This document shows positions 1 to 64,000 of a stretch of 64,000 nucleotides of DNA, piece by piece. The translations under genes and the position numbers were made by a program. Within the stretch, counting starts at the first letter, position 1, and the number at the start of each line of letters is the position of its first letter. The notes beneath the pieces were generated by a model that saw only the letters and a program-made list of their open reading frames with translations, had not been told where the DNA came from and made no database searches. Source of the DNA: Candidatus Altimarinota bacterium (GTDB lineage Bacteria; Patescibacteriota; Gracilibacteria; CAIRYL01); assembly GCA_965250085.1 (NCBI GenBank), contig OZ252287.1, positions 1,248,001 through 1,312,000 of the forward strand, written 5' to 3'.

Positions 1-543
1 ATTTCCGGTGCTACATTCTCCTCTGGGATGCCCCATTTTGAAGACACAGAGGGACGGATTGTTCGTGTGGATTTTGAGAACACGACCATCTTTGGTGTAT
101 ATTTTCCCAATGGTGGCAAGTCTCCAGAAGCATGGCAGGAGAAGCTCGTGTTCTATGATACTTTCCTCGCGTATGCAAATGCTCTTCGCGCAGAAGGGAG
201 ACAAGTTATTTGGGCGGGGGATGTTAACTGTGCGCATGAAGAAATAGATTTAGCGAGACCCAAAGAAAATATGAATTCCATTGGGTTTCTCCCGGAAGAA
301 CGCACATGGGTCAGTCGGGTTATTCATGAAGGATGGGAAGATGTTTTCCGTGCCAAATATCCGGAAAAGGTGATGTATTCTTGGTGGCATCTGATTTCCC
401 GAGCTCGAGATAGAAATGTGGGATGGAGAATCGACTACTTCTTTGTAGACGAAGCACTCTATTCAAATGTTCAAAAAATTGAATATCTCAATGATCAGAT
501 GGGATCGGATCATTGCCCTGTCACTCTTGAAATTGACCTTTAG
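1..543 (+). CDS. xth: Exodeoxyribonuclease III (AP endonuclease), 5' end outside the window
   Basis: Motifs YFPNG, GDVNCAH, GWRIDYF and GSDHCP; frame is open from base 1. Confidence 0.95.
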   Translation: MSGATFSSGMPHFEDTEGRIVRVDFENTTIFGVYFPNGGKSPEAWQEKLVFYDTFLAYANALRAEGRQVIWAGDVNCAHEEIDLARPKENMNSIGFLPEERTWVSRVIHEGWEDVFRAKYPEKVMYSWWHLISRARDRNVGWRIDYFFVDEALYSNVQKIEYLNDQMGSDHCPVTLEIDL

Positions 544-581
544 AATTATCCCCCCCTAAAGAAGAGGGTTTACCCTTAATT

Positions 582-1349
582 ATGAATAAATCAATTGATA
601 CCATAGCGCTCCTCACTCTTCCTTTTCTGTCCGGAGCATTGTGCCTCTTTTTCGACGCCAATCTTCTTGTACTCACACTCTTCTTTTTTGGACTCCCTGC
701 ACTTTTGTTGAGCGTACGACAACCCACACATATCAAAAAGGTACTCTTCTTTTCACTTGTTACCGCAATACCTGTTGCCATCATTATAGATTACCTCTGT
801 GTTGCCGACCAATCATGGTATGTATTTGAGAGTGTCTTTCCCAGACTCTTTGGAAAAGTAGTGGTCGAAGACATACTATGGCTTGTACTTATGACCTATG
901 ACATTTGTTTCTTGAGTGAATATTTTAAACAAAGCCATTCTCAAATTCATAAGCACATTACTCGTATCGCCGCAATTTTTGGGATACTTCTCTTCCTTTT
1001 CCTCGCATTCGTATTTATGAGCCCCGAAACATTGCAAATACCATATGCATATCTTTGGATAGGTCTTTTGTTTGTAGTGCTTCCAATTATTCTTTTTCTT
1101 CCTCAATTCCCTCAGTTTCTAAAAATATTTATTACTATATCTTTTCTTTTTATTCCCACATTACTTCTTGCTGAGCTCACAGGACTCAAATTAAATTTGT
1201 GGGAGTTCTCTGGGGGGCACCTTTTGGGACATGTATCACTTTTTGGACTCTCTTTCCCCTTTGAAGAACTCATATTTTTTATTATTCTCTCTATCTCAGC
1301 AACACTCTCATACTATGAATTTTTTGCAAATAATCCTCATAAAGATTGA
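582..1349 (+). CDS. Multi-TM membrane protein, lycopene cyclase domain-like (duplicated W...P.EE units)
   Basis: About 8 hydrophobic segments; 'SWYV..VVVEDILW' and 'LWEF..FPFEELIFF' halves. Confidence 0.65.
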   Translation: MNKSIDTIALLTLPFLSGALCLFFDANLLVLTLFFFGLPALLLSVRQPTHIKKVLFFSLVTAIPVAIIIDYLCVADQSWYVFESVFPRLFGKVVVEDILWLVLMTYDICFLSEYFKQSHSQIHKHITRIAAIFGILLFLFLAFVFMSPETLQIPYAYLWIGLLFVVLPIILFLPQFPQFLKIFITISFLFIPTLLLAELTGLKLNLWEFSGGHLLGHVSLFGLSFPFEELIFFIILSISATLSYYEFFANNPHKD

Positions 1350-2068
1350 AAAATATCACCCCTTTTACTGGCTTTCCTCCAGAACTTCTCAAGTATTATC
1401 GAGATATTGAAAAGAATAATAATCGTACTTGGTTTCATTCACATAAGGATGAATTCAAACAATTTGTTATGGATCCAGCACGAGCGTTTGTTTCTGAAAT
1501 GGGTGTCAGACTTTCAAGTATTTCCCCATATATTTACGCTGAACCAAAAGTAAATAGATCTATTTTTCGGATTGCTCGTGATGTTCGCAGAAATAAAAAT
1601 AAACCTCCATATAAAACACAACTTTCTCTGATCTTTTGGGAAGGAGGATTTGGAAGGCTTGAATGCCCTGGATTTTACGTCGCTATTGATCCCAAAGAAA
1701 TTCACATTGGGGCTGGAAGTTATTGGTTTCCCAAAGAAGGTCTGCACGAATTTAGAGATTCACTGGTACATAAAAAATATGGGAAAGAAATTACACATAT
1801 CAAAAAAAACTTAGGAAAAAAAGGATATGAACTCAAAGGAAAGCACTACAAAAGATATCCTCGAGGTTTTTCTGAAGACGACATGAATGCCGATCTCCCG
1901 CTTCACAAAAGTCTCTACATCTACCACACCCAAAAACATACAAAAATACTTCATACCCCCGATTTTGTAGATTTTATTTTTGAAAAATTTGCTGATGGAG
2001 CAGAGCTCCATCATTGGCTCGCAAAAATGATTGCGAGAGCGAGAGAACAAAAACAGAAAAGAATTTGA
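1346..2068 (+). CDS. DUF2461 (TIGR02453) family protein
   Basis: NNNRTWF, SIFRIARDVR, KPPYKT motifs. Confidence 0.9.
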   Translation: MKNITPFTGFPPELLKYYRDIEKNNNRTWFHSHKDEFKQFVMDPARAFVSEMGVRLSSISPYIYAEPKVNRSIFRIARDVRRNKNKPPYKTQLSLIFWEGGFGRLECPGFYVAIDPKEIHIGAGSYWFPKEGLHEFRDSLVHKKYGKEITHIKKNLGKKGYELKGKHYKRYPRGFSEDDMNADLPLHKSLYIYHTQKHTKILHTPDFVDFIFEKFADGAELHHWLAKMIARAREQKQKRI

Positions 2069-2117
2069 ACTCAGTTTTTATATATGGTAAAACCTACGAT
2101 GATTTCACCTGTACTGT

Positions 2118-2342
2118 ATGCGGTTTCAAAACTCTGAAGAACTCGTACTCGATCTTCCTGAAGGAATCTCAGTAGAGCATTTAGCTGAATTGTTACAAAA
2201 ATCACTCGAAGATGGAATTTTATCTCTGCACACAACTGAAGGAAAATCTGTAGCGCTCGAGTTTTCCGCAGAACACAAAGAAGACGTCAAAGACGCACTG
2301 AAGGAGCTTGAAAATTTAGATCAGCTTTCATTACCACTGTAA
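2118..2342 (+). CDS. Small acidic hypothetical protein
   Basis: 74-aa ORF with ATG start and protein-like composition. Confidence 0.55.
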   Translation: MRFQNSEELVLDLPEGISVEHLAELLQKSLEDGILSLHTTEGKSVALEFSAEHKEDVKDALKELENLDQLSLPL

Positions 2343-2691
2343 AATCAATTTTTCAATGTACAATGTACAATTTGCAATGATTCTTTCGCGCGCATATCAT
2401 TGCACATTGTTAATTATTAACTGAGTATTTGTTCTATTTACTTCCTGCTGGAGTCCCTCGCCAAGTGGGGGACAGCGACCAACAAAGAAAGATACAGCAT
2501 GTGCTCATTTTGTGCGTTATTTACTGGTAGGGGTTCAAAATTTTGAACCCCTACGTCTGCAAACTGACTCATATTTAAACTTCACAACTCTATAAAATCA
2601 ATTTTTCAATGTACAATGTACAATTTGCAATGATTCCTTCACACGCATATCATTGCACATTGTGAATTGTTAATTGAGTATTTGTTCTATT
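2340..2691. repeat. 99-bp imperfect direct repeat (2340-2438 and 2593-2691) containing caatgta heptamers and the queG 3' end
   Basis: Copies differ at about 6 positions; copy 2 overlaps the last codons of queG. Confidence 0.9.
2527..2554. repeat. GTAG-type REP-like 28-bp perfect palindrome
   Basis: GTAGGGGTTCAAAA/TTTTGAACCCCTAC. Confidence 0.85.
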
Positions 2692-3761
2692 GCCCATTCG
2701 GCATGTTCTTTGAGTATGCTGTCTTTTTCTCTTTGAAAAACTTCTTTGAGCAATGGGAGAAACTTTTTATTCCCCGAGTTTCCAGCTACCACGCAAGCAT
2801 TACGGATCATGCCGTTTCGTTTTGCACGCATAAGAGGTGAGCCAGCAAAACGTTTTACAAATTCTTCCTGAGTTTTTATTTGTAGAATCTCAGGAATCAA
2901 GACTTCTGTTCCCGCAATTTCTCTTTCCAAAAGAGGACTCTGTACTCCTTTTTGACGGGGAATATTGTATGGGCACACTTCTTGACAGATATCACATCCA
3001 AAAATTCGATTGCCTATCTTTTTTCGCAACTTTTTTGGAATCGATCCCTTATTTTCAATTGTCAGATATGAAATACATTTGCGAGCATCTATCTGCTTAG
3101 GAGCAACTATCGCTCCGGTAGGACAGGCATCTATACATCGAGTGCAACTGCCACAAGAGAGTTTGGAAAAATCCAATTCCTTTTCATTGACTACTTTTGC
3201 ATTTTTATTTTTTGGTTTGCACGGAATCAATTGCGTCGTAAACACACACCCTATGAGAACCCATGAACCTGCTTTTTTTGTAATCAAACATGTGTTTTTT
3301 CCCACGAATCCAAGTCCAGATTTTTGAGCCCACATGCGCTCAAGCACAGGGTGTGCATCAAGTGAAATACGAAAATCATTTTTTTCTGCATCTGGAAAAA
3401 ATTCGGCGTGCACAAACTCTGCAAGTTGCAATAGCATTTTCTTAATGACTCTATGATAGTCTGGACCAGCAGCATATCGAGCAATTTTTCCAACCTCTTT
3501 TTTACTTTTGTACGCACGAAAGTAAGGGACAACCCCCACTATGACAGACTTTACGCCAGGGAGAAACTTCTGAGGATCTTTACGGATCTGTTGTGTGTCT
3601 TTCATATATTTCATATCAGCGCTATAGCCCTTATCTATCCATTGATTCAAGAGCATTCCTTCTTCTGGAATATCTTGTACCGAGCATACGCCGATTTCTG
3701 AAAATCCAATTTTCTTTGCTTGATTTTCTAATGCTGGCCAAAATGCCTCCATTTCTTTCAT
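2670..3761 (-). CDS. queG: tRNA epoxyqueuosine(34) reductase
   Basis: IARYA.G.DYH, CGSCTRCIDACPT, DARKCISYLTIE, FGCDICQEVCP; start placed at MKEMEAF because the upstream extension is heptamer repeat. Confidence 0.95.
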   Translation of the reverse strand: MKEMEAFWPALENQAKKIGFSEIGVCSVQDIPEEGMLLNQWIDKGYSADMKYMKDTQQIRKDPQKFLPGVKSVIVGVVPYFRAYKSKKEVGKIARYAAGPDYHRVIKKMLLQLAEFVHAEFFPDAEKNDFRISLDAHPVLERMWAQKSGLGFVGKNTCLITKKAGSWVLIGCVFTTQLIPCKPKNKNAKVVNEKELDFSKLSCGSCTRCIDACPTGAIVAPKQIDARKCISYLTIENKGSIPKKLRKKIGNRIFGCDICQEVCPYNIPRQKGVQSPLLEREIAGTEVLIPEILQIKTQEEFVKRFAGSPLMRAKRNGMIRNACVVAGNSGNKKFLPLLKEVFQREKDSILKEHAEWAIEQILN

Positions 3762-3825
3762 TCGTAATTGGTAATTCGTAATTGGTAACTTATAATTCAA
3801 TTGTATTCTGTCCAAAAACGAAAGA

Positions 3826-4455
3826 ATGAACAAATCAAAAGACAAACTTCGTATCGCTGTTCTGGCATCAACTTCAGGAACAGATCTTCCAGCAATTTTT
3901 TCGATGGATCCACATAACTATAAATTTGTTTTTCTCCTCACCAATAAAAAACATGCCACCTGTCGCCAAAAAGCTCAGAAATTTAAAATCCCTGATATTT
4001 TCTTGAGTGCCAAAAACAAGGAGCGAGAAGAATACGACTCTGAAATCCTCAACCTTCTTCAAGAGAAAAAGATCGATCTTGTGATTCTGGTAGGATGGAT
4101 GAGATTGCTTTCCAAAAAATTTGTAGACGCATATCAAAATAAAATAATGAATGTGCACCCATCACTCCTCCCCGCATTTGCTGGAGGAATGGATACAAAT
4201 GTACACAAAGAAGTTCTGAAATCGGGAGTTACTACAACCGGCGCCACTATTCATTTTGTGACTGAAGAGCCAGATGCAGGTCCTATCATTCTTCAAAAAG
4301 AATGCAAAGTACTCCCAGATGACACTCCAGAATCACTCAAAGAGCGTGTCCAAAAGCTCGAGCAAGAAATGTTTCCTGAAGCAATTGAGATGTTTCGACT
4401 CGGAAAAATTATGAATCAGGAAAAGAAGGAGCGCGAAGAGCTCTCAACTGAGTAA
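3826..4455 (+). CDS. purN: Phosphoribosylglycinamide formyltransferase
   Basis: LAS.SGT, GWMRLL, NVHPSLLPAF.G, TGATIHFV, DAGPII. Confidence 0.93.
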   Translation: MNKSKDKLRIAVLASTSGTDLPAIFSMDPHNYKFVFLLTNKKHATCRQKAQKFKIPDIFLSAKNKEREEYDSEILNLLQEKKIDLVILVGWMRLLSKKFVDAYQNKIMNVHPSLLPAFAGGMDTNVHKEVLKSGVTTTGATIHFVTEEPDAGPIILQKECKVLPDDTPESLKERVQKLEQEMFPEAIEMFRLGKIMNQEKKEREELSTE

Positions 4456-6061
4456 TAAGTTCTGATTTCTTTTTTTCTAAGCGCTCAATCTCGTTCGTAA
4501 GTTCGGGGATTCTTTCTTCTAGACTTTGCTTTCTCTCTGAATATTCAATTATTTTTTCCGCGAGAGATTCAAATGAAGTTCCCATATTTTTGAAAATATA
4601 CTCGAAAGGATCTTTTTCTTCTGAGATATGGAGAGAGAGCCTTATTGATGTGATATCGCGGCAAACAAATCCTAATATTTGTAGTTGACCCCAAAGAAAT
4701 TCAAATTTTTTCATATTCAGTAATGCATCCCGTTTTAACTCTTCCATTCCATCCGCCGTATCATAGCTTATTGCTGTGGAGCGACTTACTATAGTTCCAT
4801 CAGCAATAGTGGTATTGTAATCAATACGTCCATGTTGAGAGAGCGTCTGAAGACATCCATACACGGAGCTTAGTGCTGCTCCCAAAAGAGACATGTTACT
4901 TGCATGTTTTAACTCAGTTTTTGGTTCGATTTTTTTAAAAAACCCATATACAGCCCTCAATTTTTTTTGTACTTGAGATAATTCTTTTTTTGCTGATTGT
5001 AAGGAGGAAGATACCTTTGCAAGATCAGATCGAATTTGAATATCTTGCTTCGCGAGTTCTTGTGCACGAATGCTTTCCTCACTCACACATGTCTCAGGTT
5101 GACGAGATGATCTCTTGTCATTTGCCCCAGGAGATATATCGGGCGGTGGTGCTTTTGCTTTTTGGTCTTGCAAAAGAACTCGTATAGGACTGATATCAAT
5201 ATCCCTGATAGTACTGCTACCATTTCCTTCATAAAAACTCAGTCCATCCGGAAGATGAGAGAAGGGATCCGTGATATCTTGTACATAAGAATCCAGTTTT
5301 GTTTCTAGTTCCAAACTATATCCGACAACTTCCTTTTTTCGCTGCTCCCAAAGATCCAGAATAATTGTTGACACGTCTTTTTTAAATTGAGAAAAACTTT
5401 CTGGATGGTCCATTTCTGAGTATTGTAAATACAGAGCTCCACCGACTTTTGAAATAAGATGAGAGAGCAATTCAGCAAAGGTGAGGACAAGCTGTTTGTT
5501 TGCTTTTAGCACATGTTCTCGTACATTTTTTCTTGCATCTTCTGGTGCAAATTTTGCAAATGGGTCAGATTCTTTTAGGATGTGATGAAGTTTTTGTAGT
5601 TTTTGGTGTACTGTTTGACTGAGGACAGAAACAAGAATGTTTTGCAGTCTTTGCGGAGACTCAAACCATCCAATATCAACATATTCGCTCCCATTTGGAT
5701 TTTTTTGCATATCTTCATCCAGGCGCTGTCTCGTTTTCTTGATAGCACCAGCAACAATCCCCAACTCAGAAAGAAGAGTATCTGCGAAAGGAAGTCTTGG
5801 GAGATGAAGAACTGATCGTAATTTGTCTAGATCGCTAAGTTCAAGCTCTAAAAGACGCAATTCATCACGACCTACAGTTTCTCCTCCGATTCCTAATTCA
5901 CTGAAGAGGTTTGTAACAAGTGCATCATATTCCTCTATCACTTGGGGTACTATATGCTGCGCACCACATGTTTCAGGTGTACAGACCTTTTTCAAAGCTT
6001 GAGTAAGGTCACTTGGGCTTGTAAGATCATAAGATTTTTGGGGTGCGAGAGGTTCACTCAT
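4409..6061 (-). CDS. Hypothetical helical/coiled-coil protein
   Basis: 550-aa ORF with no recognised motif. Confidence 0.7.
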   Translation of the reverse strand: MSEPLAPQKSYDLTSPSDLTQALKKVCTPETCGAQHIVPQVIEEYDALVTNLFSELGIGGETVGRDELRLLELELSDLDKLRSVLHLPRLPFADTLLSELGIVAGAIKKTRQRLDEDMQKNPNGSEYVDIGWFESPQRLQNILVSVLSQTVHQKLQKLHHILKESDPFAKFAPEDARKNVREHVLKANKQLVLTFAELLSHLISKVGGALYLQYSEMDHPESFSQFKKDVSTIILDLWEQRKKEVVGYSLELETKLDSYVQDITDPFSHLPDGLSFYEGNGSSTIRDIDISPIRVLLQDQKAKAPPPDISPGANDKRSSRQPETCVSEESIRAQELAKQDIQIRSDLAKVSSSLQSAKKELSQVQKKLRAVYGFFKKIEPKTELKHASNMSLLGAALSSVYGCLQTLSQHGRIDYNTTIADGTIVSRSTAISYDTADGMEELKRDALLNMKKFEFLWGQLQILGFVCRDITSIRLSLHISEEKDPFEYIFKNMGTSFESLAEKIIEYSERKQSLEERIPELTNEIERLEKKKSELITQLRALRAPSFPDS

Positions 6062-6103
6062 GAATTAGATACAAATAACGTAGGGTGTATTGTAATAAAA
6101 AAT

Positions 6104-6813
6104 GGCTCTTGAGTAGAATAATTACTTCAATTATTCTCTTAACATGCTTAAACACAGTAAAATATCGAATTATAAGATCAAAAAAATATTGAAGTGTTTT
6201 TGTGAAGATCTCAATGCATCAAAAACAGCAAATATTCTAGATCTCAATCGGAGAACGGTTGATCGATATTTTAATATTTTTAGAGAAAAGATTGCAAAGT
6301 TCTCTTTAGCACAGTCAAAGAGTTTTGGAGAATTTGAACTTGATGAAAGTTACTTTGGAGCAAAGAGAGTGAGAGGAAAGAGAGGAAGAGGAGCCGCAGG
6401 AAAGACTCCTGTCTTTGGAATCCTTCAAAGAGAAGGAAGGGTATTTGTTTCTATTGTAAAAGATTGCTCCAGAAAAGAGCTCCTACCTATTATTCAAGGA
6501 AAAATACTAGAAGGATCAACTATTCATACTGATGGATGGAGAGCTTATGATGGACTCATTCTCAATGGATATGATCACTATCGTATTCATCACTCAGAAA
6601 ATGAATTTGCACGAGGAAAATGTCATGTAAATGGTATTGAATCCTTTTGGTCTTTTGCGAAAAGAAGACTCTCTAAGTTTAACGGAATTGCTTCTCACAA
6701 GTTTAACTTTCACCTCAAAGAATGTGAGTGGCGATGGAACTATAAAGATCAAGATATTTTTGTTATAATGTCCAAAATTATCAGAGATTTTTAAAATCTC
6801 CTACTCTAGAGCC
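6104..6813 (+). mobile_element. IS1595-family (IS1016-like) insertion sequence, copy 1, 710 bp
   Basis: IRs GGCTCTTGAGTAGAATAATT / GGCTCTAGAGTAGGAGATTT; 8-bp target duplication TAAAAAAT (6096-6103, 6814-6821). Confidence 0.95.
6144..6794 (+). CDS. IS1595-family DDE transposase
   Basis: ELDESYFG, RGRGAAGKTPV, IHTDGW, HVNGIESFWS. Confidence 0.95.
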   Translation: MLKHSKISNYKIKKILKCFCEDLNASKTANILDLNRRTVDRYFNIFREKIAKFSLAQSKSFGEFELDESYFGAKRVRGKRGRGAAGKTPVFGILQREGRVFVSIVKDCSRKELLPIIQGKILEGSTIHTDGWRAYDGLILNGYDHYRIHHSENEFARGKCHVNGIESFWSFAKRRLSKFNGIASHKFNFHLKECEWRWNYKDQDIFVIMSKIIRDF

Positions 6814-6945
6814 TAAAAAATTAATGTTTGTCAAATATAAATTATATGTCTTAATAGAAATATGCAATTTGTACAGTAGCGAGTTTTATTAGTTCTTGAA
6901 ATAGACTACTTCAAAATATACAATTCCTCTGCTCTCAATATCCGT

Positions 6946-7035
6946 GGAGGGATGGCAGAGTGGTCGAATGCGACGGTCTTGAAAACCGTTAGGGCGGCAA
7001 CGTCTTCCAGGGTTCGAATCCCTGTCCCTCCGCCA
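6946..7035 (+). tRNA. tRNA-Ser(TGA)
   Basis: GGAGGGA/TCCCTCC acceptor stem, anticodon loop CTTGAAA, long variable arm, GGTTCGAATCC, encoded CCA. Confidence 0.97.
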
Positions 7036-7241
7036 CAGTTGAATTCGAGCTGAAAACGAGCTCGAAGAGCGAAGTTTGAAGCCGAAAATACTGTGTGCTG
7101 ATGAGTTCGCTCCCGCGAACGAACCAGTGCGTTGAATTCGAGACGAACGAAGTGAATCCGAAGATACTGCGTCCCGAGCTTTGCGAGGGACTTTGAAAAA
7201 AGATTAATTATCTTAGGATACTAGACCCGAATACCCTGCCA
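7036..7241 (+). repeat. tRNA-appended repeat: one degenerate unit plus one ~110-bp unit ending in a pseudo-tRNA 3' end
   Basis: 7132-7241 aligns with 47523-47634; both loci start CGCCAca(g/a)TTGAATTCGAG. Confidence 0.8.
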
Positions 7242-7249
7242 AAAAAATG

Positions 7250-9469
7250 CTAGTAATCCGGTGGAATGTCGTAGTAATCGAGCAAAAATTCGGTTACTTC
7301 CTTGAATATCGGTGCAGCGGTAGTTGATCCCCATGTGTTGTCTGTTGATTCCAGTCTCGGACGATCAAATTTTACGAGAACAACAAATTTAGGATGCTCC
7401 GCAGGAGCATATCCGACAAAGCTGGTGATCACACTTCCCAATTTACTGGTGTTTTCATATCCAGGGCCATCTGTGCGAGCAATTTGTGAAGTTCCGGTTT
7501 TTCCTGCTACTCGATATCCCTCTATTCTTGCAGGACGTGCCACTCCTTCTTCTACCGCAGAAATGAGCATAGCAGTGATCGTTTGAGCAGTGTCAGCTTT
7601 AAGGACATTTGTACTTTCGGGTTCGATTATTTCCAAAGTCCCATCAGCGTGATAAATCTCTTCAATAATGTGTGGTTCTGGCAAAAGGCCTCCATTGGCC
7701 ATTGCAGACCACGCGGTAACAACCTGCAAAGGAGTTGCAGAAATTCCTTGTCCAAATGCATGATTAAAGAGAGCTGCTGTCGACCACTGAGTATAGTAAC
7801 TCAGAGTGCCAGATTGTTCTTCATCGAGTTCTACGTACGTTTCTTTTCCAAAGCCATACTCTTCCAAATATTGGTGCATCAGACTTTTTCCCAATTTGCG
7901 AGCCACAAAGACCATTCCAAGATTTGATGATCTTTGAAGAGCTTCTTTCATGGTTTGCCATCCCAAATATTGGGAATCTGCATTTCGAATGGGGACGAGT
8001 CTTCCTCCCACATCTACCTCTACCGGCTTTTCTTCTAAATACTTTGTATTCGGGATTACTTCATTTTCATTAAGAGCAATCGCCATCACCAATGGTTTGA
8101 ATACCGACCCTGGTTCATAGATCTCCTGAACGGCCCTGTTGAGATATGCGCCAGGACCAGCAAAATTTTCATATACATAAAATTCTGGATCAAATCCAAG
8201 CTTCCAAGCTTCTTCATATTCTTCAAATGAAGAAGAGATGAGACCTTCGTCTGGGTCATTTGGATCCTTTTTAAAAAGGGGAGTGGTTTCAAATATTCTG
8301 TCGGTGTCCTCTGGAGTCGTTCTGCGAGTCAAATACACATTTCCAAATTCATTCGGATCAAAGGAGGGGGCATTTGCCAGAGCAAGAATTTTCCCGTTCT
8401 TTGGATTCATAACGATCACTTGTCCGGAATCAGCACGAAAGCGTTTTACTGCGGATTCCAAAACTTCTTCTACTTTTTTTTGTATAACACGATCAAGAGT
8501 GAGGACGATATTACTTCCATCAATTGCTTTCTGAAAATCTTCTACAGTGAGTTCTATAACACGCCCACGTGTATCTGTTTTTCGAGCATGCTTTCCTTTT
8601 TTTCCAAGGAGCACATTATTCATTTTCCCCTCTATGCCATATTGACCCACACCATCATGATTTAAAAATCCAATTATTTGCGACGCCAACTTTCCTTCCG
8701 GATAAAACCTCAACTGCTTTGACTCCAAAATTACGCCTTTGAAATAATCAGGGAGTGCCAAGGAAGTATCTTTTTTTTGAGCATACAGTTTTTCTCTGTC
8801 TTGTTGATGTTCTCTTGCATATTTCCTCTTCAGTTCTGTAATGTGCTCAGACATTTCAGGAGTGAGTTGTCTTTTGATGAGTACATATCTATTGTCGGTA
8901 TTAACCTTACGAAAAATCTCTTCTTCTTTTTTTTGCAGTGCTTCTGAAAAGGTGGGAAGAAGAGGATTGAGGGCAAAGTTTAATTCAGATTTTTTTTCAC
9001 TCTCCCCCTCCTTATTTCCATCGTCTTCCTGGACGGCGAGCTCGGGAAAAATAACACTGTTTTCAGGACAGTATTCAATGTTTTCTTTACATTTTTCATA
9101 TTCATCTTCGGTAAAGATAATGGGAGTAAGGAGCTCAGAAACTAGTTTTTTATCAGGGATTTCCTGAGCATCTATTCTCAGTTCATCAAGAGAAGTATTG
9201 AGTGCTAGTTTTACAATGTTTCCAGTCGCATATTCTTTCACAATGATGTCTCCTCTTCGCGGAGTAAACTCTGTTTCTGAAGATGTTTGTGTTTGAATCT
9301 TCGCTACGTATTTATTTCCCTGTAGGATTTGGAGATAAAACAGACGTGAAATAATGATGGCAAAGAGAACACCAATGAAGACTGTGAGTATCTTGATACG
9401 ATCGGGAAAGAGAACTTTCCCGGGAGCAGTGTATCGAGTCGACCATTTTTTTCTTCGTCTTTTAATCAC
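7250..9469 (-). CDS. Class B penicillin-binding protein (FtsI/PBP2-like transpeptidase)
   Basis: N-terminal TM, PRRGDI, RFYPEG, EPGSVFKP (SxxK), SSN, KTGT. Confidence 0.93.
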   Translation of the reverse strand: MIKRRRKKWSTRYTAPGKVLFPDRIKILTVFIGVLFAIIISRLFYLQILQGNKYVAKIQTQTSSETEFTPRRGDIIVKEYATGNIVKLALNTSLDELRIDAQEIPDKKLVSELLTPIIFTEDEYEKCKENIEYCPENSVIFPELAVQEDDGNKEGESEKKSELNFALNPLLPTFSEALQKKEEEIFRKVNTDNRYVLIKRQLTPEMSEHITELKRKYAREHQQDREKLYAQKKDTSLALPDYFKGVILESKQLRFYPEGKLASQIIGFLNHDGVGQYGIEGKMNNVLLGKKGKHARKTDTRGRVIELTVEDFQKAIDGSNIVLTLDRVIQKKVEEVLESAVKRFRADSGQVIVMNPKNGKILALANAPSFDPNEFGNVYLTRRTTPEDTDRIFETTPLFKKDPNDPDEGLISSSFEEYEEAWKLGFDPEFYVYENFAGPGAYLNRAVQEIYEPGSVFKPLVMAIALNENEVIPNTKYLEEKPVEVDVGGRLVPIRNADSQYLGWQTMKEALQRSSNLGMVFVARKLGKSLMHQYLEEYGFGKETYVELDEEQSGTLSYYTQWSTAALFNHAFGQGISATPLQVVTAWSAMANGGLLPEPHIIEEIYHADGTLEIIEPESTNVLKADTAQTITAMLISAVEEGVARPARIEGYRVAGKTGTSQIARTDGPGYENTSKLGSVITSFVGYAPAEHPKFVVLVKFDRPRLESTDNTWGSTTAAPIFKEVTEFLLDYYDIPPDY

Positions 9470-9552
9470 AGAAATGAGTTACAAGTTTCTAAAGTTATAA
9501 AGTTTATAAAGGGTAAGCAAAGGACATTATATATGACTTTTTACTTTCTACT

Positions 9553-10005
9553 TTATGAACTTGGAGTATCAGTACTTCCAAAACCTCCTCTCGTCTCATG
9601 TGATACATCATCGATGTCGACCTCTTGCCAGTCGGCTCTGTCTACACGTACAAACATGCCCTGTGCTATTTTTTCTCCTCTCTGAACAGTAACAGTTGCA
9701 TCGGAGAAATTTCTGACTTGAATAAGTAGTTCGTCTTTTGGTCCGCAATAATCCTGATCAATCACGCCAATGGAATGCGGCATATCAAGACCTTTTTTTC
9801 GAGGAGTAGATGATCTGGGGGCAATAATCAGCGCATGACTTTCTGTTGTTTTGATGATAAGTCCTGTGGGGATCAGTTCAATTTTTCCTGGCTCAATTAT
9901 CATTTCTTTTGCCGCAGAGAGATCAAATCCTACTGCTCCGGCAGTTTCAAATTTTGGGAGCTCGAGCCCTTTGGCATGCTCAAGCTGTGTGATTTGTACA
10001 TTCAT
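9553..10005 (-). CDS. dut: dUTP diphosphatase
   Basis: AVGFDL, APRSS, GVIDQDY, IAQG, RGGFGST. Confidence 0.95.
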   Translation of the reverse strand: MNVQITQLEHAKGLELPKFETAGAVGFDLSAAKEMIIEPGKIELIPTGLIIKTTESHALIIAPRSSTPRKKGLDMPHSIGVIDQDYCGPKDELLIQVRNFSDATVTVQRGEKIAQGMFVRVDRADWQEVDIDDVSHETRGGFGSTDTPSS

Positions 10006-10277
10006 TTCATTTTTAAAACAAGCACAGCGTATTGTACGTTTTTTGGAGTTTTCTGAAATAGAAATTTTATCAATGTCTTATACTCAAGAACGATCTTTGA
10101 TCTCCCAAGGTTTTTCCAGAAGAATCAAGGACCTTTTGCAATACGGCTAGATTGACGAACTTACCCAATTCCATACTTTGAAAACTCCTCGACAAAAGCA
10201 CATTTTATGGGCTCTTGGACTGTTAAAAGGAGGGTATTTCTGCTATAATTATGGGAATATTCTGAATTCTTATTTCT

Positions 10278-11132
10278 ATGGACCTCTTCAGACTTATTTC
10301 AGCGCTTTTACTCAGTTTTCTCCCTGTCTTCTTTTGGATGATTGTGCTTAATCGCAAACATCGCAACGGAATGCATTTTTTCTTTGGGATCAATTTTGTA
10401 CTGGCAGCTTTGTTTTCTGCAGTTTTTCATCATTTTTTAGAGTTTAGAATAGAAAATATTATTCAGGGGGATCTCTCTTTTGGATTTCGCGTTTTTGCCA
10501 GCTATCTCCTCATGGGGATCTGCATTGAATACGGAAAAAACTTTATTGTGCGCTTAACAGGACATAGATATTTTAGAAGTATTGACGATGTTCTGGATCT
10601 CTCTTTTGCCACTGCTCTTGGATTTACGTTTTACCAAAATTTCTTTCACTTTCACCAAGTGTTTGCCGGTGACTTTCCAGACATTGCAGGTCCTGTCAAA
10701 ATCCTCAAAGAAGTGATTCAGAGCACCTTCTATATTCTTCCTATTCATTTGTTTTGTTCCGGATTCTTTGGATATTTTTATGGACTCGCACTTTTTGCTA
10801 CCGACAAGCTCAAGGACCAAGATGCTGCTCATTCACGAGTGCGTCTCTTGGGACACAAGACCGCAAAAATCATAGAAGGGACATTTGTCTCCGTGCTGTT
10901 TTATGGTGTGTTTTTTACCATCCTCAAACTCGATCCCAGCATAGGAGATATGATGGAAATACTTGGATTTAATCGTCCGATTTTGTTTGGAACTGAAATA
11001 GATGAAAAGCTCATGCCACTATTCTCTTTTTTCTTTTTTGGACTGGGAACGATAATTCTTTTCCAACTCCTCGACAAAAAACGAGAATTTTCTCAAAAAA
11101 AACTTCTTCTCGAAAAAAATAAAACCTCTTAG
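10278..11132 (+). CDS. PrsW-family intramembrane glutamic protease (divergent)
   Basis: IEYGK, ALGFTFYQN, PIHLFCSGFFG; multiple TM segments. Confidence 0.7.
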   Translation: MDLFRLISALLLSFLPVFFWMIVLNRKHRNGMHFFFGINFVLAALFSAVFHHFLEFRIENIIQGDLSFGFRVFASYLLMGICIEYGKNFIVRLTGHRYFRSIDDVLDLSFATALGFTFYQNFFHFHQVFAGDFPDIAGPVKILKEVIQSTFYILPIHLFCSGFFGYFYGLALFATDKLKDQDAAHSRVRLLGHKTAKIIEGTFVSVLFYGVFFTILKLDPSIGDMMEILGFNRPILFGTEIDEKLMPLFSFFFFGLGTIILFQLLDKKREFSQKKLLLEKNKTS

Positions 11133-11139
11133 ATGCAAT

Positions 11140-13764
11140 ATGAAATTTAAAACACTCTTCAAATTTCGGTTTTTCTTTCTCTCACTTCTGGTGGTCACCA
11201 TCAGTTTGCTCAAGTGGGCAGGAGCGAATGCAGATTATGAATCCATCTGGCAGTTTCTTTCTGAGAATCCCATAGAACTCCTGGTTGATATATTTTGGAT
11301 ATATTACGCGCTCAAAGGGGGTATCTATATGATGCGATGGTGGTACCACGAACGCAAAGTAGAAGATCTGGTGTTTCTGGAAGTGAGTGTCAATCGGTCG
11401 GACTCCAAGGTGGATTATGAAAAAAAAGTCGAAAAAGACTTTAAAGAAAAAATTGCTGTGATGTCACAGCTCTACCGTGCTCTGACGGAACTCACAGATC
11501 TCAATTTCTGGCATTCGGTCAAATCATGGCTCTGGGATTATGAGCGAATTTCTTTTGAGCTCGTGATGAAAAACAAACAACTTCACTTCTACGTAGTATG
11601 TGATGAATACTTTCAAAGTATTTTGGAAAAACAAATCACCACATTTTATCCCAGTGCCGATATTCAGGTGTCTGATGACTACGAATTCAAAAGATCAAAG
11701 TACAAATACAATGGATTTTATATGCACGCCGTCAAAGAAGAGCAATATCCTATCTTCATGTTTCGCGAAGCAGAAGAGGATCCGCTCAATGATCTCTCCA
11801 ATGTATTTTCTAAAATGGAAGATGACGAGACCGCTGTAATCCAAATGGTAATCAATCCGGTCAGAGGAGACAAATGGCGCGATGAGGCAGAGAAAGATGC
11901 TATGGCAATGTTTCAAAAGAAGAAGCGATGGAAAATACCAATCATTTCCAGCATTCCGCTGGTGGGATCAGTTCTGAATTTTATTTTCTCTCTCTTTATG
12001 CCGGGAGGAGCCGCCAGTATTACCAATGCACCTGGAGCCAGTGGTGGAGATAGTTATATCCGTATGATTCAGCCAAAAGAAGAAGCCATCAAGCGTATGG
12101 GAATCAAAGCCGGACAACCTGGTTTTGAAACCGCTATTCGAGTAATGGCATGTGCCAAGTCACACGCCAGAGTAGAAGATATTCTGAACAATCTGGTGGT
12201 TGCGTTTTCTATTTTTAAAGACTCCTATAATAACTGGTTTCAAAATAGACGAATCTTTCCGCTCAATGCGATCAATGCACCGCTTATTTTTCATGGATTT
12301 AAAAGACGACTCTGTAAATTCTATATGGGGAAAAATTTTCTCATGGTACCAGATGAACTCGCCACCATATTTCACTTTCCTGATGCCAAGTACAATACTG
12401 CGGCGATTATCAAATGGCTCAAGTACAAAGTCCTTCCTCCTCCTCCAGATATGCCAAAAGAAGGTCTACTTCTCGGGAATAATAACTATCGAGGGCAAGA
12501 ATCACCGGTGTATATTGCTGAGCAGGACAGATCCCGCCATATGTATATCATTGGAAAATCTGGATCTGGTAAATCCGCAATGCTCTCGTTCCTCGCCCGG
12601 CAAGATGCAGCAAATGGCAATGGATTCTGTCTTATCGATCCTCATGGAGATCTCGTAGAAGATCTACTGGGATTTATTCCGAAAGAGAGAGCCAAAGACG
12701 TCATTGTCTTCAATCCGGCAGATATAGAGCGCCCCATGGGACTCAACCTCCTGGAAGCCAATACTCCGGAAGAAAAAGATCGTGCCTCCCTCGATGCGAT
12801 GGAAATTTTTATCAAACTCTTTGGAAATGAAATATTTGGACCGCGTATTCAGCATTACTTTCGTAATGGATGTCTGACGCTTATGGATGATGAAGATGAA
12901 GGCGCAACACTTATTGATATTCCGAGACTTTTTGTGGATGAAGAGTTCCAAAAATACAAAGTCTCAAAATGTAAAAATACGGTGGTGAAACAATTTTGGG
13001 AAAACGAAATGGCAAAGACCGGAGCGCGAGAAAAAGAAGAAATGATTCCCTATTTTTCTTCCAAGTTTGGACCGTTTGTGACCAACACCACGATGCGCAA
13101 TATCATCGGACAATCAAAATCAGCATTTAATATTCGGGAAATCATGGACTCGGGCAAAATCCTGCTGGTCAATCTGTCCAAGGGACGCATTGGGGATATG
13201 AATGCTCAGCTCTTGGGTCTTATATTTGTGAATAAAATCGCCATGGCGGCTATGAGCCGTGCCGATATGCCGGAAAGTGAACGAAAGCCATTTTTCTTGT
13301 ATGTGGATGAGTTTCAAAATTTCGCGACCGATGCCTTTGCTGACATCCTCTCTGAGGCACGAAAGTACAAATTGCATCTGCTGATGGCACACCAATACAT
13401 TGCTCAGCTCCAAGAAGTCCATAACTATGAGAAGCAATCCAAGGTCAAAGATGCCGTGTTTGGTAATGTGGGGACTATGGTGACGTTTAAAGTGGGAGCC
13501 GAAGATGCGGAATACTTTTCCAAAGAGTACGCACCACTGCTTTCAGAGCAGGATATTCTGGGACTGGCGAATTATAAAGCCTATGTGAAACTCAATATCA
13601 ACAATGCCCCTTCGCGACCGTTCTCTATGGGAACCATATGGGATCCCAGTGGACGCAATCAAAAGATTGCTGATATCGTCAAAGAATATTCACGCATGAA
13701 ATACGGACGCAAGCGAGAGTTTGTGGACAAAGAGATTGAGGCAAGACTCGGAATGATTGAGTAA
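11140..13764 (+). CDS. VirD4/TraD-like coupling-protein ATPase (CPR-type)
   Basis: RHMYIIGKSGSGKS, IDPHGDL, LYVDEFQNF, SEARKY, AHQY, FGNVGT. Confidence 0.9.
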   Translation: MKFKTLFKFRFFFLSLLVVTISLLKWAGANADYESIWQFLSENPIELLVDIFWIYYALKGGIYMMRWWYHERKVEDLVFLEVSVNRSDSKVDYEKKVEKDFKEKIAVMSQLYRALTELTDLNFWHSVKSWLWDYERISFELVMKNKQLHFYVVCDEYFQSILEKQITTFYPSADIQVSDDYEFKRSKYKYNGFYMHAVKEEQYPIFMFREAEEDPLNDLSNVFSKMEDDETAVIQMVINPVRGDKWRDEAEKDAMAMFQKKKRWKIPIISSIPLVGSVLNFIFSLFMPGGAASITNAPGASGGDSYIRMIQPKEEAIKRMGIKAGQPGFETAIRVMACAKSHARVEDILNNLVVAFSIFKDSYNNWFQNRRIFPLNAINAPLIFHGFKRRLCKFYMGKNFLMVPDELATIFHFPDAKYNTAAIIKWLKYKVLPPPPDMPKEGLLLGNNNYRGQESPVYIAEQDRSRHMYIIGKSGSGKSAMLSFLARQDAANGNGFCLIDPHGDLVEDLLGFIPKERAKDVIVFNPADIERPMGLNLLEANTPEEKDRASLDAMEIFIKLFGNEIFGPRIQHYFRNGCLTLMDDEDEGATLIDIPRLFVDEEFQKYKVSKCKNTVVKQFWENEMAKTGAREKEEMIPYFSSKFGPFVTNTTMRNIIGQSKSAFNIREIMDSGKILLVNLSKGRIGDMNAQLLGLIFVNKIAMAAMSRADMPESERKPFFLYVDEFQNFATDAFADILSEARKYKLHLLMAHQYIAQLQEVHNYEKQSKVKDAVFGNVGTMVTFKVGAEDAEYFSKEYAPLLSEQDILGLANYKAYVKLNINNAPSRPFSMGTIWDPSGRNQKIADIVKEYSRMKYGRKREFVDKEIEARLGMIE

Positions 13765-13846
13765 ATGAACACATTAGGCGATAGAACCTTATATAAATAT
13801 TGATATTCCATACAAATAGTGTTTTAATAAAACATCACTTATATTT

Positions 13847-14746
13847 ATGATGGATGTTCCTCCTATTTCAAGACAAGAGAGAAAAGAACCATCAGCAGAA
13901 GAAGTACTTGGCTTTCTTCACGAGTTCGCAATGCAAATGGAAAAATGCATTTATAGGCGTCTGGAAACTTGGTTTGAACTTTCTCGGCGGATCCATATAC
14001 CGCCGGACGAACTTGTTAGAGACGCCTGTGCGGGCGATGTGCTCTCTTCGATCAAGCCCGGCAAGTTCCCAGCCGAAGCTACAATTCTAAATATTCGAAA
14101 ACGACTCCGAGAGCTGATTCCTTCCGTATCTGAGCTATTGAAAGAGCTATCACAGCGCGAAGATAAGAAGCTTCTGTTATTTCAGCTCCGAGCAGGGATT
14201 GCAGAAGTTGAAGCTTCCATTTCTATCGCTGTTTGGAATCTTTTCAGGGATGAAAGGGCGACCATCTCGAGAGCCACTTGGGACGCACTGTGGAGTGGAT
14301 CCGATCAACCCGAAGCTGAAGAGTCAGGAATAATCGGACCTGATTTCTACAGAGCTTGTCTTGCCCTCCAAAAAGGAGCAACTGAGAAGCAGCAAGGAGC
14401 CAAAAATCACAAGCGGAGTGAAGCGGCCCGCACTGCGTGGAAACGAATACCGGCCGAGCAGAGAAGTGCGGCGGCGTCACACGCAGCACGCGCTCGGCAG
14501 CAAAGACTGCGCCAAGGCATTGATGCCAAGGCACTCAGCAAAAGTATCGGGAGCTTCCGATTGCAGCTTGGTTTTACACAAGCGCAATTCTCCGAGGCAC
14601 TTGCTAAGTACATGTCTAATGATGGAAAACCATCTCAGCCTCTAGTTGCTCGCTGGGAATCGGGCAAAGTACTGCCTAGTCCAAAGTATCGACAGGCATT
14701 GCTTAAACTCGCCGTCAAATCTGGATATGATCTGAGATTTCAGTAA
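13847..14746 (+). CDS. Hypothetical protein with C-terminal XRE-type HTH
   Basis: RLQLGFTQAQFSEAL...SQPLVARWESGKVLP. Confidence 0.75.
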   Translation: MMDVPPISRQERKEPSAEEVLGFLHEFAMQMEKCIYRRLETWFELSRRIHIPPDELVRDACAGDVLSSIKPGKFPAEATILNIRKRLRELIPSVSELLKELSQREDKKLLLFQLRAGIAEVEASISIAVWNLFRDERATISRATWDALWSGSDQPEAEESGIIGPDFYRACLALQKGATEKQQGAKNHKRSEAARTAWKRIPAEQRSAAASHAARARQQRLRQGIDAKALSKSIGSFRLQLGFTQAQFSEALAKYMSNDGKPSQPLVARWESGKVLPSPKYRQALLKLAVKSGYDLRFQ

Positions 14747-14754
14747 TAATGTAA

Positions 14755-15192
14755 TTATTCACTTTTGTTGCCCAAAGCTTCAAAGTACTGAGCCAACTGA
14801 TCTTTACTTAGATGTCCTACGAAGCAATAGCGAGTCAAGAGAGGGTTGTTCGTGGAGTTCGGCTCCATTGTAAGAAGTCCATAATGAACCATAACTGAGA
14901 GCGCTGCCTTCAACTCGTCTGGATGAAATCCACGAAACTGATTAGTGAGGTCGCTGATACAAGCTTTTCCACCAATGTCGTGAAGCTTCTCACGTATATT
15001 TTGATGAAATTCACGATTATAAGCGACTTCCAATGGGTCTTGAATTGTAGCTAGTAATTCTTTGCATTGCTCCGGTGTAGCTTCGGCTATCTCAGCTATT
15101 TCTCGAGAAACAGCTGCAATAGGGCACTCTCTTTCGACTATTGGCATATCGGAAGAATGTGGAGAGCTATCGGGAGCGACACTGTGTGACAT
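14755..15192 (-). CDS. Hypothetical protein, possible winged helix
   Basis: 145-aa ORF; ISDLTNQF...ELKAALSVMVHYGLL. Confidence 0.55.
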   Translation of the reverse strand: MSHSVAPDSSPHSSDMPIVERECPIAAVSREIAEIAEATPEQCKELLATIQDPLEVAYNREFHQNIREKLHDIGGKACISDLTNQFRGFHPDELKAALSVMVHYGLLTMEPNSTNNPLLTRYCFVGHLSKDQLAQYFEALGNKSE

Positions 15193-15474
15193 CTTACAAG
15201 GATTAGATCACTCAATCTTGTTTTGTAAAACAGCAGTTGGAGACGAATTAGATTTGACAGAAATCATTAAAAATACTTACGATGCGAATCCATATAATAA
15301 AACATTAATATTTTCTTATGAAAGTAGTTCACAATGTCCCTGCATTAACGCCTCAAAATGTTCAAGTGAAGGGGGATGATAGCCAGCAAGGAAGGCGTTT
15401 TCAAAGATGGCTAAAAAGACAGAGTGACAATAAAATTCCAGAAAGCGATGCAAATCAAGAAATGGCTTCAAATA

Positions 15475-15550
15475 TGGTCGGGGAGACAGGACTTGAACCT
15501 GCGACAACGCGACCCCCAGCCGCGGACTCTACCAACTGAGCTACTCCCCG
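15475..15550 (-). tRNA. tRNA-Pro(GGG)
   Basis: Reverse complement CGGGGAG...CGCGG-CTGGGGG-TCGCG...GGTTCAAGTCC...CTCCCCGACCA. Confidence 0.95.
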
Positions 15551-15577
15551 AAGCAGAAGGATTGTAAAAAAAATCTC

Positions 15578-16243
15578 TTAATATCGAAAGAGAAGATATG
15601 GATTTGGGAACAAATTCTCTATTTCTGAAAGGTCACTTGCAGCAATGTACCCCTGAAACATTCTTCCCGCATCTGCTGCTTTTTTGGTAATGATCTGCAG
15701 ATGTGTATGAGTAAACCACCCTCCACTGTCAGATCGTTCTCCAACATGAGCAAAAGATTCACCAGTATCAAGAATTTGCCCTTCTTGCACTATGTGATTT
15801 GAATCTAAATGTCCATAGAGAGAGTAAAAAATATCGCCTTGAACTTCATGTTTTAGCACCACGTATCCTCCATAGCTCCCAAGTTCTTCCTCTTTCCCTA
15901 CCCTATATACTGTTGCGGACAGCGGGGCAAAAAGCACATATCCTTTGGGAACGATAATATCAAGTCCCAGGTGATAGATTCTTCCTTCACGAATCATTTG
16001 GGGGAAGTTTTTCAAAATATTTTTCCTTTCTTCCAGATATCGTCCAATTCCCCAACTTGCTCCTGAACGAGCAAGCTCATCAAATATAATGCTCTGAAAA
16101 GCATCAAAATCATTGGTATCCATTTTAAGTGTTTTTGGATTATCAGAAGAGAAATCAAACATATAGGGATTTCCCTGAAGCTTTTTTCCAAACAGAGGAA
16201 AGATGTCAGGAGACTGCTCTGAGAGGAGTGTGAGAGGATACAT
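15578..16243 (-). CDS. M23-family peptidase
   Basis: YHLGLD, YGGYVVLKH, SLYGHL, HTHLQ. Confidence 0.88.
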   Translation of the reverse strand: MYPLTLLSEQSPDIFPLFGKKLQGNPYMFDFSSDNPKTLKMDTNDFDAFQSIIFDELARSGASWGIGRYLEERKNILKNFPQMIREGRIYHLGLDIIVPKGYVLFAPLSATVYRVGKEEELGSYGGYVVLKHEVQGDIFYSLYGHLDSNHIVQEGQILDTGESFAHVGERSDSGGWFTHTHLQIITKKAADAGRMFQGYIAASDLSEIENLFPNPYLLFRY

Positions 16244-17222
16244 GATTCGGATTTAAAAGTTCAGGAAAGGATATGGATTCTATTTCATCAGCTGCAGGCT
16301 GAGATGATCGCGTGAGATCAATGTTCCTCCTTTGATGAAATAAGTTGTGATAATAGTGTAAGAGTCCAAAAATTGTTGTAGGGATTTTTGATTTTCGATA
16401 ATTTCGTTCTCGAAGTCCCATCGGAGTATCATGAGGCGATACTTCAGTAGGTCTTGTAAACGCAATTGGAGCCCCTTTGTCCACACCTTCTGTTAAAAAA
16501 TGGAGAGTAGAGCCTGTCCAAGTGCCTCCATCTTGATATGCGCGCTCAAGAGTATCTGCTGTAGGAGTAGCACCTCTTGCTTGATACGGATCACCTTTGA
16601 CTGTTACCGCTGGGTGGATATTGAGCATTCTGCCCAAGAGGCCGCGTTGCTCTTCTATAAGAGTTTGCAAAATAACCATTAAATGATCAGAAAGAATAAC
16701 GTCTGCTCGTGCTTCTTTTGCAATGGTTGCCAAATGTTCCTCCCATTCGCGTTTTGCAGCCGCTCTTTCCGGCGTGCCTATCCGAGTAGTATGACGCCAT
16801 TCTGATGGCAGATGATATGTGTTTTGTGTGACAAGATTCCCGCTATGAGGATCACGAAGATCAAGGGGATGTATCCATGAATACTCCAATGTTGGCTCCA
16901 GAGGATTATTCAAAAGATGACCACGAGATCTATCTGTCTCGGTATCATCAGTGATGACTGTCACCAATTGAAGTTGCTCACATTCTTCTCTTGTTTTTCC
17001 AATTCCCCGTACTATCGCTTCTGGAACTCCTTGTATGTATTCTCTCCTTCCTGGGGATATTTCTACTTCTTGTCCATTCTGATCCTCACCAACAACATCT
17101 CTCTGAGAGGTGACTACTGCAATGCGAAGTGGAGACTCAGGAAGAGGAGATATTCTTTCAGCACTTCCAGAATAATGAAAGAAGTGCAAGCTTTCCTGCG
17201 GAGACAAAAGTTCATTTCTCAT
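16206..17222 (-). CDS. Divergent formyltransferase (PurN/PurU-like fold with insertions)
   Basis: LNIHPA, TGSTLHFLTEGVDKGAPI. Confidence 0.7.
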   Translation of the reverse strand: MRNELLSPQESLHFFHYSGSAERISPLPESPLRIAVVTSQRDVVGEDQNGQEVEISPGRREYIQGVPEAIVRGIGKTREECEQLQLVTVITDDTETDRSRGHLLNNPLEPTLEYSWIHPLDLRDPHSGNLVTQNTYHLPSEWRHTTRIGTPERAAAKREWEEHLATIAKEARADVILSDHLMVILQTLIEEQRGLLGRMLNIHPAVTVKGDPYQARGATPTADTLERAYQDGGTWTGSTLHFLTEGVDKGAPIAFTRPTEVSPHDTPMGLRERNYRKSKIPTTIFGLLHYYHNLFHQRRNIDLTRSSQPAADEIESISFPELLNPNHVSSHTPLRAVS

Positions 17223-17333
17223 TTTATGGGGTATAAAAAAATGCAGCTTGATATATACAAAAATACTCCAAGGTATGTATAGTTTTTATAAAAAAATTTA
17301 TATTTTTATATTTTTTTGTTATATTTATAACAA

Positions 17334-17978
17334 ATGAAAAAAATATCCGACACTCTTCGGGAAATTATTCAAAAAAATTCACTTCTTCAGTTTGGATTTT
17401 CTCACCACCTTTTTAACCTCTCTGAATTAGCGAGGTTTTTACAGCCACATATCGAAGCACGTTCTCAGAAAGAGGTTCGAGTAAGCGCTATCACCATGAA
17501 TCTTTCTCGTCTTCAGAAGAAAGTAAAAAAAATAACACCTGATATACAAAAATTTGAGATAGAAAATCTCATGGTGTATTCAGATCTTTCGATTATGACA
17601 TTCCAGAAAACATCAAAGATTCACACAGAAATTCAAAAGCTGTATACAATTGTACAAGAAAAGAAAGGATTTATGACTCTTACCGAAGGAGGACACGAAA
17701 TTACTATTATTCTTGAAAATGAGTTTTGTAAAATCGCTCAAAACATGATCTCAGAATCACCAAAACAAAAAAATCATTCCATTGCTTCTATAGGAATTAA
17801 ATTTTCAGAAAAATATTCTTCCGTTCCAGGGTTTGTATATTCAGTATTGCAACAAACAACCTTGCAGGGAATCAATATTGTTGAATTGTCTTCTACGTAT
17901 ACAGAACTCATTTTGTATATTGACACAAAGGACGTGAAACTCGCATTTGATACCATTTTTGAATGTTTTTCTCGATAA
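17334..17978 (+). CDS. HTH plus ACT-like domain protein (non-catalytic aspartate-kinase-like regulator)
   Basis: NLSELARFL..SAITMNLSR; GINIVELSSTYTEL. Confidence 0.75.
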   Translation: MKKISDTLREIIQKNSLLQFGFSHHLFNLSELARFLQPHIEARSQKEVRVSAITMNLSRLQKKVKKITPDIQKFEIENLMVYSDLSIMTFQKTSKIHTEIQKLYTIVQEKKGFMTLTEGGHEITIILENEFCKIAQNMISESPKQKNHSIASIGIKFSEKYSSVPGFVYSVLQQTTLQGINIVELSSTYTELILYIDTKDVKLAFDTIFECFSR

Positions 17979-19505
17979 ATGCGACAGAAAAAAAAATTGC
18001 CTTCGGCATTTTTGGAAAAATATAAAAAAGTTCTTTCGAATACAGAATTTAAAAAATTTCAGGAAGCCTGTACCCAGCCACTCAAGAAAAGTATTCGTAT
18101 CAATACGCTTAAAATCTCAGTTGCAGATTTCAAAAAAAGAGCAAAAAGAAAAAAATGGAAGCTCACTCCTGTTCCTTGGTGCAAAGAGGGGTTTTGGATT
18201 GATCGACCAGAGGAAGAGCAAAAAAGTATTCCGCTGGGAAAAACAGGGGAGCATATACTGGGACTTTTTTATATTCAAGAAGCCAGTTCTATGATTCCGG
18301 TAGCTGCCTTGTTTCATAATCAGCCCTTCGACTTCGCTCAGGGTGAGGAGAATCACCAAGTGATTCTTGACCTCACAGCAGCGCCAGGATCAAAAACAAC
18401 ACAATTGGCGGCGATAATGAAGAACACAGGATGTTTGATCGCAAATGAATTTTCTGCCAGTCGTATTAAAAAACTTTTTTCAAATGTACAAAGATGTGGC
18501 ATACGAAACACCGTTCTCACTCATTTTGATGGAAATTATTTTGGAAGGCATACGCCAGAAACTTTTGACGCTATCCTTCTTGATGCGCCTTGTACAGGTG
18601 AAGGGACGGTACGCAAAGATAGGGATGCGCTCAAAAACTGGAGCGAAAAAAGGATTCATTCAGCGGCAAAGATCCAAAGAAGGCTTCTTGCTTCCGCTTT
18701 CACGGCTCTCAAGCCAGGAGGAGTGCTGGTCTATTCCACGTGCACTTTGGGGCGGGAGGAAAATGAAGAGGTGTGTGGATTTTTGAAAGAAAAATTTGGT
18801 GATGTAGTGCAATTTGAATCTTTGAAAAATTTGTTTCCTGGAGCAGAAAAGTGTGTGACTCCAGAGGGATTTCTCCGTATCTGGCCACAGAGTTTTGATA
18901 CGGAAGGATTTTTTGTGGCACGAATTCGGAAAGCAGTACGAACGTTGCAATGCAACGTTCGTACGATACAAAATAGGAATTTTCCATTCTTACCTATCCC
19001 AAAATCTAAATTCCAAGAAATCCAAAAATATTATGCAGATCATTTTGGATTTTCTTTTTCACAGGTAGGGATTGATTGCAATCAATCCCTGTATATACGC
19101 GGCAGAGAAATATGGCTTTTCCCAAAAGGCGTTCAAGATTTTATCGGAAAAATCCACCTAGATCGCATTGGCATTAAACTTTGCGAAATCCATGCCAAGG
19201 GCATCAAAACATCACATGAAATGGCGGTAAATTTTGGTGGGGAATTTATGAAAAATACTCTAGAACTTTCTGCAAGTGAAGCTCAGGAATTTTATGCAGG
19301 GAAAGATATTAAACCCACCCAACCTCCCTTGTTAAGGGAGGAGCTTTTTTCTTCCCCCTTTGAAAAAGGGGGATTGAGGGGGATTTCTTCTGGTGAACTT
19401 CTCCTTACTTTCAACAAATTTCCTCTCGGGATAGGAAAAACACAAGGACAGAAGATAAAAAATCAATTGCCAAGGGATGTGGTGAGAGAAGGGGTCACGT
19501 TTTAA
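17979..19505 (+). CDS. rsmF: 16S rRNA m5C methyltransferase, RsmF-like
   Basis: FYIQEASSM, DLTAAPGSKT, ILLDAPCTGEG, VYSTCT, ENE. Confidence 0.9.
   Translation: MRQKKKLPSAFLEKYKKVLSNTEFKKFQEACTQPLKKSIRINTLKISVADFKKRAKRKKWKLTPVPWCKEGFWIDRPEEEQKSIPLGKTGEHILGLFYIQEASSMIPVAALFHNQPFDFAQGEENHQVILDLTAAPGSKTTQLAAIMKNTGCLIANEFSASRIKKLFSNVQRCGIRNTVLTHFDGNYFGRHTPETFDAILLDAPCTGEGTVRKDRDALKNWSEKRIHSAAKIQRRLLASAFTALKPGGVLVYSTCTLGREENEEVCGFLKEKFGDVVQFESLKNLFPGAEKCVTPEGFLRIWPQSFDTEGFFVARIRKAVRTLQCNVRTIQNRNFPFLPIPKSKFQEIQKYYADHFGFSFSQVGIDCNQSLYIRGREIWLFPKGVQDFIGKIHLDRIGIKLCEIHAKGIKTSHEMAVNFGGEFMKNTLELSASEAQEFYAGKDIKPTQPPLLREELFSSPFEKGGLRGISSGELLLTFNKFPLGIGKTQGQKIKNQLPRDVVREGVTF
18324..18346. repeat. In-frame CCCTGAGC...CGAAGGG-family repeat in rsmF (PFDFAQG)
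   Basis: Reverse complement matches intergenic copies at ~55981-56000, 7171-7190 and 47562-47580. Confidence 0.75.
18936..18964. repeat. In-frame 29-bp palindrome in rsmF (VRTLQCNVRT)
   Basis: GTACGAACGTTGCA-A-TGCAACGTTCGTAC. Confidence 0.85.
19065..19092. repeat. In-frame GTAG-type palindrome in rsmF (VGIDCNQSL)
   Basis: 24-bp perfect core AGGGATTGATTG/CAATCAATCCCT. Confidence 0.85.
19311..19386. repeat. In-frame double-hairpin CCCC/GGGG repeat in rsmF (PTQPPLLREELFSSPFEKGGLRGI)
   Basis: Same architecture as intergenic elements at 57233-57317 and 60018-60142. Confidence 0.85.
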
Positions 19506-20410
19506 AACTTCACAATCTCTCCAAATTCATCATAGATCTTTACTTCGGGTTCCAGCGGTACTCCAAACCCGTCTTTTACTTTCTGAGCGACTTTTTGTGC
19601 CAATGCAATCATATCTTTTTGCGTCGCACTGCCGATGTTTTGCAAAAAATTGGCATGCATTTCTGAGACCATAGCATCTCCTATGCGCTCACCTTTGACT
19701 CCTGCAGTATCCAAGAGCCAGCCGGCTGCATTTTTTGGACTTGGAAAAGCATCTGACTCCGGAGGGTTTTTAAAAAATGATCCAGAAGAAAGACCAGCGG
19801 GTTGTTTTGTTTTTCGCATTTCTATGACTTCATTACATCGCTTCTGTATTTCCTCTGGATCTCCACTAGGTGCGGTCTGTTCTGCGCTCCAGACGATCCA
19901 TTTTTTTGGTTTCGTTGTATGAAGCTTAGAATTCCGATATTCATACTCAAACCACTCGTTTGTGACGATTTCAAATTTTCCTGTTTCAACATTAAGAATT
20001 TCTGCTTCCACCAAAGTATCTCGAGCTTCCCATCCAGGAATCCCAGCGTTCCCAGTGACAGCTCCGCCCCAAGTGCCGGGAAGGGCCAGAAAGCCGGACA
20101 GGTCTTTTTTGTTTTTCTTTGCAAATTGAACCAGTTCTGAAATGAGCACTCCGCTTTCTGCCCATATGTTTTCATTTCGCATTTCCAAAGCTTTATTCTT
20201 CATTTTGAGTACCAATCCGCGCAATCCTTTATCAGAAAACAAGATGTTGGAACCTCCTCCGAAGAAAAATATTTTGAGATTGTTTTCTTTGGCAAAAAGC
20301 ACTGCTTTTTCCAAACTCTCTTTGTTGGTAATTTCAGAAAAATAATCTGCTGCTCCACCAATTCGCATGGTGGTGTGTGGCGCCAGAAAGATATTTTTCT
20401 CAATTTTCAT
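19502..20410 (-). CDS. murB: UDP-N-acetylenolpyruvoylglucosamine reductase
   Basis: HTTMRIGG, GGGSNIL, PGT.GGA..NAG, SSGSFFKNP, HANFL, LEPEV. Confidence 0.95.
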   Translation of the reverse strand: MKIEKNIFLAPHTTMRIGGAADYFSEITNKESLEKAVLFAKENNLKIFFFGGGSNILFSDKGLRGLVLKMKNKALEMRNENIWAESGVLISELVQFAKKNKKDLSGFLALPGTWGGAVTGNAGIPGWEARDTLVEAEILNVETGKFEIVTNEWFEYEYRNSKLHTTKPKKWIVWSAEQTAPSGDPEEIQKRCNEVIEMRKTKQPAGLSSGSFFKNPPESDAFPSPKNAAGWLLDTAGVKGERIGDAMVSEMHANFLQNIGSATQKDMIALAQKVAQKVKDGFGVPLEPEVKIYDEFGEIVKF

Positions 20411-20498
20411 TCTTCACAAGTATATCGTTTTCCCGCAGAGAAAAAAACTTGCTCCTTGTGTTTTTTTCTCATACAATCTCTTGGCTTTTTAAAAGCAT

Positions 20499-20575
20499 GG
20501 AGCGGTAGTTCAGTTGGTTAGAACGCCACACTGTCACTGTGGAGGTCGCGGGTTCGAGTCCCGTCCGTTCCGCCA
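20499..20575 (+). tRNA. tRNA-Asp(GTC)
   Basis: GGAGCGG/CCGTTCC acceptor stem, CCACA-CTGTCAC-TGTGG anticodon arm, GGTTCGAGTCC, CCA. Confidence 0.97.
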
Positions 20576-20610
20576 GCACGTGCACTAATGCCGTGCTTGT
20601 ACCCGAGATT

Positions 20611-20631
20611 CCGCATATTCATGCGGTTTTT
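20611..20631 (+). terminator. Probable intrinsic terminator after tRNA-Asp
   Basis: CCGCAT-attc-ATGCGG followed by TTTTT. Confidence 0.55.
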
Positions 20632-20881
20632 CTATGTTCTCAAGAAGTCCCTCAGAGACTTGCCTAAGGTTGATTTTACAAGTCTCTTAAATTGTTAGCT
20701 GATGAAGGAGGGTGAAGGTGCACTATGCGTTTTTCGAAATCATCTAATTTAAAGATGTTTTTGGAAGTTTTTGAGATGAGAAAATTTGGCTCACTTTAGG
20801 GTTCGAATCTCAAGTTATTTTTCAGAAAAAGACTTATTTGTAGATAGACAAAAAAGTCTTTAAGAATCGATTTCTAAACAA

Positions 20882-21364
20882 TTACTCAATAATCTGTGCA
20901 TTTCTCACAGAAGTAGCCAATACAGCTGACCAGGAAGCTAGTTGTCCAGAGAAATTCACGCTATCACCTTTCTGAAATCCTAATAATTTCTCTTTTGCAG
21001 AATCCGGAAAAGTAGCAATCGCATCAGATACAAATGTACTTTTGAGACATTTGACCTGTAATTGCAGTTTTCCAAATGTTTCATCAACACTGGACACTTC
21101 TCCCTCCCATTTTACCCATTTGTTTTTGTATTCTTTGAATTTCTCATCTTTTTGAAGATCAGAAAGATTACTATTCAGTCCAAATATTTCATGAAATTCA
21201 ACGCAAGATATACCTACCCACTCTTTTTCTACAGGAGAAGAGGGTGTTTCTTCTGATTGACCATTAACTCCAATAATAATGGCTATAACCAGTATGGTGG
21301 TAATAATATAGTGGCGTAAAAACCAGTTTTTCTTTTTGTTTGTAGAAGTATTTGCTTCACTCAT
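20882..21364 (-). CDS. Membrane-anchored OB-fold (tRNA_anti-like) protein
   Basis: KKKNWFLRH.. followed by a TM helix; YKNKWVKWEGEVSSV...KGDSVNFSGQL. Confidence 0.7.
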   Translation of the reverse strand: MSEANTSTNKKKNWFLRHYIITTILVIAIIIGVNGQSEETPSSPVEKEWVGISCVEFHEIFGLNSNLSDLQKDEKFKEYKNKWVKWEGEVSSVDETFGKLQLQVKCLKSTFVSDAIATFPDSAKEKLLGFQKGDSVNFSGQLASWSAVLATSVRNAQIIE

Positions 21365-21416
21365 GTGGAAAAAATGAAAGAATAAAAAAAGTTTGTACAA
21401 ATAGGGACGACCCATT

Positions 21417-21532
21417 TGGACAAACTGCCATCAGCCCTTACGAGCTTCCGAAAGTTTATGAGCCGCCCCCTCTTGCACCTTTCGGGTACGAGGAAGCGAG
21501 CTCGATAAGGAATGCCGATAGCAATTTGTCCA
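21417..21532 (-). ncRNA. Putative structured RNA (5' leader or sRNA)
   Basis: Closing stem of ~18 bp whose three plus-strand C.A mismatches are G.U pairs on the minus strand; inner stem with GAAA loop. Confidence 0.6.
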
Positions 21533-21538
21533 CCTCCA

Positions 21539-21567
21539 ATATTACGAAACACTCCTTCTGTTATCAA
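21539..21567 (-). promoter_or_regulatory. Sigma70-like promoter TTGATA-17-TAATAT
   Basis: Predicted +1 (~21532) coincides with the start of the RNA stem. Confidence 0.6.
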
Positions 21568-21581
21568 GGCAAAAGAAAAAC

Positions 21582-23033
21582 TTAGAAACCATCTGGTTTG
21601 TGGGTAAAAGTTCTCAGCATCTTTTGTTTTCGAAATTTTTTACTAAGTTCGCCCAAACATAAAGAAAAAGCATCTGCGAGATCGTCATGAGATTCTTTTC
21701 CAAGGTTCACAAGTTGATTAACAAGTTCTTTAGCACCGTGTTCAGGAAAGAAGACTTTTCCACTCTGGGGGAGATGAGAAACAGCAGCTAAACGAGAATG
21801 TTTATCTCCATGTACTCTTATGGGTTTCGCAAGTAGATCGCGTTCTTTCAAATGCTCCACTACAGCAGATTGATATCCCACATCTTCGACATAAATTTGA
21901 GCTTTATGCCAACCAGAAAAACTATTCAAAAGATTACTAAGGGCATCAAGGGTTGCCAGATGAGTCATTCTTGCATTGAGAATTTGAGGCAATACATAAA
22001 ATTTATAGTTGTTTCGGTTTCCTACTACAGCAATTGGCACAGCAGCTGTGTAATCTGCTGTTTGTTTTTGAGAAATAGCTAAATCCACGCCTATGCCTAC
22101 AAACTCATAATCAAAAGTAATGCTACTATCGTAATATTGAATCCACTCAGGCCAGATGGGTCTTGCTGTAGTATTTATGATTCGCAAAAGATATTCTCTG
22201 TACCAAGATTCATCACTGCCTACGTTTCTCCTCAGACGCAGAAGCCCTTGCTCGGAAAAACGTTCTGGCCATAAACAATCTTCAGATTTATTAATTAATG
22301 GATATTCTCGTACCTCTGCATCAATTTCATTATTTTGTGCTTTGTGAATAAATCTCATCATTACTGAATCGTCATGGAGTAGATTTCCCACCATTATAAG
22401 TCGAGTTCCTTCGTTCCCGGCAGGTATGACTTCTCCAGTCAGAAATAAAAAAGTTTTGTCTCTGCTTTCTTTTGTTTTTACAGAAGAGATATCTTCAATA
22501 TCATCACAAATAATTAAATCGGGCCGATGTTCTTTGTGTCGAACTCCTCGCAAACTCTGTTCAGTAGAAGCTGCCAATATTTTTGCTTCATATTTGGCGA
22601 GAACAAGTGAGTTTTGACTCCACTCAGCATTGCGAGTAAACAAAGGTCCAAAATCTCTTCGTAAAAGTTCATTCTGTTCTAATTCTTCACGAATATTCTT
22701 GAGCAGCAACTGTGCCTGTTGTTGAGTCTGAGAAAGCAACACTATAAAATTTTTTTGTTGTTTTCCCAAAATACTCCAGAGCAAATATGAAAGAGTAATG
22801 ATAGTTGATTTTGCAGATCCTCGAAATGCCATGAGGAGAAATGTCTGCACACTCTCATCTTCAATTATTCTAAAAATCTCGTGATGGAATTCTGCCAGTG
22901 GATACTTGATATAATGAGAAAAATAAGTAGAAAAAAAGAGCAGAAAGCTTTCGTAAACTGCAGCCTTGCGAGTGCGAGGATGCTGAAGAGTTTGGAGTAA
23001 TTCGCCTTGAGATATTTGTGAGTTATTCATCAT
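21582..23033 (-). CDS. Phage terminase large subunit-like protein
   Basis: AFRGSAKST, RPDLIICDDIED, GVDLA, HDDLADAF. Confidence 0.88.
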   Translation of the reverse strand: MMNNSQISQGELLQTLQHPRTRKAAVYESFLLFFSTYFSHYIKYPLAEFHHEIFRIIEDESVQTFLLMAFRGSAKSTIITLSYLLWSILGKQQKNFIVLLSQTQQQAQLLLKNIREELEQNELLRRDFGPLFTRNAEWSQNSLVLAKYEAKILAASTEQSLRGVRHKEHRPDLIICDDIEDISSVKTKESRDKTFLFLTGEVIPAGNEGTRLIMVGNLLHDDSVMMRFIHKAQNNEIDAEVREYPLINKSEDCLWPERFSEQGLLRLRRNVGSDESWYREYLLRIINTTARPIWPEWIQYYDSSITFDYEFVGIGVDLAISQKQTADYTAAVPIAVVGNRNNYKFYVLPQILNARMTHLATLDALSNLLNSFSGWHKAQIYVEDVGYQSAVVEHLKERDLLAKPIRVHGDKHSRLAAVSHLPQSGKVFFPEHGAKELVNQLVNLGKESHDDLADAFSLCLGELSKKFRKQKMLRTFTHKPDGF

Positions 23034-23478
23034 CTGAAGGTATGTTTAAGGACTGGTTTGATTCATTCGTTTCTTGCTTCTGGGGAAGCACGAGAGAAAT
23101 GGCTGCGGCAACCTTTTGCTGCTGTTCTTCCGTGAGTGGAGCTGGTTTTTCTAAAGATGCACTTACTTCTACTCGTTGGCGATATGCATGGTGACGGTTC
23201 TTAAGCCAAAAAATTATAGAAGTAATATTTCCTTCTTGAATAGCACTCAGAAGTTTAGATTCCGTCATATCATTCATCATCGCCACTCCATCTTGAAGCG
23301 CTATATCAGAGGTATCCATGAAAGAAGCATCTTCTTCTCTCCAGCGATAATAGGTGGCACGAGAAATACCTGCTTTTTCACAAGCAACTTGTACAATCGG
23401 AATCTTTCTGAGATATCCAAGAAGAATTTCTTGTTTCTGCTCGGTTTTAGCGACGACTGATTTCGTTTTTTTTGGCAT
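23023..23478 (-). CDS. Terminase small subunit-like HTH protein
   Basis: IVQVACEKAGISRATYYRW, SIIFWLKNR; overlaps the large subunit start. Confidence 0.75.
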   Translation of the reverse strand: MPKKTKSVVAKTEQKQEILLGYLRKIPIVQVACEKAGISRATYYRWREEDASFMDTSDIALQDGVAMMNDMTESKLLSAIQEGNITSIIFWLKNRHHAYRQRVEVSASLEKPAPLTEEQQQKVAAAISLVLPQKQETNESNQSLNIPSDDE

Positions 23479-23503
23479 ATTGTATAAAAGAAAGAACAAA
23501 AAA

Positions 23504-24292
23504 TTATTGAACGAGTACCGCTTTCTGTTGAGTGAGTTTTTCCCAACGCTGAATAATTACCTCACAATAATGGGCATCAAGTTCCATCATCAAACACTTT
23601 CTCTGCGTTTGTTCGCAAGCCAGTAAAGTAGACCCTGAACCTCCAAATGGGTCACAAACAACTCCTCCTATTTGAGAGCTATTCAAAATTAATCTGCGAA
23701 GGAGCGAGATTGGTTTCATGGTAGGATGAAGCGTGCTCTTTTGTGGGCGTGGACAAAATAATACACTTCTGTCTGAACTCTTTTGGAAAGCATGTTTTCC
23801 TTTCCATCCATAGAGTATGAGTTCATGTTGGGGGTTATAATCAAGTCTACTCATAACCGCATTATTTTTTACCCAGAGAAGCAATTGAGAAATATGCATC
23901 CCCAGTTCTGTCACAGCATCTCGTAATGAGAAAACCATGCGGTCGGTATTGAAAATATAGAAACTGTTTGTCTTCGATAAATATGGAGACAGATTATTGA
24001 GCCACTGCCGTGAGAAGTGCTTATATTCGCCTGTACTCTGCAAGTGGTCGTTGGCAATAATCTTATGTTTTTTCTGGTTCATAAAATCTTGTTTTGCTTC
24101 CACAACAGCTACTCCATAGGGCGGGTCAGTAAGCAACAAATCAATCTTGTGTTTCTCACAAAGTAGCCTCATGTGTTCGGTATTTGTCGCATCTCCGCAG
24201 AAAAGGTGATGTTCACCGAGTTGCCAGATTTGTCCCATCTGAGTTTTGGATTTAGTTGATTTTTCTTGGCGTGTTGCCAGTGAGTTCTTCAT
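23504..24292 (-). CDS. N4/N6 DNA methyltransferase (beta class)
   Basis: TDPPY, HPTMKP, DPFGGSGST. Confidence 0.92.
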   Translation of the reverse strand: MKNSLATRQEKSTKSKTQMGQIWQLGEHHLFCGDATNTEHMRLLCEKHKIDLLLTDPPYGVAVVEAKQDFMNQKKHKIIANDHLQSTGEYKHFSRQWLNNLSPYLSKTNSFYIFNTDRMVFSLRDAVTELGMHISQLLLWVKNNAVMSRLDYNPQHELILYGWKGKHAFQKSSDRSVLFCPRPQKSTLHPTMKPISLLRRLILNSSQIGGVVCDPFGGSGSTLLACEQTQRKCLMMELDAHYCEVIIQRWEKLTQQKAVLVQ

Positions 24293-25535
24293 AGCGAGAA
24301 AGGATAAGAGAACAAAAGCGGGGATCGATTTCCATCAGATATGCAGTGCGTTGTAACTGTTCACAGGCAATTAAAGTTGAACCAGATCCTCCAAAAAGAT
24401 CCAAAACAAGATTACCAACCTTACTACATCTCAAGAGAGGCTTTTGCAGAAGTTGTGGTGGCTTTTGAGTAGGATGTTGGTACTCATTAGCTGGTAAACG
24501 TTTTACCAGCCAGATATTCAGCAAATCGAGAATATCTTCAGCAGTACGATTGCCAGTTTCTATCTCTGGATTCATGACTTCGTGTAAGTTGTTGTGTTTG
24601 GTGTTCAAATAAGGCTTGCCTCTAATGCTATACACACATGGCTCATAGATTTTATTGAACGCTATTTTAGGGGTCGCATTTTGATTATTCTTGATCCAAA
24701 GACAGACACGTTTATTCGTGAGTCCTGATTTCTCAGCTAACGATTGAAGAAGTCCAATATACTGCTCATCACACCACCAAAAACTATGACAATCTTGGTG
24801 GCAATATTTCAGTCCAACTTCCAGTGCTGTGTATAAGAAATCAGAGTATTCAGCTTTTGATTTCCCATCGTTCACTTCACTCTTGCTGTATTGTCTCTTG
24901 CCACCTATGCCAGCACTATAGTCCAGTCCGATGTTATACGGCGGATCACAAAAAAGAACATCTGATTTCTTCTTCTGCATAAGCTTTGAGACATCTTCTG
25001 CGCTTGTGGAATCTCCGCACATCAGACGGTGCCTTCCAAGGGTATAAATATCGCCAAGCTTTACCGTTACTTCCCCGAGTTCTTCAAATTTTTCTTCCAT
25101 ATCGAATTTATCATCTTCAATGGATAACAGATCTGACCAAATAGTTCCAAGGTCACTCTCATCAAAACCAATATCCAGAAGAAGGTTCATGTCAAATTTC
25201 TTCAAGAGTTCAAAATCCCATTTGCCTGTATTTCTATTAAGACGAAGATTGAGTTCTTTTTCTTTCTCAATATTTGAGATATTCAGAAAAACAACAGGGA
25301 CATCTTCCATGCCCAGTCTTTTGGCGACTTCCAAACGAAAATGTCCGCCAATGACAACATTCTTTCGTTGCTTGGCTTTGTTTACAAGAATTGGATCAAC
25401 AAATCCAAACTTCTTGATACTTTCTATCAGATACTTCATATCTCCTGCTCCCCATTTACGTGGATTATAGGGAGCGGGATTGAGGTCAGAGATGCTGACT
25501 TGATGGATAGTCGGTTTATTTTTGAAATAGTTCAT
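24252..25535 (-). CDS. ParB N-terminal domain fused to N4/N6 DNA methyltransferase
   Basis: PAPYNPRK, GFVDPILVN, IGGHFRL; CDPPY, HPTQKP, DLFGGSGST. Confidence 0.92.
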   Translation of the reverse strand: MNYFKNKPTIHQVSISDLNPAPYNPRKWGAGDMKYLIESIKKFGFVDPILVNKAKQRKNVVIGGHFRLEVAKRLGMEDVPVVFLNISNIEKEKELNLRLNRNTGKWDFELLKKFDMNLLLDIGFDESDLGTIWSDLLSIEDDKFDMEEKFEELGEVTVKLGDIYTLGRHRLMCGDSTSAEDVSKLMQKKKSDVLFCDPPYNIGLDYSAGIGGKRQYSKSEVNDGKSKAEYSDFLYTALEVGLKYCHQDCHSFWWCDEQYIGLLQSLAEKSGLTNKRVCLWIKNNQNATPKIAFNKIYEPCVYSIRGKPYLNTKHNNLHEVMNPEIETGNRTAEDILDLLNIWLVKRLPANEYQHPTQKPPQLLQKPLLRCSKVGNLVLDLFGGSGSTLIACEQLQRTAYLMEIDPRFCSLILSRYEELTGNTPRKIN

Positions 25536-25597
25536 AAAAAATCTATGGTGAAAGACGTTTCTGCACCATAAATTAGCAGCCCCTTAGAGAACTTCCT

Positions 25598-25621
25598 AAA
25601 ATTGTTACATGTAACAATTTT
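25598..25621. promoter_or_regulatory. Perfect 24-bp palindrome upstream of the ParB-MTase/terminase operon
   Basis: AAAATTGTTACATGTAACAATTTT. Confidence 0.65.
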
Positions 25622-25637
25622 TGCATTTTTCTGAATA

Positions 25638-26246
25638 TTATTTCCCTATATATCTTAAGGGAAATTTTGTTTTATAGTTTTCACGATAGTTTTCTGGTTC
25701 AAAAGCAGATTTTTGAATTCCAAAAAAATATTGGAGTTTCTTATCAAGACGGTGCTTTCTTTGACGCTTAGCAATATCTTTCTTGTTAGTCTTTTTGTAA
25801 GAAATTTCTGTCTGAGAAACTTGTTCTAGTAATTTCCATTCAGTGTTTGCTTTACCATTTCTAAAATCACATAAGCCTATATCTGTATGATTAATAATTG
25901 TGAATGTATCTGCAATAATTACGCAAGTTAGATCTTCATTAATTATAGCAATACTAATATCTCTCCAATCTTGTATATTCCAACCTTCTTCTTTTCTTGA
26001 AGAAAGAGAGATATGGCGATGGTCAGTGATAAGATCTTTTGAAAACTTTTGTACTACAAAGCGAGGGAACTCACTTTGAAGAGTTGTAATTATTTCTCTG
26101 GCGATCTTTGTAAATTCTATTATTGCTGGCATCCAACCATCAATTTGTTTTTTTAAAGTAATCATGCCCTGTACAGCTATCGTTGCAAATTGTTGCATGC
26201 CATGAACAAAATCGGAAAATGTTGGTGATTGTGAAGTTTGATCCAT
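25638..26246 (-). CDS. Hypothetical protein, possible C-terminal DNA-binding helix
   Basis: 202 aa; basic C-terminus KRQRKHRLDKKLQYFFGI. Confidence 0.6.
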   Translation of the reverse strand: MDQTSQSPTFSDFVHGMQQFATIAVQGMITLKKQIDGWMPAIIEFTKIAREIITTLQSEFPRFVVQKFSKDLITDHRHISLSSRKEEGWNIQDWRDISIAIINEDLTCVIIADTFTIINHTDIGLCDFRNGKANTEWKLLEQVSQTEISYKKTNKKDIAKRQRKHRLDKKLQYFFGIQKSAFEPENYRENYKTKFPLRYIGK

Positions 26247-26377
26247 AATGGAAATATATCACTTACTTTAAGAAAAATATATCTTAAAGCATGCCTCTCA
26301 AAATATTGCTTAAAATCCTTGCTTAAGGTATTATTATATGATAAATTTCATATTCTGTCCATCCATCTCAATTCAAC

Positions 26378-29300
26378 ATGCCTCTTGCTATTGAAACTGC
26401 ATCGGAATCTCCTTCTCAAAAGTTGGAACAAGTGAGTGCAACTCTGAGAAGATTGTATGGAAGAGGATTTGAAATTAAAACATTTTCTGATCCTGGAAAA
26501 GGGGTTATGAAGATAGAATCAGGAGGAGACTTCCATTTGAATGAGGCGAAACTGGCTGGACTGACTCTTGAAAGCTGTATTGCTCAGACGATTAGTGTGG
26601 CTGAGGCTTGGCAGATGCAAATAGGCATACGACAAGACCCTCAATTTGCAACAGAAGTAGCAACGTATGAAGCACATAAAGATCGGCCATCCTACAAACT
26701 CTTGTATGGAGTATTGTTTGAAAGTGTTGCTTTACGTGACAAGGCTTTGACAGATAGTTCATTACAACAAGTCGCAATGCATACTGCCCGGCAGAGATTG
26801 CAAAAATTAAAACGAAGATTTCCTCATGTACTGCCTCCCCAAGTCCAATACTTGATAGGACTGATTGATCCTGACTCTCGGGAAATTCAAGACACTGAAG
26901 TACAGAAAGCAATCGGAGATCTTCAGTCTTCAGGTATATTACGCAAACTTTTTGACCACCGCGTGAATGCTGGAACGAAGCTGAGGACGATTCATGGGCA
27001 GATCTTTCAGGACTACAGATATTTTTTACGACAGGCTCAGCATCCAGATGCAAAATGGGCAAAACAAAAAAAGGAACCAAAGAAAATCCGGCAGAGGTCA
27101 AGAGAAGAAATAGAGCAGATTATGAATCCGCCAGGACGCATTCCCCCTTCTCACCAACTCCCTCCAGCTCCACCGGAAGTTTTGGAGGAAATGTCTCAAG
27201 AATCATCCTCTGAGCCCGAAACACCAGATCCATCATCTGGACCTGAGCCAGAAGAATCAGAAGAAGTACCAGAGCTTCCGGATATGCCTTCTCTGCCAAT
27301 TCCAGAACAAAATGACGCCTCAGATAAGTCTTCGTCTACTCCTCCAGACAGTCCTCAGGGTACACCTGATTATCAAGATGAATACTCCACACCCGAAGGT
27401 GGAGAATTTGAAAAAGATCCTTCGGGGAAAGGCTATAAATTAGAAATATCGCCACCCCTTCTCGGGTACTATTCAACTGACAGAAAGAGCTATTGGAATG
27501 CACAGCGTAAGAAATGGGCCAACAAAAGCAGCCTTACTCGATATAAAAATATCGCCAGGTTTACAGGAAAAAAATACAATCTCTCTGGGGAAATTAGTGG
27601 ACAGAATTTAAAACCATTTCCCTTGCCAGTTGGATATGTTCCTGATCTTGATTCTTTGCAATACACAGGAGACAAGCCAACTGTGTATCGTGATCAAAAT
27701 GGTTGTTTTCAGATAAAACTTTCTGGGCAAGGCAAATGCCAATTGAGCATTGATTTTTATAAAGAAGATGACCAAAAATCGCCACATCCCATTTCTGAGG
27801 ATAGTGAGCAAATGTACGCAGGATCACTCTCGGGGAATGCGCAGCAGGCATTTGTGAAAGCAGAAAAAGAAGTGGATTCAAAGAAAAAAGCAGCAATAGT
27901 TCGTGATTACGTGAGGAAGAATCATTTTTATCCACCAGGTAAAAATGATATGGAAACAATGAATGCTGCAAAAAAGATACAAGCAGAGTTACAAAACATT
28001 TCTGATGCCCAAAATTATATTCATAATTTAGACAATTCTCCGCATTTGGAATGTTATTCGGCAAATAATCTGATGGTAGCAATGGTAAGAGCTCTTAGAA
28101 TTCCTGCACGGATTGTTACTGGGCATCACGTGCAACATACAAACACAAAAGGAAATGCCGAAATTAATTCAGCCAATGGCCATGGATGGTGTGAAATTTG
28201 GGATGGCAATAGCTGGGTTGGGTTTGATGCCACTCCTCCACCTGATCTAAATGACCCAAAAAATAAATCAGATCCAGCTGATCAGGATGAGAATGAAGAG
28301 CAAGAACCACAAGATCAATCGCCGGCAGAAAATGCTGATGATGGTGCAGAACGAACGGATACAAGTGAAGATGATGGAGAAGGAGAAGAAGGTGGAGAGC
28401 CACAGGATGGAGCAGATGATGGGCAGCAAAGTGATGAAGAAGGGGATGGTGAAACAAGTGAAAAACCGCCAGGAGAAAAAGGAGAAGGAGATGCTGATGC
28501 GGAAATTGCTAATGAGGAAGATGGAAAAGGTAGTGAACAAGACGGCGATGGTGGAGAACAAACTGATGAAGTAGATGATGACTTTGATCCCAAAGAAGAA
28601 TTAGAGAGGATGTATGAAGAATTAATAGAAGAAACTGCAGGTATGCCAGATGAAGAGGAAATAAAAAGGACATTACGAGAGATTGAACGTGAGGCAGCAG
28701 CACAACAGGCACTTGATCCGGAAGAAAGGTATGTACAAGATAAACATCCTGGATTAACACCAGAACTCAGAAGGCAAATAGCTGAATTTATTAGGGAATT
28801 TCGGAGAGATATGCAAATTATTGAACAAATTCCAAATCCTGATCCCGAATCTCCACATACTACGTTTATGGAAGCGTTTAAAGCAATGATTGATCGTATT
28901 GTTTCCCGTCGTTATGTAGAGCGAAGGGTACGCAAATATCCGACAACAACGGGAAGACTGGTGAGACCCGTAACTCGACATACTGATAAGTTGGCTGGAA
29001 AAAGGCAGTCATACGCTTTCAAGACACGAGAACGAAAATTATTTGAAGAAAAAAAGATTACAAAGGTACGGTGGCGTACGATTATTGATCGTAGTGGCAG
29101 CATGGATAGTCAGAAACTACGGACACAACAACAAATTGAAGTACTTAAAAATGCCGTTGTTGCCGAAAAACAAATTGAACTGAATGAACTTTCTGCTCGT
29201 CTCAAGCAAGATTTACGGCTAGAAACAGAAACGTGGCAATTTGGTGGTCCTGACCCAGAGACCGGTCAGCAATTTTCTTGTATCAAGCCACTTTCCAGTA

Positions 29301-30106
29301 CTTTTGATGAACTTGAACAAGCTGCCATATGGCATGCAGCAGCAAGTGCTCCTGGAGGAACCAATGACTTTGATCCATTGGAAGCTATTTTCCGTTCTTT
29401 GGCTGCAGAAGAAGCCGAGGCACGAAGTAATGATGAACTATCAATCTTAGAACGGATTCGTGCTGGTTTTCTTATTCGTGAAATTAATGCTGTCCAGGAA
29501 CTTGGGAGGAAAGGAGAAGATGAACTGGATGAAGATGAAGAAGTATATTTTGAAAATCTCACGAAAGAAAGCCCAGAGAGTATATTTCGACGTCTGCAGG
29601 ATTTACTCCCCCGGACTTCAGGAGATCCAGCAGAGATACAACAAGAACAAGCCTTTTTACGACAACGTATCGATGGCACTAATGCAGTTCAAATGTTTCA
29701 AGAGTGGACACGACAGTTTATTGGCAATAAGTATCTTTCTGATGAAGAAAAAGATTTTTTCCGAGAACTTGATATTTCTGATGCAAATTTAGCTGCGATT
29801 TATAAAGACTGGCTTCAGGTTCTGAAGAGAAAGCAAGGAAAAAACATTGAACCAATCTTGGAAATTATTGAAGTGAGCTCTGACGGAGGATCAAATGATC
29901 CAGCACGGTTACAAAATATTGTTCGCTCTCTGCGTGACCTAGGGATTATCGTACTGTGCTATGGACTCGGAAATGACGCTGATGCCGCCGTTCGCAACTA
30001 TTACAATGACTATAATCCTTCAGAAGGAGGAATGCTCTGTCACAATTTGTTGGATTACCCTGAAAAAAAGGCTCGAGCCTGGCAGAATATGCTTGACAGA
30101 GTGTAG
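26378..30106 (+). CDS. Large transglutaminase-like (Cys-His-Asp) plus acidic linker plus vWA domain protein
   Basis: ECYSAN..ALRIPARIVTG, GHGWCEIW, FDATP; MIDAS IIDRSGSM...GGTND...SSDGG. Confidence 0.8.
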   Translation: MPLAIETASESPSQKLEQVSATLRRLYGRGFEIKTFSDPGKGVMKIESGGDFHLNEAKLAGLTLESCIAQTISVAEAWQMQIGIRQDPQFATEVATYEAHKDRPSYKLLYGVLFESVALRDKALTDSSLQQVAMHTARQRLQKLKRRFPHVLPPQVQYLIGLIDPDSREIQDTEVQKAIGDLQSSGILRKLFDHRVNAGTKLRTIHGQIFQDYRYFLRQAQHPDAKWAKQKKEPKKIRQRSREEIEQIMNPPGRIPPSHQLPPAPPEVLEEMSQESSSEPETPDPSSGPEPEESEEVPELPDMPSLPIPEQNDASDKSSSTPPDSPQGTPDYQDEYSTPEGGEFEKDPSGKGYKLEISPPLLGYYSTDRKSYWNAQRKKWANKSSLTRYKNIARFTGKKYNLSGEISGQNLKPFPLPVGYVPDLDSLQYTGDKPTVYRDQNGCFQIKLSGQGKCQLSIDFYKEDDQKSPHPISEDSEQMYAGSLSGNAQQAFVKAEKEVDSKKKAAIVRDYVRKNHFYPPGKNDMETMNAAKKIQAELQNISDAQNYIHNLDNSPHLECYSANNLMVAMVRALRIPARIVTGHHVQHTNTKGNAEINSANGHGWCEIWDGNSWVGFDATPPPDLNDPKNKSDPADQDENEEQEPQDQSPAENADDGAERTDTSEDDGEGEEGGEPQDGADDGQQSDEEGDGETSEKPPGEKGEGDADAEIANEEDGKGSEQDGDGGEQTDEVDDDFDPKEELERMYEELIEETAGMPDEEEIKRTLREIEREAAAQQALDPEERYVQDKHPGLTPELRRQIAEFIREFRRDMQIIEQIPNPDPESPHTTFMEAFKAMIDRIVSRRYVERRVRKYPTTTGRLVRPVTRHTDKLAGKRQSYAFKTRERKLFEEKKITKVRWRTIIDRSGSMDSQKLRTQQQIEVLKNAVVAEKQIELNELSARLKQDLRLETETWQFGGPDPETGQQFSCIKPLSSTFDELEQAAIWHAAASAPGGTNDFDPLEAIFRSLAAEEAEARSNDELSILERIRAGFLIREINAVQELGRKGEDELDEDEEVYFENLTKESPESIFRRLQDLLPRTSGDPAEIQQEQAFLRQRIDGTNAVQMFQEWTRQFIGNKYLSDEEKDFFRELDISDANLAAIYKDWLQVLKRKQGKNIEPILEIIEVSSDGGSNDPARLQNIVRSLRDLGIIVLCYGLGNDADAAVRNYYNDYNPSEGGMLCHNLLDYPEKKARAWQNMLDRV

Positions 30107-30134
30107 TTTTTCCATTATAATATACAGATAACTT

Positions 30135-32456
30135 ATGACTCCCTTTCGAAATTTACCGGCTCACAAATTTCAATTTTTTTCTCTCGAGAGAACACAAGAT
30201 TATTTCATGGGAGAAAATAGAATTCTTTTTCGAAACTCGCTTGCAGAAAAGATACTTCAGAATGCTGAAGAATCGGATGAAAGTGAAAAATCCAAACTTT
30301 CTACGGAAGAAGTACAAGCTCAAGTTATGGAGGTACGAGCTCTGGTAGGAAGACTATCCGCTTTAAAAAAATTAAATACCTATGAAGGAAACGTGCCCGA
30401 AGCTACAGAAATAGAAATGGAACTCCCTCAGCTCCAATCTACAGAGGGCACTGAAACAGCAGATTGGAGTGATTTATTTGATCCTGATTTGTCAGAGATT
30501 ATGGTGCTCGAAGAAAATCCCGATTTAGTCAATAGAGATGAAGTACAACAGATTCGCCAACGTCTTGAAACACTGCTGAAGAATCCTCAAGTGGCTCAAC
30601 AATATGAAGAAATGTTTGGCACCGTGGTACGCGATTTTACTGTCGCAAAGAGGCTTCTCCGAGCTTATAAGCAAGGATATAGGGTAATGAAGAAAGGTGA
30701 TGGATATGAAAAATATTCTTTGACCAGTAGTGACAAAATACGTGCTGCCAGACAGCTATTACGAATCTTAGATAACTTCGAAAAACAATGTCGCGAAGAA
30801 GAACAGAACATTCATACTCAAGTGAAAAGATCAGGTCGTGATTATTCTGAAAGCGATCGGAAAAATTTAGAAAGAGTACAAAAACGAAGGCTAGAATGTC
30901 GGACTGAAATTAATACCCTCTTACTAGATGCTGAAGTATGGATTGCAAAACATATCGATGATTTGGCTCATGATCGAGCTGTTTTACAACGTCGTCCAAA
31001 AGGGGAACATTTTCCGCCACGAAATCAATTAGTTTCTATAGGACGTCACAGCGCTTATATTGAAGTAGAATCACGCACCGAACAAATGTATGGGAATGAA
31101 AGTGCTGGACACTCCATCCTGCCTGCTTTGCGAGCCGGACACAATGTTGAACTCCTTGGTCCAACCGGGACGGGAAAAACAAAGTTGGGTATCGCTTCTG
31201 CGCAAGTGTTTTCAAATAAAAATCCAGTCGTCGTTTCCGGTGGACCGGAGCTTTCTCGTGACACTTTTTTTGGTTTTGCATCGGATGTCGGAGTACGTGA
31301 ACAGGGTGCCTGTATTCAGTGTATGAGAGAAGGAATGGTAATGATTCTCGATGAAGATAACCGTACCCCTCCAGAGATCTTGGGACAGATTAAATTTATT
31401 TTAGGGCTTAAAGCTGGGGATGTCTTCATGCATCCGGATACCGGTGAGGAAATTGTTGTTCAGCCGGGATTTGGTGTCATGGTGACCAGAAATGAAAAGG
31501 ATGAACACCACGAAGATCGGTTTGATCTTCCTCCGGATTATCGTCGTGAATTTACACACGGAAGTTTTGAAATTGATTATTATACCCCGGCAGAGATGTA
31601 CCATCGTTTCTTTTCACCAAAACTCAGCCATGGAGATAATTCGATTCCGCTTTCAGATGAAGAAATTGGAGGGACTATAGTACATGATACTGCTGATTTA
31701 GATAGTGTTGATCTCTCCAGAAGTGATATTTCTCCACTGTTGGCACTCTGCTTATCAGCGAAGCAAGTTCAAACACTTTATAAAACAAAAGGAAGTAAAG
31801 GGCTTGAGAATGCTGTCTTTGAATCTGGATTTTTGATTGATCTTTTTGATGAATGGGCAGAAATGAGCATGAGACAAAAGAGTGATGGGAGTGAAGTTGC
31901 TTTTTTAGAATTTTTAGAAACAAAACTGATTGAATTTCTCAAACGTCCAATTGGTAGTCCGGATCGAAAAAAAATTATCCCTATCCTTGTCAATCATGGA
32001 TTTTTTCGGCGAAAAAATGCCGCTGATTTTGCCACTCCAAATGAAGGTGAACCACTGGACGATATGGCATTCCAAAGTCTTCTGAGGAGTGCCGATGTTC
32101 GTTTTCAAGACCCTACTGGAAATACTCTTAATGATCGAGAAGTGGCAACGCTCAATCCTTTTGGTTTTTATGAAATTCCAGAGATTCCAGATCACCCACT
32201 CAAGCCTATAATTGAAGCCTTTGCAGAACAATATCGCGAATTATGCAGCACTCATGGCATGAGAGCAGTAAGTTGTCCCACAGATACCTCATTTAATGCT
32301 TTGTTACCGCGTATTATACAAAGTGTACGGGCTGTTTTGCGTACAGCTGATGCGAGCAGTGCTGAGGGCTATGTTATTGCGCTTGATAAAGCATTGAACG
32401 AAGGTGGGCAACAAGGATTTTTAGAAAAAACACAAGAAATTTTTGACCTCCTGTAG
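30135..32456 (+). CDS. MoxR/CbbQ-type AAA+ ATPase with long helical N-terminus
   Basis: Walker A GPTGTGKT, Walker B MILDEDN, VQPGFGVMVTRN. Confidence 0.85.
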   Translation: MTPFRNLPAHKFQFFSLERTQDYFMGENRILFRNSLAEKILQNAEESDESEKSKLSTEEVQAQVMEVRALVGRLSALKKLNTYEGNVPEATEIEMELPQLQSTEGTETADWSDLFDPDLSEIMVLEENPDLVNRDEVQQIRQRLETLLKNPQVAQQYEEMFGTVVRDFTVAKRLLRAYKQGYRVMKKGDGYEKYSLTSSDKIRAARQLLRILDNFEKQCREEEQNIHTQVKRSGRDYSESDRKNLERVQKRRLECRTEINTLLLDAEVWIAKHIDDLAHDRAVLQRRPKGEHFPPRNQLVSIGRHSAYIEVESRTEQMYGNESAGHSILPALRAGHNVELLGPTGTGKTKLGIASAQVFSNKNPVVVSGGPELSRDTFFGFASDVGVREQGACIQCMREGMVMILDEDNRTPPEILGQIKFILGLKAGDVFMHPDTGEEIVVQPGFGVMVTRNEKDEHHEDRFDLPPDYRREFTHGSFEIDYYTPAEMYHRFFSPKLSHGDNSIPLSDEEIGGTIVHDTADLDSVDLSRSDISPLLALCLSAKQVQTLYKTKGSKGLENAVFESGFLIDLFDEWAEMSMRQKSDGSEVAFLEFLETKLIEFLKRPIGSPDRKKIIPILVNHGFFRRKNAADFATPNEGEPLDDMAFQSLLRSADVRFQDPTGNTLNDREVATLNPFGFYEIPEIPDHPLKPIIEAFAEQYRELCSTHGMRAVSCPTDTSFNALLPRIIQSVRAVLRTADASSAEGYVIALDKALNEGGQQGFLEKTQEIFDLL

Positions 32457-32470
32457 TATATTTCCTCCCT

Positions 32471-34198
32471 ATGACTCAATTCGAACACGAATGGCAAGAC
32501 CTGGCAACCGGCTTAGAGCAGTTACAAACTGTTTATCTAGGTTATGAAGAAGACCTGGAAGATCTGGCATTTGATATGCGAAACAGGGCATTGGGAAAAG
32601 AGAGCCCTCTGCGTTTGAATATTGATGGCGCCAGATTGCGCATTAATCAGCGGGAAGAAGAAGTAACAATGATTGAGCAGGTTGCGCAGTTTATTCATAT
32701 TCTTTATGAGAAGCTGGGAGATGCAGATAAGGCTTCTGTCAATGGCGAGCTCATGGAGCGTGTAGCTGCTATTGCTAGCAACATTCGCACCGGTATTCGT
32801 GATCGCATTGAACCATTGGTACCAGAGATAGGAAAACTCCGTTGGCGTGATGTAAATGTGGAGATCGTGAGGATCAAGCATGCTTTTCGTGGTGAACAAC
32901 TTGGAGCAGGTATGACCAAATTGCGCCAAATTATCCATCGGAGGGAATTGGGGCAGGAGGATTACACTTTGGAGCACGAAGATATTCATTTGGATATTAA
33001 AAAAGAAGACTCAGATGAAGTTATGTTACAAAAACTCGCAACATTTAGCCGCGCAATTCAGCGAAAGTGTGATGAAAAATTTCCAGAACCAATGGAGCGT
33101 GAGGTGGAACAATTTCCAAGTAGCGCAGTATATTGGACAGAGGTGGCAACCGGTTTCATGCAACTCAAGGAACAGTTTCGTGGCTCCGATCTTGGAGCAG
33201 AATTTTCTAGTCTCAAAAACCTTATTGACTCTGAAAGAATTAAAGAAGCCGGTTACCACATTGAAACCGAGTGGGCTACGCTGCAGATAGAACCAGACAC
33301 GCCATACTACCAAATGGCTGACCAAATAGCTGAATTTGTTGAAATAGTCCAAAAAGGGAATCCTGACAAATTCCCTGAACCGTTTACTGTTGCTGAGGCA
33401 AAAAAAGCACTTGATGCTCAAAAATTCCATTGGCGTGATGCTATTGCGGCAATAGATCATCTCCAAAGCTCTGCTTACCCAGCAAATGAGTATCCGGCTC
33501 TTCAGGAACTCAAGGCAAGAATGGAAGCCGGGACACTCGGAGTTGATTCAGATATGGCGATTTATATCGGTCCCATTCGTTTGAATATCAAAAAAACAAA
33601 TAGCGACACTGATATTCAACATAAAGTAGCCGTGTTTATTGGTGAGCTCAAACAAGTCGTACCAGATGAAAAGACGTCGACTACAGAACCACTTGATCCA
33701 AAATTGGATCAGACTTTCTGGCGAGATATTGAAGCGGCTTTGATCAGCTTAGAAGATGTATATGGCACGAATAAAACATTTCGAAAGCTGGTTTTCTTTA
33801 TAAAGGAAGGTATCTTGGGGGCGAATGATTTTACTGCCAACGTAGGTGGACACACTTTAGAGATAAAAAGTACTGATAGTGATTTGGAAATGCGCGATAA
33901 GCTCAATACATTCATTCGTGAACTCAATGAAGGCAGAATTGTAGAACTTGATCGTAAGGCAATGGAGCGAATACAAGAACTTGAGAGAAATCAAATAGAG
34001 CTCGAAGAAGAATATCGTAGACAAACACAACGAGCACGATTAGAGTTTGAAGAGCAAAGACAAACTGCCAGACGTGTTACTGAACAGAAGGAACAAAGCA
34101 TAGAGCAACTCGAAAATGAACTCAGAAGAGTGCGGATGAGGCCGACCCCAGCACCAAGACCGGCTCCGGTTCGTCCGGTTCGTTCTTATAGCGGGTAG
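32471..34198 (+). CDS. Protein with five ~80-100 aa repeats, C-terminal coiled coil and Pro/Arg tail
   Basis: Recurring W(R/Q/T)(D/E)...L.I...D..M..K(L/V)A.FI. Confidence 0.75.
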   Translation: MTQFEHEWQDLATGLEQLQTVYLGYEEDLEDLAFDMRNRALGKESPLRLNIDGARLRINQREEEVTMIEQVAQFIHILYEKLGDADKASVNGELMERVAAIASNIRTGIRDRIEPLVPEIGKLRWRDVNVEIVRIKHAFRGEQLGAGMTKLRQIIHRRELGQEDYTLEHEDIHLDIKKEDSDEVMLQKLATFSRAIQRKCDEKFPEPMEREVEQFPSSAVYWTEVATGFMQLKEQFRGSDLGAEFSSLKNLIDSERIKEAGYHIETEWATLQIEPDTPYYQMADQIAEFVEIVQKGNPDKFPEPFTVAEAKKALDAQKFHWRDAIAAIDHLQSSAYPANEYPALQELKARMEAGTLGVDSDMAIYIGPIRLNIKKTNSDTDIQHKVAVFIGELKQVVPDEKTSTTEPLDPKLDQTFWRDIEAALISLEDVYGTNKTFRKLVFFIKEGILGANDFTANVGGHTLEIKSTDSDLEMRDKLNTFIRELNEGRIVELDRKAMERIQELERNQIELEEEYRRQTQRARLEFEEQRQTARRVTEQKEQSIEQLENELRRVRMRPTPAPRPAPVRPVRSYSG

Positions 34199-34255
34199 CA
34201 GTGAGTGGTAAACAATAACGAAAATCTTGGTACCTCATAATCATTGAGGATCATA

Positions 34256-36337
34256 TTAAGATTCACCATTCGCCTTATGTAACAAGTTATCTCTAAATTC
34301 GGAAATTCCCCGCCGCCCCTTTGTGAGAGTTTTTACAAGATCAAGATCACCCACTGGTTTTCCCATAAGTAGCAATTGACCATACTCATCAGGCGCTGGC
34401 TTATCTCTTTTACCGGCATATGGCGTTGGTTTTAAATGTACAGGGATGCTTTGTATCGTGTCACTATCGGTGTCCAAAGCATGGAGAACGCCGGCACTAA
34501 TTCCATTTTGTGCAGTGATGTCTTGAGGGTCAATTTCCCCATCTGCCCATTGATAGTGCCTATGGTAAAAAGCGTCTGCAAAACGAACCTTTACTCCACC
34601 ATTTTCATCTGTAGTGAGCAAGAGATTCATAGTATGATCCTCCACCTCTTCTGGACCTTCAGAGTTCATCAGATATTCACCCTCTTCCGAACGGCGAGCA
34701 TCGTATTTCCCATTCATTTGAATTGGTGCATTAACCACAAAATCAAAGGTTCTCAGCTCATATCTCTGAATCTCCTCAACCTGTGAAAGTAAATATTGAT
34801 ACTGCTCAAAATCACCACTCGCAATCTCGTCATATGCCTGTCGTAATAGTTTATTCACATGGACCTTTTGCCACATGTCAAACAGCAACTGTTTCGCCTG
34901 AGCATGATGACGACAATCCCCTAATCCAAGAGCCAGACTCGTAGAAATATTTGTACGAGAATCTACTCCCTTTTTTGCACCATCAGCTACACCTCCTGTT
35001 TGTACCAGGCCTCTCAGTGTTTTGTCATAAACTTTATGTCCATCACTTTGAAGATTTTCTAAGTCAAGTTTCTCTGTTTCAAAAGTAGATCGGAGGAATA
35101 TATCCACAATCTTCAAAAATTGGTCAATATCAGCAACATCCATCAAAGATGCTGGAGCTCCAGAAAGTATTTGTCTTGCCTCCTCTTGAGAATACTTCAA
35201 ACAACTCAAATCTATCATTTCGGCAATTGGGGTTGAAAGTAGAGTTTCGATTTGGCCACGATCAGTACGATTGATAGCGTGATCGCTAAGATCTCCTCCA
35301 AAATCAAAATTCCCACCCACAAAGTTAGAGCTCAGTCCTCTGTAGCTAAAAGAATTTGCGCGCCACATTTCTGGAAGAAAATTCTTTTCTATTGTTGTTG
35401 TTGCAAAATCTTTTCCAAGACGACTTTGTTTTTCTTGCAATTGCTCTTGTGAGAAATTCTTAATGTCATCTAGATGTTGTCGCAAGGCATCAATAGCCTC
35501 TCGGTTCGCACTATTTGGAGGGGCAAGTTTTTCCAAATTAGATAATGTCGACTCAATCTCCCATGTTGCCGTGGCAACGGATAAGACTTTTGTTGTGATA
35601 TCTTTAATTGCTGTAGCGTCTTTTTCAGCGATACAAGCCAACTCTAACATTGTAACAACACACCAGTAGTCTTCTGACTCAACACCACCATCACGTTCGC
35701 AGGAGAGGTAGACCATTTGTGCCACTCTCTTTGCACGTTCCACTTGTCCCAATTCCAGGAGACGATATACCACATTAACGCCAGGATAGTAGTCAAAATC
35801 CATAAGATATCCATTTTCATAAGCCTCAAGAGACTTCTCGGTTTCTCTTTTTACTAAATGTGCCTTTCCCATCGCTCCATAAACTTCTCCATTTACTTGT
35901 CCTTCTTTCACAAGATCATTGCAGAGTTCAAGGGTTCTGTCAGGCTGATTCGTTTTATTACAAGCCACCGCACAAAATTCACAAACAATGCTTGAAGAAC
36001 GAAATTCATCATTCTCACATTGTTCATACACTCGAAGCATATTTTCAAATGATCCAAGAGCCTTAAAATGATTAAAAATCATCATAAGGGTGGAAGGTGG
36101 AAAATCGATCAGATCATTTTCATCAAAAGCATAGTGCTCCAAGCGACTGATTTTTTTGTCTTTTTCTTCTGTCTCACTCCGATGAGAAAGACATTCTGCC
36201 ATAGCTCCATGTTGTTTTCTCTGCAGGTCAATTATGCCTCTATTTTGGGTTGTTGCTAGATCAAGGTCTATCTCTGCCGGATTAGTGCTAAATTTTTGAA
36301 ATTCGAGGACGGGTACGGATGTATTAGAAGATGACAT
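34256..36337 (-). CDS. TPR (DUF4071/TRAFs-binding-like) protein with C-terminal putative Cys-His-Asp domain
   Basis: GEVYGAMGK, YYPGVN, DYWCVVT.LE; GDCRHH...EDHT...ADAFY. Confidence 0.7.
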   Translation of the reverse strand: MSSSNTSVPVLEFQKFSTNPAEIDLDLATTQNRGIIDLQRKQHGAMAECLSHRSETEEKDKKISRLEHYAFDENDLIDFPPSTLMMIFNHFKALGSFENMLRVYEQCENDEFRSSSIVCEFCAVACNKTNQPDRTLELCNDLVKEGQVNGEVYGAMGKAHLVKRETEKSLEAYENGYLMDFDYYPGVNVVYRLLELGQVERAKRVAQMVYLSCERDGGVESEDYWCVVTMLELACIAEKDATAIKDITTKVLSVATATWEIESTLSNLEKLAPPNSANREAIDALRQHLDDIKNFSQEQLQEKQSRLGKDFATTTIEKNFLPEMWRANSFSYRGLSSNFVGGNFDFGGDLSDHAINRTDRGQIETLLSTPIAEMIDLSCLKYSQEEARQILSGAPASLMDVADIDQFLKIVDIFLRSTFETEKLDLENLQSDGHKVYDKTLRGLVQTGGVADGAKKGVDSRTNISTSLALGLGDCRHHAQAKQLLFDMWQKVHVNKLLRQAYDEIASGDFEQYQYLLSQVEEIQRYELRTFDFVVNAPIQMNGKYDARRSEEGEYLMNSEGPEEVEDHTMNLLLTTDENGGVKVRFADAFYHRHYQWADGEIDPQDITAQNGISAGVLHALDTDSDTIQSIPVHLKPTPYAGKRDKPAPDEYGQLLLMGKPVGDLDLVKTLTKGRRGISEFRDNLLHKANGES

Positions 36338-36367
36338 GCTCTATTAAGATAAAATTTGATAACTTAG

Positions 36368-37793
36368 GGGAGCGTACCAATTTGGGGGCCTGTGATTTAA
36401 GAATAACGGCTTGAGGTAAAGCTCTGGAGAAAGTTATCGAGATAAAGTAGAATATTTCTTCTTTTTTTCTTTAATTTATTTATGACAAATACAAAAAAAA
36501 CTTCGATGTCCTGTATGTGAAGGACTCAACACTATAAGAAAAGGGCGTCACCGGAACCATCTTCGTATTTACTGCCATGATTGCGGCAAGAAAATAACTC
36601 TCAACGACAAAAACAAAAAAGCAGAAGAAATCCTGAAGGCTCATCTCAACAGAAACTCATGCCGTATTCTCGCCGTAGAAAATGAGATGGATAAAAAGAC
36701 GATTTGCAAAATCATAAACAAGACAACGCCAAAACTAATTGATTCCAATGAGCTGACTCGTTTGATGTGTCCTCAGAATTATTGTGGGATTGTTTTGGTT
36801 GATGGTAAGTGTATTGGAGTAAAGGATTCCAAGCAGACTGTCACCGGAAGAAAAGCGAAGACAAAGAAGGGGCTTGTAGACATATCCTTCATGGATTATG
36901 AATCTCACGATATTCCTGTTCATATTTTGGCAGCTTCAGAGAATATGCATGATATTGAGCAAGGATTTTTAATGCTCAGGGAGATTGGCTATCCGCTGAA
37001 GGTGGTTGTTTGTGATGAGAGCATGGGAGAGACGATGAGTGTGGCGAAGAGAATCTTTCCCGATGTTATTGTTCAGCTCTGCCTTACTCACTATAGTGCT
37101 GCATTAGATAGGAATATGAAGGTGAACAGTGCCAAAAGAAAAATATCTTCCTTGGAGAAAAAACTAGCTCATCTCGGTAAGAGCATTCTCATATCTTCTC
37201 ACAAGTATAATAAGAATAAGGCTGTGGAATTGAGCAATCAATTAGCAGATATTGAACATGAATACCACTACCTGATTACTGTTCAGCATATTTTACAGAA
37301 AATATTTTGGTCGGCAATGACGACAGAAGACCTCAATAAATTAGAAGACGAGCTCAATATCGCTATTGCTGGAATGGATTTAAAGAAATATCCACATGCT
37401 CAAAAAATACGAGATGCTTATGATAACTACTACAAGAAAAGAGATTTGATTATTGCCTCTATCAACCATCCTGAGCTTGATATTCCAAGAACTACAAATC
37501 TCATTGAAGGCTATCACAGCACCTCTGTGGAGATTAGGCTCAGTGGTATTCGTGGGTTTGAGCATGAAGAAACTGCTGCCAATTATATAAATGCTCTTAT
37601 TCTCAGGAGAAGATTCTGGAAATTCACCGACTGTAAAACAAAATTCAAGCACTTGAATGGTCAATCTCCTCTTCAAGCTGCTCATCCAAAAAACCTATTT
37701 GGCTTCGACTTCCATTCTCATGATTGGATTCCTTTTTGTATCAATCTCAACCGCAAAAAATGACAGAACAGGTCCCCAAATTGGTACGCTCCC
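36368..37793 (+). mobile_element. IS256-like insertion sequence, 1426 bp
   Basis: 26-bp IRs GGGAGCGTACCAATTTGGGG(G/A)CCTGT (25/26 identical); 9-bp target duplication ATAACTTAG (36359-36367, 37794-37802). Confidence 0.9.
36482..37763 (+). CDS. Transposase with N-terminal Zn ribbon; frameshifted at an A8 run just after the ATG
   Basis: CPVC..CHDC in frame with 36687; VDGK, VVCDE, QLCLTH, RTTNLIEG. Confidence 0.8.
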
Positions 37794-37907
37794 ATAACTT
37801 AGTGTATTATTGTACACCTTTATATGTAAAAAGCAAATCTAAATGACATCGTTATAAAACAGTGATACCCTGCAGGATGGCTTTTTTTAGTGTCTTTTAG
37901 AAGTATT

Positions 37908-39323
37908 ATGAGAAAATTAGAAGTTCTCCTTATTCATCTCCCGCGTAAATCTAAAATTATTCCGCGTATCACTCTGATGCCCATGGGTATCTTTGCTATA
38001 GCTGATTATCTGGACTCAAATGGCACACCTGTACAAATTATCCACGAAGGGCTTGAAAAACAGATCAATCCAAAATTCTCATTATTACGATATGTTCGTA
38101 AAAACAACATACACATCTGCGCATTTGCTTTACATTGGCATCAGCAAGCTCGCAGGGTCATACAGATGGCTCGAAAATTGAAGGCAAAAATACCTCAAAT
38201 GACCATTATTATTGGCGGTGTGACTGCTTCTATTTTTGCTGATGAAATTCTCGAAAAGCATCCAGAAATTGATTTTGTGATCAAAGGAGACTCAGAAATA
38301 CCAATGCATCAACTCTGCACGGCATTACAAGCAGATAAACTAGATATTTTACCAACTATTCCCAATTTGATGTGGAGAAGTGCAAAAGGTGAAATTCAAA
38401 AAAATGACGACTATCAATTAGACAATACACAGGTACGGGAGATTTCTTTCACAAATTTTAAACTTCTGAAAAATTATAGAAGATACCTTTCTTTTCGCCA
38501 TAACCAGCCTCTTATCTGTGGTCAAAAAGCGTTTTCTTTTAGTGCCGGAAGAGGTTGTAATGCCGGGTGTCCCTACTGTGCTGGTTCACGCCGAGCAGAG
38601 CAAAAATACTACAATCGAACTAAAGTACAACTTTTCCCGCATGGCTACGTAATTAGGCAACTGGAAGGAATGATACAAAACGGCGTTCATACTTGGAACT
38701 CATGTTTTGATCCCGATCCGAAATCGGACTATTATATTAAGTTATTTCGGGAAATCAGAAAAAAAGACCTTACAATAACTCATTTTTTTGACTGTTTTGG
38801 CTTGCCAACAAAACAATTTTTAGATGAATTTCGAAAAACATTTACAAAAAAATCGGCTATCAATATTTCTCCCGAAACCGGATCGGATGAGCTCCGCAAA
38901 AAAATTCGCACCTTTTACTATACCAATAAGGAACTTTTGGAGATCTTAGCATATATTATAAGACAGCGAATGAATTGCTCAGTGTATTTTTCCACAGGGC
39001 TCCCATTTGAAAAAAAAGAAGACTTGTTGCAATCTTTTAAACTCATAGATACTATTCGCAACAAATTTCCAAAAGTGAGAATTTATTCAGGTGTTATCGA
39101 TTTGGAACCCGGATCAGCACTATTTGACTATCAATCCAGACTAGGGGTGCGGAGTAAGATTCGTAACTTCGAAACTTTATTGGAAGTGCAAAAGAAAACT
39201 TTAGAGGTAAATTATTCAACGAGAGAATTTTCACGAAGACAAATTGAGAAGCACTGTGATCTTTTGAAGATTGAAGCACAATGCCGTAAAAAGAAATCAT
39301 TTTTTTTTACAAGATTTTTGTAA
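37908..39323 (+). CDS. Cobalamin-binding radical SAM protein; C-terminus possibly frameshifted
   Basis: PMGI..IA.YL, IIIGGVTA, IKGDSE, RGCNAGCPYC, SPETGS. Confidence 0.88.
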   Translation: MRKLEVLLIHLPRKSKIIPRITLMPMGIFAIADYLDSNGTPVQIIHEGLEKQINPKFSLLRYVRKNNIHICAFALHWHQQARRVIQMARKLKAKIPQMTIIIGGVTASIFADEILEKHPEIDFVIKGDSEIPMHQLCTALQADKLDILPTIPNLMWRSAKGEIQKNDDYQLDNTQVREISFTNFKLLKNYRRYLSFRHNQPLICGQKAFSFSAGRGCNAGCPYCAGSRRAEQKYYNRTKVQLFPHGYVIRQLEGMIQNGVHTWNSCFDPDPKSDYYIKLFREIRKKDLTITHFFDCFGLPTKQFLDEFRKTFTKKSAINISPETGSDELRKKIRTFYYTNKELLEILAYIIRQRMNCSVYFSTGLPFEKKEDLLQSFKLIDTIRNKFPKVRIYSGVIDLEPGSALFDYQSRLGVRSKIRNFETLLEVQKKTLEVNYSTREFSRRQIEKHCDLLKIEAQCRKKKSFFFTRFL

Positions 39324-39449
39324 AAGAAAAAAACTCCCAGTGCACTTATACAGTGTGGCGAAGAAAGCGTGCCAGCAGTGTAGGTATTTCAAAGAATGCT
39401 ATCAGTCGAAATAAGCATGGTAAGGAGCAATTTTGTTTAATGGAATTTC

Positions 39450-40439
39450 TTATCCAAATGTTGCCAGTTTTGCTTCCTTAAGCGTCTCTAGCGCTTGTCC
39501 GCAAGCGGCCTTGTGTCTTATTTCTTCATCAATTGCAGGCGCATATGCATATGAGAATCCAGTTTCATCGAGATTCTCCAATATCCCTTGCAAGCTCTGA
39601 CTAGAGAGTGCTTCTTTATAAAGCACATCTTCTTCTCGAAGCAAGCCGCGAAATCCTTGCTGCTCAGCATTTTCTGTCATGTTGAGCGGTGAAAGGCGAA
39701 TATAAATATCTTCCATGCCAAAATAATCTTTAAGTTTTCTAAAATCATATTGCCTTCCCTCAAATAAAATTACATTCAAAGAAACTTTCCTCGGATTAAG
39801 CTTGCGAAATTCTTTTACCCATTTACCCATTTCTGGAAGACTCATAATGGCTCCGATATTTTTCATGTCGAAGAGCGCGGCTCTTGTTTCTTCGTCAGTG
39901 CCATGAGCACTGAACTGCATCATGATGTGCTTTGCAATCTCAGGATGATCAAGAAATTTCTCTACCCCCTGCCGCCAACCAATAGTACTCATGCCAATTT
40001 TGACATGAGGATAGCGATCGGCAAGTTCATAAATCGATCCGAGCACATTCTCAATATTGAGACATGGCTCACCCATACGTGTATAGAGCACATGAAACTC
40101 TTTGCTTTCGAGAGGATCCGTAGAACGCCCATACGCTTTTCCCTGTTCCAAAAGGTAGTCTATTTGTCCAACAAGTTCTCCAGCGGTGAGATTGCGCTTG
40201 AAGCTCCTTCGTACCGCACAAAATTTGCACCCCATAGAGCATCCGAGCATCGAACAGATAGTAAGAACCCGTTTGTGCATATCGCTCACATTTCCGAAAT
40301 CTCGAAATCGATATGGTCTGGTGCCTGCTTCGTTTTCATTTGGCAAAAAGACGTCACCCATTTCTAAAAACTCACCTTTGCCAAGCTCGGCAACATACGC
40401 TTGCCCGCATTCCATCTCAATAGCCTTTATCGTTTTCAT
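39450..40439 (-). CDS. RlmN/Cfr-like radical SAM enzyme (divergent)
   Basis: SMLGCSMGCKFC, MGEPCLN, AACGQ. Confidence 0.8.
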   Translation of the reverse strand: MKTIKAIEMECGQAYVAELGKGEFLEMGDVFLPNENEAGTRPYRFRDFGNVSDMHKRVLTICSMLGCSMGCKFCAVRRSFKRNLTAGELVGQIDYLLEQGKAYGRSTDPLESKEFHVLYTRMGEPCLNIENVLGSIYELADRYPHVKIGMSTIGWRQGVEKFLDHPEIAKHIMMQFSAHGTDEETRAALFDMKNIGAIMSLPEMGKWVKEFRKLNPRKVSLNVILFEGRQYDFRKLKDYFGMEDIYIRLSPLNMTENAEQQGFRGLLREEDVLYKEALSSQSLQGILENLDETGFSYAYAPAIDEEIRHKAACGQALETLKEAKLATFG

Positions 40440-40508
40440 ATGCATCTTCCATTTGGAAAAACGTTATTGCTACTATACGCTATTTATACTCACAGTTTCA
40501 ATTTCTCA

Positions 40509-41396
40509 ATGACCAAAAATACCTCTCCATTAGAGTTTTTAGAAAATGTTTTACAGAGCCGAAAATATTCCGAGTTAGAGAAAAAAAGGGTACTCAAGGA
40601 TTTAGAAGTTTTCTGTACGAGGCTTAAAAAGGGTGAATATAAGAAGACCGATTTTGCTGGAAACAAATTTAACATCCCCGAGCGAACACAGGAATTTTTA
40701 ATCTATCTTGAGCTATACTGTTACAATGCTCAGACATGGGCAAAAATACTAAAACCACTCAAGATTCATAGGTACAAGCGCATTGTTGATCTCTGTCCGG
40801 GCTGGACACCAAAGATCGAATTGGCATTATTTTATCTTTCCTATACAGGCGAGGTTTTGATTCTCGACAAGGAAGCGGACTCAAGTGAGCGGGTCATAAA
40901 ATTTATGGAACTTTTTCATCCGCAATACACAATCCAAAAGAAAGAGCAGGATCTTTTTGAGCCGATCAAAGAAAGTTACGAAGTTGTTATCGCAAACCAT
41001 ATTGTTGACGATTTGGTGCTGCATTACTTTGCAAAAAAAATGGACATCAAACCGAAAGATATTTATGAGAAAGAAGGAATATTTGAAGATCTTTGGAAAA
41101 AAATATTGAGAAAAAAGGAAAATCATATGCAAGAAATATTACCTATACTTATTGAAATATTCTCAAAAATTGTATGCAAAGGAGGTATTGTATTGCTTTC
41201 GCAGTATAAGAGTTATATTGAGAATCTCCTCGATTTAGACGAAGCAGTAGAATTTACGGTCGTACTGCTCAGGAAAGTAACGACGAAACTTTGTGAAGAA
41301 GGTTTTGAACATTTGGATGATATTACCAAAAAAGCCCTGAAGGGTTTTAAGGGGCATTTTGAAGCAGAACAGTGTTTTGTATTGAAGAAACGATAA
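40509..41396 (+). CDS. Class I SAM-dependent methyltransferase-like protein
   Basis: RIVDLCPG, LILDK, VVIANHIVDD, KGGIVLL. Confidence 0.6.
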   Translation: MTKNTSPLEFLENVLQSRKYSELEKKRVLKDLEVFCTRLKKGEYKKTDFAGNKFNIPERTQEFLIYLELYCYNAQTWAKILKPLKIHRYKRIVDLCPGWTPKIELALFYLSYTGEVLILDKEADSSERVIKFMELFHPQYTIQKKEQDLFEPIKESYEVVIANHIVDDLVLHYFAKKMDIKPKDIYEKEGIFEDLWKKILRKKENHMQEILPILIEIFSKIVCKGGIVLLSQYKSYIENLLDLDEAVEFTVVLLRKVTTKLCEEGFEHLDDITKKALKGFKGHFEAEQCFVLKKR

Positions 41397-41402
41397 TTCT
41401 CA

Positions 41403-42107
41403 TTACTGATACGACACTCTCGTTGCATCCGTAGAGTACAGTTGTTCGGGAAAATTACAGAGACGAATATGAATTCTCGGATGGCCAAGGGGAGTCTTTT
41501 CACGCTTCACTGCTTCAGTTTTCACTTCTAATACCTTTTCGAGCGAACTGATAATTTCTTGCTCTTTTGTCTGTAAATCATTTTTCTTAAGACGCAGAAT
41601 GCTGGAGAGGACATGAGCTGCCCCCTTCTGAATCTCATTTCTAATGTCCACTTCTCCAGCAGGAAATGTGATACGTACTGAAGCAATTGCTCCACGTTTC
41701 CATCCCCCCACTGGCGGGGGGAAAGACGGCGGACCAGTGAGAATGCGGTAGGGAATGTTTTTTTCTTTCAGACGAAGGCATACTTGTGCAAGAAGTGGAG
41801 AAAGAGTTGGAAATTTTTTAAGAAATCCACGAAGAAACTCCTTTTTTTGTTCTGGAGTTGTTTTTTGAGAATCTTTTTTTGAGGACTTTTTGTTTTTTTT
41901 GATAGTAATATTTCTTTTTTTGAGAGCCTTTTGGAGATATGAGTAAACTTTATCTTCAGTGGTACATGCTTCCAGATACACTATTTTCGGCGTTATTTTG
42001 ATACGTATAAGTGGCTCAATTTCATCAATGAGTTCTCCTTCTAGCTCAAAGAGTTGACGGGTATTCAAATCAACTTTTCCGGAGATTTGAAATTCTTTTA
42101 CAAGCAT
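41403..42107 (-). CDS. Hypothetical basic protein
   Basis: ORF of about 235 aa; contains a CCCCCC/GGGGGG hairpin at ~41704-41721. Confidence 0.55.
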   Translation of the reverse strand: MLVKEFQISGKVDLNTRQLFELEGELIDEIEPLIRIKITPKIVYLEACTTEDKVYSYLQKALKKRNITIKKNKKSSKKDSQKTTPEQKKEFLRGFLKKFPTLSPLLAQVCLRLKEKNIPYRILTGPPSFPPPVGGWKRGAIASVRITFPAGEVDIRNEIQKGAAHVLSSILRLKKNDLQTKEQEIISSLEKVLEVKTEAVKREKTPLGHPRIHIRLCNFPEQLYSTDATRVSYQ

Positions 42108-42243
42108 ATGATTTGGCCAAAGGTTGAAATTTCGAAGCGAATAAAGGTATAAATAAATTCTCGATTTTGTAAACTTATTATATCTCAATATTGGTTTTGG
42201 ACAGTATCTTTATTGTGTGACATGTTTTTATGAGTGTATCACT

Positions 42244-42275
42244 AAAAAGCGGAGGAAATCTTCCTCCACTTTTTT
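42244..42275 (-). terminator. Intrinsic terminator, possibly bidirectional
   Basis: AAAAAG-CGGAGGAA-atc-TTCCTCCA-CTTTTT. Confidence 0.65.
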
Positions 42276-42292
42276 AACTTGTTAGATAAATT

Positions 42293-42979
42293 CTAATTAT
42301 TCTCCCAGAACATCAGCAGTTTTTCCTTTATTGCTTCCACATCTTCTTCTAAATCCGCCTTTTCAATCACCTCGTATGTTTTATCAAATTCGCCTTGCTC
42401 AAGCCCATATCCGGCATCTGCAAGATATCCACCCTTGTAGACTTCCTGTCCATCAAGACTCCAGTCGACTGCAATGGTTGCACTTGATGCATCGGAATCG
42501 CCACAAAGAATTTTCATGACCCTGCCATCAATCTTGAGAACCTGATTAGTTGCAGTTTTTTTGTAAGGAGCAAATTCAGCACTGGGTTCTACGCCATAAT
42601 TCTCCAGCCAAGTATCTCTGGGCTGTGTCCAGTCATTATAAAATTCTTTGCCGTCTACATTACCAAGAGGAGTTGGATTGCGTGAAATAACACGATCATC
42701 AGTAATCGTACTTCTAGATTCTACGACAATAAAACCATCTTCTACTTCATAGACCTCATCGTCATATCCTTCGGTACGCATTTTTTCAAAATCAGGTTTT
42801 GATTTCTTAACATAGGAAATTACTTCTTGTCCAAGTTCGTCAGATGACGGCGTTCGAGCAAGGGTTTTGGCACTCTTGCGAACCGTAATGCCTTCAGATC
42901 GTAGAAGCTCCTGCAATTGTGAATTTTGCTTCACATCAACGAGTTCGTGTTGGGAAGCGCTTTGTTGTACGTCGACCAT
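42293..42979 (-). CDS. Hypothetical acidic protein, PGDYG-like
   Basis: VRKSAKTLAR, VISRNP..E.Y, GYGLEQGEFDKTYE resemble duplicated PGDYG units. Confidence 0.5.
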   Translation of the reverse strand: MVDVQQSASQHELVDVKQNSQLQELLRSEGITVRKSAKTLARTPSSDELGQEVISYVKKSKPDFEKMRTEGYDDEVYEVEDGFIVVESRSTITDDRVISRNPTPLGNVDGKEFYNDWTQPRDTWLENYGVEPSAEFAPYKKTATNQVLKIDGRVMKILCGDSDASSATIAVDWSLDGQEVYKGGYLADAGYGLEQGEFDKTYEVIEKADLEEDVEAIKEKLLMFWENN

Positions 42980-43230
42980 AATAAATAGTATAAAATAATA
43001 AAAATAATCCAAATTCTTCATTATTATAACTTTAAATAACTTAAGTGTCAATAATTCTGTGTCAGAATTATAAAACAATAAATAAGGCTATATCTTAGCG
43101 AAGAATAGAGAGTATTGTATAACATATTTGATCATACATTTATTATACGATCTTCTTGTTTTCCTAATTTTGTAAAGAAAAAGTGAACTTTAAAAATCTG
43201 TATTTTGTATTGTAAAGTGTACTAAAATTT

Positions 43231-44238
43231 TTACATCTTCCCCCCTGATGTTTCCGGAAAAATCAAATCAATAAGCGCTTTTGGGAAATCACGAGACTGT
43301 CCTTCTCCTGGATGGGTATGCAAGGAAATACCTGGAGCAGGATTCAGTTCACAAATATAATAATCTCCTTCCGCAGGTTTTTGGTGAATATCTGGTGCAA
43401 TAAGGTCAATTCCCACATAAGGAAGCTCAGGAATATTTTTGAGTATCTGAAATGCAAAGTTTTTATATTCCGGATGTACGAGTTTAGTAACATCCATACA
43501 ATCAGCTCCGGTTGAAACATTTGTGTTTGAGCGGAGAAAAACCTGTTCTTTTTTTTGTGGAATATACTCCATGTCTATTCCTTTTTTCGACAAAAAGCGT
43601 TTTGCTTCATTATCTACGTAAATTCGACACAAGCAGTTTTTTTCTTTTTGAGAAAGTAATTTTTTATTCTTTTTATCTACTAATTTTTGCAAAGAAAATT
43701 TGCCATCTCCTATTACACTGGGTGGTATCCTGTAAACAGCCGCAAAAAATTCATTTTTTGTAACAGTAAGTCGAAATTCTCCACCGGAGATCTGTTTTTC
43801 TACCAAAATATCCTGCTGGTTATGAATTTGCATACAGAGGTGTGAAAATTCATCTATAAACTCCTTTGGGGTTTCAATGTTCATTCTGACCTCATAGCCA
43901 TGGGTGCCACTCACTGGTTTTATGACTACGGGAAATCCGATCTTTTGAGCATATTTACAGGCTTTCGCTCGATCTTTTGGATGAAATTTCTTGCCAGGAA
44001 TCACGGGAAAATTGAGGCTTTGTAGGAGTTGTTTTGTCTGCCATTTGTCATCGAGTATATATCTGAGCGAGGCGGGCATTACACTCAGATCAGTGTCATC
44101 AATGATTTCAATATGGCTATTGTATGTAGCTTTAATAATTTTTGTTTCGAGTATGAGTTCGACCTGAATACCTCGCTTTTCGAGTTCTTGCACCAGTAGG
44201 AGGCTGTTAAAGTGAAGTTGAGAGGAGTGGATATTCAT
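43231..44238 (-). CDS. ATP-grasp ligase (cyanophycin synthetase/GshAB C-terminal-like)
   Basis: DDKWQTK, FPVVIKP..GTHG, VEKQISG.EFR, NVSTG, GIDLI, ELNPAPG. Confidence 0.88.
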   Translation of the reverse strand: MNIHSSQLHFNSLLLVQELEKRGIQVELILETKIIKATYNSHIEIIDDTDLSVMPASLRYILDDKWQTKQLLQSLNFPVIPGKKFHPKDRAKACKYAQKIGFPVVIKPVSGTHGYEVRMNIETPKEFIDEFSHLCMQIHNQQDILVEKQISGGEFRLTVTKNEFFAAVYRIPPSVIGDGKFSLQKLVDKKNKKLLSQKEKNCLCRIYVDNEAKRFLSKKGIDMEYIPQKKEQVFLRSNTNVSTGADCMDVTKLVHPEYKNFAFQILKNIPELPYVGIDLIAPDIHQKPAEGDYYICELNPAPGISLHTHPGEGQSRDFPKALIDLIFPETSGGKM

Positions 44239-44350
44239 AGGATTGAAAATATATTCTTGATTATACTTCGGATGAGTCTGAATCTAGGGGATTTAGCATT
44301 TTCTCGATCTTTTTTTCTGGTATATTATAAACAATTTTATAAAATTTTAC

Positions 44351-44917
44351 ATGAGTCCTATTGAAATCATCGCCACTATAGTAGGTCTCGTGAGTGTTTA
44401 CCTTACTGTAAAACAGAATATTTGGTGTTGGCCAACTGGAATTGTAATGGTTACCTTGTATATATTCATTTTTTATAACGCGAGGCTCTACTCTGATATG
44501 GGGTTGCAGGTAGTTTATATTTTTATGCAGATATATGGTTGGCATCACTGGCTATATGGTGGCAAAAAAAGGGATGATCTTCCAGTTACATTGCTTTCCA
44601 AAATGAGCAGGATGTTTTGGTTTGGAATTGTTATTCTGGGAACATTTACATTAGGATTTATTATGAGTACGTATACAAATGCCGATTTTGCCTATCAAGA
44701 TGCTTTTACCACGGCAATGAGTCTTGTAGCTCAATTTCTCATGGCTCAAAAAATATTAGAGTCCTGGATATTGTGGGTCACTGTAGATATAGTGAGCATC
44801 GGTATTTATGGACTCAAGGGTTTATATGCAACCACAATACTCTACGCTGTATTTTTAGGACTTGCTACTTTTGGCTTTTTTGAATGGAAAAAATCACTCG
44901 CAAAACAAAAGGCCTAA
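44351..44917 (+). CDS. pnuC: Nicotinamide riboside transporter
   Basis: NIWCWPTG, LYSD, YGW..W, DAFTT..S.VAQ, K.LESWILW...D. Confidence 0.93.
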   Translation: MSPIEIIATIVGLVSVYLTVKQNIWCWPTGIVMVTLYIFIFYNARLYSDMGLQVVYIFMQIYGWHHWLYGGKKRDDLPVTLLSKMSRMFWFGIVILGTFTLGFIMSTYTNADFAYQDAFTTAMSLVAQFLMAQKILESWILWVTVDIVSIGIYGLKGLYATTILYAVFLGLATFGFFEWKKSLAKQKA

Positions 44918-45882
44918 TCATTGGCAAGTTTCTTCCTCCTCATCGAGGACATCAATACTTGATAGACTTTGCTCGTCATTATGTTGATGAGCTCACAGTT
45001 TTAGTGTGCTCTCTGAGAGCAGAACCAATTCCCGGAAAATTGAGATATGAATGGATATGTGAAATGTTTCCAGATGTTCATGTCGTTCATCACACTGTGG
45101 AAAATCCGCAAGAACCTCATGAACATGATGATTTTTGGAACATTTGGAAAAAAAGTATTTCTGAACTCGTCCCGGAAGGGGGTGACTATCTCTTTGCCTC
45201 TGAAGAATATGGATTTAAATTAGGAGAAGTATTAGGAATGCAATATATCCCCGTGGATCATCCTCGGCACTTAGTGCCAATCGCGGGCTCTAAAATTCGT
45301 GAGAATCCAATGAAATATTGGGAGTATATCCCTCCAGTAGTGCGACCTTATTATGTAAAAAAAGTATGTATTTTTGGTCCTGAATCTACTGGAAAATCAA
45401 CATTAACAAAGAACCTTGCTGAGCACTTTGATACCGTTTATGTGAGTGAATACGCCCGTGGTCTTTTGGATTTTAAAGATGGAAAAGTTGAATACAATGA
45501 TATTCCATTTATTGCCAAAGGACATATTGCATCTGAAGAGGCGCTCGCAAAACAAGCCAATAAAATTATTTTTAGTGATACAGACTTGATTACCACAACT
45601 GTTTGGAGTGATGTACTTTTTGGAAAATGTCCTGAGTGGATTACTGCTGAAGCAAACAAGCGAGAATATGATCTCTATCTTCTGACTGACATCGATGTCC
45701 CATGGGTAAAAGATAATCAACGATATCTTCCGAATGATCGTAAGGAATTTTTAGAGCGTTGCATTCAGGAGCTAAAATCAAGAGGAAGAAAATATGTGAT
45801 TGTTAATGGCCCTTGGGATGAGCGTTTTCGCAAAGCCTGTGTAGAGGTCGAAAAATTACTCAATGCCTCTGGTGTTGATTGA
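44884..45882 (+). CDS. nadR: NadR-type NMN adenylyltransferase / ribosylnicotinamide kinase without HTH
   Basis: GKFLPPHRGH, SEEYG, GPESTGKST, EYAR, DTDLITT. Confidence 0.92.
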   Translation: MEKITRKTKGLIIGKFLPPHRGHQYLIDFARHYVDELTVLVCSLRAEPIPGKLRYEWICEMFPDVHVVHHTVENPQEPHEHDDFWNIWKKSISELVPEGGDYLFASEEYGFKLGEVLGMQYIPVDHPRHLVPIAGSKIRENPMKYWEYIPPVVRPYYVKKVCIFGPESTGKSTLTKNLAEHFDTVYVSEYARGLLDFKDGKVEYNDIPFIAKGHIASEEALAKQANKIIFSDTDLITTTVWSDVLFGKCPEWITAEANKREYDLYLLTDIDVPWVKDNQRYLPNDRKEFLERCIQELKSRGRKYVIVNGPWDERFRKACVEVEKLLNASGVD

Positions 45883-46033
45883 AAATCTTTTCCATCCCTA
45901 ATAACACATTGCTCAATAACTCAGAACAATCTATACCAGTTGCTCTCTGGTATTCGGTAAATTCTTGTATTACCGCTATTCTTAATTCTAGATAGAGTTC
46001 ATGAAGTTTACTGTCCGCATATTCATCATTCAT
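45860..46033 (-). CDS. Small hypothetical protein downstream of the recombinase
   Basis: 57-aa helical ORF from MNDEYA. Confidence 0.4.
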   Translation of the reverse strand: MNDEYADSKLHELYLELRIAVIQEFTEYQRATGIDCSELLSNVLLGMEKIFNQHQRH

Positions 46034-46050
46034 AGAAATTAGAAAAAGAA

Positions 46051-47334
46051 TCATTGAAGAAACACCTCTCCGCCTTTCATTACAAGATTTCCCTTGAGAC
46101 ACCTGAGCATATTGCTTTTTTCCTTCGCGTTGCCATGCTGAAGGATAAAACAAATATACTCATGAGCAGTCGTGAGCTTCGCCTTTTCTCCATGTCTCAT
46201 TTGCTCCAGTCTATTTATCTTCTCTACTTCATGTTCAATCTTGCTATGAATATGGAATGAATCTTCTTTAATAGTCTCCACAACACTTGCCACCTCATCA
46301 ATGAGTTTCTCTTCTCTAATGTATTTCTCCTTACATGTTCCGTATCCAGCATACCTGTTACAGCGATAATATGAATATGCCTTTCCGTGTCTGTTTATAT
46401 GTGTTTCTCCAGAAACTCCTGATCCACAATTCCCACACTTGAAAATTTCATTGAAGTAGAACTGTTTTCTGCCCCATTTTCCTTTTAATGATGTCTTCAG
46501 TCGTTCTTGTGCTTCGCTGAAGAGCTTTTTTGTAATAATTGGTTTATATGAACCCTTGTACCAATTCCCTGATCCTGTGGGGTATTCAAATTCTCCATAG
46601 TAGTATGGATTCTTCAAAAGACGATACATCATACTGAAAGTCAGTTTTTTTCCTTTCGAAGTTCTGAATCCTTCATCAGTAAGAAATTCTAAGACTTGCC
46701 TTCCACTGTATTTTTCATTCACCAGATACTCAAATGCTTTCTTCACAAATGGTGCACGTTCTTCGTCTTGAATAACCGTACTCGGATCTTCAAATCGCTT
46801 TCCACGAAGAAGTTTGTATCCTATCGGTGGTGGTCCGGGACGAACTCCTGTTGCACACTTTGCTCGCATTCCTCTTTTGACATTCTTTGATCTATTATCA
46901 TTCTCCAGTTTTGCTTGAGAACAGAGAATCATCAGAAGAAATTTCTCATCAGGAGTATTGGTAAATGTTTGTCCGCTTGTTTGAATTTTTATCAATACTT
47001 GCTGATCCATCAAATCGACGAGTGAACCAAGATCACCAGCATTTCTACTGAGTCTATCTGGTGCCCATGTGAGAATGGCATTGAATCTTCTCTCCCTTAA
47101 TCCTTGGATAAGCTTCTCATAGCCCTTTCTGACTCCCGAGTCCTTAGCTGACTTACTTTCTTGAATTGTTTCTACAATAGAAATTCCTTCCTTTTCTGCC
47201 AACTGACTCATTTCTTTGATTTGGGAATCTATCGAGAGAGCTTGTCTTTCATCTGCTTCAGATGATTTGCGGGCATAGAGACAATACTTTAGTTCTATTT
47301 CTGCCGTTTCTGTGTGTTTTACATCATTCATCAT
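46051..47334 (-). CDS. Large serine recombinase (resolvase, recombinase and Zn-ribbon domains)
   Basis: YARKSSE, SIDSQ, DRLSRN, PPIGY, NPYYYG, CGNCG..YYRC. Confidence 0.95.
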   Translation of the reverse strand: MMNDVKHTETAEIELKYCLYARKSSEADERQALSIDSQIKEMSQLAEKEGISIVETIQESKSAKDSGVRKGYEKLIQGLRERRFNAILTWAPDRLSRNAGDLGSLVDLMDQQVLIKIQTSGQTFTNTPDEKFLLMILCSQAKLENDNRSKNVKRGMRAKCATGVRPGPPPIGYKLLRGKRFEDPSTVIQDEERAPFVKKAFEYLVNEKYSGRQVLEFLTDEGFRTSKGKKLTFSMMYRLLKNPYYYGEFEYPTGSGNWYKGSYKPIITKKLFSEAQERLKTSLKGKWGRKQFYFNEIFKCGNCGSGVSGETHINRHGKAYSYYRCNRYAGYGTCKEKYIREEKLIDEVASVVETIKEDSFHIHSKIEHEVEKINRLEQMRHGEKAKLTTAHEYICFILQHGNAKEKSNMLRCLKGNLVMKGGEVFLQ

Positions 47335-47486
47335 CTCTATTGATGACGCAGTAAAACCTTCCAGTCTAGGCTTTTTTTTAGATTACTAACTGCAATATTG
47401 TATAAATTATTTATACACATATGAATCAAAATAAGACACCCTTTTTTATAGTGTCTCATTTGTCTCATTTTGAAACTTCATATATC

Positions 47487-47634
47487 CTCAAAAGGGTACT
47501 AGACCCGAGTGTCCCGCCACAATTGAATTCGAGACGAACAAAGTGAGTCCGAAGATATTATGTCCCGAGTTTACGAGGGGCTTTGAAAAAAATAGATTAT
47601 TCTCAAAAGGGTACTATGCCCGAGCGCTTCGCCA
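47487..47634 (+). repeat. Two 33-bp direct repeats ending in CGCCA, 115 bp apart, flanking the unit shared with the tRNA-Ser locus
   Basis: ctcaaaagggtactagacccgagtgtcccgcca and ctcaaaagggtactatgcccgagcgcttcgcca. Confidence 0.85.
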
Positions 47635-47696
47635 GTTTTTATTTCGGATTGTGGGACGATAAAAACCATATTCTTTTTTAAAGAAAGAGAGTCGCA

Positions 47697-49460
47697 TTAT
47701 CCGAATGTGAAAGCATATATCTCAATTCCTGAATCCAAAAATTCCAGAGTGAGAGAATGTTGTTCTGGAGCAGAAAGCTGAATAAGCCGATACAAACGAT
47801 CTTCATCGAGGGTAACAATACCATCCTGCACATCTTCCCCAGCGTATTCGCTTTTTACAACCTCATCATCAAGAAACACTTGCACGCGAGCCCCTTTTTC
47901 CTGAGGACTCATAACCAGATAGACTTCCTGTGCTTCAAAATGAAGTTTCAGGTGGGAATTTGGAGATGGCATAGCTCGCTCTTCTCCAATAGTCCATTCT
48001 CCGCTGTAAGCAAGATTATTGAGAGGAATATTCTCTGGGAAAGAATACAGCGATGATTGATCTTGGAGAATATTTTCTGGCGACACAAAACGCTTGAGGC
48101 GATCATATCCCAAATATGATTCAGGAGTGCGCTGGTGCTTTGGAGTGGTATCTGGCGAACTGGAGATTTCTTCAGTGATATCAGCTCCAGTTTCTTTGAG
48201 AAGCATACGGATAAATTCTTCTGATTCCTGATATTTTCCTTCTCCAAAATGAGTGCGACGCACTTTTCCATTCTTATCGATAAAATATTTTGCCGGCCAG
48301 TAACGATTTTGATAACTGCGCCAGATCTTATAGTCATTATCTTGTACGACAGGATAAACAATATCGTAGTCCTTCATTGCCTTTTGTACATTTTTAGTAC
48401 TTCTCTCAAATTCAAATTCAGGCGTATGAACACCAATAATAACAAGTCCTTCATCTTTATATTTTTCATGCCAAGAGGTTATATATGGCAATGTGCGAAT
48501 ACAATTGATACAGCTGTATGTCCAAAAATCAATCAGCACAACCTTTCCACGCAACTCTTGGAGCGTCAATGGTTCGGAGTTGAGCCACTGGATTGCTCCT
48601 TGAAACTCTGGATTGGGAGCGAAAGAAAAACTGTCACCAGATATCTCTTTTTGCATATCTTTTTTGAGCGCTTCCGTATCTTTTCCACTCGTTTCTGGCA
48701 TATCGGAACTGTCTTCATAGAATTTATCTAGCTGCTTACGAACCACTTCATTTTCTTCCAATTTGGTGAGTCCAACTCCGTATTGTGGGAATGTATCGAG
48801 AATAAAAGTTTGAAATTGGCGGTCCAAATTTAAATATAAAGCGACTGCTAAAAGTACCATAAGGACACCAAATATTTTTTGAATCTTTGCGACATTGCGG
48901 GTCACCCAAGGAATTTTGTACAAGGCTTTTCTTCCGCTATAAATAATAAAAAACATCGGAAGAGCAGTTCCAATAGCATATGAAAGTGTTATCAGAATTG
49001 CTTCCAGAGTAACGGCACTGGTAGCCGCTAAAGTAATCACTGAAGCCAGAATAGGGCCAACACAAGGTGTCCAGAAAAGACCAAGACTGAGTCCAACGAT
49101 GACTCCACCACCAAATCCCTCCTTTTGTGTTTGTTTTGGTCCTTTGCTCGCAATCTTGGACATGAGCTGTTCCATCCACTCTTGAAAATGTGGAAGAAAG
49201 AGGCTAGCCCCAAAGAGTCCGAGTACCACTACTGCAACCAGTCGTAATACTTCAGAAGAAATACCAAAGGCTTTAAAAAGAGCAAAAGAAAAAACTGTAA
49301 AGAAAGTAAAGCTGAGGATAAAGCCCAGCATAATACCAAATGGACGTTTTTTCCCTCCCGTGAGTGAGCCAGAAAGCACGATTGGCAATACCGGAAGAAT
49401 ACAAGGAGAAAGGACAGTTACTATCCCCGCCAAAAAAGCAAAAAGGAGAAGAACGAGCAT
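47697..49460 (-). CDS. dipZ: DipZ (CcdA membrane domain plus thioredoxin plus C-terminal domain)
   Basis: SPCILPVLP, WTPCVGP, DFWTYSCINC, GVHTPEF. Confidence 0.92.
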   Translation of the reverse strand: MLVLLLFAFLAGIVTVLSPCILPVLPIVLSGSLTGGKKRPFGIMLGFILSFTFFTVFSFALFKAFGISSEVLRLVAVVVLGLFGASLFLPHFQEWMEQLMSKIASKGPKQTQKEGFGGGVIVGLSLGLFWTPCVGPILASVITLAATSAVTLEAILITLSYAIGTALPMFFIIYSGRKALYKIPWVTRNVAKIQKIFGVLMVLLAVALYLNLDRQFQTFILDTFPQYGVGLTKLEENEVVRKQLDKFYEDSSDMPETSGKDTEALKKDMQKEISGDSFSFAPNPEFQGAIQWLNSEPLTLQELRGKVVLIDFWTYSCINCIRTLPYITSWHEKYKDEGLVIIGVHTPEFEFERSTKNVQKAMKDYDIVYPVVQDNDYKIWRSYQNRYWPAKYFIDKNGKVRRTHFGEGKYQESEEFIRMLLKETGADITEEISSSPDTTPKHQRTPESYLGYDRLKRFVSPENILQDQSSLYSFPENIPLNNLAYSGEWTIGEERAMPSPNSHLKLHFEAQEVYLVMSPQEKGARVQVFLDDEVVKSEYAGEDVQDGIVTLDEDRLYRLIQLSAPEQHSLTLEFLDSGIEIYAFTFG

Positions 49461-49470
49461 GTGAAAAAAT

Positions 49471-49512
49471 AAAAAAGCCTCGAGTGTAAATATACACTCA
49501 AAGCTTTTTTTT
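49471..49512 (-). terminator. Hairpin with T-tract between the thioredoxin gene and dipZ
   Basis: AAAAAAGCctcGAGTGTA-aa-TATACACTCaaaGCTTTTTT. Confidence 0.5.
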
Positions 49513-49562
49513 GAACAGTTTTCACAAGAAGACCTGTTATCCTCATTACAAATGAATGAGAA

Positions 49563-50093
49563 CTATATATTCTTCAGAATATCGTCAAGAGTGGGGCTTC
49601 CATTCCATTTATTGAGCTGATTTCCATTAGCATCTACGGTTACAAAAGTATGTTGATAGGTCACGCCATGTTTTTCCTTCAAGTCTTTTGAGTTATCGTA
49701 GTCGACTTTCAGAATGGAAATACCATCTGGAATATTTCCGGCATTTTTCTGAATATTAGAATCTGCAGATCGACAAGCAGGGCACCAGTCTGCATGAAAG
49801 AAGAGGACGACTGAACCATCACTGGCCTGAGAGACCAGAGCTGGATCATAATTCGTGTATATTCCAGCAGATGCATCATCCTTCACTACATCATCTTCTT
49901 CCTCCTCTTCCTCCATCATAGTGTCATCTTTCACTCCATCATTATCATCTTCTTCTTCCATCATAGCGTCATCCTCAATTGTGGGTTCGTTGTCTTTTTT
50001 TGTTTCTTCGGGAGCGCCGAATTGACACTTTGTTGCTCCCATGAGAGTAAGCATTATCAGTGCTGTGAATAAGATATATTTAGAATGTTTCAT
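49563..50093 (-). CDS. Exported thioredoxin-family protein with acidic linker
   Basis: Signal peptide; FFHADWCPAC; YQHTFV. Confidence 0.88.
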   Translation of the reverse strand: MKHSKYILFTALIMLTLMGATKCQFGAPEETKKDNEPTIEDDAMMEEEDDNDGVKDDTMMEEEEEEDDVVKDDASAGIYTNYDPALVSQASDGSVVLFFHADWCPACRSADSNIQKNAGNIPDGISILKVDYDNSKDLKEKHGVTYQHTFVTVDANGNQLNKWNGSPTLDDILKNI

Positions 50094-50296
50094 AGTGAAT
50101 AGAAAAAAAAACTGAGAAAAATCTAAGTAATTGTATCCCTCTCTCTTTTTCCGTCAACGGGAAGTGAATGAAGATTGTAGTACGGATTACATTTTCTCTA
50201 TCTAATTTGCATGAAGCACATTACAAAAACCCCTGTCTTCTACTTTTACAACATGACGGGGGTTGAAGTATAGTTCTGATAGTTTTCTTTTTCGTA

Positions 50297-50818
50297 TTGT
50301 CACACGTAGTACTTCTTCAAGGCAGTCTCTCTCCATCTTCTCGAACATCTCTTGTAATAAACCGAGTGATAGAGCATCTGCAAAAGAAAAATATATCATA
50401 TACACTTATTGATCTTCGGGAAATTGACATGCCATTTTGTGATGGTCGAAAACTTGAGGAATATAAAAATCAGGCACTTGAAACAGCCTTCAAAACACTT
50501 TCTGCAGCTGATGGGTATATTATCGGAATGCCAGTGTACAATTATTCTATTTCCGGACCACTCAAAAATTTTCTTGATCTTACAGATAAAGCGATGGTCA
50601 AAAAGCCCGTTGGAATTGTGTGTAACTCTGGAGGAGTGAGATCATACCTTGCTTCTGCAGATCTTATGAAGTGTCTTTCTTTTGAAGTAGAATCTGTTTG
50701 CATCCAGCCCACGGTACACACATGGGCAGGAGATTTTGAAAAAAACGTAATCACAAATGAGCGCATTCCCCAAAAGATTGAGGATATGATAGAGAAGCTA
50801 CTAGCTATTTGCCACTAG
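50297..50818 (+). CDS. NADPH-dependent FMN reductase
   Basis: GSLSPSSRT, PVYNYSISGPLKNFLD. Confidence 0.9.
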   Translation: MSHVVLLQGSLSPSSRTSLVINRVIEHLQKKNISYTLIDLREIDMPFCDGRKLEEYKNQALETAFKTLSAADGYIIGMPVYNYSISGPLKNFLDLTDKAMVKKPVGIVCNSGGVRSYLASADLMKCLSFEVESVCIQPTVHTWAGDFEKNVITNERIPQKIEDMIEKLLAICH

Positions 50819-50851
50819 TCTTTCGCCATTGATTTTAATACTGCACAATGA

Positions 50852-51148
50852 AGTCGAGCTATTTCTTTTCCGAAAACAGAGGTCTTTAGGATCACGTCTC
50901 AAATGAGGCGTTCTGCCATCTCTATCCCTAGTAATATCGCAGAGGGAAAAGGAAGAGACTCCGATAAGGATTTCTGCCGATTTTTAAGAATAGCAAAAGG
51001 ATCATGCAATGAATTAGAAACTCAGATTTTAGTTGCTGAAAAACTTGAGTATATTACGAAAAATAATTCTCAAAAACTACAATCAAGATGCGAAGAAATT
51101 CTCAAAATGCTCAGTGGCTTTATAAAAAAGCTAATTGCTAAAAGCTAA
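50852..51148 (+). pseudogene. Four-helix-bundle (23S rRNA IVS-like) protein, 5'-truncated
   Basis: FPKTEVFRITSQMRRSAISIPSNIAEG...IAKGSCNELETQ; in-frame TGA just upstream; flanked by gcta heptamers. Confidence 0.75.
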
Positions 51149-51165
51149 GGGCTAAAAGCGAATTG

Positions 51166-52710
51166 CTACTTCGCTGTTTCAATATTTCTCGTTTCTCTCA
51201 TTACCATTACTTTGATCTCTCCGGGAAACTGAATATCTGCTTCAAGTTTTCGGGCGATATCCCATGAAAGTTGCTTCGCCTGAAGATCGTCCATATCTTC
51301 TGGATTTACAAAGACGCGGACTTCGCGTCCAGCTTGTATCGCGTAGCATTTTTCTACTCCACCAAATGAGGTAGCAGTGTTTTCAATCGCTTGCATGCGC
51401 TGAATAAATTTTTCAGCAGTCTCACGGCGTGACCCTGGACGCGAAGCGGAAATGGCATCTGCGAGTTGAATAATGACCTTTTCTGTTGTATCAACTGGAA
51501 AATCTTCGTGATGGGCTTCTGCAGTAGTACATACAGCTTCATCTACACTAAATTTTCTCAAGATCTCTCCAGTTAATACGGCATGTTTTCCACCTATCTC
51601 TTGACTTACTGTTTTTCCGATGTCGTGCACGAGCCCTGCTGCTTTACAAACTGCAGCATCCGCTCCCAGCATATTGGCAAGTGATTCAGCAAGAAAGGCT
51701 ACTTCTATGGAATGCTTCAAAACATTTTGTCCATATGAAGTTCTAAATTTGAGCCTTCCCAATATTTTTACAACTTCTGGGGGGAGCATAACTCCGGTTT
51801 CTGTCACCGCTTGTTCTCCAAATTCTTTCACCATTTTGTCCACATCGGCGGTTACTTTTTCCACTGTCTCTTCAATGCGCGGAGGATTGATACGCCCATC
51901 TTCTACAAGTCGTTCCAATGAACGCTTGGCAATATATCGACGCATGAGATCATATCCAGCAAGAATCACAGTATTGGGTGTGTCATCAATAATAATGTCA
52001 CAGCCGGTCATGCGTTCGAGCATTTGAATATTGCGCCCCTCTTTCCCGATTACTCGCCCCTTGAGATCATCGCTGGGCAGTGCAACGGGCGTCACCGTGG
52101 CATCATTGGTAACATCTGTCACCATTCGCTGAATAGCACGAATAATAATTTCCTTTCCTCGTACATCTGCTTCTTCTTTGATGCGATCTTCTGACCGCTT
52201 CATTCGATTTATCATATCCTGTCCAGCTGTTTTTTCTATCTTCTCAAAGAGCATTTCTTTTGCTTCTTCTTTTTTCATGCCTGCAATTTTTTCAAGTTCT
52301 TTCTGCTCAGATTCTAATGTCTTCTGAAGATTTTCCTTCATCTTTACGAGTTCCTCCTTGTCTTTCTCCATTTGCTTCTGGTCTTTTGCTACTTCTTCGA
52401 GTTTTTTTGTAAATTCACCTTCTTTTTGTTCTGCACGAGCAGATTGTTTTTCTACTTCTTGTATTTTTTTTGCTGCCTCATCTTTTGCCTCAAGGACAAT
52501 GGAATGAGCTTTTTCCTTTGCCTGAAGGGCTATATCTTGAGACTTTTTTTCTATTTCGTGAATTTTCTGTTCCGCTTTGCGGATTTTCCGTTCATTTTCA
52601 GCTTCTATCTTGAGTGACTTTGCGCGAACATCCTCACTTTTAAAGAAGTATCCACTCCCGACTCCAACCCCAAGGGCGAGAAGAACGTAAAGAATAACGT
52701 CGAGTCCCAT
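51166..52710 (-). CDS. rny: Ribonuclease Y
   Basis: N-terminal TM, coiled coil, KGRVIGKEGRNI (KH), RTSYGQNVLKHS, HDIGK. Confidence 0.96.
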   Translation of the reverse strand: MGLDVILYVLLALGVGVGSGYFFKSEDVRAKSLKIEAENERKIRKAEQKIHEIEKKSQDIALQAKEKAHSIVLEAKDEAAKKIQEVEKQSARAEQKEGEFTKKLEEVAKDQKQMEKDKEELVKMKENLQKTLESEQKELEKIAGMKKEEAKEMLFEKIEKTAGQDMINRMKRSEDRIKEEADVRGKEIIIRAIQRMVTDVTNDATVTPVALPSDDLKGRVIGKEGRNIQMLERMTGCDIIIDDTPNTVILAGYDLMRRYIAKRSLERLVEDGRINPPRIEETVEKVTADVDKMVKEFGEQAVTETGVMLPPEVVKILGRLKFRTSYGQNVLKHSIEVAFLAESLANMLGADAAVCKAAGLVHDIGKTVSQEIGGKHAVLTGEILRKFSVDEAVCTTAEAHHEDFPVDTTEKVIIQLADAISASRPGSRRETAEKFIQRMQAIENTATSFGGVEKCYAIQAGREVRVFVNPEDMDDLQAKQLSWDIARKLEADIQFPGEIKVMVMRETRNIETAK

Positions 52711-53190
52711 GATAATAAAAATAAAATAAAGAAAAGTCTGCAATGGAGACAATTTCTTTAAAGGATGATTTTCTTCCCTGAGACGCAAGCACTACCTCTT
52801 TTTCCTTATTGTAAGGCAAAAGCAAGGTTTATTGCCAAGTTTTGATGAGAGTATACTGTAAGATTTTGACTTTATATAACAGTGAATCCCTGGAAGAAAA
52901 GTGTGGAGAGAACTCAAAAATATATTCTGTATTCGATTTTAATATGCTTTCGTTCTTGAATAGTCTTTTGCGAGTATCTCCAGAAAAATCCTTTTCAGAA
53001 TGCAAGAAAGAATATTCAAAATAGAAAAAAACTTCTTGCACACATCGCTCCGACCAAAAGAATACAGAAAAACAAAAATTCCTGCAAGTTCGAGCACATA
53101 AAAGCCTTAAAGCCATGGAGAGAATTGGTTTTTTTATATTTTTCTTCTTTCAGAACTTTGGTACAATTCTCCCCGATTTTTTGCAAGTAA

Positions 53191-55962
53191 ATGCTTAAAT
53201 TTTTAAACAAAATATTGGGAGATCAAAATGAAAAAGAAGTTCAACGAATTCAAGAAAAAGTGGAACAAATCAACACAGCAGAAACAAAATTGCAAAGCTT
53301 TTCAGATGGTGAGCTCAAAGTAAAAACAGATGAATTTAAAAAACGAATCGAAAAAGGAGAGTCTCCTGACGATCTTCTGGTCGAAGCATTTGCCGTGGTC
53401 AAAAATGCCTGCCGACGTCTCATAGGACAAAAGTTCACTCTTGGAAAAGAGGAAGTGGAGTGGAACATGGTGCCATATGATGTGCAGCTCACAGGAGGAA
53501 TTGTGCTCCATGAAGGGAAGATAGCAGAGATGAAAACCGGTGAAGGAAAAACACTCGTAGCGGTTCTTGCGGTATATCTTAATGCTCTCAGCTCAAAAGG
53601 AGTACATGTTATTACTGTCAATGACTATCTCGCTAGCCGTGATGCTGAGTGGATGGGAAATGTCTACAACTTTCTGGGCCTTACTGTCGGCACTATTGTG
53701 CATGGACTTTCGAACGAAGAACGAAAGACCGCCTATGAATCAGATATTACCTACGGGACAAACAATGAATTTGGATTTGATTATCTGAGGAGTAATATGG
53801 CCACCAAAAAAGAGGACATTGTCCAAAGAGATCTGCACTATGCCATTGTGGATGAAGTGGATTCTATCCTGATTGATGAATCTCGTACTCCCTTGATTAT
53901 TTCAGCTCCTGCGGAAGAGAGTACTGCCAAATATCAACAATATTCTCTGATGGTTGAGAATCTCAAAGAGGATAAACATTATAATATTGATGAAAAACGA
54001 AAGACCGCCATTCTTACGGAGGAAGGAGTCCATAAGATGGAACAACTTTTAAAGATTGACAACATCTACACCGAAAAGGGATTTTTGGAGGTCCATCACA
54101 TAGAGCAGGCGCTCAGAGCTCAGACTGTTTATAAAAAAGATGTGGACTATATGGTCAAAGATGGAGAAGTGATTATTGTGGATGAATTCACTGGACGTCT
54201 GATGCCAGGACGACGATATTCTGAAGGACTCCATCAGGCAATTGAAGCCAAAGAAAGCGTAGAAGTCAAACGTCAGTCCAGAACACTGGCAACAGTAACG
54301 TTTCAAAATTATTTTCGTCTTTACGACAAACTCTCTGGCATGACAGGTACCGCTCTGACGGAAGCAGAAGAATTTGCAAAAACATATGAACTGGATGTAA
54401 TTGCTATCCCCACCAACCAACCAGTGGTCAGAGAAGATAAGCCAGATTTTGTGTATAAAAATGAAAGAGGAAAATATGAAGCGATTGCCAAAGGAGTACA
54501 AGAAAAATACCAGAAAGGACAACCAGTCCTTCTGGGTACTATTTCGATTGAAAAATCAGAAGTACTTTCTCAGATTCTCAAAAGAAATAAAATACCCCAT
54601 GAAGTCCTCAACGCCAAGCATCATGAAAAAGAAGCTGCGATTATTTCTGCAGCAGGTCAAAAAGGAGCTGTAACCATTGCGACCAACATGGCCGGTCGTG
54701 GTACGGATATTAAATTGGGAGAAGGAGTGAAGAATCTGGGCGGACTTGCCATTATCGGCTCTGAACGTCACGAATCCAGACGGATTGATAATCAACTTCG
54801 GGGGAGAGCTGGACGACAAGGAGATCCTGGAGAAACCCAGTTTTTTGTTTCCCTTGAAGATTCTCTCATGCGGCTGTTTGGAAGTGAAAAACTGCAAAAA
54901 ATGATGGAATGGGCCAAAATTCCTGATGATATGCCCATTGAAAATCGTATGATTTCCGGAGCGATTGAAAGTGCTCAAAAAAAGGTAGAAGGGCACCATT
55001 TTGATATTCGAAAGCATCTGCTGGAGTACGATGACGTAATGAATAAACATCGAGAGATTATTTATGCACGTAGGAGAAACGTACTCTTTCACGAAGATTT
55101 GAGTGAAGAGATACAGAGCATGCTGGAAGAAGAAGTGCAAATAACAGTGTTGAACAATACCCTGGGCAAACCACATGAATGGAATTTACAAGAGATAGAA
55201 GAAACTATTTTTGCTGTCTATCATGATGAGAGTGCCCAACTCAAAGTTGCTGACCTGGAAAAATTTGGAGATCCAGAAGAAGTAGTAGCAGCAGTGCTCA
55301 CCTTTCTCAAAACATCATATACAAAGAGAGAAAAATCGCTCCCAGATCCGAAAATGATGCGAGAACTGGAAAAAGCAGTATATCTTCGCACAATTGATAC
55401 TCTTTGGATGGAGCACATTGATGCCATGACATACCTGCGGCAAAACGTATCTTTACGTGCATATGGACAGCGTGACCCGCTCATGGAGTACAAAGATGAA
55501 TCGTATCGCATGTTGGAAACGCTCCTGGCAAAGATTCGATCAGGAACGATCCAGACACTTTTTAAGGTGCAGCTTGAAGTCCAGGAGCAGCCAAAAGTAG
55601 TTCAGGTTATGCCAAAGGTGATCACAACAAATGAAGAAGAAATCGAAGAGAATATTACTGAAGAATTTGGAACTGAGAGCCAAGAGAAAGAGAGCAAGCC
55701 CGAACCCGTTTCCGTAGAAACATCAAAAGAACCACGGAAGAAGGAATCTGTAGAAAAAACTGATTCTTCAGACGCGAAAATCACAGTTATTAAATCAGAT
55801 GCTTCACTCCCACAAGAAAATCTGCAATATTCAGGAGGAGGAGAAACTCAAACGATAAAAGCCGGAGGTACTATACGAAATATAGGCAAAGTCGGTCGCA
55901 ATGAGCCATGTTCATGCGGAAGCGGAAAGAAGTATAAAAAGTGTCACGGAAAATCAGTATAA
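53191..55962 (+). CDS. secA: Preprotein translocase ATPase SecA
   Basis: EMKTGEGKT, VDEVDSILID, ATNMAGRGTDI, QLRGRAGRQGDPG, SEC-C motif CSCGSGKKYKKCH. Confidence 0.98.
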   Translation: MLKFLNKILGDQNEKEVQRIQEKVEQINTAETKLQSFSDGELKVKTDEFKKRIEKGESPDDLLVEAFAVVKNACRRLIGQKFTLGKEEVEWNMVPYDVQLTGGIVLHEGKIAEMKTGEGKTLVAVLAVYLNALSSKGVHVITVNDYLASRDAEWMGNVYNFLGLTVGTIVHGLSNEERKTAYESDITYGTNNEFGFDYLRSNMATKKEDIVQRDLHYAIVDEVDSILIDESRTPLIISAPAEESTAKYQQYSLMVENLKEDKHYNIDEKRKTAILTEEGVHKMEQLLKIDNIYTEKGFLEVHHIEQALRAQTVYKKDVDYMVKDGEVIIVDEFTGRLMPGRRYSEGLHQAIEAKESVEVKRQSRTLATVTFQNYFRLYDKLSGMTGTALTEAEEFAKTYELDVIAIPTNQPVVREDKPDFVYKNERGKYEAIAKGVQEKYQKGQPVLLGTISIEKSEVLSQILKRNKIPHEVLNAKHHEKEAAIISAAGQKGAVTIATNMAGRGTDIKLGEGVKNLGGLAIIGSERHESRRIDNQLRGRAGRQGDPGETQFFVSLEDSLMRLFGSEKLQKMMEWAKIPDDMPIENRMISGAIESAQKKVEGHHFDIRKHLLEYDDVMNKHREIIYARRRNVLFHEDLSEEIQSMLEEEVQITVLNNTLGKPHEWNLQEIEETIFAVYHDESAQLKVADLEKFGDPEEVVAAVLTFLKTSYTKREKSLPDPKMMRELEKAVYLRTIDTLWMEHIDAMTYLRQNVSLRAYGQRDPLMEYKDESYRMLETLLAKIRSGTIQTLFKVQLEVQEQPKVVQVMPKVITTNEEEIEENITEEFGTESQEKESKPEPVSVETSKEPRKKESVEKTDSSDAKITVIKSDASLPQENLQYSGGGETQTIKAGGTIRNIGKVGRNEPCSCGSGKKYKKCHGKSV

Positions 55963-56032
55963 TCATTCCACTAGCTCTTGCCCTGAGCTTTCCGAAGGGT
56001 GGAATAAACTAAATCTCTTTTTTTATAACAAT

Positions 56033-56290
56033 ATGAAAAAACGATCTATTGCAAAAACACTTGGACGGGGACTGGCGTATTTTCAAGACACGGCTGATCG
56101 AATTGTGACTTTTGGGTTTAAAAAGCTCAAAAGTGCTGGAAATAAGAAGACAAAAAAGAACGCTCATCCAGTACAAAAAGGAGCAAAAAAAACAGTTTCA
56201 TTTATTGGAGAAGTAGGAACTGAGTTTTATGAGACGTATGAAGAGATTAAGAAAGAGCGTGGGGCGAAGAGAAAGGAAAAGAAGAAATAA
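56033..56290 (+). CDS. Small basic hypothetical protein
   Basis: MKKRSIAK... ORF ending just before the IS target site. Confidence 0.6.
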   Translation: MKKRSIAKTLGRGLAYFQDTADRIVTFGFKKLKSAGNKKTKKNAHPVQKGAKKTVSFIGEVGTEFYETYEEIKKERGAKRKEKKK

Positions 56291-56298
56291 TAAATTTT

Positions 56299-57008
56299 GG
56301 CTCTAGAGTAGGAGATTTTAAAAATCTCTGATAATTTTGGACATTATAACAAAAATATCTTGATCTTTATAGTTCCATCGCCACTCACATTCTTTGAGGT
56401 GAAAGTTAAACTTGTGAGAAGCAATTCCGTTAAACTTAGAGAGTCTTCTTTTCGCAAAAGACCAAAAGGATTCAATACCATTTACATGACATTTTCCTCG
56501 TGCAAATTCATTTTCTGAGTGATGAATACGATAGTGATCATATCCATTGAGAATGAGTCCATCATAAGCTCTCCATCCATCAGTATGAATAGTTGATCCT
56601 TCTAGTATTTTTCCTTGAATAATAGGTAGGAGCTCTTTTCTGGAGCAATCTTTTACAATAGAAACAAATACCCTTCCTTCTCTTTGAAGGATTCCAAAGA
56701 CAGGAGTCTTTCCTGCGGCTCCTCTTCCTCTCTTTCCTCTCATTCTCTTTGCTCCAAAGTAACTTTCATCAAGTTCAAATTCTCCAAAACTCTTTGACTG
56801 TGCTAAAGAGAACTTTGCAATCTTTTCTCTAAAAATATTAAAATATCGATCAACCGTTCTCCGATTGAGATCTAGAATATTTGCTGTTTTTGATGCATTG
56901 AGATCTTCACAAAAACACTTCAATATTTTTTTGATCTTATAATTCGATATTTTACTGTGTTTAAGCATGTTAAGAGAATAATTGAAGTAATTATTCTACT
57001 CAAGAGCC
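56299..57008 (-). mobile_element. IS1595-family (IS1016-like) insertion sequence, copy 2, 710 bp
   Basis: Same IRs as copy 1; 8-bp target duplication TAAATTTT (56291-56298, 57009-57016). Confidence 0.95.
56318..56968 (-). CDS. IS1595-family transposase
   Basis: Identical to 6144..6794 except one V to M change. Confidence 0.95.
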   Translation of the reverse strand: MLKHSKISNYKIKKILKCFCEDLNASKTANILDLNRRTVDRYFNIFREKIAKFSLAQSKSFGEFELDESYFGAKRMRGKRGRGAAGKTPVFGILQREGRVFVSIVKDCSRKELLPIIQGKILEGSTIHTDGWRAYDGLILNGYDHYRIHHSENEFARGKCHVNGIESFWSFAKRRLSKFNGIASHKFNFHLKECEWRWNYKDQDIFVIMSKIIRDF

Positions 57009-57232
57009 TAAATTTTTTTAACAAAGAAATAGTAGGAACAACCCTACTGTCAGGGTTGACAAAAAATAATATATTTTGTAGTATGATACCCCGTTGGTTA
57101 GTCTTCTGGACTGAAACCCTTGTAATTCAGAACGTCCAAGTCAAAAAAACTTGGACAAATGGAATATCGTCAAACGTATAACAACCAGCTTCGAAGGAGA
57201 CTTTTTGTTTTGAAAACACTGGTTTCCGCATG

Positions 57233-57317
57233 GAATCTCCCCTAACCCCTCTTTATCAAAGAGGAGAAGAAGAAATTATTTTTCCTCCCTTTCTAAAAGG
57301 GAGGCTAGGAGGGATTT
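57233..57317. repeat. Intergenic double-hairpin CCCC/GGGG repeat
   Basis: cccctctttatcaaagaggag ... cctccctttctaaaagggaggctaggagggatt. Confidence 0.8.
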
Positions 57318-57318
57318 T

Positions 57319-59712
57319 TTAATATCCCTTATTCTCAATCAGTTTCTCCAATACTTCTCTTGGGAACATTGGTTTCTTTTCTGCAAGTCCTTGGTGAAAG
57401 AGGACCGTCGACGGAGTGAGTGCGGGGAGCGTATTGGCTTCGATCACAATAATATTTCCAGTATCTATTTGAAGAAAAGCATCAATACGGGCGTAGCCAC
57501 GAATACCCAGTTTTTTAGCGACGAGTTCAATAGATTGTTTTGCTCTTTTTAGAACCTTTGGTTTCACGATTTCCGGAGGTGGGGGAGTAATATTGATTCC
57601 AGTGCCACCTTGGAATTTTTCTTCAACACTGAGCACCTCACCTTCGGCGACGGTAACACTGGGATTCAGTGCGCGCATCTTTTCTTTTTCTTCGAGAACT
57701 CCTGTAGTGATCTCTATCCATCCTGTTTTTTTACGAAAACTGATCCTTTTGCCCCACATACGGAGTGAATCCGTAACGACAAATGCTTCAAACATCAGAT
57801 TTTTAATTTCCCCCAAGGGCATCTCAATGGGAGTTGCTTGATGCAAAAATGTTTCCGGAGGGATACTGGGCATATTTTTTTTTGCAATGAATATATATTT
57901 CTCAAGATCATCTGGTGAAAAAAGTCGCACAATGCCAGATGAACATCCTTCATCTTGAGGCTTCACAATAACCGTCTTCGTCTCAAAATCTGTTGTCATA
58001 TGATCCCAGAACCTCCGTATTGCATCCTTTTTCATCCTTCCTAATAGTTGCAACTTCATTACCTGTTTCGGAGCGGTGAAAATGCCTTGTTTTTTGAGGC
58101 CACTCAATTTCTTCCCTGTTGCAAATTTGTCCATACAAAGTTTAGATGCTTTTGCATCAGATCCGTTGTATTTTATTTTTTTCTGAGAAAGCATTTTTTG
58201 CAATGTCCCATTTTCCCCAATACCACCATGAAGCCCCAAAAAGAGGAACTTTGGTTTTCTATTCAAAAACTTCCGAAGAGATATTTTTTGCGGAACAAAA
58301 AATGGTTCTGACGATTGCCCTTCTTCAAGGGCAAGACGGAGCCGCACTTTTTCTACCAGAAAATGAAGCCGGCTTTCATTCTCTCGTGCAGTGTGACAAT
58401 TCTCTTCTATTTCTTCCACTGTGTGATTGAGCGTAAAAGCATAGGGGAGATGCCATACGTTATGGTTCAGATCAAGAAGATATGGCTCGGGATGATATGC
58501 ACTTGATTCTCGAAGCTTGAGCCATACATTTGTTCCGCTCATAAGAGAAACTTGTCGCTCTGAAGTCTTTCCGCCAAAGAGGACGGGAATTGGCTTTTTA
58601 TTCTTTTTTACCCCCTCTAACTCCCCCTGAAAGGGGGAGGATATGTTGTATCTCCGACATGCATTTCTGACGACAAACTTCAGGAGATCTCGATGACTCA
58701 TGCCAATACGTGCCGATTGCTGAAAGAGAAAGCTGTTTTGTTCCATACCACTGACGGGATTGAAATCCGGAAACCAAATATTTCCATCCTTCATGAGCCA
58801 TCCGTCGAAACGTGCAAAGTCCCGCATTCCCAAAATTGTAAAAAGTTGCTCAGCCTGTACTTGAATCCGTTCTACTATTTCATTTGAAAATCGTGGAGGG
58901 CAATGATATTTCACATGATTTGTCGGCAGATATTTCTTCCGATAGTCAAGGATATGATGTTTTTCTTTGAGTTCTTTTTGTTTTTGAAACATTTCTATTT
59001 CCGTGGGCAATATAGCCACTGGCATTCCAAATCTGTTTTGCAGGATGATCACTGTAAATTCTGTTCCTTCACAGAAAGGCTCTATTACAACTCTGGTATC
59101 AATGCGCTTGGAAAATAAATAATCTACTTTCTCAAGTGCTTCTTGTACACTTGTTACGGCAAACACTCCTATACTTGAGCCACCGGAAGCAGGCTTAATA
59201 ATTGCTTTTTTTAGATGATGATTTTTAAAAAACTTCGTAAGTATTTTTTTATGATCTTTATGATATATTTTCAAAACCTCTGAAGGAAGTGTGTAGAATC
59301 CCTGATCTCGAATATATTCATTAGCAATGTATTTATCAAAAGCACGCTTACATGATGCAGCATTGGATCCGATGTATGGAATACGATGGCGTTCCAAAAA
59401 TCTTTGGAGTTCTCCATCTTCTCCAAATGGTCCATGAATAACGGGAAAGGTAATGTCCGTAGACCTTAGGAGTTCCACAAGTTGTCTCTGAGACAACGGC
59501 TTCGCTGTCTGGCTGAGTTTAAAGTCAAAATCAGAGGGTGTATTGGAATACAGTGCAGAAGGAGAGATATGATATGACCTTTTTTTCTGATCAAAATACA
59601 CGGGAATAATTTCAACTCCATCTCCTTTGAGGTGATCAAGTACTGATCGTGCAGAATTGAGAGAGATGCCACGCTCGAGGGATGGGCCACCAGAGAGGAG
59701 TGCTATGCGCAT
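57319..59712 (-). CDS. ddl: Double-domain D-alanine--D-alanine ligase family protein
   Basis: Two ATP-grasp units: GGPSLERGIS..HGPFGEDG..ARFD and GGKTSERQVS..HGGIGENG..ARID..EANTLP. Confidence 0.85.
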   Translation of the reverse strand: MRIALLSGGPSLERGISLNSARSVLDHLKGDGVEIIPVYFDQKKRSYHISPSALYSNTPSDFDFKLSQTAKPLSQRQLVELLRSTDITFPVIHGPFGEDGELQRFLERHRIPYIGSNAASCKRAFDKYIANEYIRDQGFYTLPSEVLKIYHKDHKKILTKFFKNHHLKKAIIKPASGGSSIGVFAVTSVQEALEKVDYLFSKRIDTRVVIEPFCEGTEFTVIILQNRFGMPVAILPTEIEMFQKQKELKEKHHILDYRKKYLPTNHVKYHCPPRFSNEIVERIQVQAEQLFTILGMRDFARFDGWLMKDGNIWFPDFNPVSGMEQNSFLFQQSARIGMSHRDLLKFVVRNACRRYNISSPFQGELEGVKKNKKPIPVLFGGKTSERQVSLMSGTNVWLKLRESSAYHPEPYLLDLNHNVWHLPYAFTLNHTVEEIEENCHTARENESRLHFLVEKVRLRLALEEGQSSEPFFVPQKISLRKFLNRKPKFLFLGLHGGIGENGTLQKMLSQKKIKYNGSDAKASKLCMDKFATGKKLSGLKKQGIFTAPKQVMKLQLLGRMKKDAIRRFWDHMTTDFETKTVIVKPQDEGCSSGIVRLFSPDDLEKYIFIAKKNMPSIPPETFLHQATPIEMPLGEIKNLMFEAFVVTDSLRMWGKRISFRKKTGWIEITTGVLEEKEKMRALNPSVTVAEGEVLSVEEKFQGGTGINITPPPPEIVKPKVLKRAKQSIELVAKKLGIRGYARIDAFLQIDTGNIIVIEANTLPALTPSTVLFHQGLAEKKPMFPREVLEKLIENKGY

Positions 59713-60017
59713 AAAAATTAAGTAATAAGTGGCAAGTAAACAAGTAGGAATTACGAATGAAGCCTGTCCGCCTTTTTTCGGCATGGTCTGTGGCGGAAAT
59801 TACGGATAAAAAAATAAAATGGATTTTAAATTGCTAACGGCTACAGGCTAAGAGCTAACAGCTCTTAAATCAATATTTTTGCAAAGAGTTTGTATGCTCA
59901 AAATATCGTTTCTATTAAACTATAGAAGGATATCCTTCGCAAGAAAAATGTACGTTTTTTAGATTTTTTGCAAAAATTTATTTTTTATAAAAAAATACAC
60001 AACTCTGTCTTTTTCTC

Positions 60018-60142
60018 AAAATCCCCCTCAATCCCCCTTTTGCAAAGGGGGAGGAAAACTCTACAAATTTCCCTTCTTGCAAAGGAAGAAGAAATCTCTA
60101 TGAGAATCCCCCTCTTTTAAAAAGAGGGGACAGGGGAGATTT
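60018..60142. repeat. Intergenic triple-hairpin CCCC/GGGG repeat
   Basis: tccccctcaatcccccttttgcaaagggggagg ... tccccctcttttaaaaagaggggacaggggagattt. Confidence 0.8.
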
Positions 60143-60156
60143 GTTATATAGACAAA

Positions 60157-62703
60157 TTACTTCATCCAATCTGGCAGATCTTCTTCAGAAGATTCTGTAT
60201 TATGACGGGGAGGGTCTTCTGTGTTAGATTGTTCACTTGCGATATCGGCAGGTTTGTCTTGAGAGGATTCAGAAACAAATTCTGACTCTGATGCTTCCTG
60301 CGCTGAAGCGTGAATATCTTCTTTTAGCCAGTCGGGCATATCATCTTCTGCGATAGGATAACTTTCAGTTGTGATATTTTGAGGCTCAATTTCTGTTTTT
60401 GCTTCTCCTTCTCCCGCAGATTCTGACAAAGCCTGTCCTGAAGATTTTTTAGAGACAGAAGCTTCTACTCGCGTTTCTTGCAGCCAGTCTGGAACAGGTG
60501 TCGATTCATCCTGCAGAGCAATCTGAGCACTTTGAACTCCTTTTTTAGAAGAGGTGGAAGAATCTTTTTCAAGTTCCTGTCCTTCGGTCTTGAGCCATGT
60601 TGGAGATGGAGATTCATCTTGAACCGTTGAGGCAGTATTCTGGGTACTTTCTTTTTTCGGAGTAGAAGGGACGTCTTCTGTTACTATTTCTGCGGTAGCA
60701 ACTTGCGCTGAAGAAGATTCTGGAACAGGTGCAGCAGATGTTTCAATTTGAGTCACCTGTGCTATCTCGGCATGTTTTTTGTGACGAATACGATCGAAAT
60801 CTTCTAAGACAATTTCTTCAAAAGAAAGATCTGGGTACCGAATTTTTCGAAAGATAAGATAGAAAGCCAGAAGAAGAAGAGGAATACCCAGCAGAAGTAT
60901 GAGGGTCCACCAGAGCCAACCAAGTTTTTTCTTCTCTTTTGCTTCTCCACTTACTTGATCGGAATCTTGTGCAGAATCTTTATCACTTGCGACTTTCTCT
61001 TTGCCACTCTCTTCAGAAGAAGTATCTCCATCGCTACTTTTTGCATCATCAGGCACACTTCCAGGAGCAACAGACGAGATGGCGATATTTTCTGCGGTGG
61101 TAGTACTTCGTCCCACAGCATCTGTCACGGTGAGGATAGTTGTGTACGTTTGAGCTTGGGCATATATGTGCTCAGGATTGACTTCAGAACTCGTTTTCCC
61201 ATCCCCAAAATCCCAAGAGTATGAGAGATCGGTATTCAGCAGTCGATTATCAGCAAATGATTCATCTCCAAATGAAACGGTATTGGTGTTTACAGAGGAA
61301 GAAAACTGCGCTGTAGGAGGAGAGGTCATAATCTCTCGTTCTCTACTAGAGAGCACCGTGATTATTTTTTCTACTTCTGCAATCACTTCCCCGTCTTTGT
61401 GAGCAGTTATTTTGACGGGAAAGATACCGTCATTATTATATTGATACGTATTTCGTGTGCGAATACCTTCATATTCGGACACTCCATCACCATCAAAATC
61501 CCAAGTAATCTGAGCACCTTCAGGGAGTCCAAGAGCCATAAAATCTACACTTTCTCCGGCAAATATTTCCTGCTGACTTATCACCAATTTTTGAGGAAGA
61601 GCAGGAAAAATAGCACCTGATTCTTCATTTTCTTTTGCCAAAACAGTGTCAAAGATTATTTTTCTCTGTACTTTACTTCCTTTGTTTTGATCATTCACCA
61701 CCAGAAGTTCTATGACGACCTCTCCCCACTCTTTTTTAAAATTGGTCGTCCATGATGAGCCGGTACGGAACGAATTGTGTTCTCGATTATCAATGTCGTT
61801 GTCTGGAGTGCCATCTGCATTGGTGTCAAAAAGTGCATTTTTGTCTATGCGGTATTCCACAATATTTCCTTCTGAATTTCCGGCAAAAAATGTGACATTC
61901 CCTTCTTTTCCGGGAAGATAGATGAGTCCATCTTCATTGGCACGGGGAAGCGAGTTCAGTACAGCTTTGAGAGGAAGTGATTTTTGAGCGGTGACACCTG
62001 TTTGGTCAAAAGAGATATCAAGTGTTTTGGATTCTGTCTCTCCAGTAGGATATTTGACGGTAATTTGTGCAGTGCGATTTGGCTTGGATGGATCGTAGGT
62101 ATGACTCCAAGCACTTCCGGTAAAAAACGAGGAATGGGAAGCATTTTCTTTGTCGTTATCAGCAATACCATCTCCATCAGCATCTTCAGTAATATCTGTA
62201 TCAATCCAGTATTCCGAAGGATTTCCACTAGCGTTACCTGGAAAAAATGTGACTTCTGGAGAAGCGGGATCAACGACAAGCACTCCCTCACTATTAAGAG
62301 GTGGAAGAGTCGTAAAAGAAACCTGCTTATCTTCAAAATTTGGATTTAAAATATCTGCTTTTACAAGAGTTATGGTTGTTTGAGTAGCGCCTGATTCGGG
62401 ATCGGTCATGAGGAGGCGCACTTCATACTCTCCCGGTTCCGTAAAGACATGTTCAAATGTTTTTGCACTGGAATTGGTAACACCACTTTCTCCCTGAGGA
62501 ATAATTTCTTCTCCTTTTTTAAGGATCCAGGAATAGTCTACTTTCCCACTCACATTTGATGGCTGAAGATTCAGAGTTTCTCCTATTTTGACATGAACGA
62601 CTCCACTGGCGAGTGTAGTTGAAAGGAGAAAACAAAAAAGAGAAAGAACAACTACAGAGAGAGCTATAAAACTTTGCCAAAGATTTTTAATAAATACAAT
62701 CAT
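60157..62703 (-). CDS. PKD-domain surface protein with TM helix and acidic PDWL-repeat tail
   Basis: Signal peptide; WDFDGDG, WDFGDG, DxDGDG motifs; TM WLWWTLILLLG. Confidence 0.85.
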   Translation of the reverse strand: MIVFIKNLWQSFIALSVVVLSLFCFLLSTTLASGVVHVKIGETLNLQPSNVSGKVDYSWILKKGEEIIPQGESGVTNSSAKTFEHVFTEPGEYEVRLLMTDPESGATQTTITLVKADILNPNFEDKQVSFTTLPPLNSEGVLVVDPASPEVTFFPGNASGNPSEYWIDTDITEDADGDGIADNDKENASHSSFFTGSAWSHTYDPSKPNRTAQITVKYPTGETESKTLDISFDQTGVTAQKSLPLKAVLNSLPRANEDGLIYLPGKEGNVTFFAGNSEGNIVEYRIDKNALFDTNADGTPDNDIDNREHNSFRTGSSWTTNFKKEWGEVVIELLVVNDQNKGSKVQRKIIFDTVLAKENEESGAIFPALPQKLVISQQEIFAGESVDFMALGLPEGAQITWDFDGDGVSEYEGIRTRNTYQYNNDGIFPVKITAHKDGEVIAEVEKIITVLSSREREIMTSPPTAQFSSSVNTNTVSFGDESFADNRLLNTDLSYSWDFGDGKTSSEVNPEHIYAQAQTYTTILTVTDAVGRSTTTAENIAISSVAPGSVPDDAKSSDGDTSSEESGKEKVASDKDSAQDSDQVSGEAKEKKKLGWLWWTLILLLGIPLLLLAFYLIFRKIRYPDLSFEEIVLEDFDRIRHKKHAEIAQVTQIETSAAPVPESSSAQVATAEIVTEDVPSTPKKESTQNTASTVQDESPSPTWLKTEGQELEKDSSTSSKKGVQSAQIALQDESTPVPDWLQETRVEASVSKKSSGQALSESAGEGEAKTEIEPQNITTESYPIAEDDMPDWLKEDIHASAQEASESEFVSESSQDKPADIASEQSNTEDPPRHNTESSEEDLPDWMK

Positions 62704-62999
62704 GATGTGGGGTTCAGTATTCGATTTAAATCAGTACGAATTTCTCTAGCTCCTTCAGTCACAGTCGAATCATCCATTTCCTCAATTATTTGTAGGAGTC
62801 TCTCCATTTCTTTTCTTTGTAAGAAAGAGCCTGAAGACCAAAATTTTGCAACAAGACTTCTTGCTTCTTCATTATTTGGAAATGCTAAAGTGGCTTCAAA
62901 TTCAGTCGTTTTCGAGATATTTCTGAAGTTAGCTCCTCGGTCACCATGGAGCTTGTGACCATTTAACCTTTTCCGTGATCGAGTTCTTATTCGTGACAT
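62700..62999 (-). CDS. Hypothetical protein
   Basis: 99-aa ORF tightly coupled to both neighbours. Confidence 0.5.
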   Translation of the reverse strand: MSRIRTRSRKRLNGHKLHGDRGANFRNISKTTEFEATLAFPNNEEARSLVAKFWSSGSFLQRKEMERLLQIIEEMDDSTVTEGAREIRTDLNRILNPTS

Positions 63000-63000
63000 A

Positions 63001-64000
63001 TTACTCTATAAAAAGTGAAATAATTTCAGATATATCTCCGGAGACAGTATCTTTAGCAGTTGCTTCTATGACGACTCTTCCTTTTCCGAGTCCGGTAATT
63101 TCAGTAAAGGCTTCTCCCAGAAGAGACTCACTCATCTTTTTGCTGAGCTGAGCATTTCCGGAAATAATTTTGAATTCTACAGTTCCTTGAAACAGAGTAT
63201 TATTCGCGTTTTTCACAAAAGCGAGCAGTCGTGTACTTTCTCCAGCAGGAATGACGCCTCGTGCACAAACAAGATCCAAGGTGGTCATTGGATGGCTCGA
63301 TTTCATACGAACAGACTCTACAATACCGGCAAAGAGGCCAGCATTTCCAGAAGATGATACTCCTGTAGCAGATCCAATGCCTGAATTTCCTCCACCAAAT
63401 CCAAATCGGCTTCCGCTTCCGGAAAGGAGCTTCCCACTTTCGAGTACTGGCACATCGCGAGTGACTGTGTCTTGTACTCCCAAACGATCAGTAATAGTAA
63501 GCTTAATTGATCGTTTCCCAAGTTCTTCATAAAAGTGAGAAAAACTTTCACTGGTTTCATCTGTGTCATTTTTACTATCACCATCACCATCAGAATCTAT
63601 CTGGAGATCTAAGTCCCATTCATATGACACTGTGTTATTGGGAACAGAATCGTCTACTTCTGAAGTACTGGCATCAAACTGCACATTGTGTCCCTGGAGT
63701 TGATACAGAAATGCCGCCTTGGGGAGTTCGTGTTTTCTCGCAACAAATACGCTCTTACTCTTACTAGAAGCCAGTCCTCTGTATACGACTTTGAGCCGTG
63801 GGTTATATTCACCAGGTTCGTCATATCGAAAAATTGCCTGAGGTCCAGTACCGATCGCATCAAAGACATTATCGCCATCAAAATCCCACATATAGGCTGA
63901 ATCAGGAATCGTATCTCCAAATGGATCTTCTGCGGTCGCAAAAAAAGTAATAGTGTCTCCTTCGTCCACTGTGGCTTTTTCCATCTCAAAATCTACAAGA
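63001..64000 (-). CDS. PKD-domain protein (C-terminal part; start outside the window)
   Basis: WDFDGD, YDEPGEY, FDASTS, WDLDLQIDSDGDG; Ig-like C-terminus. Confidence 0.85.
   Translation of the reverse strand, partial: LVDFEMEKATVDEGDTITFFATAEDPFGDTIPDSAYMWDFDGDNVFDAIGTGPQAIFRYDEPGEYNPRLKVVYRGLASSKSKSVFVARKHELPKAAFLYQLQGHNVQFDASTSEVDDSVPNNTVSYEWDLDLQIDSDGDGDSKNDTDETSESFSHFYEELGKRSIKLTITDRLGVQDTVTRDVPVLESGKLLSGSGSRFGFGGGNSGIGSATGVSSSGNAGLFAGIVESVRMKSSHPMTTLDLVCARGVIPAGESTRLLAFVKNANNTLFQGTVEFKIISGNAQLSKKMSESLLGEAFTEITGLGKGRVVIEATAKDTVSGDISEIISLFIE

Follow-up and report, generated by a model that had tools for sequence, protein, structure and literature searches.

Midasin (Rea1) is a eukaryotic protein in which an AAA ring is combined with a D/E-rich region and a MIDAS domain and which strips UBL-bearing factors from pre-60S particles. 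The pairs NorQ-NorD, CbbQ-CbbO and CobS-CobT, each with an AAA_5 motor and a MIDAS-bearing partner, serve metal-centre or enzyme activation. The MoxR-vWA(DUF58)-YebA/TgpA-type operon was predicted to form a membrane-proximal ATP-dependent degradation system, for which the excerpted account proposes that the vWA protein recruits, MoxR unwinds and the TGL domain cleaves (PMC3495828). MoxR-vWA ternary conflict systems combine an AAA+/vWA core with a third, lineage-variable protein, and the effectors named in excerpts of their description include peptidases, rarely of transglutaminase-like type (PMC7159879). The bifidobacterial PFNA cluster, as excerpted, consists of the pkb2 kinase, fn3, the MoxR aaa-atp, duf58 and tgm genes with or without the prpC phosphatase gene (PMC8430577).

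The locus described here belongs to Candidatus Altimarinota bacterium (contig OZ252287.1, assembly GCA_965250085.1). Within the window of 64,000 nucleotides that we analysed (1,248,001 to 1,312,000, forward strand), three ORFs, genes A, B and C, follow one another on the plus strand at 26378-34198 with gaps of 28 bp (A-B) and 14 bp (B-C), exactly as claimed in the original prediction (Table 1). A perfect match to the sigma-70 consensus spans the end of gene A and the A-B gap. PADLOC has no model that matches gene A or gene B, and its sole match to gene C, with a model of coiled-coil type, was weak (JetC, E 0.0018).

Table 1. Coordinates of the operon, its domains and neighbouring genes in the window
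Feature	Position	Strand	Details
Gene A	26378..30106	+	ORF, 1242 aa
Beta-sandwich before catalytic core	27440..27766	+	aa 355-463
Transglutaminase-fold (papain-like) catalytic core	27794..28249	+	aa 473-624; Cys559 (28052), His602 (28181), Asp617 (28226)
D/E-rich disordered linker	28250..28588	+	aa 625-737
vWA domain, complete MIDAS	28901..30103	+	D904-x-S906-x-S908, T995, D1169; D904 at 29087, S1167/D1169 at ~29876-29884
Helical insert in vWA domain	29426..29842	+	about 139 aa, about aa 1017-1155
Perfect sigma-70 consensus, putative	30093..30121	+	TTGACA-17-TATAAT, 12/12 positions, consensus match only
Gene B	30135..32456	+	ORF, 773 aa
Walker A to Walker B of B	31158..31355	+	GPTGTGKT aa 342-349; D406 E407
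Gene C	32471..34198	+	ORF, 575 aa
C-terminal tail of C	34136..34195	+	aa 556-575, conserved end motif
Radical-SAM/ATP-grasp genes	37890-39323, 39450-40445, 43231-44238		

A TgpA-like core tethered to a MIDAS-complete vWA domain

Gene A encodes a TgpA-like Cys-His-Asp core that is joined by a long D/E-rich tether to a vWA domain with a complete MIDAS. From the N-terminus the protein is made up of a helical region, a Pro/acidic linker (residues 241-360), a beta-sandwich, the transglutaminase-fold core, the D/E-rich linker, a further helical region and the vWA/MIDAS domain. Just five homologues of comparable length were found among 5.8 billion clustered proteins. The core matched Pfam Transglut_core (PF01841) with E 4.9e-10 and a score of 40.1 bits, the cut-off being 23, and the triad is invariant in all six close homologues as well as in wider alignments (24/24 and 21/21 rows). 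In the AlphaFold model of A the core has a pLDDT of 86-96; Cys559 (model residue 235) begins a helix, and His602 and Asp617 lie on or beside neighbouring strands. The strands of the beta-sandwich (model residues 31-139) have a pLDDT of about 82-93. When compared with the PDB by profile, the enzyme part matched 6g49 (1.1e-7) and 3isr (2.5e-4). Foldseek with the beta-sandwich included matched the TgpA periplasmic domain 6g49 with E 2.6e-9, and superposition on this domain, again including the beta-sandwich, aligned 256 of 288 residues at Z 19.2. The triad that had been read from three short motifs is at the claimed positions. As far as sequence goes, peptidase and transglutaminase chemistry appear indistinguishable in A.

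The claimed linkers are borne out: residues 241-360 are Pro/acidic, and D or E accounts for 62 of the 160 residues in the stretch 601-760, with 52 of these in 641-760. The D/E-rich linker has a pLDDT of about 30, and homologues differ in its length and sequence.

Pfam VWA remained below its cut-off with A's own sequence (E 0.1, 13.3 bits versus 23.8). Despite this score, the vWA domain is supported by a 21-row family profile, which matched vWA/I-domains in the PDB (TRAP 5.7e-7, integrin alphaX/alphaM about 1e-5), and by A's AlphaFold model, which gave Z 17-18.5 with vWA structures (TRAP 18.5; Rea1-MIDAS 18.4, 210 aligned; CMG2 18.1; NorD vWA 17.6, 209 aligned). Of the vWA structures, those of the Rea1/MDN1 MIDAS headed the Foldseek ranking, with E 1.5e-4 to 6e-4 and 459-472 alignment columns; the Z-scores tie, with no separation of the Rea1 MIDAS (18.4) from ordinary vWA domains (17.6-18.5). 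In the family alignment D904 and S908 are invariant and S906 almost so. Conservation extends to the GGT and DG motifs, and the six close homologues all share T995 and D1169. The insert, whose length had been put fairly at roughly 150 aa, follows the GGTND helix, precedes the D1169-bearing strand and is modelled as helical (pLDDT about 60-88). Of 21 aligned relatives, 15 lack it; the window's subfamily has about 55-60 aa of the insert in common, and another stretch is variable.

The AAA_5 ATPase and the five-repeat protein

Judged by its sequence, B is an AAA_5 ATPase with every catalytic motif intact (Pfam AAA_5, E 4.7e-9). A single AAA_5 module (aa about 330-470) is preceded by a helical N-terminal region of ~320 aa and followed by a conserved C-terminal region of ~300 aa. 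G347, K348, D406, E407, N453 and R471 are invariant in 21 sequences and R470 is nearly so. The gene has 13 homologues and is present in one copy in the genome. It had been called a MoxR AAA+ ATPase, a name that profile comparison supports solely in the broad sense. The best match of B in the PDB was midasin (7.6e-14, in four stretches), then NorQ (1.1e-5), McrB (1.7e-4), CobS (0.017) and CbbQ (0.043), and the Pfam model for MoxR proper, AAA_3, gave no match at E<=1. B also matched PHROG 249 'porphyrin biosynthesis' (3.1e-9), which we take to be the CobS-like family.

The five repeats claimed for C (aa 5-120, 122-217, 219-316, 318-412 and 414-500) were tested with HMMs, each of which drew on six orthologues at a single repeat position and excluded the row of the window. 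Every one of these HMMs recovered all five repeats; independent E-values for non-cognate repeats were 1e-4 to 1e-14. In the model of C (mean pLDDT 75), every repeat is a helix-helix-beta hairpin-helix unit (alpha-alpha-beta-beta-alpha), for which structure comparison gave no informative match. After the repeats, a long helix (471-555, 85 residues) leads to a disordered, P/S-rich tail ending in RSYSG. This tail is the best-conserved part of the C-terminal region: S574 and G575 are invariant in seven orthologues, and among the matches listed, all 14 family members of at least 475 aa have a tail rich in Y, S and G with G or GE as its last residues. The C family comprises 32 proteins in all at E<=1e-3 in 1.84 billion representatives.

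Distribution and genomic setting

An A-like protein was found in 40 of 401 genomes of the class; among 11 other genomes of the window's own family, one had a match, which was weak (5e-8, core only). In Peregrinibacteria/Peribacteria, B is directly 3' of A in all eight loci with DNA 3' of A (L001, L002, L003, L004, L005, L007, L008 and L010). The original prediction had named co-conservation of the three genes as a test, and A-B-C were present in seven distinct loci (the window, L002, L003, L004, L005, L010 and L046). As these loci all belong to a single lineage, the synteny may in part reflect inheritance rather than selection. A wider survey covered 18 stretches around the best class-wide A matches, two of which repeated L001/L004. 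Fifteen of the other 16 encode a protein with transglutaminase and vWA parts together, and a large AAA_5-type gene directly adjoins the A-like gene in at least 13 of these 15 further loci, as recognised by Pfam (L024, L026, L027, L031, L033, L040, L041) or by similarity to the L024 ATPase (L025, L028, L029, L030, L032, L034). Every checkable locus of subfamily 1 likewise has a large AAA_5 gene beside the A-type gene. The subfamily-2 neighbouring ATPases are distant from B, to which hhalign aligned the AAA core alone with a probability of 28.6% and E 6e-4, so the A-type pairing is with a large AAA_5 protein and not with one orthologous partner. C accompanies A-B in one subfamily. The proposed fusion of enzyme and vWA domain is real and conserved, with a large AAA_5 ATPase as its constant neighbour; the fused and enlarged form was found only in Patescibacteria (CPR).

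The island location also proved right. The operon lies in a 30.7-kb insertion that is missing from the nearest relatives; the two nearest have MurB and RNase Y spaced by 1-4 kb as against 30.7 kb in the window; a tRNA-Asp is at one side of the insertion and a large serine recombinase within it. Identity to orthologues is 31-42% for A, B and C versus 39-65% for shared neighbour genes in the same loci. A TCAD9 kinase-like gene (Pfam PF19974, above cut-off) is just upstream of A in L002, L003, L005 and L046, accompanied in three of the four by an inositol-monophosphatase-family gene; TCAD9 genes are absent from the genome to which the window belongs. A figure legend terms TCAD9 'associated with vWA-MoxR-VMAP' (PMC10910872).

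Comparison with described systems and possible role

A's enzyme part superposes on the TgpA periplasmic domain and so resembles the MoxR-vWA-YebA operon. In contrast to that operon, A is a single soluble chain in which a D/E-rich tether links enzyme and vWA domain and which has no transmembrane helices, B is a 773-aa protein of AAA_5 type with long extensions, and a lineage-specific repeat protein, C, is added. Midasin-like traits are the B profile, the Foldseek ranking of the MIDAS and the D/E-rich tether ahead of a MIDAS domain with insertions. However, B has one AAA module per chain instead of six, motor and MIDAS are separate proteins, A adds a cysteine-enzyme domain, and the C repeats, unlike the UBL clients of midasin, are not recognisably UBL. 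An AAA_5 motor with a MIDAS-bearing partner is shared with NorQ-NorD, CbbQ-CbbO and CobS-CobT, but NorD, CbbO and CobT carry no protease/transglutaminase domain, and B is more than twice the length of NorQ, CbbQ or CobS.

Likeness to the ternary conflict systems, as excerpted, lies in the AAA+/vWA core with a third variable protein, in an effector of peptidase type, in the TCAD9-type kinase genes of related loci and possibly in a link to radical-SAM peptide processing (PMC7159879, section 24). Their VMAP, iSTAND, FtsH and beta-propeller components were not recognised in A, B or C by Pfam. A's effector is N-terminal to the vWA domain whereas the variable domains in the excerpts are C-terminal, and the operon belongs to a CPR bacterium with a tiny genome, a member of a group omitted from the multicellularity statistics there (PMC7159879). 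The five-gene form of L003, L005 and L046 resembles PFNA in theme, with kinase-like, phosphatase-family, transglutaminase plus vWA, AAA+ ATPase and repeat proteins. The parts are not orthologous to those in the excerpted PFNA account (TCAD9 versus Hanks-type kinase, IMPase family versus PP2C, a new repeat versus FN3), and the PFNA transglutaminase is membrane-bound and apart from DUF58, whereas A is a soluble fusion (PMC8430577). Since excerpts in print already hold the AAA+/vWA/transglutaminase-like prediction (PMC3495828) and the MoxR-vWA conflict systems (PMC7159879), what had been proposed as an uncharacterised system is, in its fused form, a variant of a known theme.

We place about half of our confidence in a reading of A-B-C as a cytoplasmic, ATP-driven protein-remodelling or processing machine of the AAA+ (MoxR clade)/vWA/transglutaminase-like-peptidase kind, fused and enlarged, with C as its client. 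B would assemble into a ring like AAA+ proteins of the same clade; the ring and the A-B contact are taken from family precedent. In the manner of midasin/Rea1, NorQ-NorD and CbbQ-CbbO, the MIDAS of A would bind a carboxylate-bearing element of the client. B would use ATP hydrolysis to pull or unfold the client, and the tethered cysteine enzyme of A would then cleave it, cross-linking being less likely. The likeliest client would be C with its 4-5 repeats and invariant extreme C-terminal tail (...R-S/T-Y-S-G; in relatives ...S-S-G-E), by which the MIDAS metal or the AAA pore might take hold of it.

The surroundings of the operon suggest another, rather unlikely role in peptide maturation. Radical-SAM and/or ATP-grasp enzymes would modify the tail of C, and A's peptidase, controlled by the AAA-vWA pair, would free a signal or toxin, in parallel with the FxSxx-COOH-type peptide-processing modules on vWA-MoxR ternary systems (PMC7159879, section 24). 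Radical-SAM and/or ATP-grasp genes are within 10 kb of A-B-C in six of the seven distinct loci, in varying order and orientation: radical SAM-SPASM and ATP-grasp genes adjoin C in L003, such genes directly follow C in L010, an ATP-grasp/radical-SAM fusion adjoins the operon in L046, and the window (Table 1), L002 and L005 are also among these loci. The loci retrieved for other subfamilies yielded neither C nor any of these neighbour families. The conservation of the tail is consistent with this role, and TGL peptidases were predicted, in excerpts, to undo the peptide tags of ATP-grasp ligases (PMC3495828). However, C is large and structured whereas the precursors described are small and variable, it has no NCBIfam family, and the zincin-like peptidase of the described systems is absent. 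The distances of the radical-SAM genes vary (3.7-10 kb in the window, with other genes intervening), these neighbours travel with PnuC/NadR-like genes and may form a separate module, and with all loci in one lineage the association may be inherited.

Less probable still, A-B could be a MoxR-type maturation system on the model of gas vesicles, NorQD, CbbQO and the ATV tail, which builds or remodels an intracellular structure of C with the transglutaminase as a true cross-linker. The 85-residue helix after the repeats and the invariant lysines in repeats 2, 4 and 5 (K188, K385, K477) would suit such a structure; TgpA, the closest solved relative of the enzyme part, is named protein-glutamine gamma-glutamyltransferase, and the AAA_5-vWA pairs in the excerpted literature are so far mainly assembly chaperones (PMC7159879). 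Patchy distribution and island location fit a core cellular structure poorly, no filament-forming family was recognised for C, and bacterial transglutaminase-like domains are, as excerpted, mostly predicted peptidases (PMC3495828).

An origin in a prophage or phage-like element, with the operon as its cargo or as a module for morphogenesis, is very improbable. The opposite strand carries, 0.8-4.8 kb upstream, genes for a large terminase, for two DNA methyltransferases and for a small HTH protein. Genome G189 also has a terminase (42% identical) and the same pair of methyltransferases (56-58%), here at 2-6 kb from another transglutaminase-vWA and AAA_5 pair. Nevertheless, a pattern search of IMG/VR contigs gave no relative of A, tblastn searches of 50,697 phage records with A and with B gave nothing, the Pfam-scanned window ORFs include no portal, capsid or tail gene, PHROGs gave a structural-type match for the terminase alone among eight proteins submitted, and no terminase was seen in the other 20-odd loci. 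vWA domains frequently have an adhesive role. A secreted or surface system for the host interaction that the original prediction had suggested, which a lineage thought in excerpts to be host-attached might favour (PMC8080830), is nonetheless hardly credible: A, B and C contain nothing hydrophobic enough to resemble a transmembrane segment or a signal (19-residue Kyte-Doolittle means peak at <=1.07), the ATPase partner requires cytoplasmic ATP, and Foldseek's nearest MIDAS analogues, midasin and NorD, are intracellular.

Returning to the ATP-driven remodelling machine, we give somewhat less than even odds, within that reading, to a role as an accessory, horizontally moving conflict or signalling module rather than a housekeeping one; the operon is island-borne, patchy and more diverged than its neighbours, and a TCAD9-type kinase gene has joined it in four related loci. 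We infer its possible conflict role, and that of C as substrate or sensor, much as originally proposed. The original interpretation as a whole is partly supported, and the observation beneath it is confirmed. The operon would represent a soluble, fused form of the predicted AAA+/vWA/transglutaminase-like triad to which a repeat protein has been added.

Architecture of the three-gene operon

The genes for the transglutaminase-vWA fusion (A), the AAA_5 ATPase (B) and the five-repeat protein (C) follow one another with gaps of 28 bp (A-B) and 14 bp (B-C), and an ORF check found all three on one strand, at the place and with the gaps given in the original prediction. Its motif positions likewise agree with the translation, which places Cys559 of A at nt 28052, His602 at 28181, Asp617 at 28226, Asp904 at 29087 and SSDGG at about 29876. 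Hydrophobic stretches resembling a signal peptide or membrane helix are absent from all three proteins (highest 19-residue Kyte-Doolittle mean, 1.07). A sigma-70 consensus (TTGACA-17-TATAAT, 12/12 match) at 30093-30121 ends 14 nt upstream of the start codon of B and, judging by its sequence, may be an internal promoter for B and C.

Features of the operon, the surrounding insertion and the structure model of A
Feature	Position	Strand	Remarks
Gene A ORF	26378-30106	+	1242 aa
Gene B ORF	30135-32456	+	773 aa
Gene C ORF	32471-34198	+	575 aa
Large terminase, small HTH protein, two N6/N4 DNA methyltransferases (one fused to ParB-N)	21582-25535	-	insertion
693-aa protein convergent with C	34256-36337	-	MAP3K_TRAF_bd 2.8e-9; TPR-S 9.7e-6, just under cut-off
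Radical-SAM genes	37890-39323; 39450-40445		insertion
RimK-like ATP-grasp gene	43231-44238		insertion
Large serine recombinase	46051-47334	-	inside insertion
A, beta-sandwich	model residues 31-139		pLDDT high, ~82-93
A, helix/strand catalytic core	model residues 149-300		pLDDT 86-96
A, disordered acidic stretch	model residues 311-413		pLDDT ~30
A, helical segment	model residues 414-517		pLDDT ~50-83
A, vWA fold and about eight extra helices	model residues 518-918		pLDDT ~60-90

Protein A matches Pfam PF01841 (Transglut_core) with 40.1 bits (cut-off 23, E 4.9e-10) and is the only protein of its genome to do so over the cut-off. When 5.8 billion clustered proteins were searched by a word-based method, only five relatives of comparable size emerged, with 37-42% identity. 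The catalytic residues C559, H602 and D617 are invariant in the three alignments made (6/6, 24/24 and 21/21 rows), and in the 24-row alignment, to which relatives from whole genomes had been added, D904 and S908 are invariant as well. Among solved structures, a profile of the pre-core and core regions matched the periplasmic domain of TgpA (6g49) at 1.1e-7 and 3isr, a putative cysteine protease, at 2.5e-4. Residues 325-1242 were modeled with AlphaFold2 from a 21-row alignment (mean pLDDT 76.6; model number + 324 = A residue). The model aligned with 6g49 at Z 19.2 in VIA-align (rmsd 4.0, 256 aligned) and at E 2.6e-9 in Foldseek. Its catalytic-core elements H235-248, E277-284 and E289-292 have pLDDT values of 86-96, and the predicted arrangement is that of the transglutaminase-like (TGL) fold, with the Cys opening a helix and the His and Asp on or beside neighboring strands. 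On the evidence of family model, triad and predicted fold together, we assign A to the TGL superfamily (PF01841, papain-like fold). Residues 241-360 are Pro/acidic, and an acidic linker holds 62 Asp/Glu within residues 601-760.

In the vWA part of A, the single sequence scored 13.3 bits against Pfam VWA (E 0.1, under the cut-off of 23.8), and relatives of A matched VWA_2 at E 6e-4 to 4e-3, likewise under cut-off. A profile of the C-terminal family matched solved vWA/I-domains across most of its length, with TRAP at 5.7e-7 and integrin I-domains at about 1e-5. When the vWA fold of the model was compared by VIA-align, TRAP, the Rea1 MIDAS domain, CMG2 and the NorD vWA domain tied at Z 17.6-18.5; Foldseek placed the Rea1 and MDN1 MIDAS domains (1.5e-4 to 6e-4) above other vWA structures. 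Within the metal-binding site (MIDAS), 21 rows show no variation at D904, S908 or the DG of the final loop and hardly any at S906; among the six close homologues, D904, S906, S908, T995 and D1169 are all invariant. Both MIDAS Asp residues sit at the ends of strands in the AlphaFold2 model (E572-580 and E836-844). The model has a Rossmann-like vWA fold, and the sequence has the MIDAS residues D-x-S-x-S, T and D. An insert of roughly 150 aa had been proposed inside this domain; the alignment gives about 139 aa, located between the helix following GGTND and the strand ending in D1169, and the insert is missing in 15 of 21 aligned relatives. The fused architecture of A is established, and its catalytic and metal-binding residues are intact.

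Protein B matches Pfam AAA_5 with 36.8 bits (cut-off 22, E 4.7e-9). Homologues numbered 13, and in 21 aligned sequences G347 and K348 (Walker A), D406 and E407 (Walker B), the sensor-1 residue N453 and R471 are invariant. The family profile matched AAA modules of midasin best among solved structures (7.6e-14, four stretches), followed by NorQ (1.1e-5), McrB (1.7e-4), CobS (0.017) and CbbQ (0.043). About 320 extra residues precede the AAA module and about 300 follow it. Because of the AAA_5 match, the intact catalytic motifs and the nearest solved relatives, we regard B as an ATPase that looks active and belongs to the MoxR clade as broadly understood in PMC7159879; by sequence it is assigned to the AAA_5 ATPases of the dynein-related/CbbQ-NorQ-GvpN-midasin type. 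In that broad sense the earlier designation of B as a MoxR ATPase holds. In the narrow sense it does not: AAA_3, the model for MoxR proper (chaperones of about 300 aa), was not listed for the 773-aa protein at E<=1, a threshold at which HMMER filters can drop very weak matches, and MoxR proper was ruled out on this result together with size.

The five repeats predicted for C are anchored by W-x-[DE] at residues 8, 125, 222, 321 and 417. They share only 12-32% pairwise identity, but all five were recovered by each HMM trained on one repeat position alone, taken from six orthologues and excluding the window row; the orthologues have four or five repeats. In the structure model of C (mean pLDDT 75.3) the repeat unit is a helix-helix-beta hairpin-helix, and the repeats are followed by a single helix (471-555) and a disordered tail. 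Seven sequences agree without exception on Ser574 and Gly575, and in all 14 family members of at least 475 aa a tail rich in Y/S/G ends with G or GE. The family is small, with only 32 proteins at E<=1e-3 in a HMMER search of 1.84 billion representatives; several of these have one N-terminal repeat, the rest of the protein being without anything that Pfam recognizes. Further proteins with a single C-type repeat are present in databases. A word-based homologue search found nothing beyond C itself. No Pfam family exceeded its cut-off, with VMAP, iSTAND, FtsH and beta-propeller all absent, and no NCBIfam family matched. Foldseek with the whole model returned nothing at E<=0.001 from the PDB or BFVD, and VIA-align against 48,161 chains reached a top Z of 7.2, mostly with coiled-coil matches on the long helix. 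None of these fold searches was informative, and we do not claim the repeat fold as new.

Distribution and genomic setting

A scan of species-representative genomes yielded ten loci, all in MAGs of Peregrinibacteria/Peribacteria. B lies directly 3' of A in 8/8 of those where this is visible. The conserved pairing of A with an ATPase whose catalytic motifs are intact is established. C comes next in five of them; elsewhere, one B is fused to a long extension, one locus is without C and one ends too early. Searching metagenomes with B added one new A-B-C locus (L046) and near-duplicates of two others (L004, L005). The gene-neighborhood survey suggested in the original prediction finds A-B-C together outside the window, in five species-representative loci and L046. 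Two of the loci carry additional C-type genes: L003 has a second, diverged copy on the opposite strand (16286-17746, -) ending ...SSGE, and in L004 a 248-aa protein with one C-type repeat (16813-17559, -) adjoins C.

Of 401 genomes sampled across the class, 40 matched the A profile; among 11 other genomes of the family to which the window belongs, only one did, weakly and in the core region alone. Stretches fetched around the best class-wide matches, 18 in number, revealed further subfamilies. In one form, proteins of about 1000-1100 aa with the layout of A and an uninterrupted vWA domain have an AAA_5 protein of 1220-1350 aa upstream; another consists of shorter A-like proteins in TGA-recoded genomes; in a third, an A-like protein is followed by a B-like ATPase, in one case with LRR proteins as third genes. 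In a core-region tree the window groups with a six-member Peregrinibacteria clade (support 99/99). B and the longer ATPases of the subfamily 2 type are related through the AAA core only, and the C profile had no match in those long ATPases or in the 1395-aa fused B of locus L001. Outside the class but within the phylum, strong A matches (E<=1e-20) occurred in six further genomes among 401 sampled, four of which span both enzyme and vWA parts; many weak matches cover the transglutaminase core alone. No relatives of A or B turned up in the viral and phage collections searched. Of the sequencing runs listed as containing this DNA, there are four from one study, and none is an RNA run.

Two database homologues of A (P0006 and P0007) have Trp at sites where all others have Gly, which fits genomes with TGA=Gly (table 25) translated with TGA=Trp. 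The genome search met 5-34 in-frame TGA codons in the A-like genes of seven genomes, and a table 25 reading made three of these genes whole with Gly restored at the conserved sites (L034-L036; genomes G114, G379 and G022). In genome G189 (locus L041), the gene after the B-like ATPase (4417-5376, -) is a paralogue of the C-terminal 215 residues of that ATPase, with 37% identity.

The two nearest relatives have SecA and RNase Y followed, after 1-4 kb, by MurB and RsmF. The end of MurB (20410) and the start of RNase Y (51166) are 30.7 kb apart in the window, an insertion by comparison with these relatives that begins beside tRNA-Asp (20499-20575). Besides the genes in the table it holds PnuC, a NadR-like gene and a DsbD-thioredoxin fusion. 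Direct repeats resembling att sites were not found, either of at least 12 nt between tRNA-Asp and 21-56 kb or of at least 14 nt between the left end and 45.5-51.5 kb. The surroundings of the terminase and methyltransferases showed no recognizable portal or capsid genes. Counterparts of the terminase (42% identity) and of both methyltransferases (56-58%) occur at L041 (12522-16456), within a few kb of the transglutaminase-vWA/AAA_5 pair of that locus. Two copies of an IS1595-family (ISXO2-like) transposase of 216 aa each are present in the window (6144-6794, +; 56318-56968, -), and outside the island 11140-13764 (+) encodes a protein of 874 aa that has TrwB/TraG-like domains of type IV coupling proteins.

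The stretch 37890-45882 comprises two radical-SAM genes, one of them B12-binding, a 331-aa ORF that fits no family, the RimK-like ATP-grasp gene, the transporter gene PnuC and the NadR-like AAA_28 gene. Members of this set recur in shuffled order near A-B-C in L002, L003, L005, L010 and L046, with ATP-grasp/radical-SAM fusions in L046 and L005. The radical-SAM gene at 39450-40445, the 331-aa ORF, ATP-grasp and PnuC/NadR have 39-65% identity across loci, as against 31-42% for A, B and C. A TCAD9-type kinase-like gene, over cut-off but matching only the C-terminal part of the model, lies upstream of A in L002, L003, L005 and L046; in the latter three it stands directly upstream together with an inositol-monophosphatase-family gene, and in L002 alone. 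TCAD9 is one of the accessory domains that go with the VMAP-type MoxR-vWA systems of PMC7159879. The window's genome has no TCAD9, and the 693-aa MAP3K_TRAF_bd/TPR-S protein is not conserved at the other loci. It is established that C, a repeat protein whose tail is invariant, travels with A and B, and that the system is accessory and island-borne.

Relation to known systems and proposed mechanism

AAA+ ATPases, vWA proteins and TGL peptidases are widely associated in prokaryotes; PMC3495828 describes the function of this association as so far unexplained and offers a prediction. The YebA/TgpA-type operons described there have three separate genes and a TGL protein anchored by multiple TM helices. 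In the window, TGL and vWA parts are fused and hydrophobic stretches are absent (top KD19 1.07), and for these reasons we do not count the operon among that type. Nor is it any of the four ternary systems set out in PMC7159879, since their third components carry VMAP, iSTAND, FtsH or beta-propeller domains and C has none of these. Among the known anti-phage systems of PADLOC-DB 2.0, A and B had no match and C had only a weak JetC coiled-coil match (E 0.0018). In the literature searched, we found no description of a transglutaminase-vWA fusion that is paired with an AAA_5 protein in CPR bacteria. By analogy, the system may work in the manner predicted for the MoxR-vWA-TGL degradation triad. It shares traits with midasin, namely the AAA module type, a D/E tether and a MIDAS domain with inserts.

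Following family precedent (PMC7159879, PMC3495828), B would assemble into a ring, the MIDAS domain of A would grip a client by an element that bears a carboxylate, ATP hydrolysis would remodel the client and the tethered cysteine enzyme of A would process it. C would be the obvious client, and we suggest that the end of its tail, through the free Gly carboxylate or Glu, could complete the MIDAS site. A complex prediction that combined full-length C with the vWA domain of A (score 0.01, mark 0.32) weighs neither way. A variant in which A-B releases a processed peptide deserves weight: vWA-MoxR systems coupled to radical SAM-SPASM peptide processing are in print (PMC7159879, section 24), and radical-SAM or ATP-grasp genes accompany six of the seven A-B-C loci. 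The boldest form, a "split bacterial midasin with a blade", we consider unlikely. Here an AAA_5 ring with a D/E-tethered MIDAS domain would grip the tail or acidic loops of C and feed a cysteine peptidase on the same tether, and a C-terminal peptide modified by radical-SAM/ATP-grasp enzymes would be released as signal or toxin, in an undescribed, CPR-specific conflict or communication system on mobile islands.

The present variant joins binding domain and enzyme on one chain, predicted to be soluble, and adds a plausible dedicated client, so that the proposed "recruit, unfold, cut" mechanism becomes testable with three soluble proteins. The main interest of the system is that these soluble proteins could serve to test a long-standing prediction, and that CPR bacteria have a layout resembling that of midasin. 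The occurrence of midasin-like traits in organisms whose genomes are very small bears on the origin of the eukaryotic midasin architecture and, if the conflict or peptide-signal reading is true, CPR bacteria would gain a defense or communication system.

Follow-up and report, generated by a model that had tools for sequence, protein, structure and literature searches.

Conserved pseudo-tRNA tails and a covarying hairpin at a proposed tandem insertion site behind tRNA-Asp

Tandem insertion at tRNA genes is already well known. To judge from the parts of the literature available here, the closest described system to the locus considered below is that of the Dehalococcoides ssrA islands, followed by the tycheposons of Prochlorococcus and then by the CIMEs. 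In the accessible part of the account of the ssrA islands, the serine recombinase DsiB carries out integration at the 3′ part of a tRNA-like gene, and the islands stack in tandem with repeats of the 3′ end of the gene between them, some units being without integration genes (PMC3146451). The available text on tycheposons describes several tRNA genes as targets, newcomers that displace older insertions outward, partial tRNAs at the joints and degenerate remnants that accumulate, with large serine recombinases in a minority of the elements (bioRxiv 10.1101/2020.12.28.424599).

The locus described here lies in a 64,000-nucleotide stretch of DNA (the window) from a genome that forms a single contig of 1.37 Mb with 40% G+C and 40 tRNA genes, every one of which has an encoded CCA. 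ARAGORN and Rfam place three tRNA genes in the window, namely tRNA-Ser(TGA) at 6946-7035, tRNA-Pro at 15475-15550 and tRNA-Asp at 20499-20575. With moderate confidence, we read the site as a tandem insertion at ...GCCA ends, with a pile-up of junctions on the displaced 3′ side of tRNA-Asp. The order is best read as tRNA-Asp ending in ..CCGCCA, an element at 20576-47482, a pseudo-tRNA tail (P-arm #1) ending in ..CCCGCCA, a hairpin (T) with a second small hairpin (hp2), a spacer and a second tail (P-arm #2) ending in ..TTCGCCA, and finally host flank. The features of this locus are as follows; R1 denotes the covariance model of T, and D2, D5 and D15 are repeats found within the window.

20499-20575, + strand: tRNA-Asp(GTC), proposed integration target on the attL side (ARAGORN; Rfam tRNA).
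20576-20630, + strand: putative left end of the element (P′), consisting of a hairpin GCACG-TGCACTAATGC-CGTGC, then TTGTACCCGAG, then a terminator-like hairpin with a T run; the GTGCACTAAT motif recurs elsewhere.
46051-47334, − strand: large serine recombinase of 427 aa with catalytic motifs present (Pfam Resolvase, Recombinase and Zn_ribbon_recom).
47433-47482, + strand: module 5′ of the P-arm, with a GACAC..GTGTC hairpin, two GTCTCATTT repeats and a spacer (common to L184, L186, L198 and 22 of 51 metagenome P-arms).
47483-47519, + strand: P-arm #1, a pseudo-tRNA T-arm and acceptor tail ending in CCA, read as the attR of 20576-47519 (D5, D15; 19/26 to the tRNA-Asp end).
47516-47565, + strand: T hairpin, short form without P3, in which P1 comprises the CA of the preceding CCA plus CAAT and pairs with ATTATG (R1 65.4 bits, E 8.8e-13).
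47562-47581, + strand: hp2, the second small hairpin, GTCCCGAG..CGAGGGGC (MFE folds).
47582-47597, + strand: A-rich spacer of the cassette, aligning with 7192-7208 (read from the sequence).
47598-47634, + strand: P-arm #2, the second copy of the tail and right end of the cassette of about 115 nt (D5, 76% over 49 nt; 18/26 to the tRNA-Asp end).

A related set of features lies behind tRNA-Ser(TGA).

6946-7035, + strand: tRNA-Ser(TGA), followed by two T units (ARAGORN; Rfam).
7032-7131, + strand: T unit 1, long form with P3, plus hp2 (R1 74.9 bits; MFE −37.8 kcal/mol).
7125-7191, + strand: T unit 2, short form, plus hp2, sister of 47516-47581 (R1 52.8 bits; D2).
7209-7241, + strand: P-arm #3, right end of the sister cassette (D15, 80%; 21/26 to P-arm #1; 15/26 to tRNA ends).

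In the proposed arrangement, an integrative element of about 27 kb (20576-47519) would lie directly past the tRNA-Asp CCA, with its recombinase 160 bp from its right end, and the right end itself would be a P-arm, that is, a mimic of the T-arm and acceptor end of a tRNA. Directly past the CCA of P-arm #1 there would follow a gene-less cassette of about 115 nt (47520-47634), composed of T, hp2, the A-rich spacer and its own P-arm copy, and a sister cassette would stand behind tRNA-Ser(TGA). Members of the T family would insert beside the ...CCA ends of tRNAs, tRNA fragments and tRNA mimics, the far end of each insertion being a copy of the sequence that precedes it. Insertion would proceed by site-specific recombination and the recombinase would act on the P-arm; in the presumed order of events, new arrivals at a CCA end would displace older insertions outward, giving the tandem order.

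The repeats reported in a preliminary description of this DNA were recovered by a repeat search of the window. Positions 7132-7201 and 47523-47592 are 79% identical (D2), 47483-47531 and 47598-47646 are 76% identical over 49 nt (D5) and 7215-7244 and 47493-47522 are 80% identical (D15), while a global alignment of 7132-7241 with 47523-47634 gave 89 identical positions in 114 columns. Three CCA-ending pseudo-tRNA tails are present (7209-7241, 47483-47519 and 47598-47634). Their terminal 26-nt sites at 47494-47519, 47609-47634 and 7216-7241 match the 3′ end of tRNA-Asp at 19, 18 and 15 of 26 positions respectively, the first two values being exactly those originally given, and the distance of about 160 bp to the large serine recombinase is likewise correct, the start of 46051-47334 being 160 bp from 47494. 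The repeat had also been said to begin right after CGCCA at both loci. This holds for the 47520 cassette and fails at tRNA-Ser(TGA), where two T units stand in tandem: CGCCA directly precedes unit 1 (7036-), and unit 2 (7132-), which is the homologue of 47523-47634, is preceded by ...CAGTGCG. The 115-nt cassette contains no ORF. Directly to the right of the site, the ORF at 47697-49460 encodes a DsbD/thioredoxin protein and no recombinase; this gene has one family-level match, with 34% identity and no tRNA nearby.

Likeness of this degree to a tRNA end might in principle reflect chance or low-complexity matches. The third site reaches 15/26 at best with any tRNA end, and tRNA ends are on average 16.7/26 alike among themselves. 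On the other hand, only 10 of 3982 GCCA-ending 26-mers on the + strand of the genome reach at least 18/26 to any tRNA end, a set of 10 that includes real tRNAs. The core GGGTACTAGACCCGA, with up to two mismatches allowed, occurs in the whole 1.37-Mb genome at the three tail sites only. Together with the R1 matches (E 1e-9 to 1e-15), the strong covariation of T and the dozens of homologous P-arms that extend 10 nt past the search pattern, this uniqueness already refutes the explanation by chance, to which we give next to no credence.

The putative element begins directly past the CCA of tRNA-Asp with a hairpin whose loop is TGCACTAATG, followed by TTGTACCCGAG and the terminator-like hairpin. 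A second copy of the left-end motif, with 76% identity over 177 nt, stands behind tRNA-Ser(GGA) of this genome. In L184 and L259 a P-arm (or CCA end) is joined directly to the GTGCACTAAT left-end motif, and such joints could represent attP or, equally, tandem insertions. Since the end motifs at 20576 and 47519 are found joined elsewhere, both ends of one element appear to be present here, and it is these two motifs that suggest the unity of the 27-kb region. The attL and attR sides have only ..CCGCCA in common. The content of 20576-47519 is a mosaic that includes large and small terminase subunits, two ParB/methylase genes, a transglutaminase-like giant, AAA_5, an IS copy, radical-SAM genes, the transporter PnuC and the serine recombinase; no capsid or tail genes were seen in the region. 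One contig of 18,561 nt spans window positions 37764-56324 in four runs (one sample), and the contigs of this sample, which cannot show rare variants, have no joint or loose end at 47519, 47597 or 47634.

The P-arm joins a conserved block, AAAGGGTACTAGACCCGAG, to a stretch of ~10 nt that terminates in CCA. P-arm #1 recurs in the related genomes L184 and L186 together with ~50 nt of upstream sequence, which comprises the GACAC..GTGTC hairpin and the two GTCTCATTT repeats. A scan of metagenomes returned 70 distinct P-arm contexts, of which 51 reach CCA exactly 10 nt past the search pattern, mostly as ..TAGCCAGCCA; at this CCA similarity is lost sharply and the sequences diverge. The upstream module is present at 22 of these 51 canonical copies. 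Eight contigs carry two to three P-arms spaced 0.3-1.4 kb apart and, in the three arrays analysed in full, a single small ORF, co-oriented with the others, occupies each interval and stops a few bases short of the following tail. The ORFs beside the P-arm module (n = 30) encode transporters, methyltransferases, an AbiE pair, Fur and others, with a serine recombinase in one case. A [CT]CCG[AT]G box follows 12 of 47 P-arms, compared with 0 of 49 upstream. The P-arm pattern gave no match in viral contigs, and a 24-nt pattern from the host flank gave none in metagenome contigs. These copies show the P-arm to be a pseudo-tRNA tail of strong conservation, with which small cassettes end in many metagenomes.

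T was found at one of the 70 metagenome P-arm loci. At this locus (L215), which provides a second and independent joint between a P-arm CCA and T, a T hairpin with an hp2 ending in ..CGCCA stands between the P-arm and its usual downstream sequence. T units thus appear to use pseudo-tRNA tails as they use tRNA ends.

The T hairpin (TTGAATTCGAG...CCGAAGATACTG; also TTGAATTCGAG...GAATCCGAAGATACTGTG) is an element separate from the P-arm and shows strong covariation. Its basal stem P1 is formed by the last bases of CCA plus CAGT, which pair with ACTGTG. An internal loop, TGAA/GA, leads to P2, in which TTCG-A-GAT pairs with ATC-CGAA and leaves a bulged A, and a GA/GA step then leads to P3, a variable tip that is absent from the two cassette copies in the window. 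The small hairpin hp2 lies 3′ of P1 and has the form TCCCG..CGGGA in most relatives; an hp2 that starts with TCCCGAG is found in this genome only at the two cassette copies of T in the window. In 30 T copies from relatives, in an alignment fitted to the model, 94.6% of the positions expected to pair do so as against 75.2% after shuffling, and none of 500 shuffles reached the observed value. Both sides have changed in 13 of the 16 pairs, and slid controls on the same 30 copies were at most 63% paired. The fold of T unit 1 has a z of −5.65, with none of 200 shuffles as good; the short-form copies in the window fold no better than shuffled sequences (z −1.1 for 47516-47565 and −0.8, more precisely −0.77, for unit 2). 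Among 1017 paired cells we counted 20 G-U/U-G and 15 A-C/C-A combinations, that is, no strand-specific signature. As G-U is not commoner than A-C, the data do not tell action as RNA from action as folded DNA.

Only the three tRNAs in the window pass in Rfam, with no match to T; in a search of 6900-7300 with E up to 10, the T units scored at most 15.3 bits, compared with gathering scores of 40-50. A hammerhead-like CTGATGAG..CGAA in the second hairpin of unit 1 (7097-7124) was considered and set aside, as Rfam gave it no support.

In this genome R1 detects eight T copies with E values of 1e-9 to 1e-15. T begins 3 nt past the CCA of tRNA-Ser(TGA), tRNA-Ser(GCT), tRNA-Gly(TCC) and tRNA-Thr(TGT), with a weaker form after tRNA-Arg(TCG), and it also follows two CCA-ending sequences that are not tRNAs, at genome position 612579 and in the 47520 cassette. 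Among related genomes R1 detects T in 14 of 61, patchily across families and with a maximum of 25 copies in one genome; the matches listed with the motif include Peribacteria, Peregrinibacteria and Gracilibacteria, which are lineages of the candidate phyla radiation. Unit 2 of the window and the short-form T found in a genome of another family are the same at all but one of 42 nt. A broad pattern scan gave 120 stretches, and 31 loci among the best 80 have an R1 match, the others being chance hits in unrelated taxa. In viral contigs the T pattern gave five matches, none of them a full R1 match (best 13.7 bits). On this sequence evidence, T is a covariation-supported hairpin family of ~60-100 nt that marks tRNA junctions across a whole candidate-phyla class.

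The preliminary description had proposed searching the whole genome and its relatives for copies 3′ of tRNAs, and such copies were indeed found: five of the eight in this genome start at most 4 nt from a tRNA 3′ end, and 19 of the 30 in relatives touch a tRNA or tRNA fragment. Within these 30, six lie immediately 3′ of a sense tRNA and four are later units behind a tRNA. Five follow a duplicated tRNA-Gln 5′ fragment ending in ..GTCGCCA|AG, with the intact gene 120-270 nt downstream, and another three stand behind a 3′ fragment in antisense (from tRNA-Glu, tRNA-Arg or tRNA-Asp), these too having the intact gene further downstream and, in addition, 22-33-nt direct repeats. One abuts the 5′ end of an antisense tRNA, and the loci of the remaining 11 contain no tRNA. 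Of the 38 copies in a second set, 10 are found immediately 3′ of a sense tRNA and some others stand behind pseudo-tRNA tails. The clearest cases show a common layout which, in the direction of T, runs from the target sequence through T, hp2 and a spacer to a copy of the target sequence and the rest of the target. The tail in front of T in G053 and L073 is the conserved block fused to the exact last 19-20 nt of the neighbouring tRNA, and G053 also contains arrays of identical 109-nt units. The claim that gene-less units stack at CCA-bearing ends of tRNAs or tRNA-like sequences is thereby supported.

Some of these contexts can also be read without mobility of T, which might belong natively to tRNA 3′ trailers as an RNA module, co-transcribed with the tRNA, that serves as a processing stalk or insulator and whose P1 pairs onto the CCA end. 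The repeated units and pseudo-tails would then stem from unequal crossing-over and from other elements that insert into T-bearing tRNAs. Such a role would suit the position of most T copies directly 3′ of tRNAs and co-oriented with them, the inclusion of 2-4 nt of the CCA end in P1 and the RNA-motif look of the conserved purine-rich internal loops (UGAA/GA and GA/GA) and the bulged A. Pseudo-tails with an exact tRNA copy, as in G053 and L073, are expected if T is the original trailer displaced by an insertion in the T-loop, and the identical 109-nt units of G053 look like slippage. However, strand-specific wobble, as noted above, gives no signal (20 G-U against 15 A-C), and some T copies are antisense to the tRNA or stand behind 5′ fragments. 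The patchy distribution (14/61 genomes), the variation in copy number and in tRNA partner, and the near-identity of one T copy between genomes of different families also speak against a resident trailer, which moreover does not account for the P-arm with which the two window cassettes end. We therefore consider an immobile T improbable.

The recombinase at 46051-47334 matches the catalytic domain of the TP901-1 integrase in PDB sequence comparisons, and motifs of the catalytic region are visible in its translation. Orthologues with 44-67% identity occur in nine relatives, and one with 81% identity occurs in the metagenome contig L198, where the module and a P-arm lie 145 nt from the gene with spacing and orientation as in the window. 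Support for the earlier view that the pseudo-tRNA tail beside the recombinase acts like the terminus of an integrative element comes from this recurrence of the tail and ~100 nt of upstream module beside an 81%-identical recombinase, and from the joint between the tail and the left-end motif in relatives. A P-arm of the window sequence was not found within 520 nt of the nine orthologues with 44-67% identity; in G031 a P-arm lies 7.8 kb from the orthologue, and one of the 70 metagenome P-arm loci has a window-type recombinase within 2 kb. Around the orthologues, the gene itself is the sole item shared in synteny. Four further recombinase ORFs of this genome enter the 3′ ends of tRNA-Gly, tRNA-Met, tRNA-Ile and tRNA-Gln in antisense (three with all domains and one without the catalytic domain), and a fifth, split gene adjoins tRNA-Ala; this habit, like the adjacency of recombinase and P-arm here and in L198, favours a link between the two. 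Short BLAST searches found no displaced tRNA 3′ fragments at these other recombinase islands. We also considered ..AGTCTAGG.. just 5′ of the recombinase start as a crossover site; this was dropped in favour of a promoter or 5′-UTR, because the P-arm boundary at CCA is backed by many more sequences.

The 115-nt unit could then be a non-autonomous, CIME-like passenger, which the large serine recombinase would move in trans between tRNA ends by binding the tRNA-like arm. In favour of such a role, homology between the right ends of cassette and element extends beyond the tRNA-like part (TATYCTCAAAAGG..; D5, D15), and the hp2-to-P-arm joint common to both cassettes argues for one unit copied to two sites. 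The TCCCGAG start of hp2 in the two window copies resembles the [CT]CCG[AT]G box found after P-arms, and the serine recombinases of this genome are often located at tRNA genes. Against this stands the distribution of T, which elsewhere is unlinked to serine recombinases and lends no support to the original suggestion that the recombinase drives the T part. A Resolvase domain (PF00239) was found in none of five T-rich genomes (86-98% complete), T in none of the nine genomes with an orthologue of the window recombinase, and, with matches required to reach E 1e-15, this recombinase has none in 8 of the 13 relatives that carry T. Moreover, none of 49 ORFs (at least 160 aa, 25 loci) within 1.5 kb of T encodes a recombinase, transposase or reverse transcriptase, the neighbours being housekeeping genes. 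The presence of T at only 1/70 P-arm loci and the lack of a preceding GCCA at sister unit 2 point the same way, and transfer in trans by the serine recombinase seems to us unlikely.

Returning to tandem insertion as the favoured reading, the shared hp2-to-P-arm joint implies that the two window cassettes are copies of one minimal unit and not the products of two separate decays. Several observations weigh against this reading. P-arms #1 and #2 are 76% alike, in comparison with the perfect repeats that flank T cassettes in relatives, and the last ~10-12 nt of each of the three P-arms in the window point to no single tRNA source, with ties among many tRNAs. The mosaic content of the 27-kb region, the scarcity of P-arms beside orthologues of the recombinase and of the recombinase beside P-arms, and the unexceptional folds of the two cassette copies of T weigh in the same direction. 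Two linked possibilities, which we regard as distinctly doubtful, go further. According to the first, T is a structure-guided mobile unit: its folded nucleic acid might direct insertion at tRNA ends or their mimics by means of a host enzyme, with P1 pairing the ..CCA of the target and the first inserted bases, and this would be a structure-guided insertion system of an undescribed kind. According to the second, the P-arm system may be an equivalent of the integron that works with a serine recombinase: single-gene cassettes, each with a 29-nt pseudo-tRNA tail as its closing end, would be captured in an array anchored at a tRNA, and the window would hold the smallest, empty cassette.

We found no description of T or of the P-arm motif in the literature searched, Rfam gave no match to T, and the available part of the Peribacteria genome paper mentions no such repeats (PMC4736985). 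The T and P-arm repeat families therefore appear to be undescribed in small-genome candidate-phyla bacteria; not found described are the T family at tRNA junctions, the P-arm that closes cassettes and the 115-nt unit that combines both. If T is an RNA, it bears on the finishing of tRNA 3′ ends in reduced bacteria with encoded CCA; if it is a site at the DNA level, it would be a new small mobile element that targets tRNA ends. The P-arm arrays suggest that genomes otherwise regarded as poor in mobile DNA possess a simple means of capturing cassettes. Furthermore, the tRNA-overlapping serine recombinases of this genome are candidate site-specific integrases with natural tRNA targets.

Small non-autonomous structured repeats are familiar in bacteria as MITEs, REP/BIME sequences and the PATEs of IS200/IS605. 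T resembles these in being ~100 nt long, gene-less, hairpin-forming, multi-copy, patchy in distribution and sometimes tandem. It differs in lacking terminal inverted repeats and an identified partner transposase, and in its position beside tRNA CCA ends or inside tRNA genes with direct target repeats of 22-33 nt. Integron attC sites are imperfect palindromes with paired core boxes, recombined by the tyrosine recombinase IntI; when folded, they present a stem with an unpaired spacer, a bulged base and a variable tip. T shares the stem, unpaired spacer, bulged base and variable tip, and the metagenome P-arm arrays are integron-like in that their cassettes are co-oriented, have one ORF each and end a few bases short of a conserved site. 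However, the P-arm repeats are direct and tRNA-like and not imperfect palindromes, the stems of T lack attC core boxes and T cassettes are gene-less. No IntI-type tyrosine recombinase was found among the 30 ORFs beside P-arm modules, where one serine recombinase is the sole recombinase.

In the terms of the available account of CIMEs (PMC5704250), the cassette is CIME-like in having no integration or transfer genes, in keeping att-type ends (P-arms #1 and #2, which flank 47520-47597) and in standing in tandem with a recombinase-bearing element. CIMEs are described there as decayed elements of the neighbouring type, whereas the left end of the cassette is T and not the GTGCACTAAT left end of the 27-kb element, and T is an independent family present in genomes without serine recombinases. 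Tycheposons, unlike the 115-nt cassette, reach kilobase size and have integrase and replication genes, and a conserved, structured hairpin at the junction, as seen here, is not reported in the accessible text on them (bioRxiv 10.1101/2020.12.28.424599). Islander and tycheposon elements have a partial-tRNA repeat; by comparison, the window P-arms match at 19, 18 and 15 of 26 positions, and the G053 and L073 tails in front of T contain exact 19-20-nt tRNA copies. In the ssrA islands, as far as the available text describes them, the recombinase lies on the reverse strand beside the junction, like the five other tRNA-abutting recombinase genes of this genome, and the repeat is a true 20-bp copy of ssrA (PMC3146451). 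Here, in contrast, the element has its recombinase at the far end, the P-arms of the window match no tRNA end at more than 15-19 of 26 positions, several tRNAs are involved, and there is a gene-free cassette of 115 nt. Overall, what is distinctive in comparison with the closest systems is a tail that is a mimic and not a copy, an extremely small and empty cassette, and a junction hairpin with a wide distribution of its own.

Outside the window, further large serine recombinase genes are found at the following positions of the single-contig genome (G000:C1):

262417-263637, minus strand, large serine recombinase gene
339964-341649, plus strand, large serine recombinase gene
360930-362681, plus strand, large serine recombinase gene
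780239-781804, minus strand, large serine recombinase gene
603320-604655, minus strand, large serine recombinase gene

At four tRNA genes, tRNA-Gly(GCC), tRNA-Met, tRNA-Ile and tRNA-Gln(CTG), the 3' end is entered in the antisense orientation by a large serine recombinase ORF, with an overlap of 12-44 nt between ORF and tRNA. The recombinase copy at tRNA-Gly(GCC) is missing its catalytic domain. A fifth recombinase gene, located ~155 nt downstream of tRNA-Ala(GGC), does not overlap the tRNA and is broken into two ORFs. Across the whole genome, ARAGORN identified 40 tRNAs and, with tmRNA detection on, reported no tmRNA gene. Also outside the window, tRNA-Met and tRNA-Ala share a common trailer sequence, and a second trailer class is common to tRNA-Arg(CCT), tRNA-Leu(CAG), tRNA-Glu(TTC) and tRNA-Leu(CAA). 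This second class starts with TTCGACTC, contains a variable hairpin in the middle and ends in ..GCTCATGG; its start was also observed behind a tRNA at a locus in a relative (L114).

T is the covarying hairpin family that usually abuts a tRNA 3' CCA end or a piece of a tRNA. One ~30-nt sequence (..ATCACGCTGTCGAAGCCTGTCATCCCCA) stands ahead of T in all of five records from relatives (L099, L060, L081, L122 and L095); ARAGORN did not recognize it as a tRNA, and it may mark where some other conserved RNA or element ends. In the window, T unit 1 has a second hairpin (7097-7124) whose CTGATGAG-stem-loop-CGAA arrangement has the look of a hammerhead core; no Rfam hammerhead match was obtained, even with E up to 10.

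The window contains several other repeats. An exact 714-nt inverted repeat (6104-6817 and 56295-57008) encodes a 216-aa ISXO2-like (IS1595 family) transposase inside each copy, and tRNA-Ser(TGA) begins 129 nt beyond the end of one copy. At 36368-37793 lies an insertion sequence of 1426 nt, which is bounded by 34-nt terminal inverted repeats and carries a 358-aa ORF that matches no Pfam family; a second, identical copy is found at genome positions 783023-784448, close to another serine recombinase island. Two 40-nt stretches 40.6 kb apart (19347-19386 and 60019-60058), rich in GGGGG/CCCCC runs, form an inverted repeat with 95% complementarity, and one of them adjoins murB. A 102-nt direct repeat (2337-2438 and 2590-2691) shows 93% identity at a spacing of 253 nt. 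The 821-aa ORF at 57319-59784 contains two sets of D-Ala-D-Ala ligase domains and is apparently a tandem fusion.

Arrays of pseudo-tRNA tails, blocks that mimic the tRNA T-arm and acceptor end, occur at metagenome loci L249, L255, L211, L216, L247, L254, L206 and L234. Each array holds two to three identical copies of the 29-nt tail AAAGGGTACTAGACCCGAGTAGCCAGCCA, spaced 0.3-1.4 kb apart, with no recombinase in view. Three of the arrays (L249, L255 and L211) were read over their whole length, and in these every tail-to-tail interval contains one small co-oriented ORF. The layout of these arrays is similar to that of integrons.
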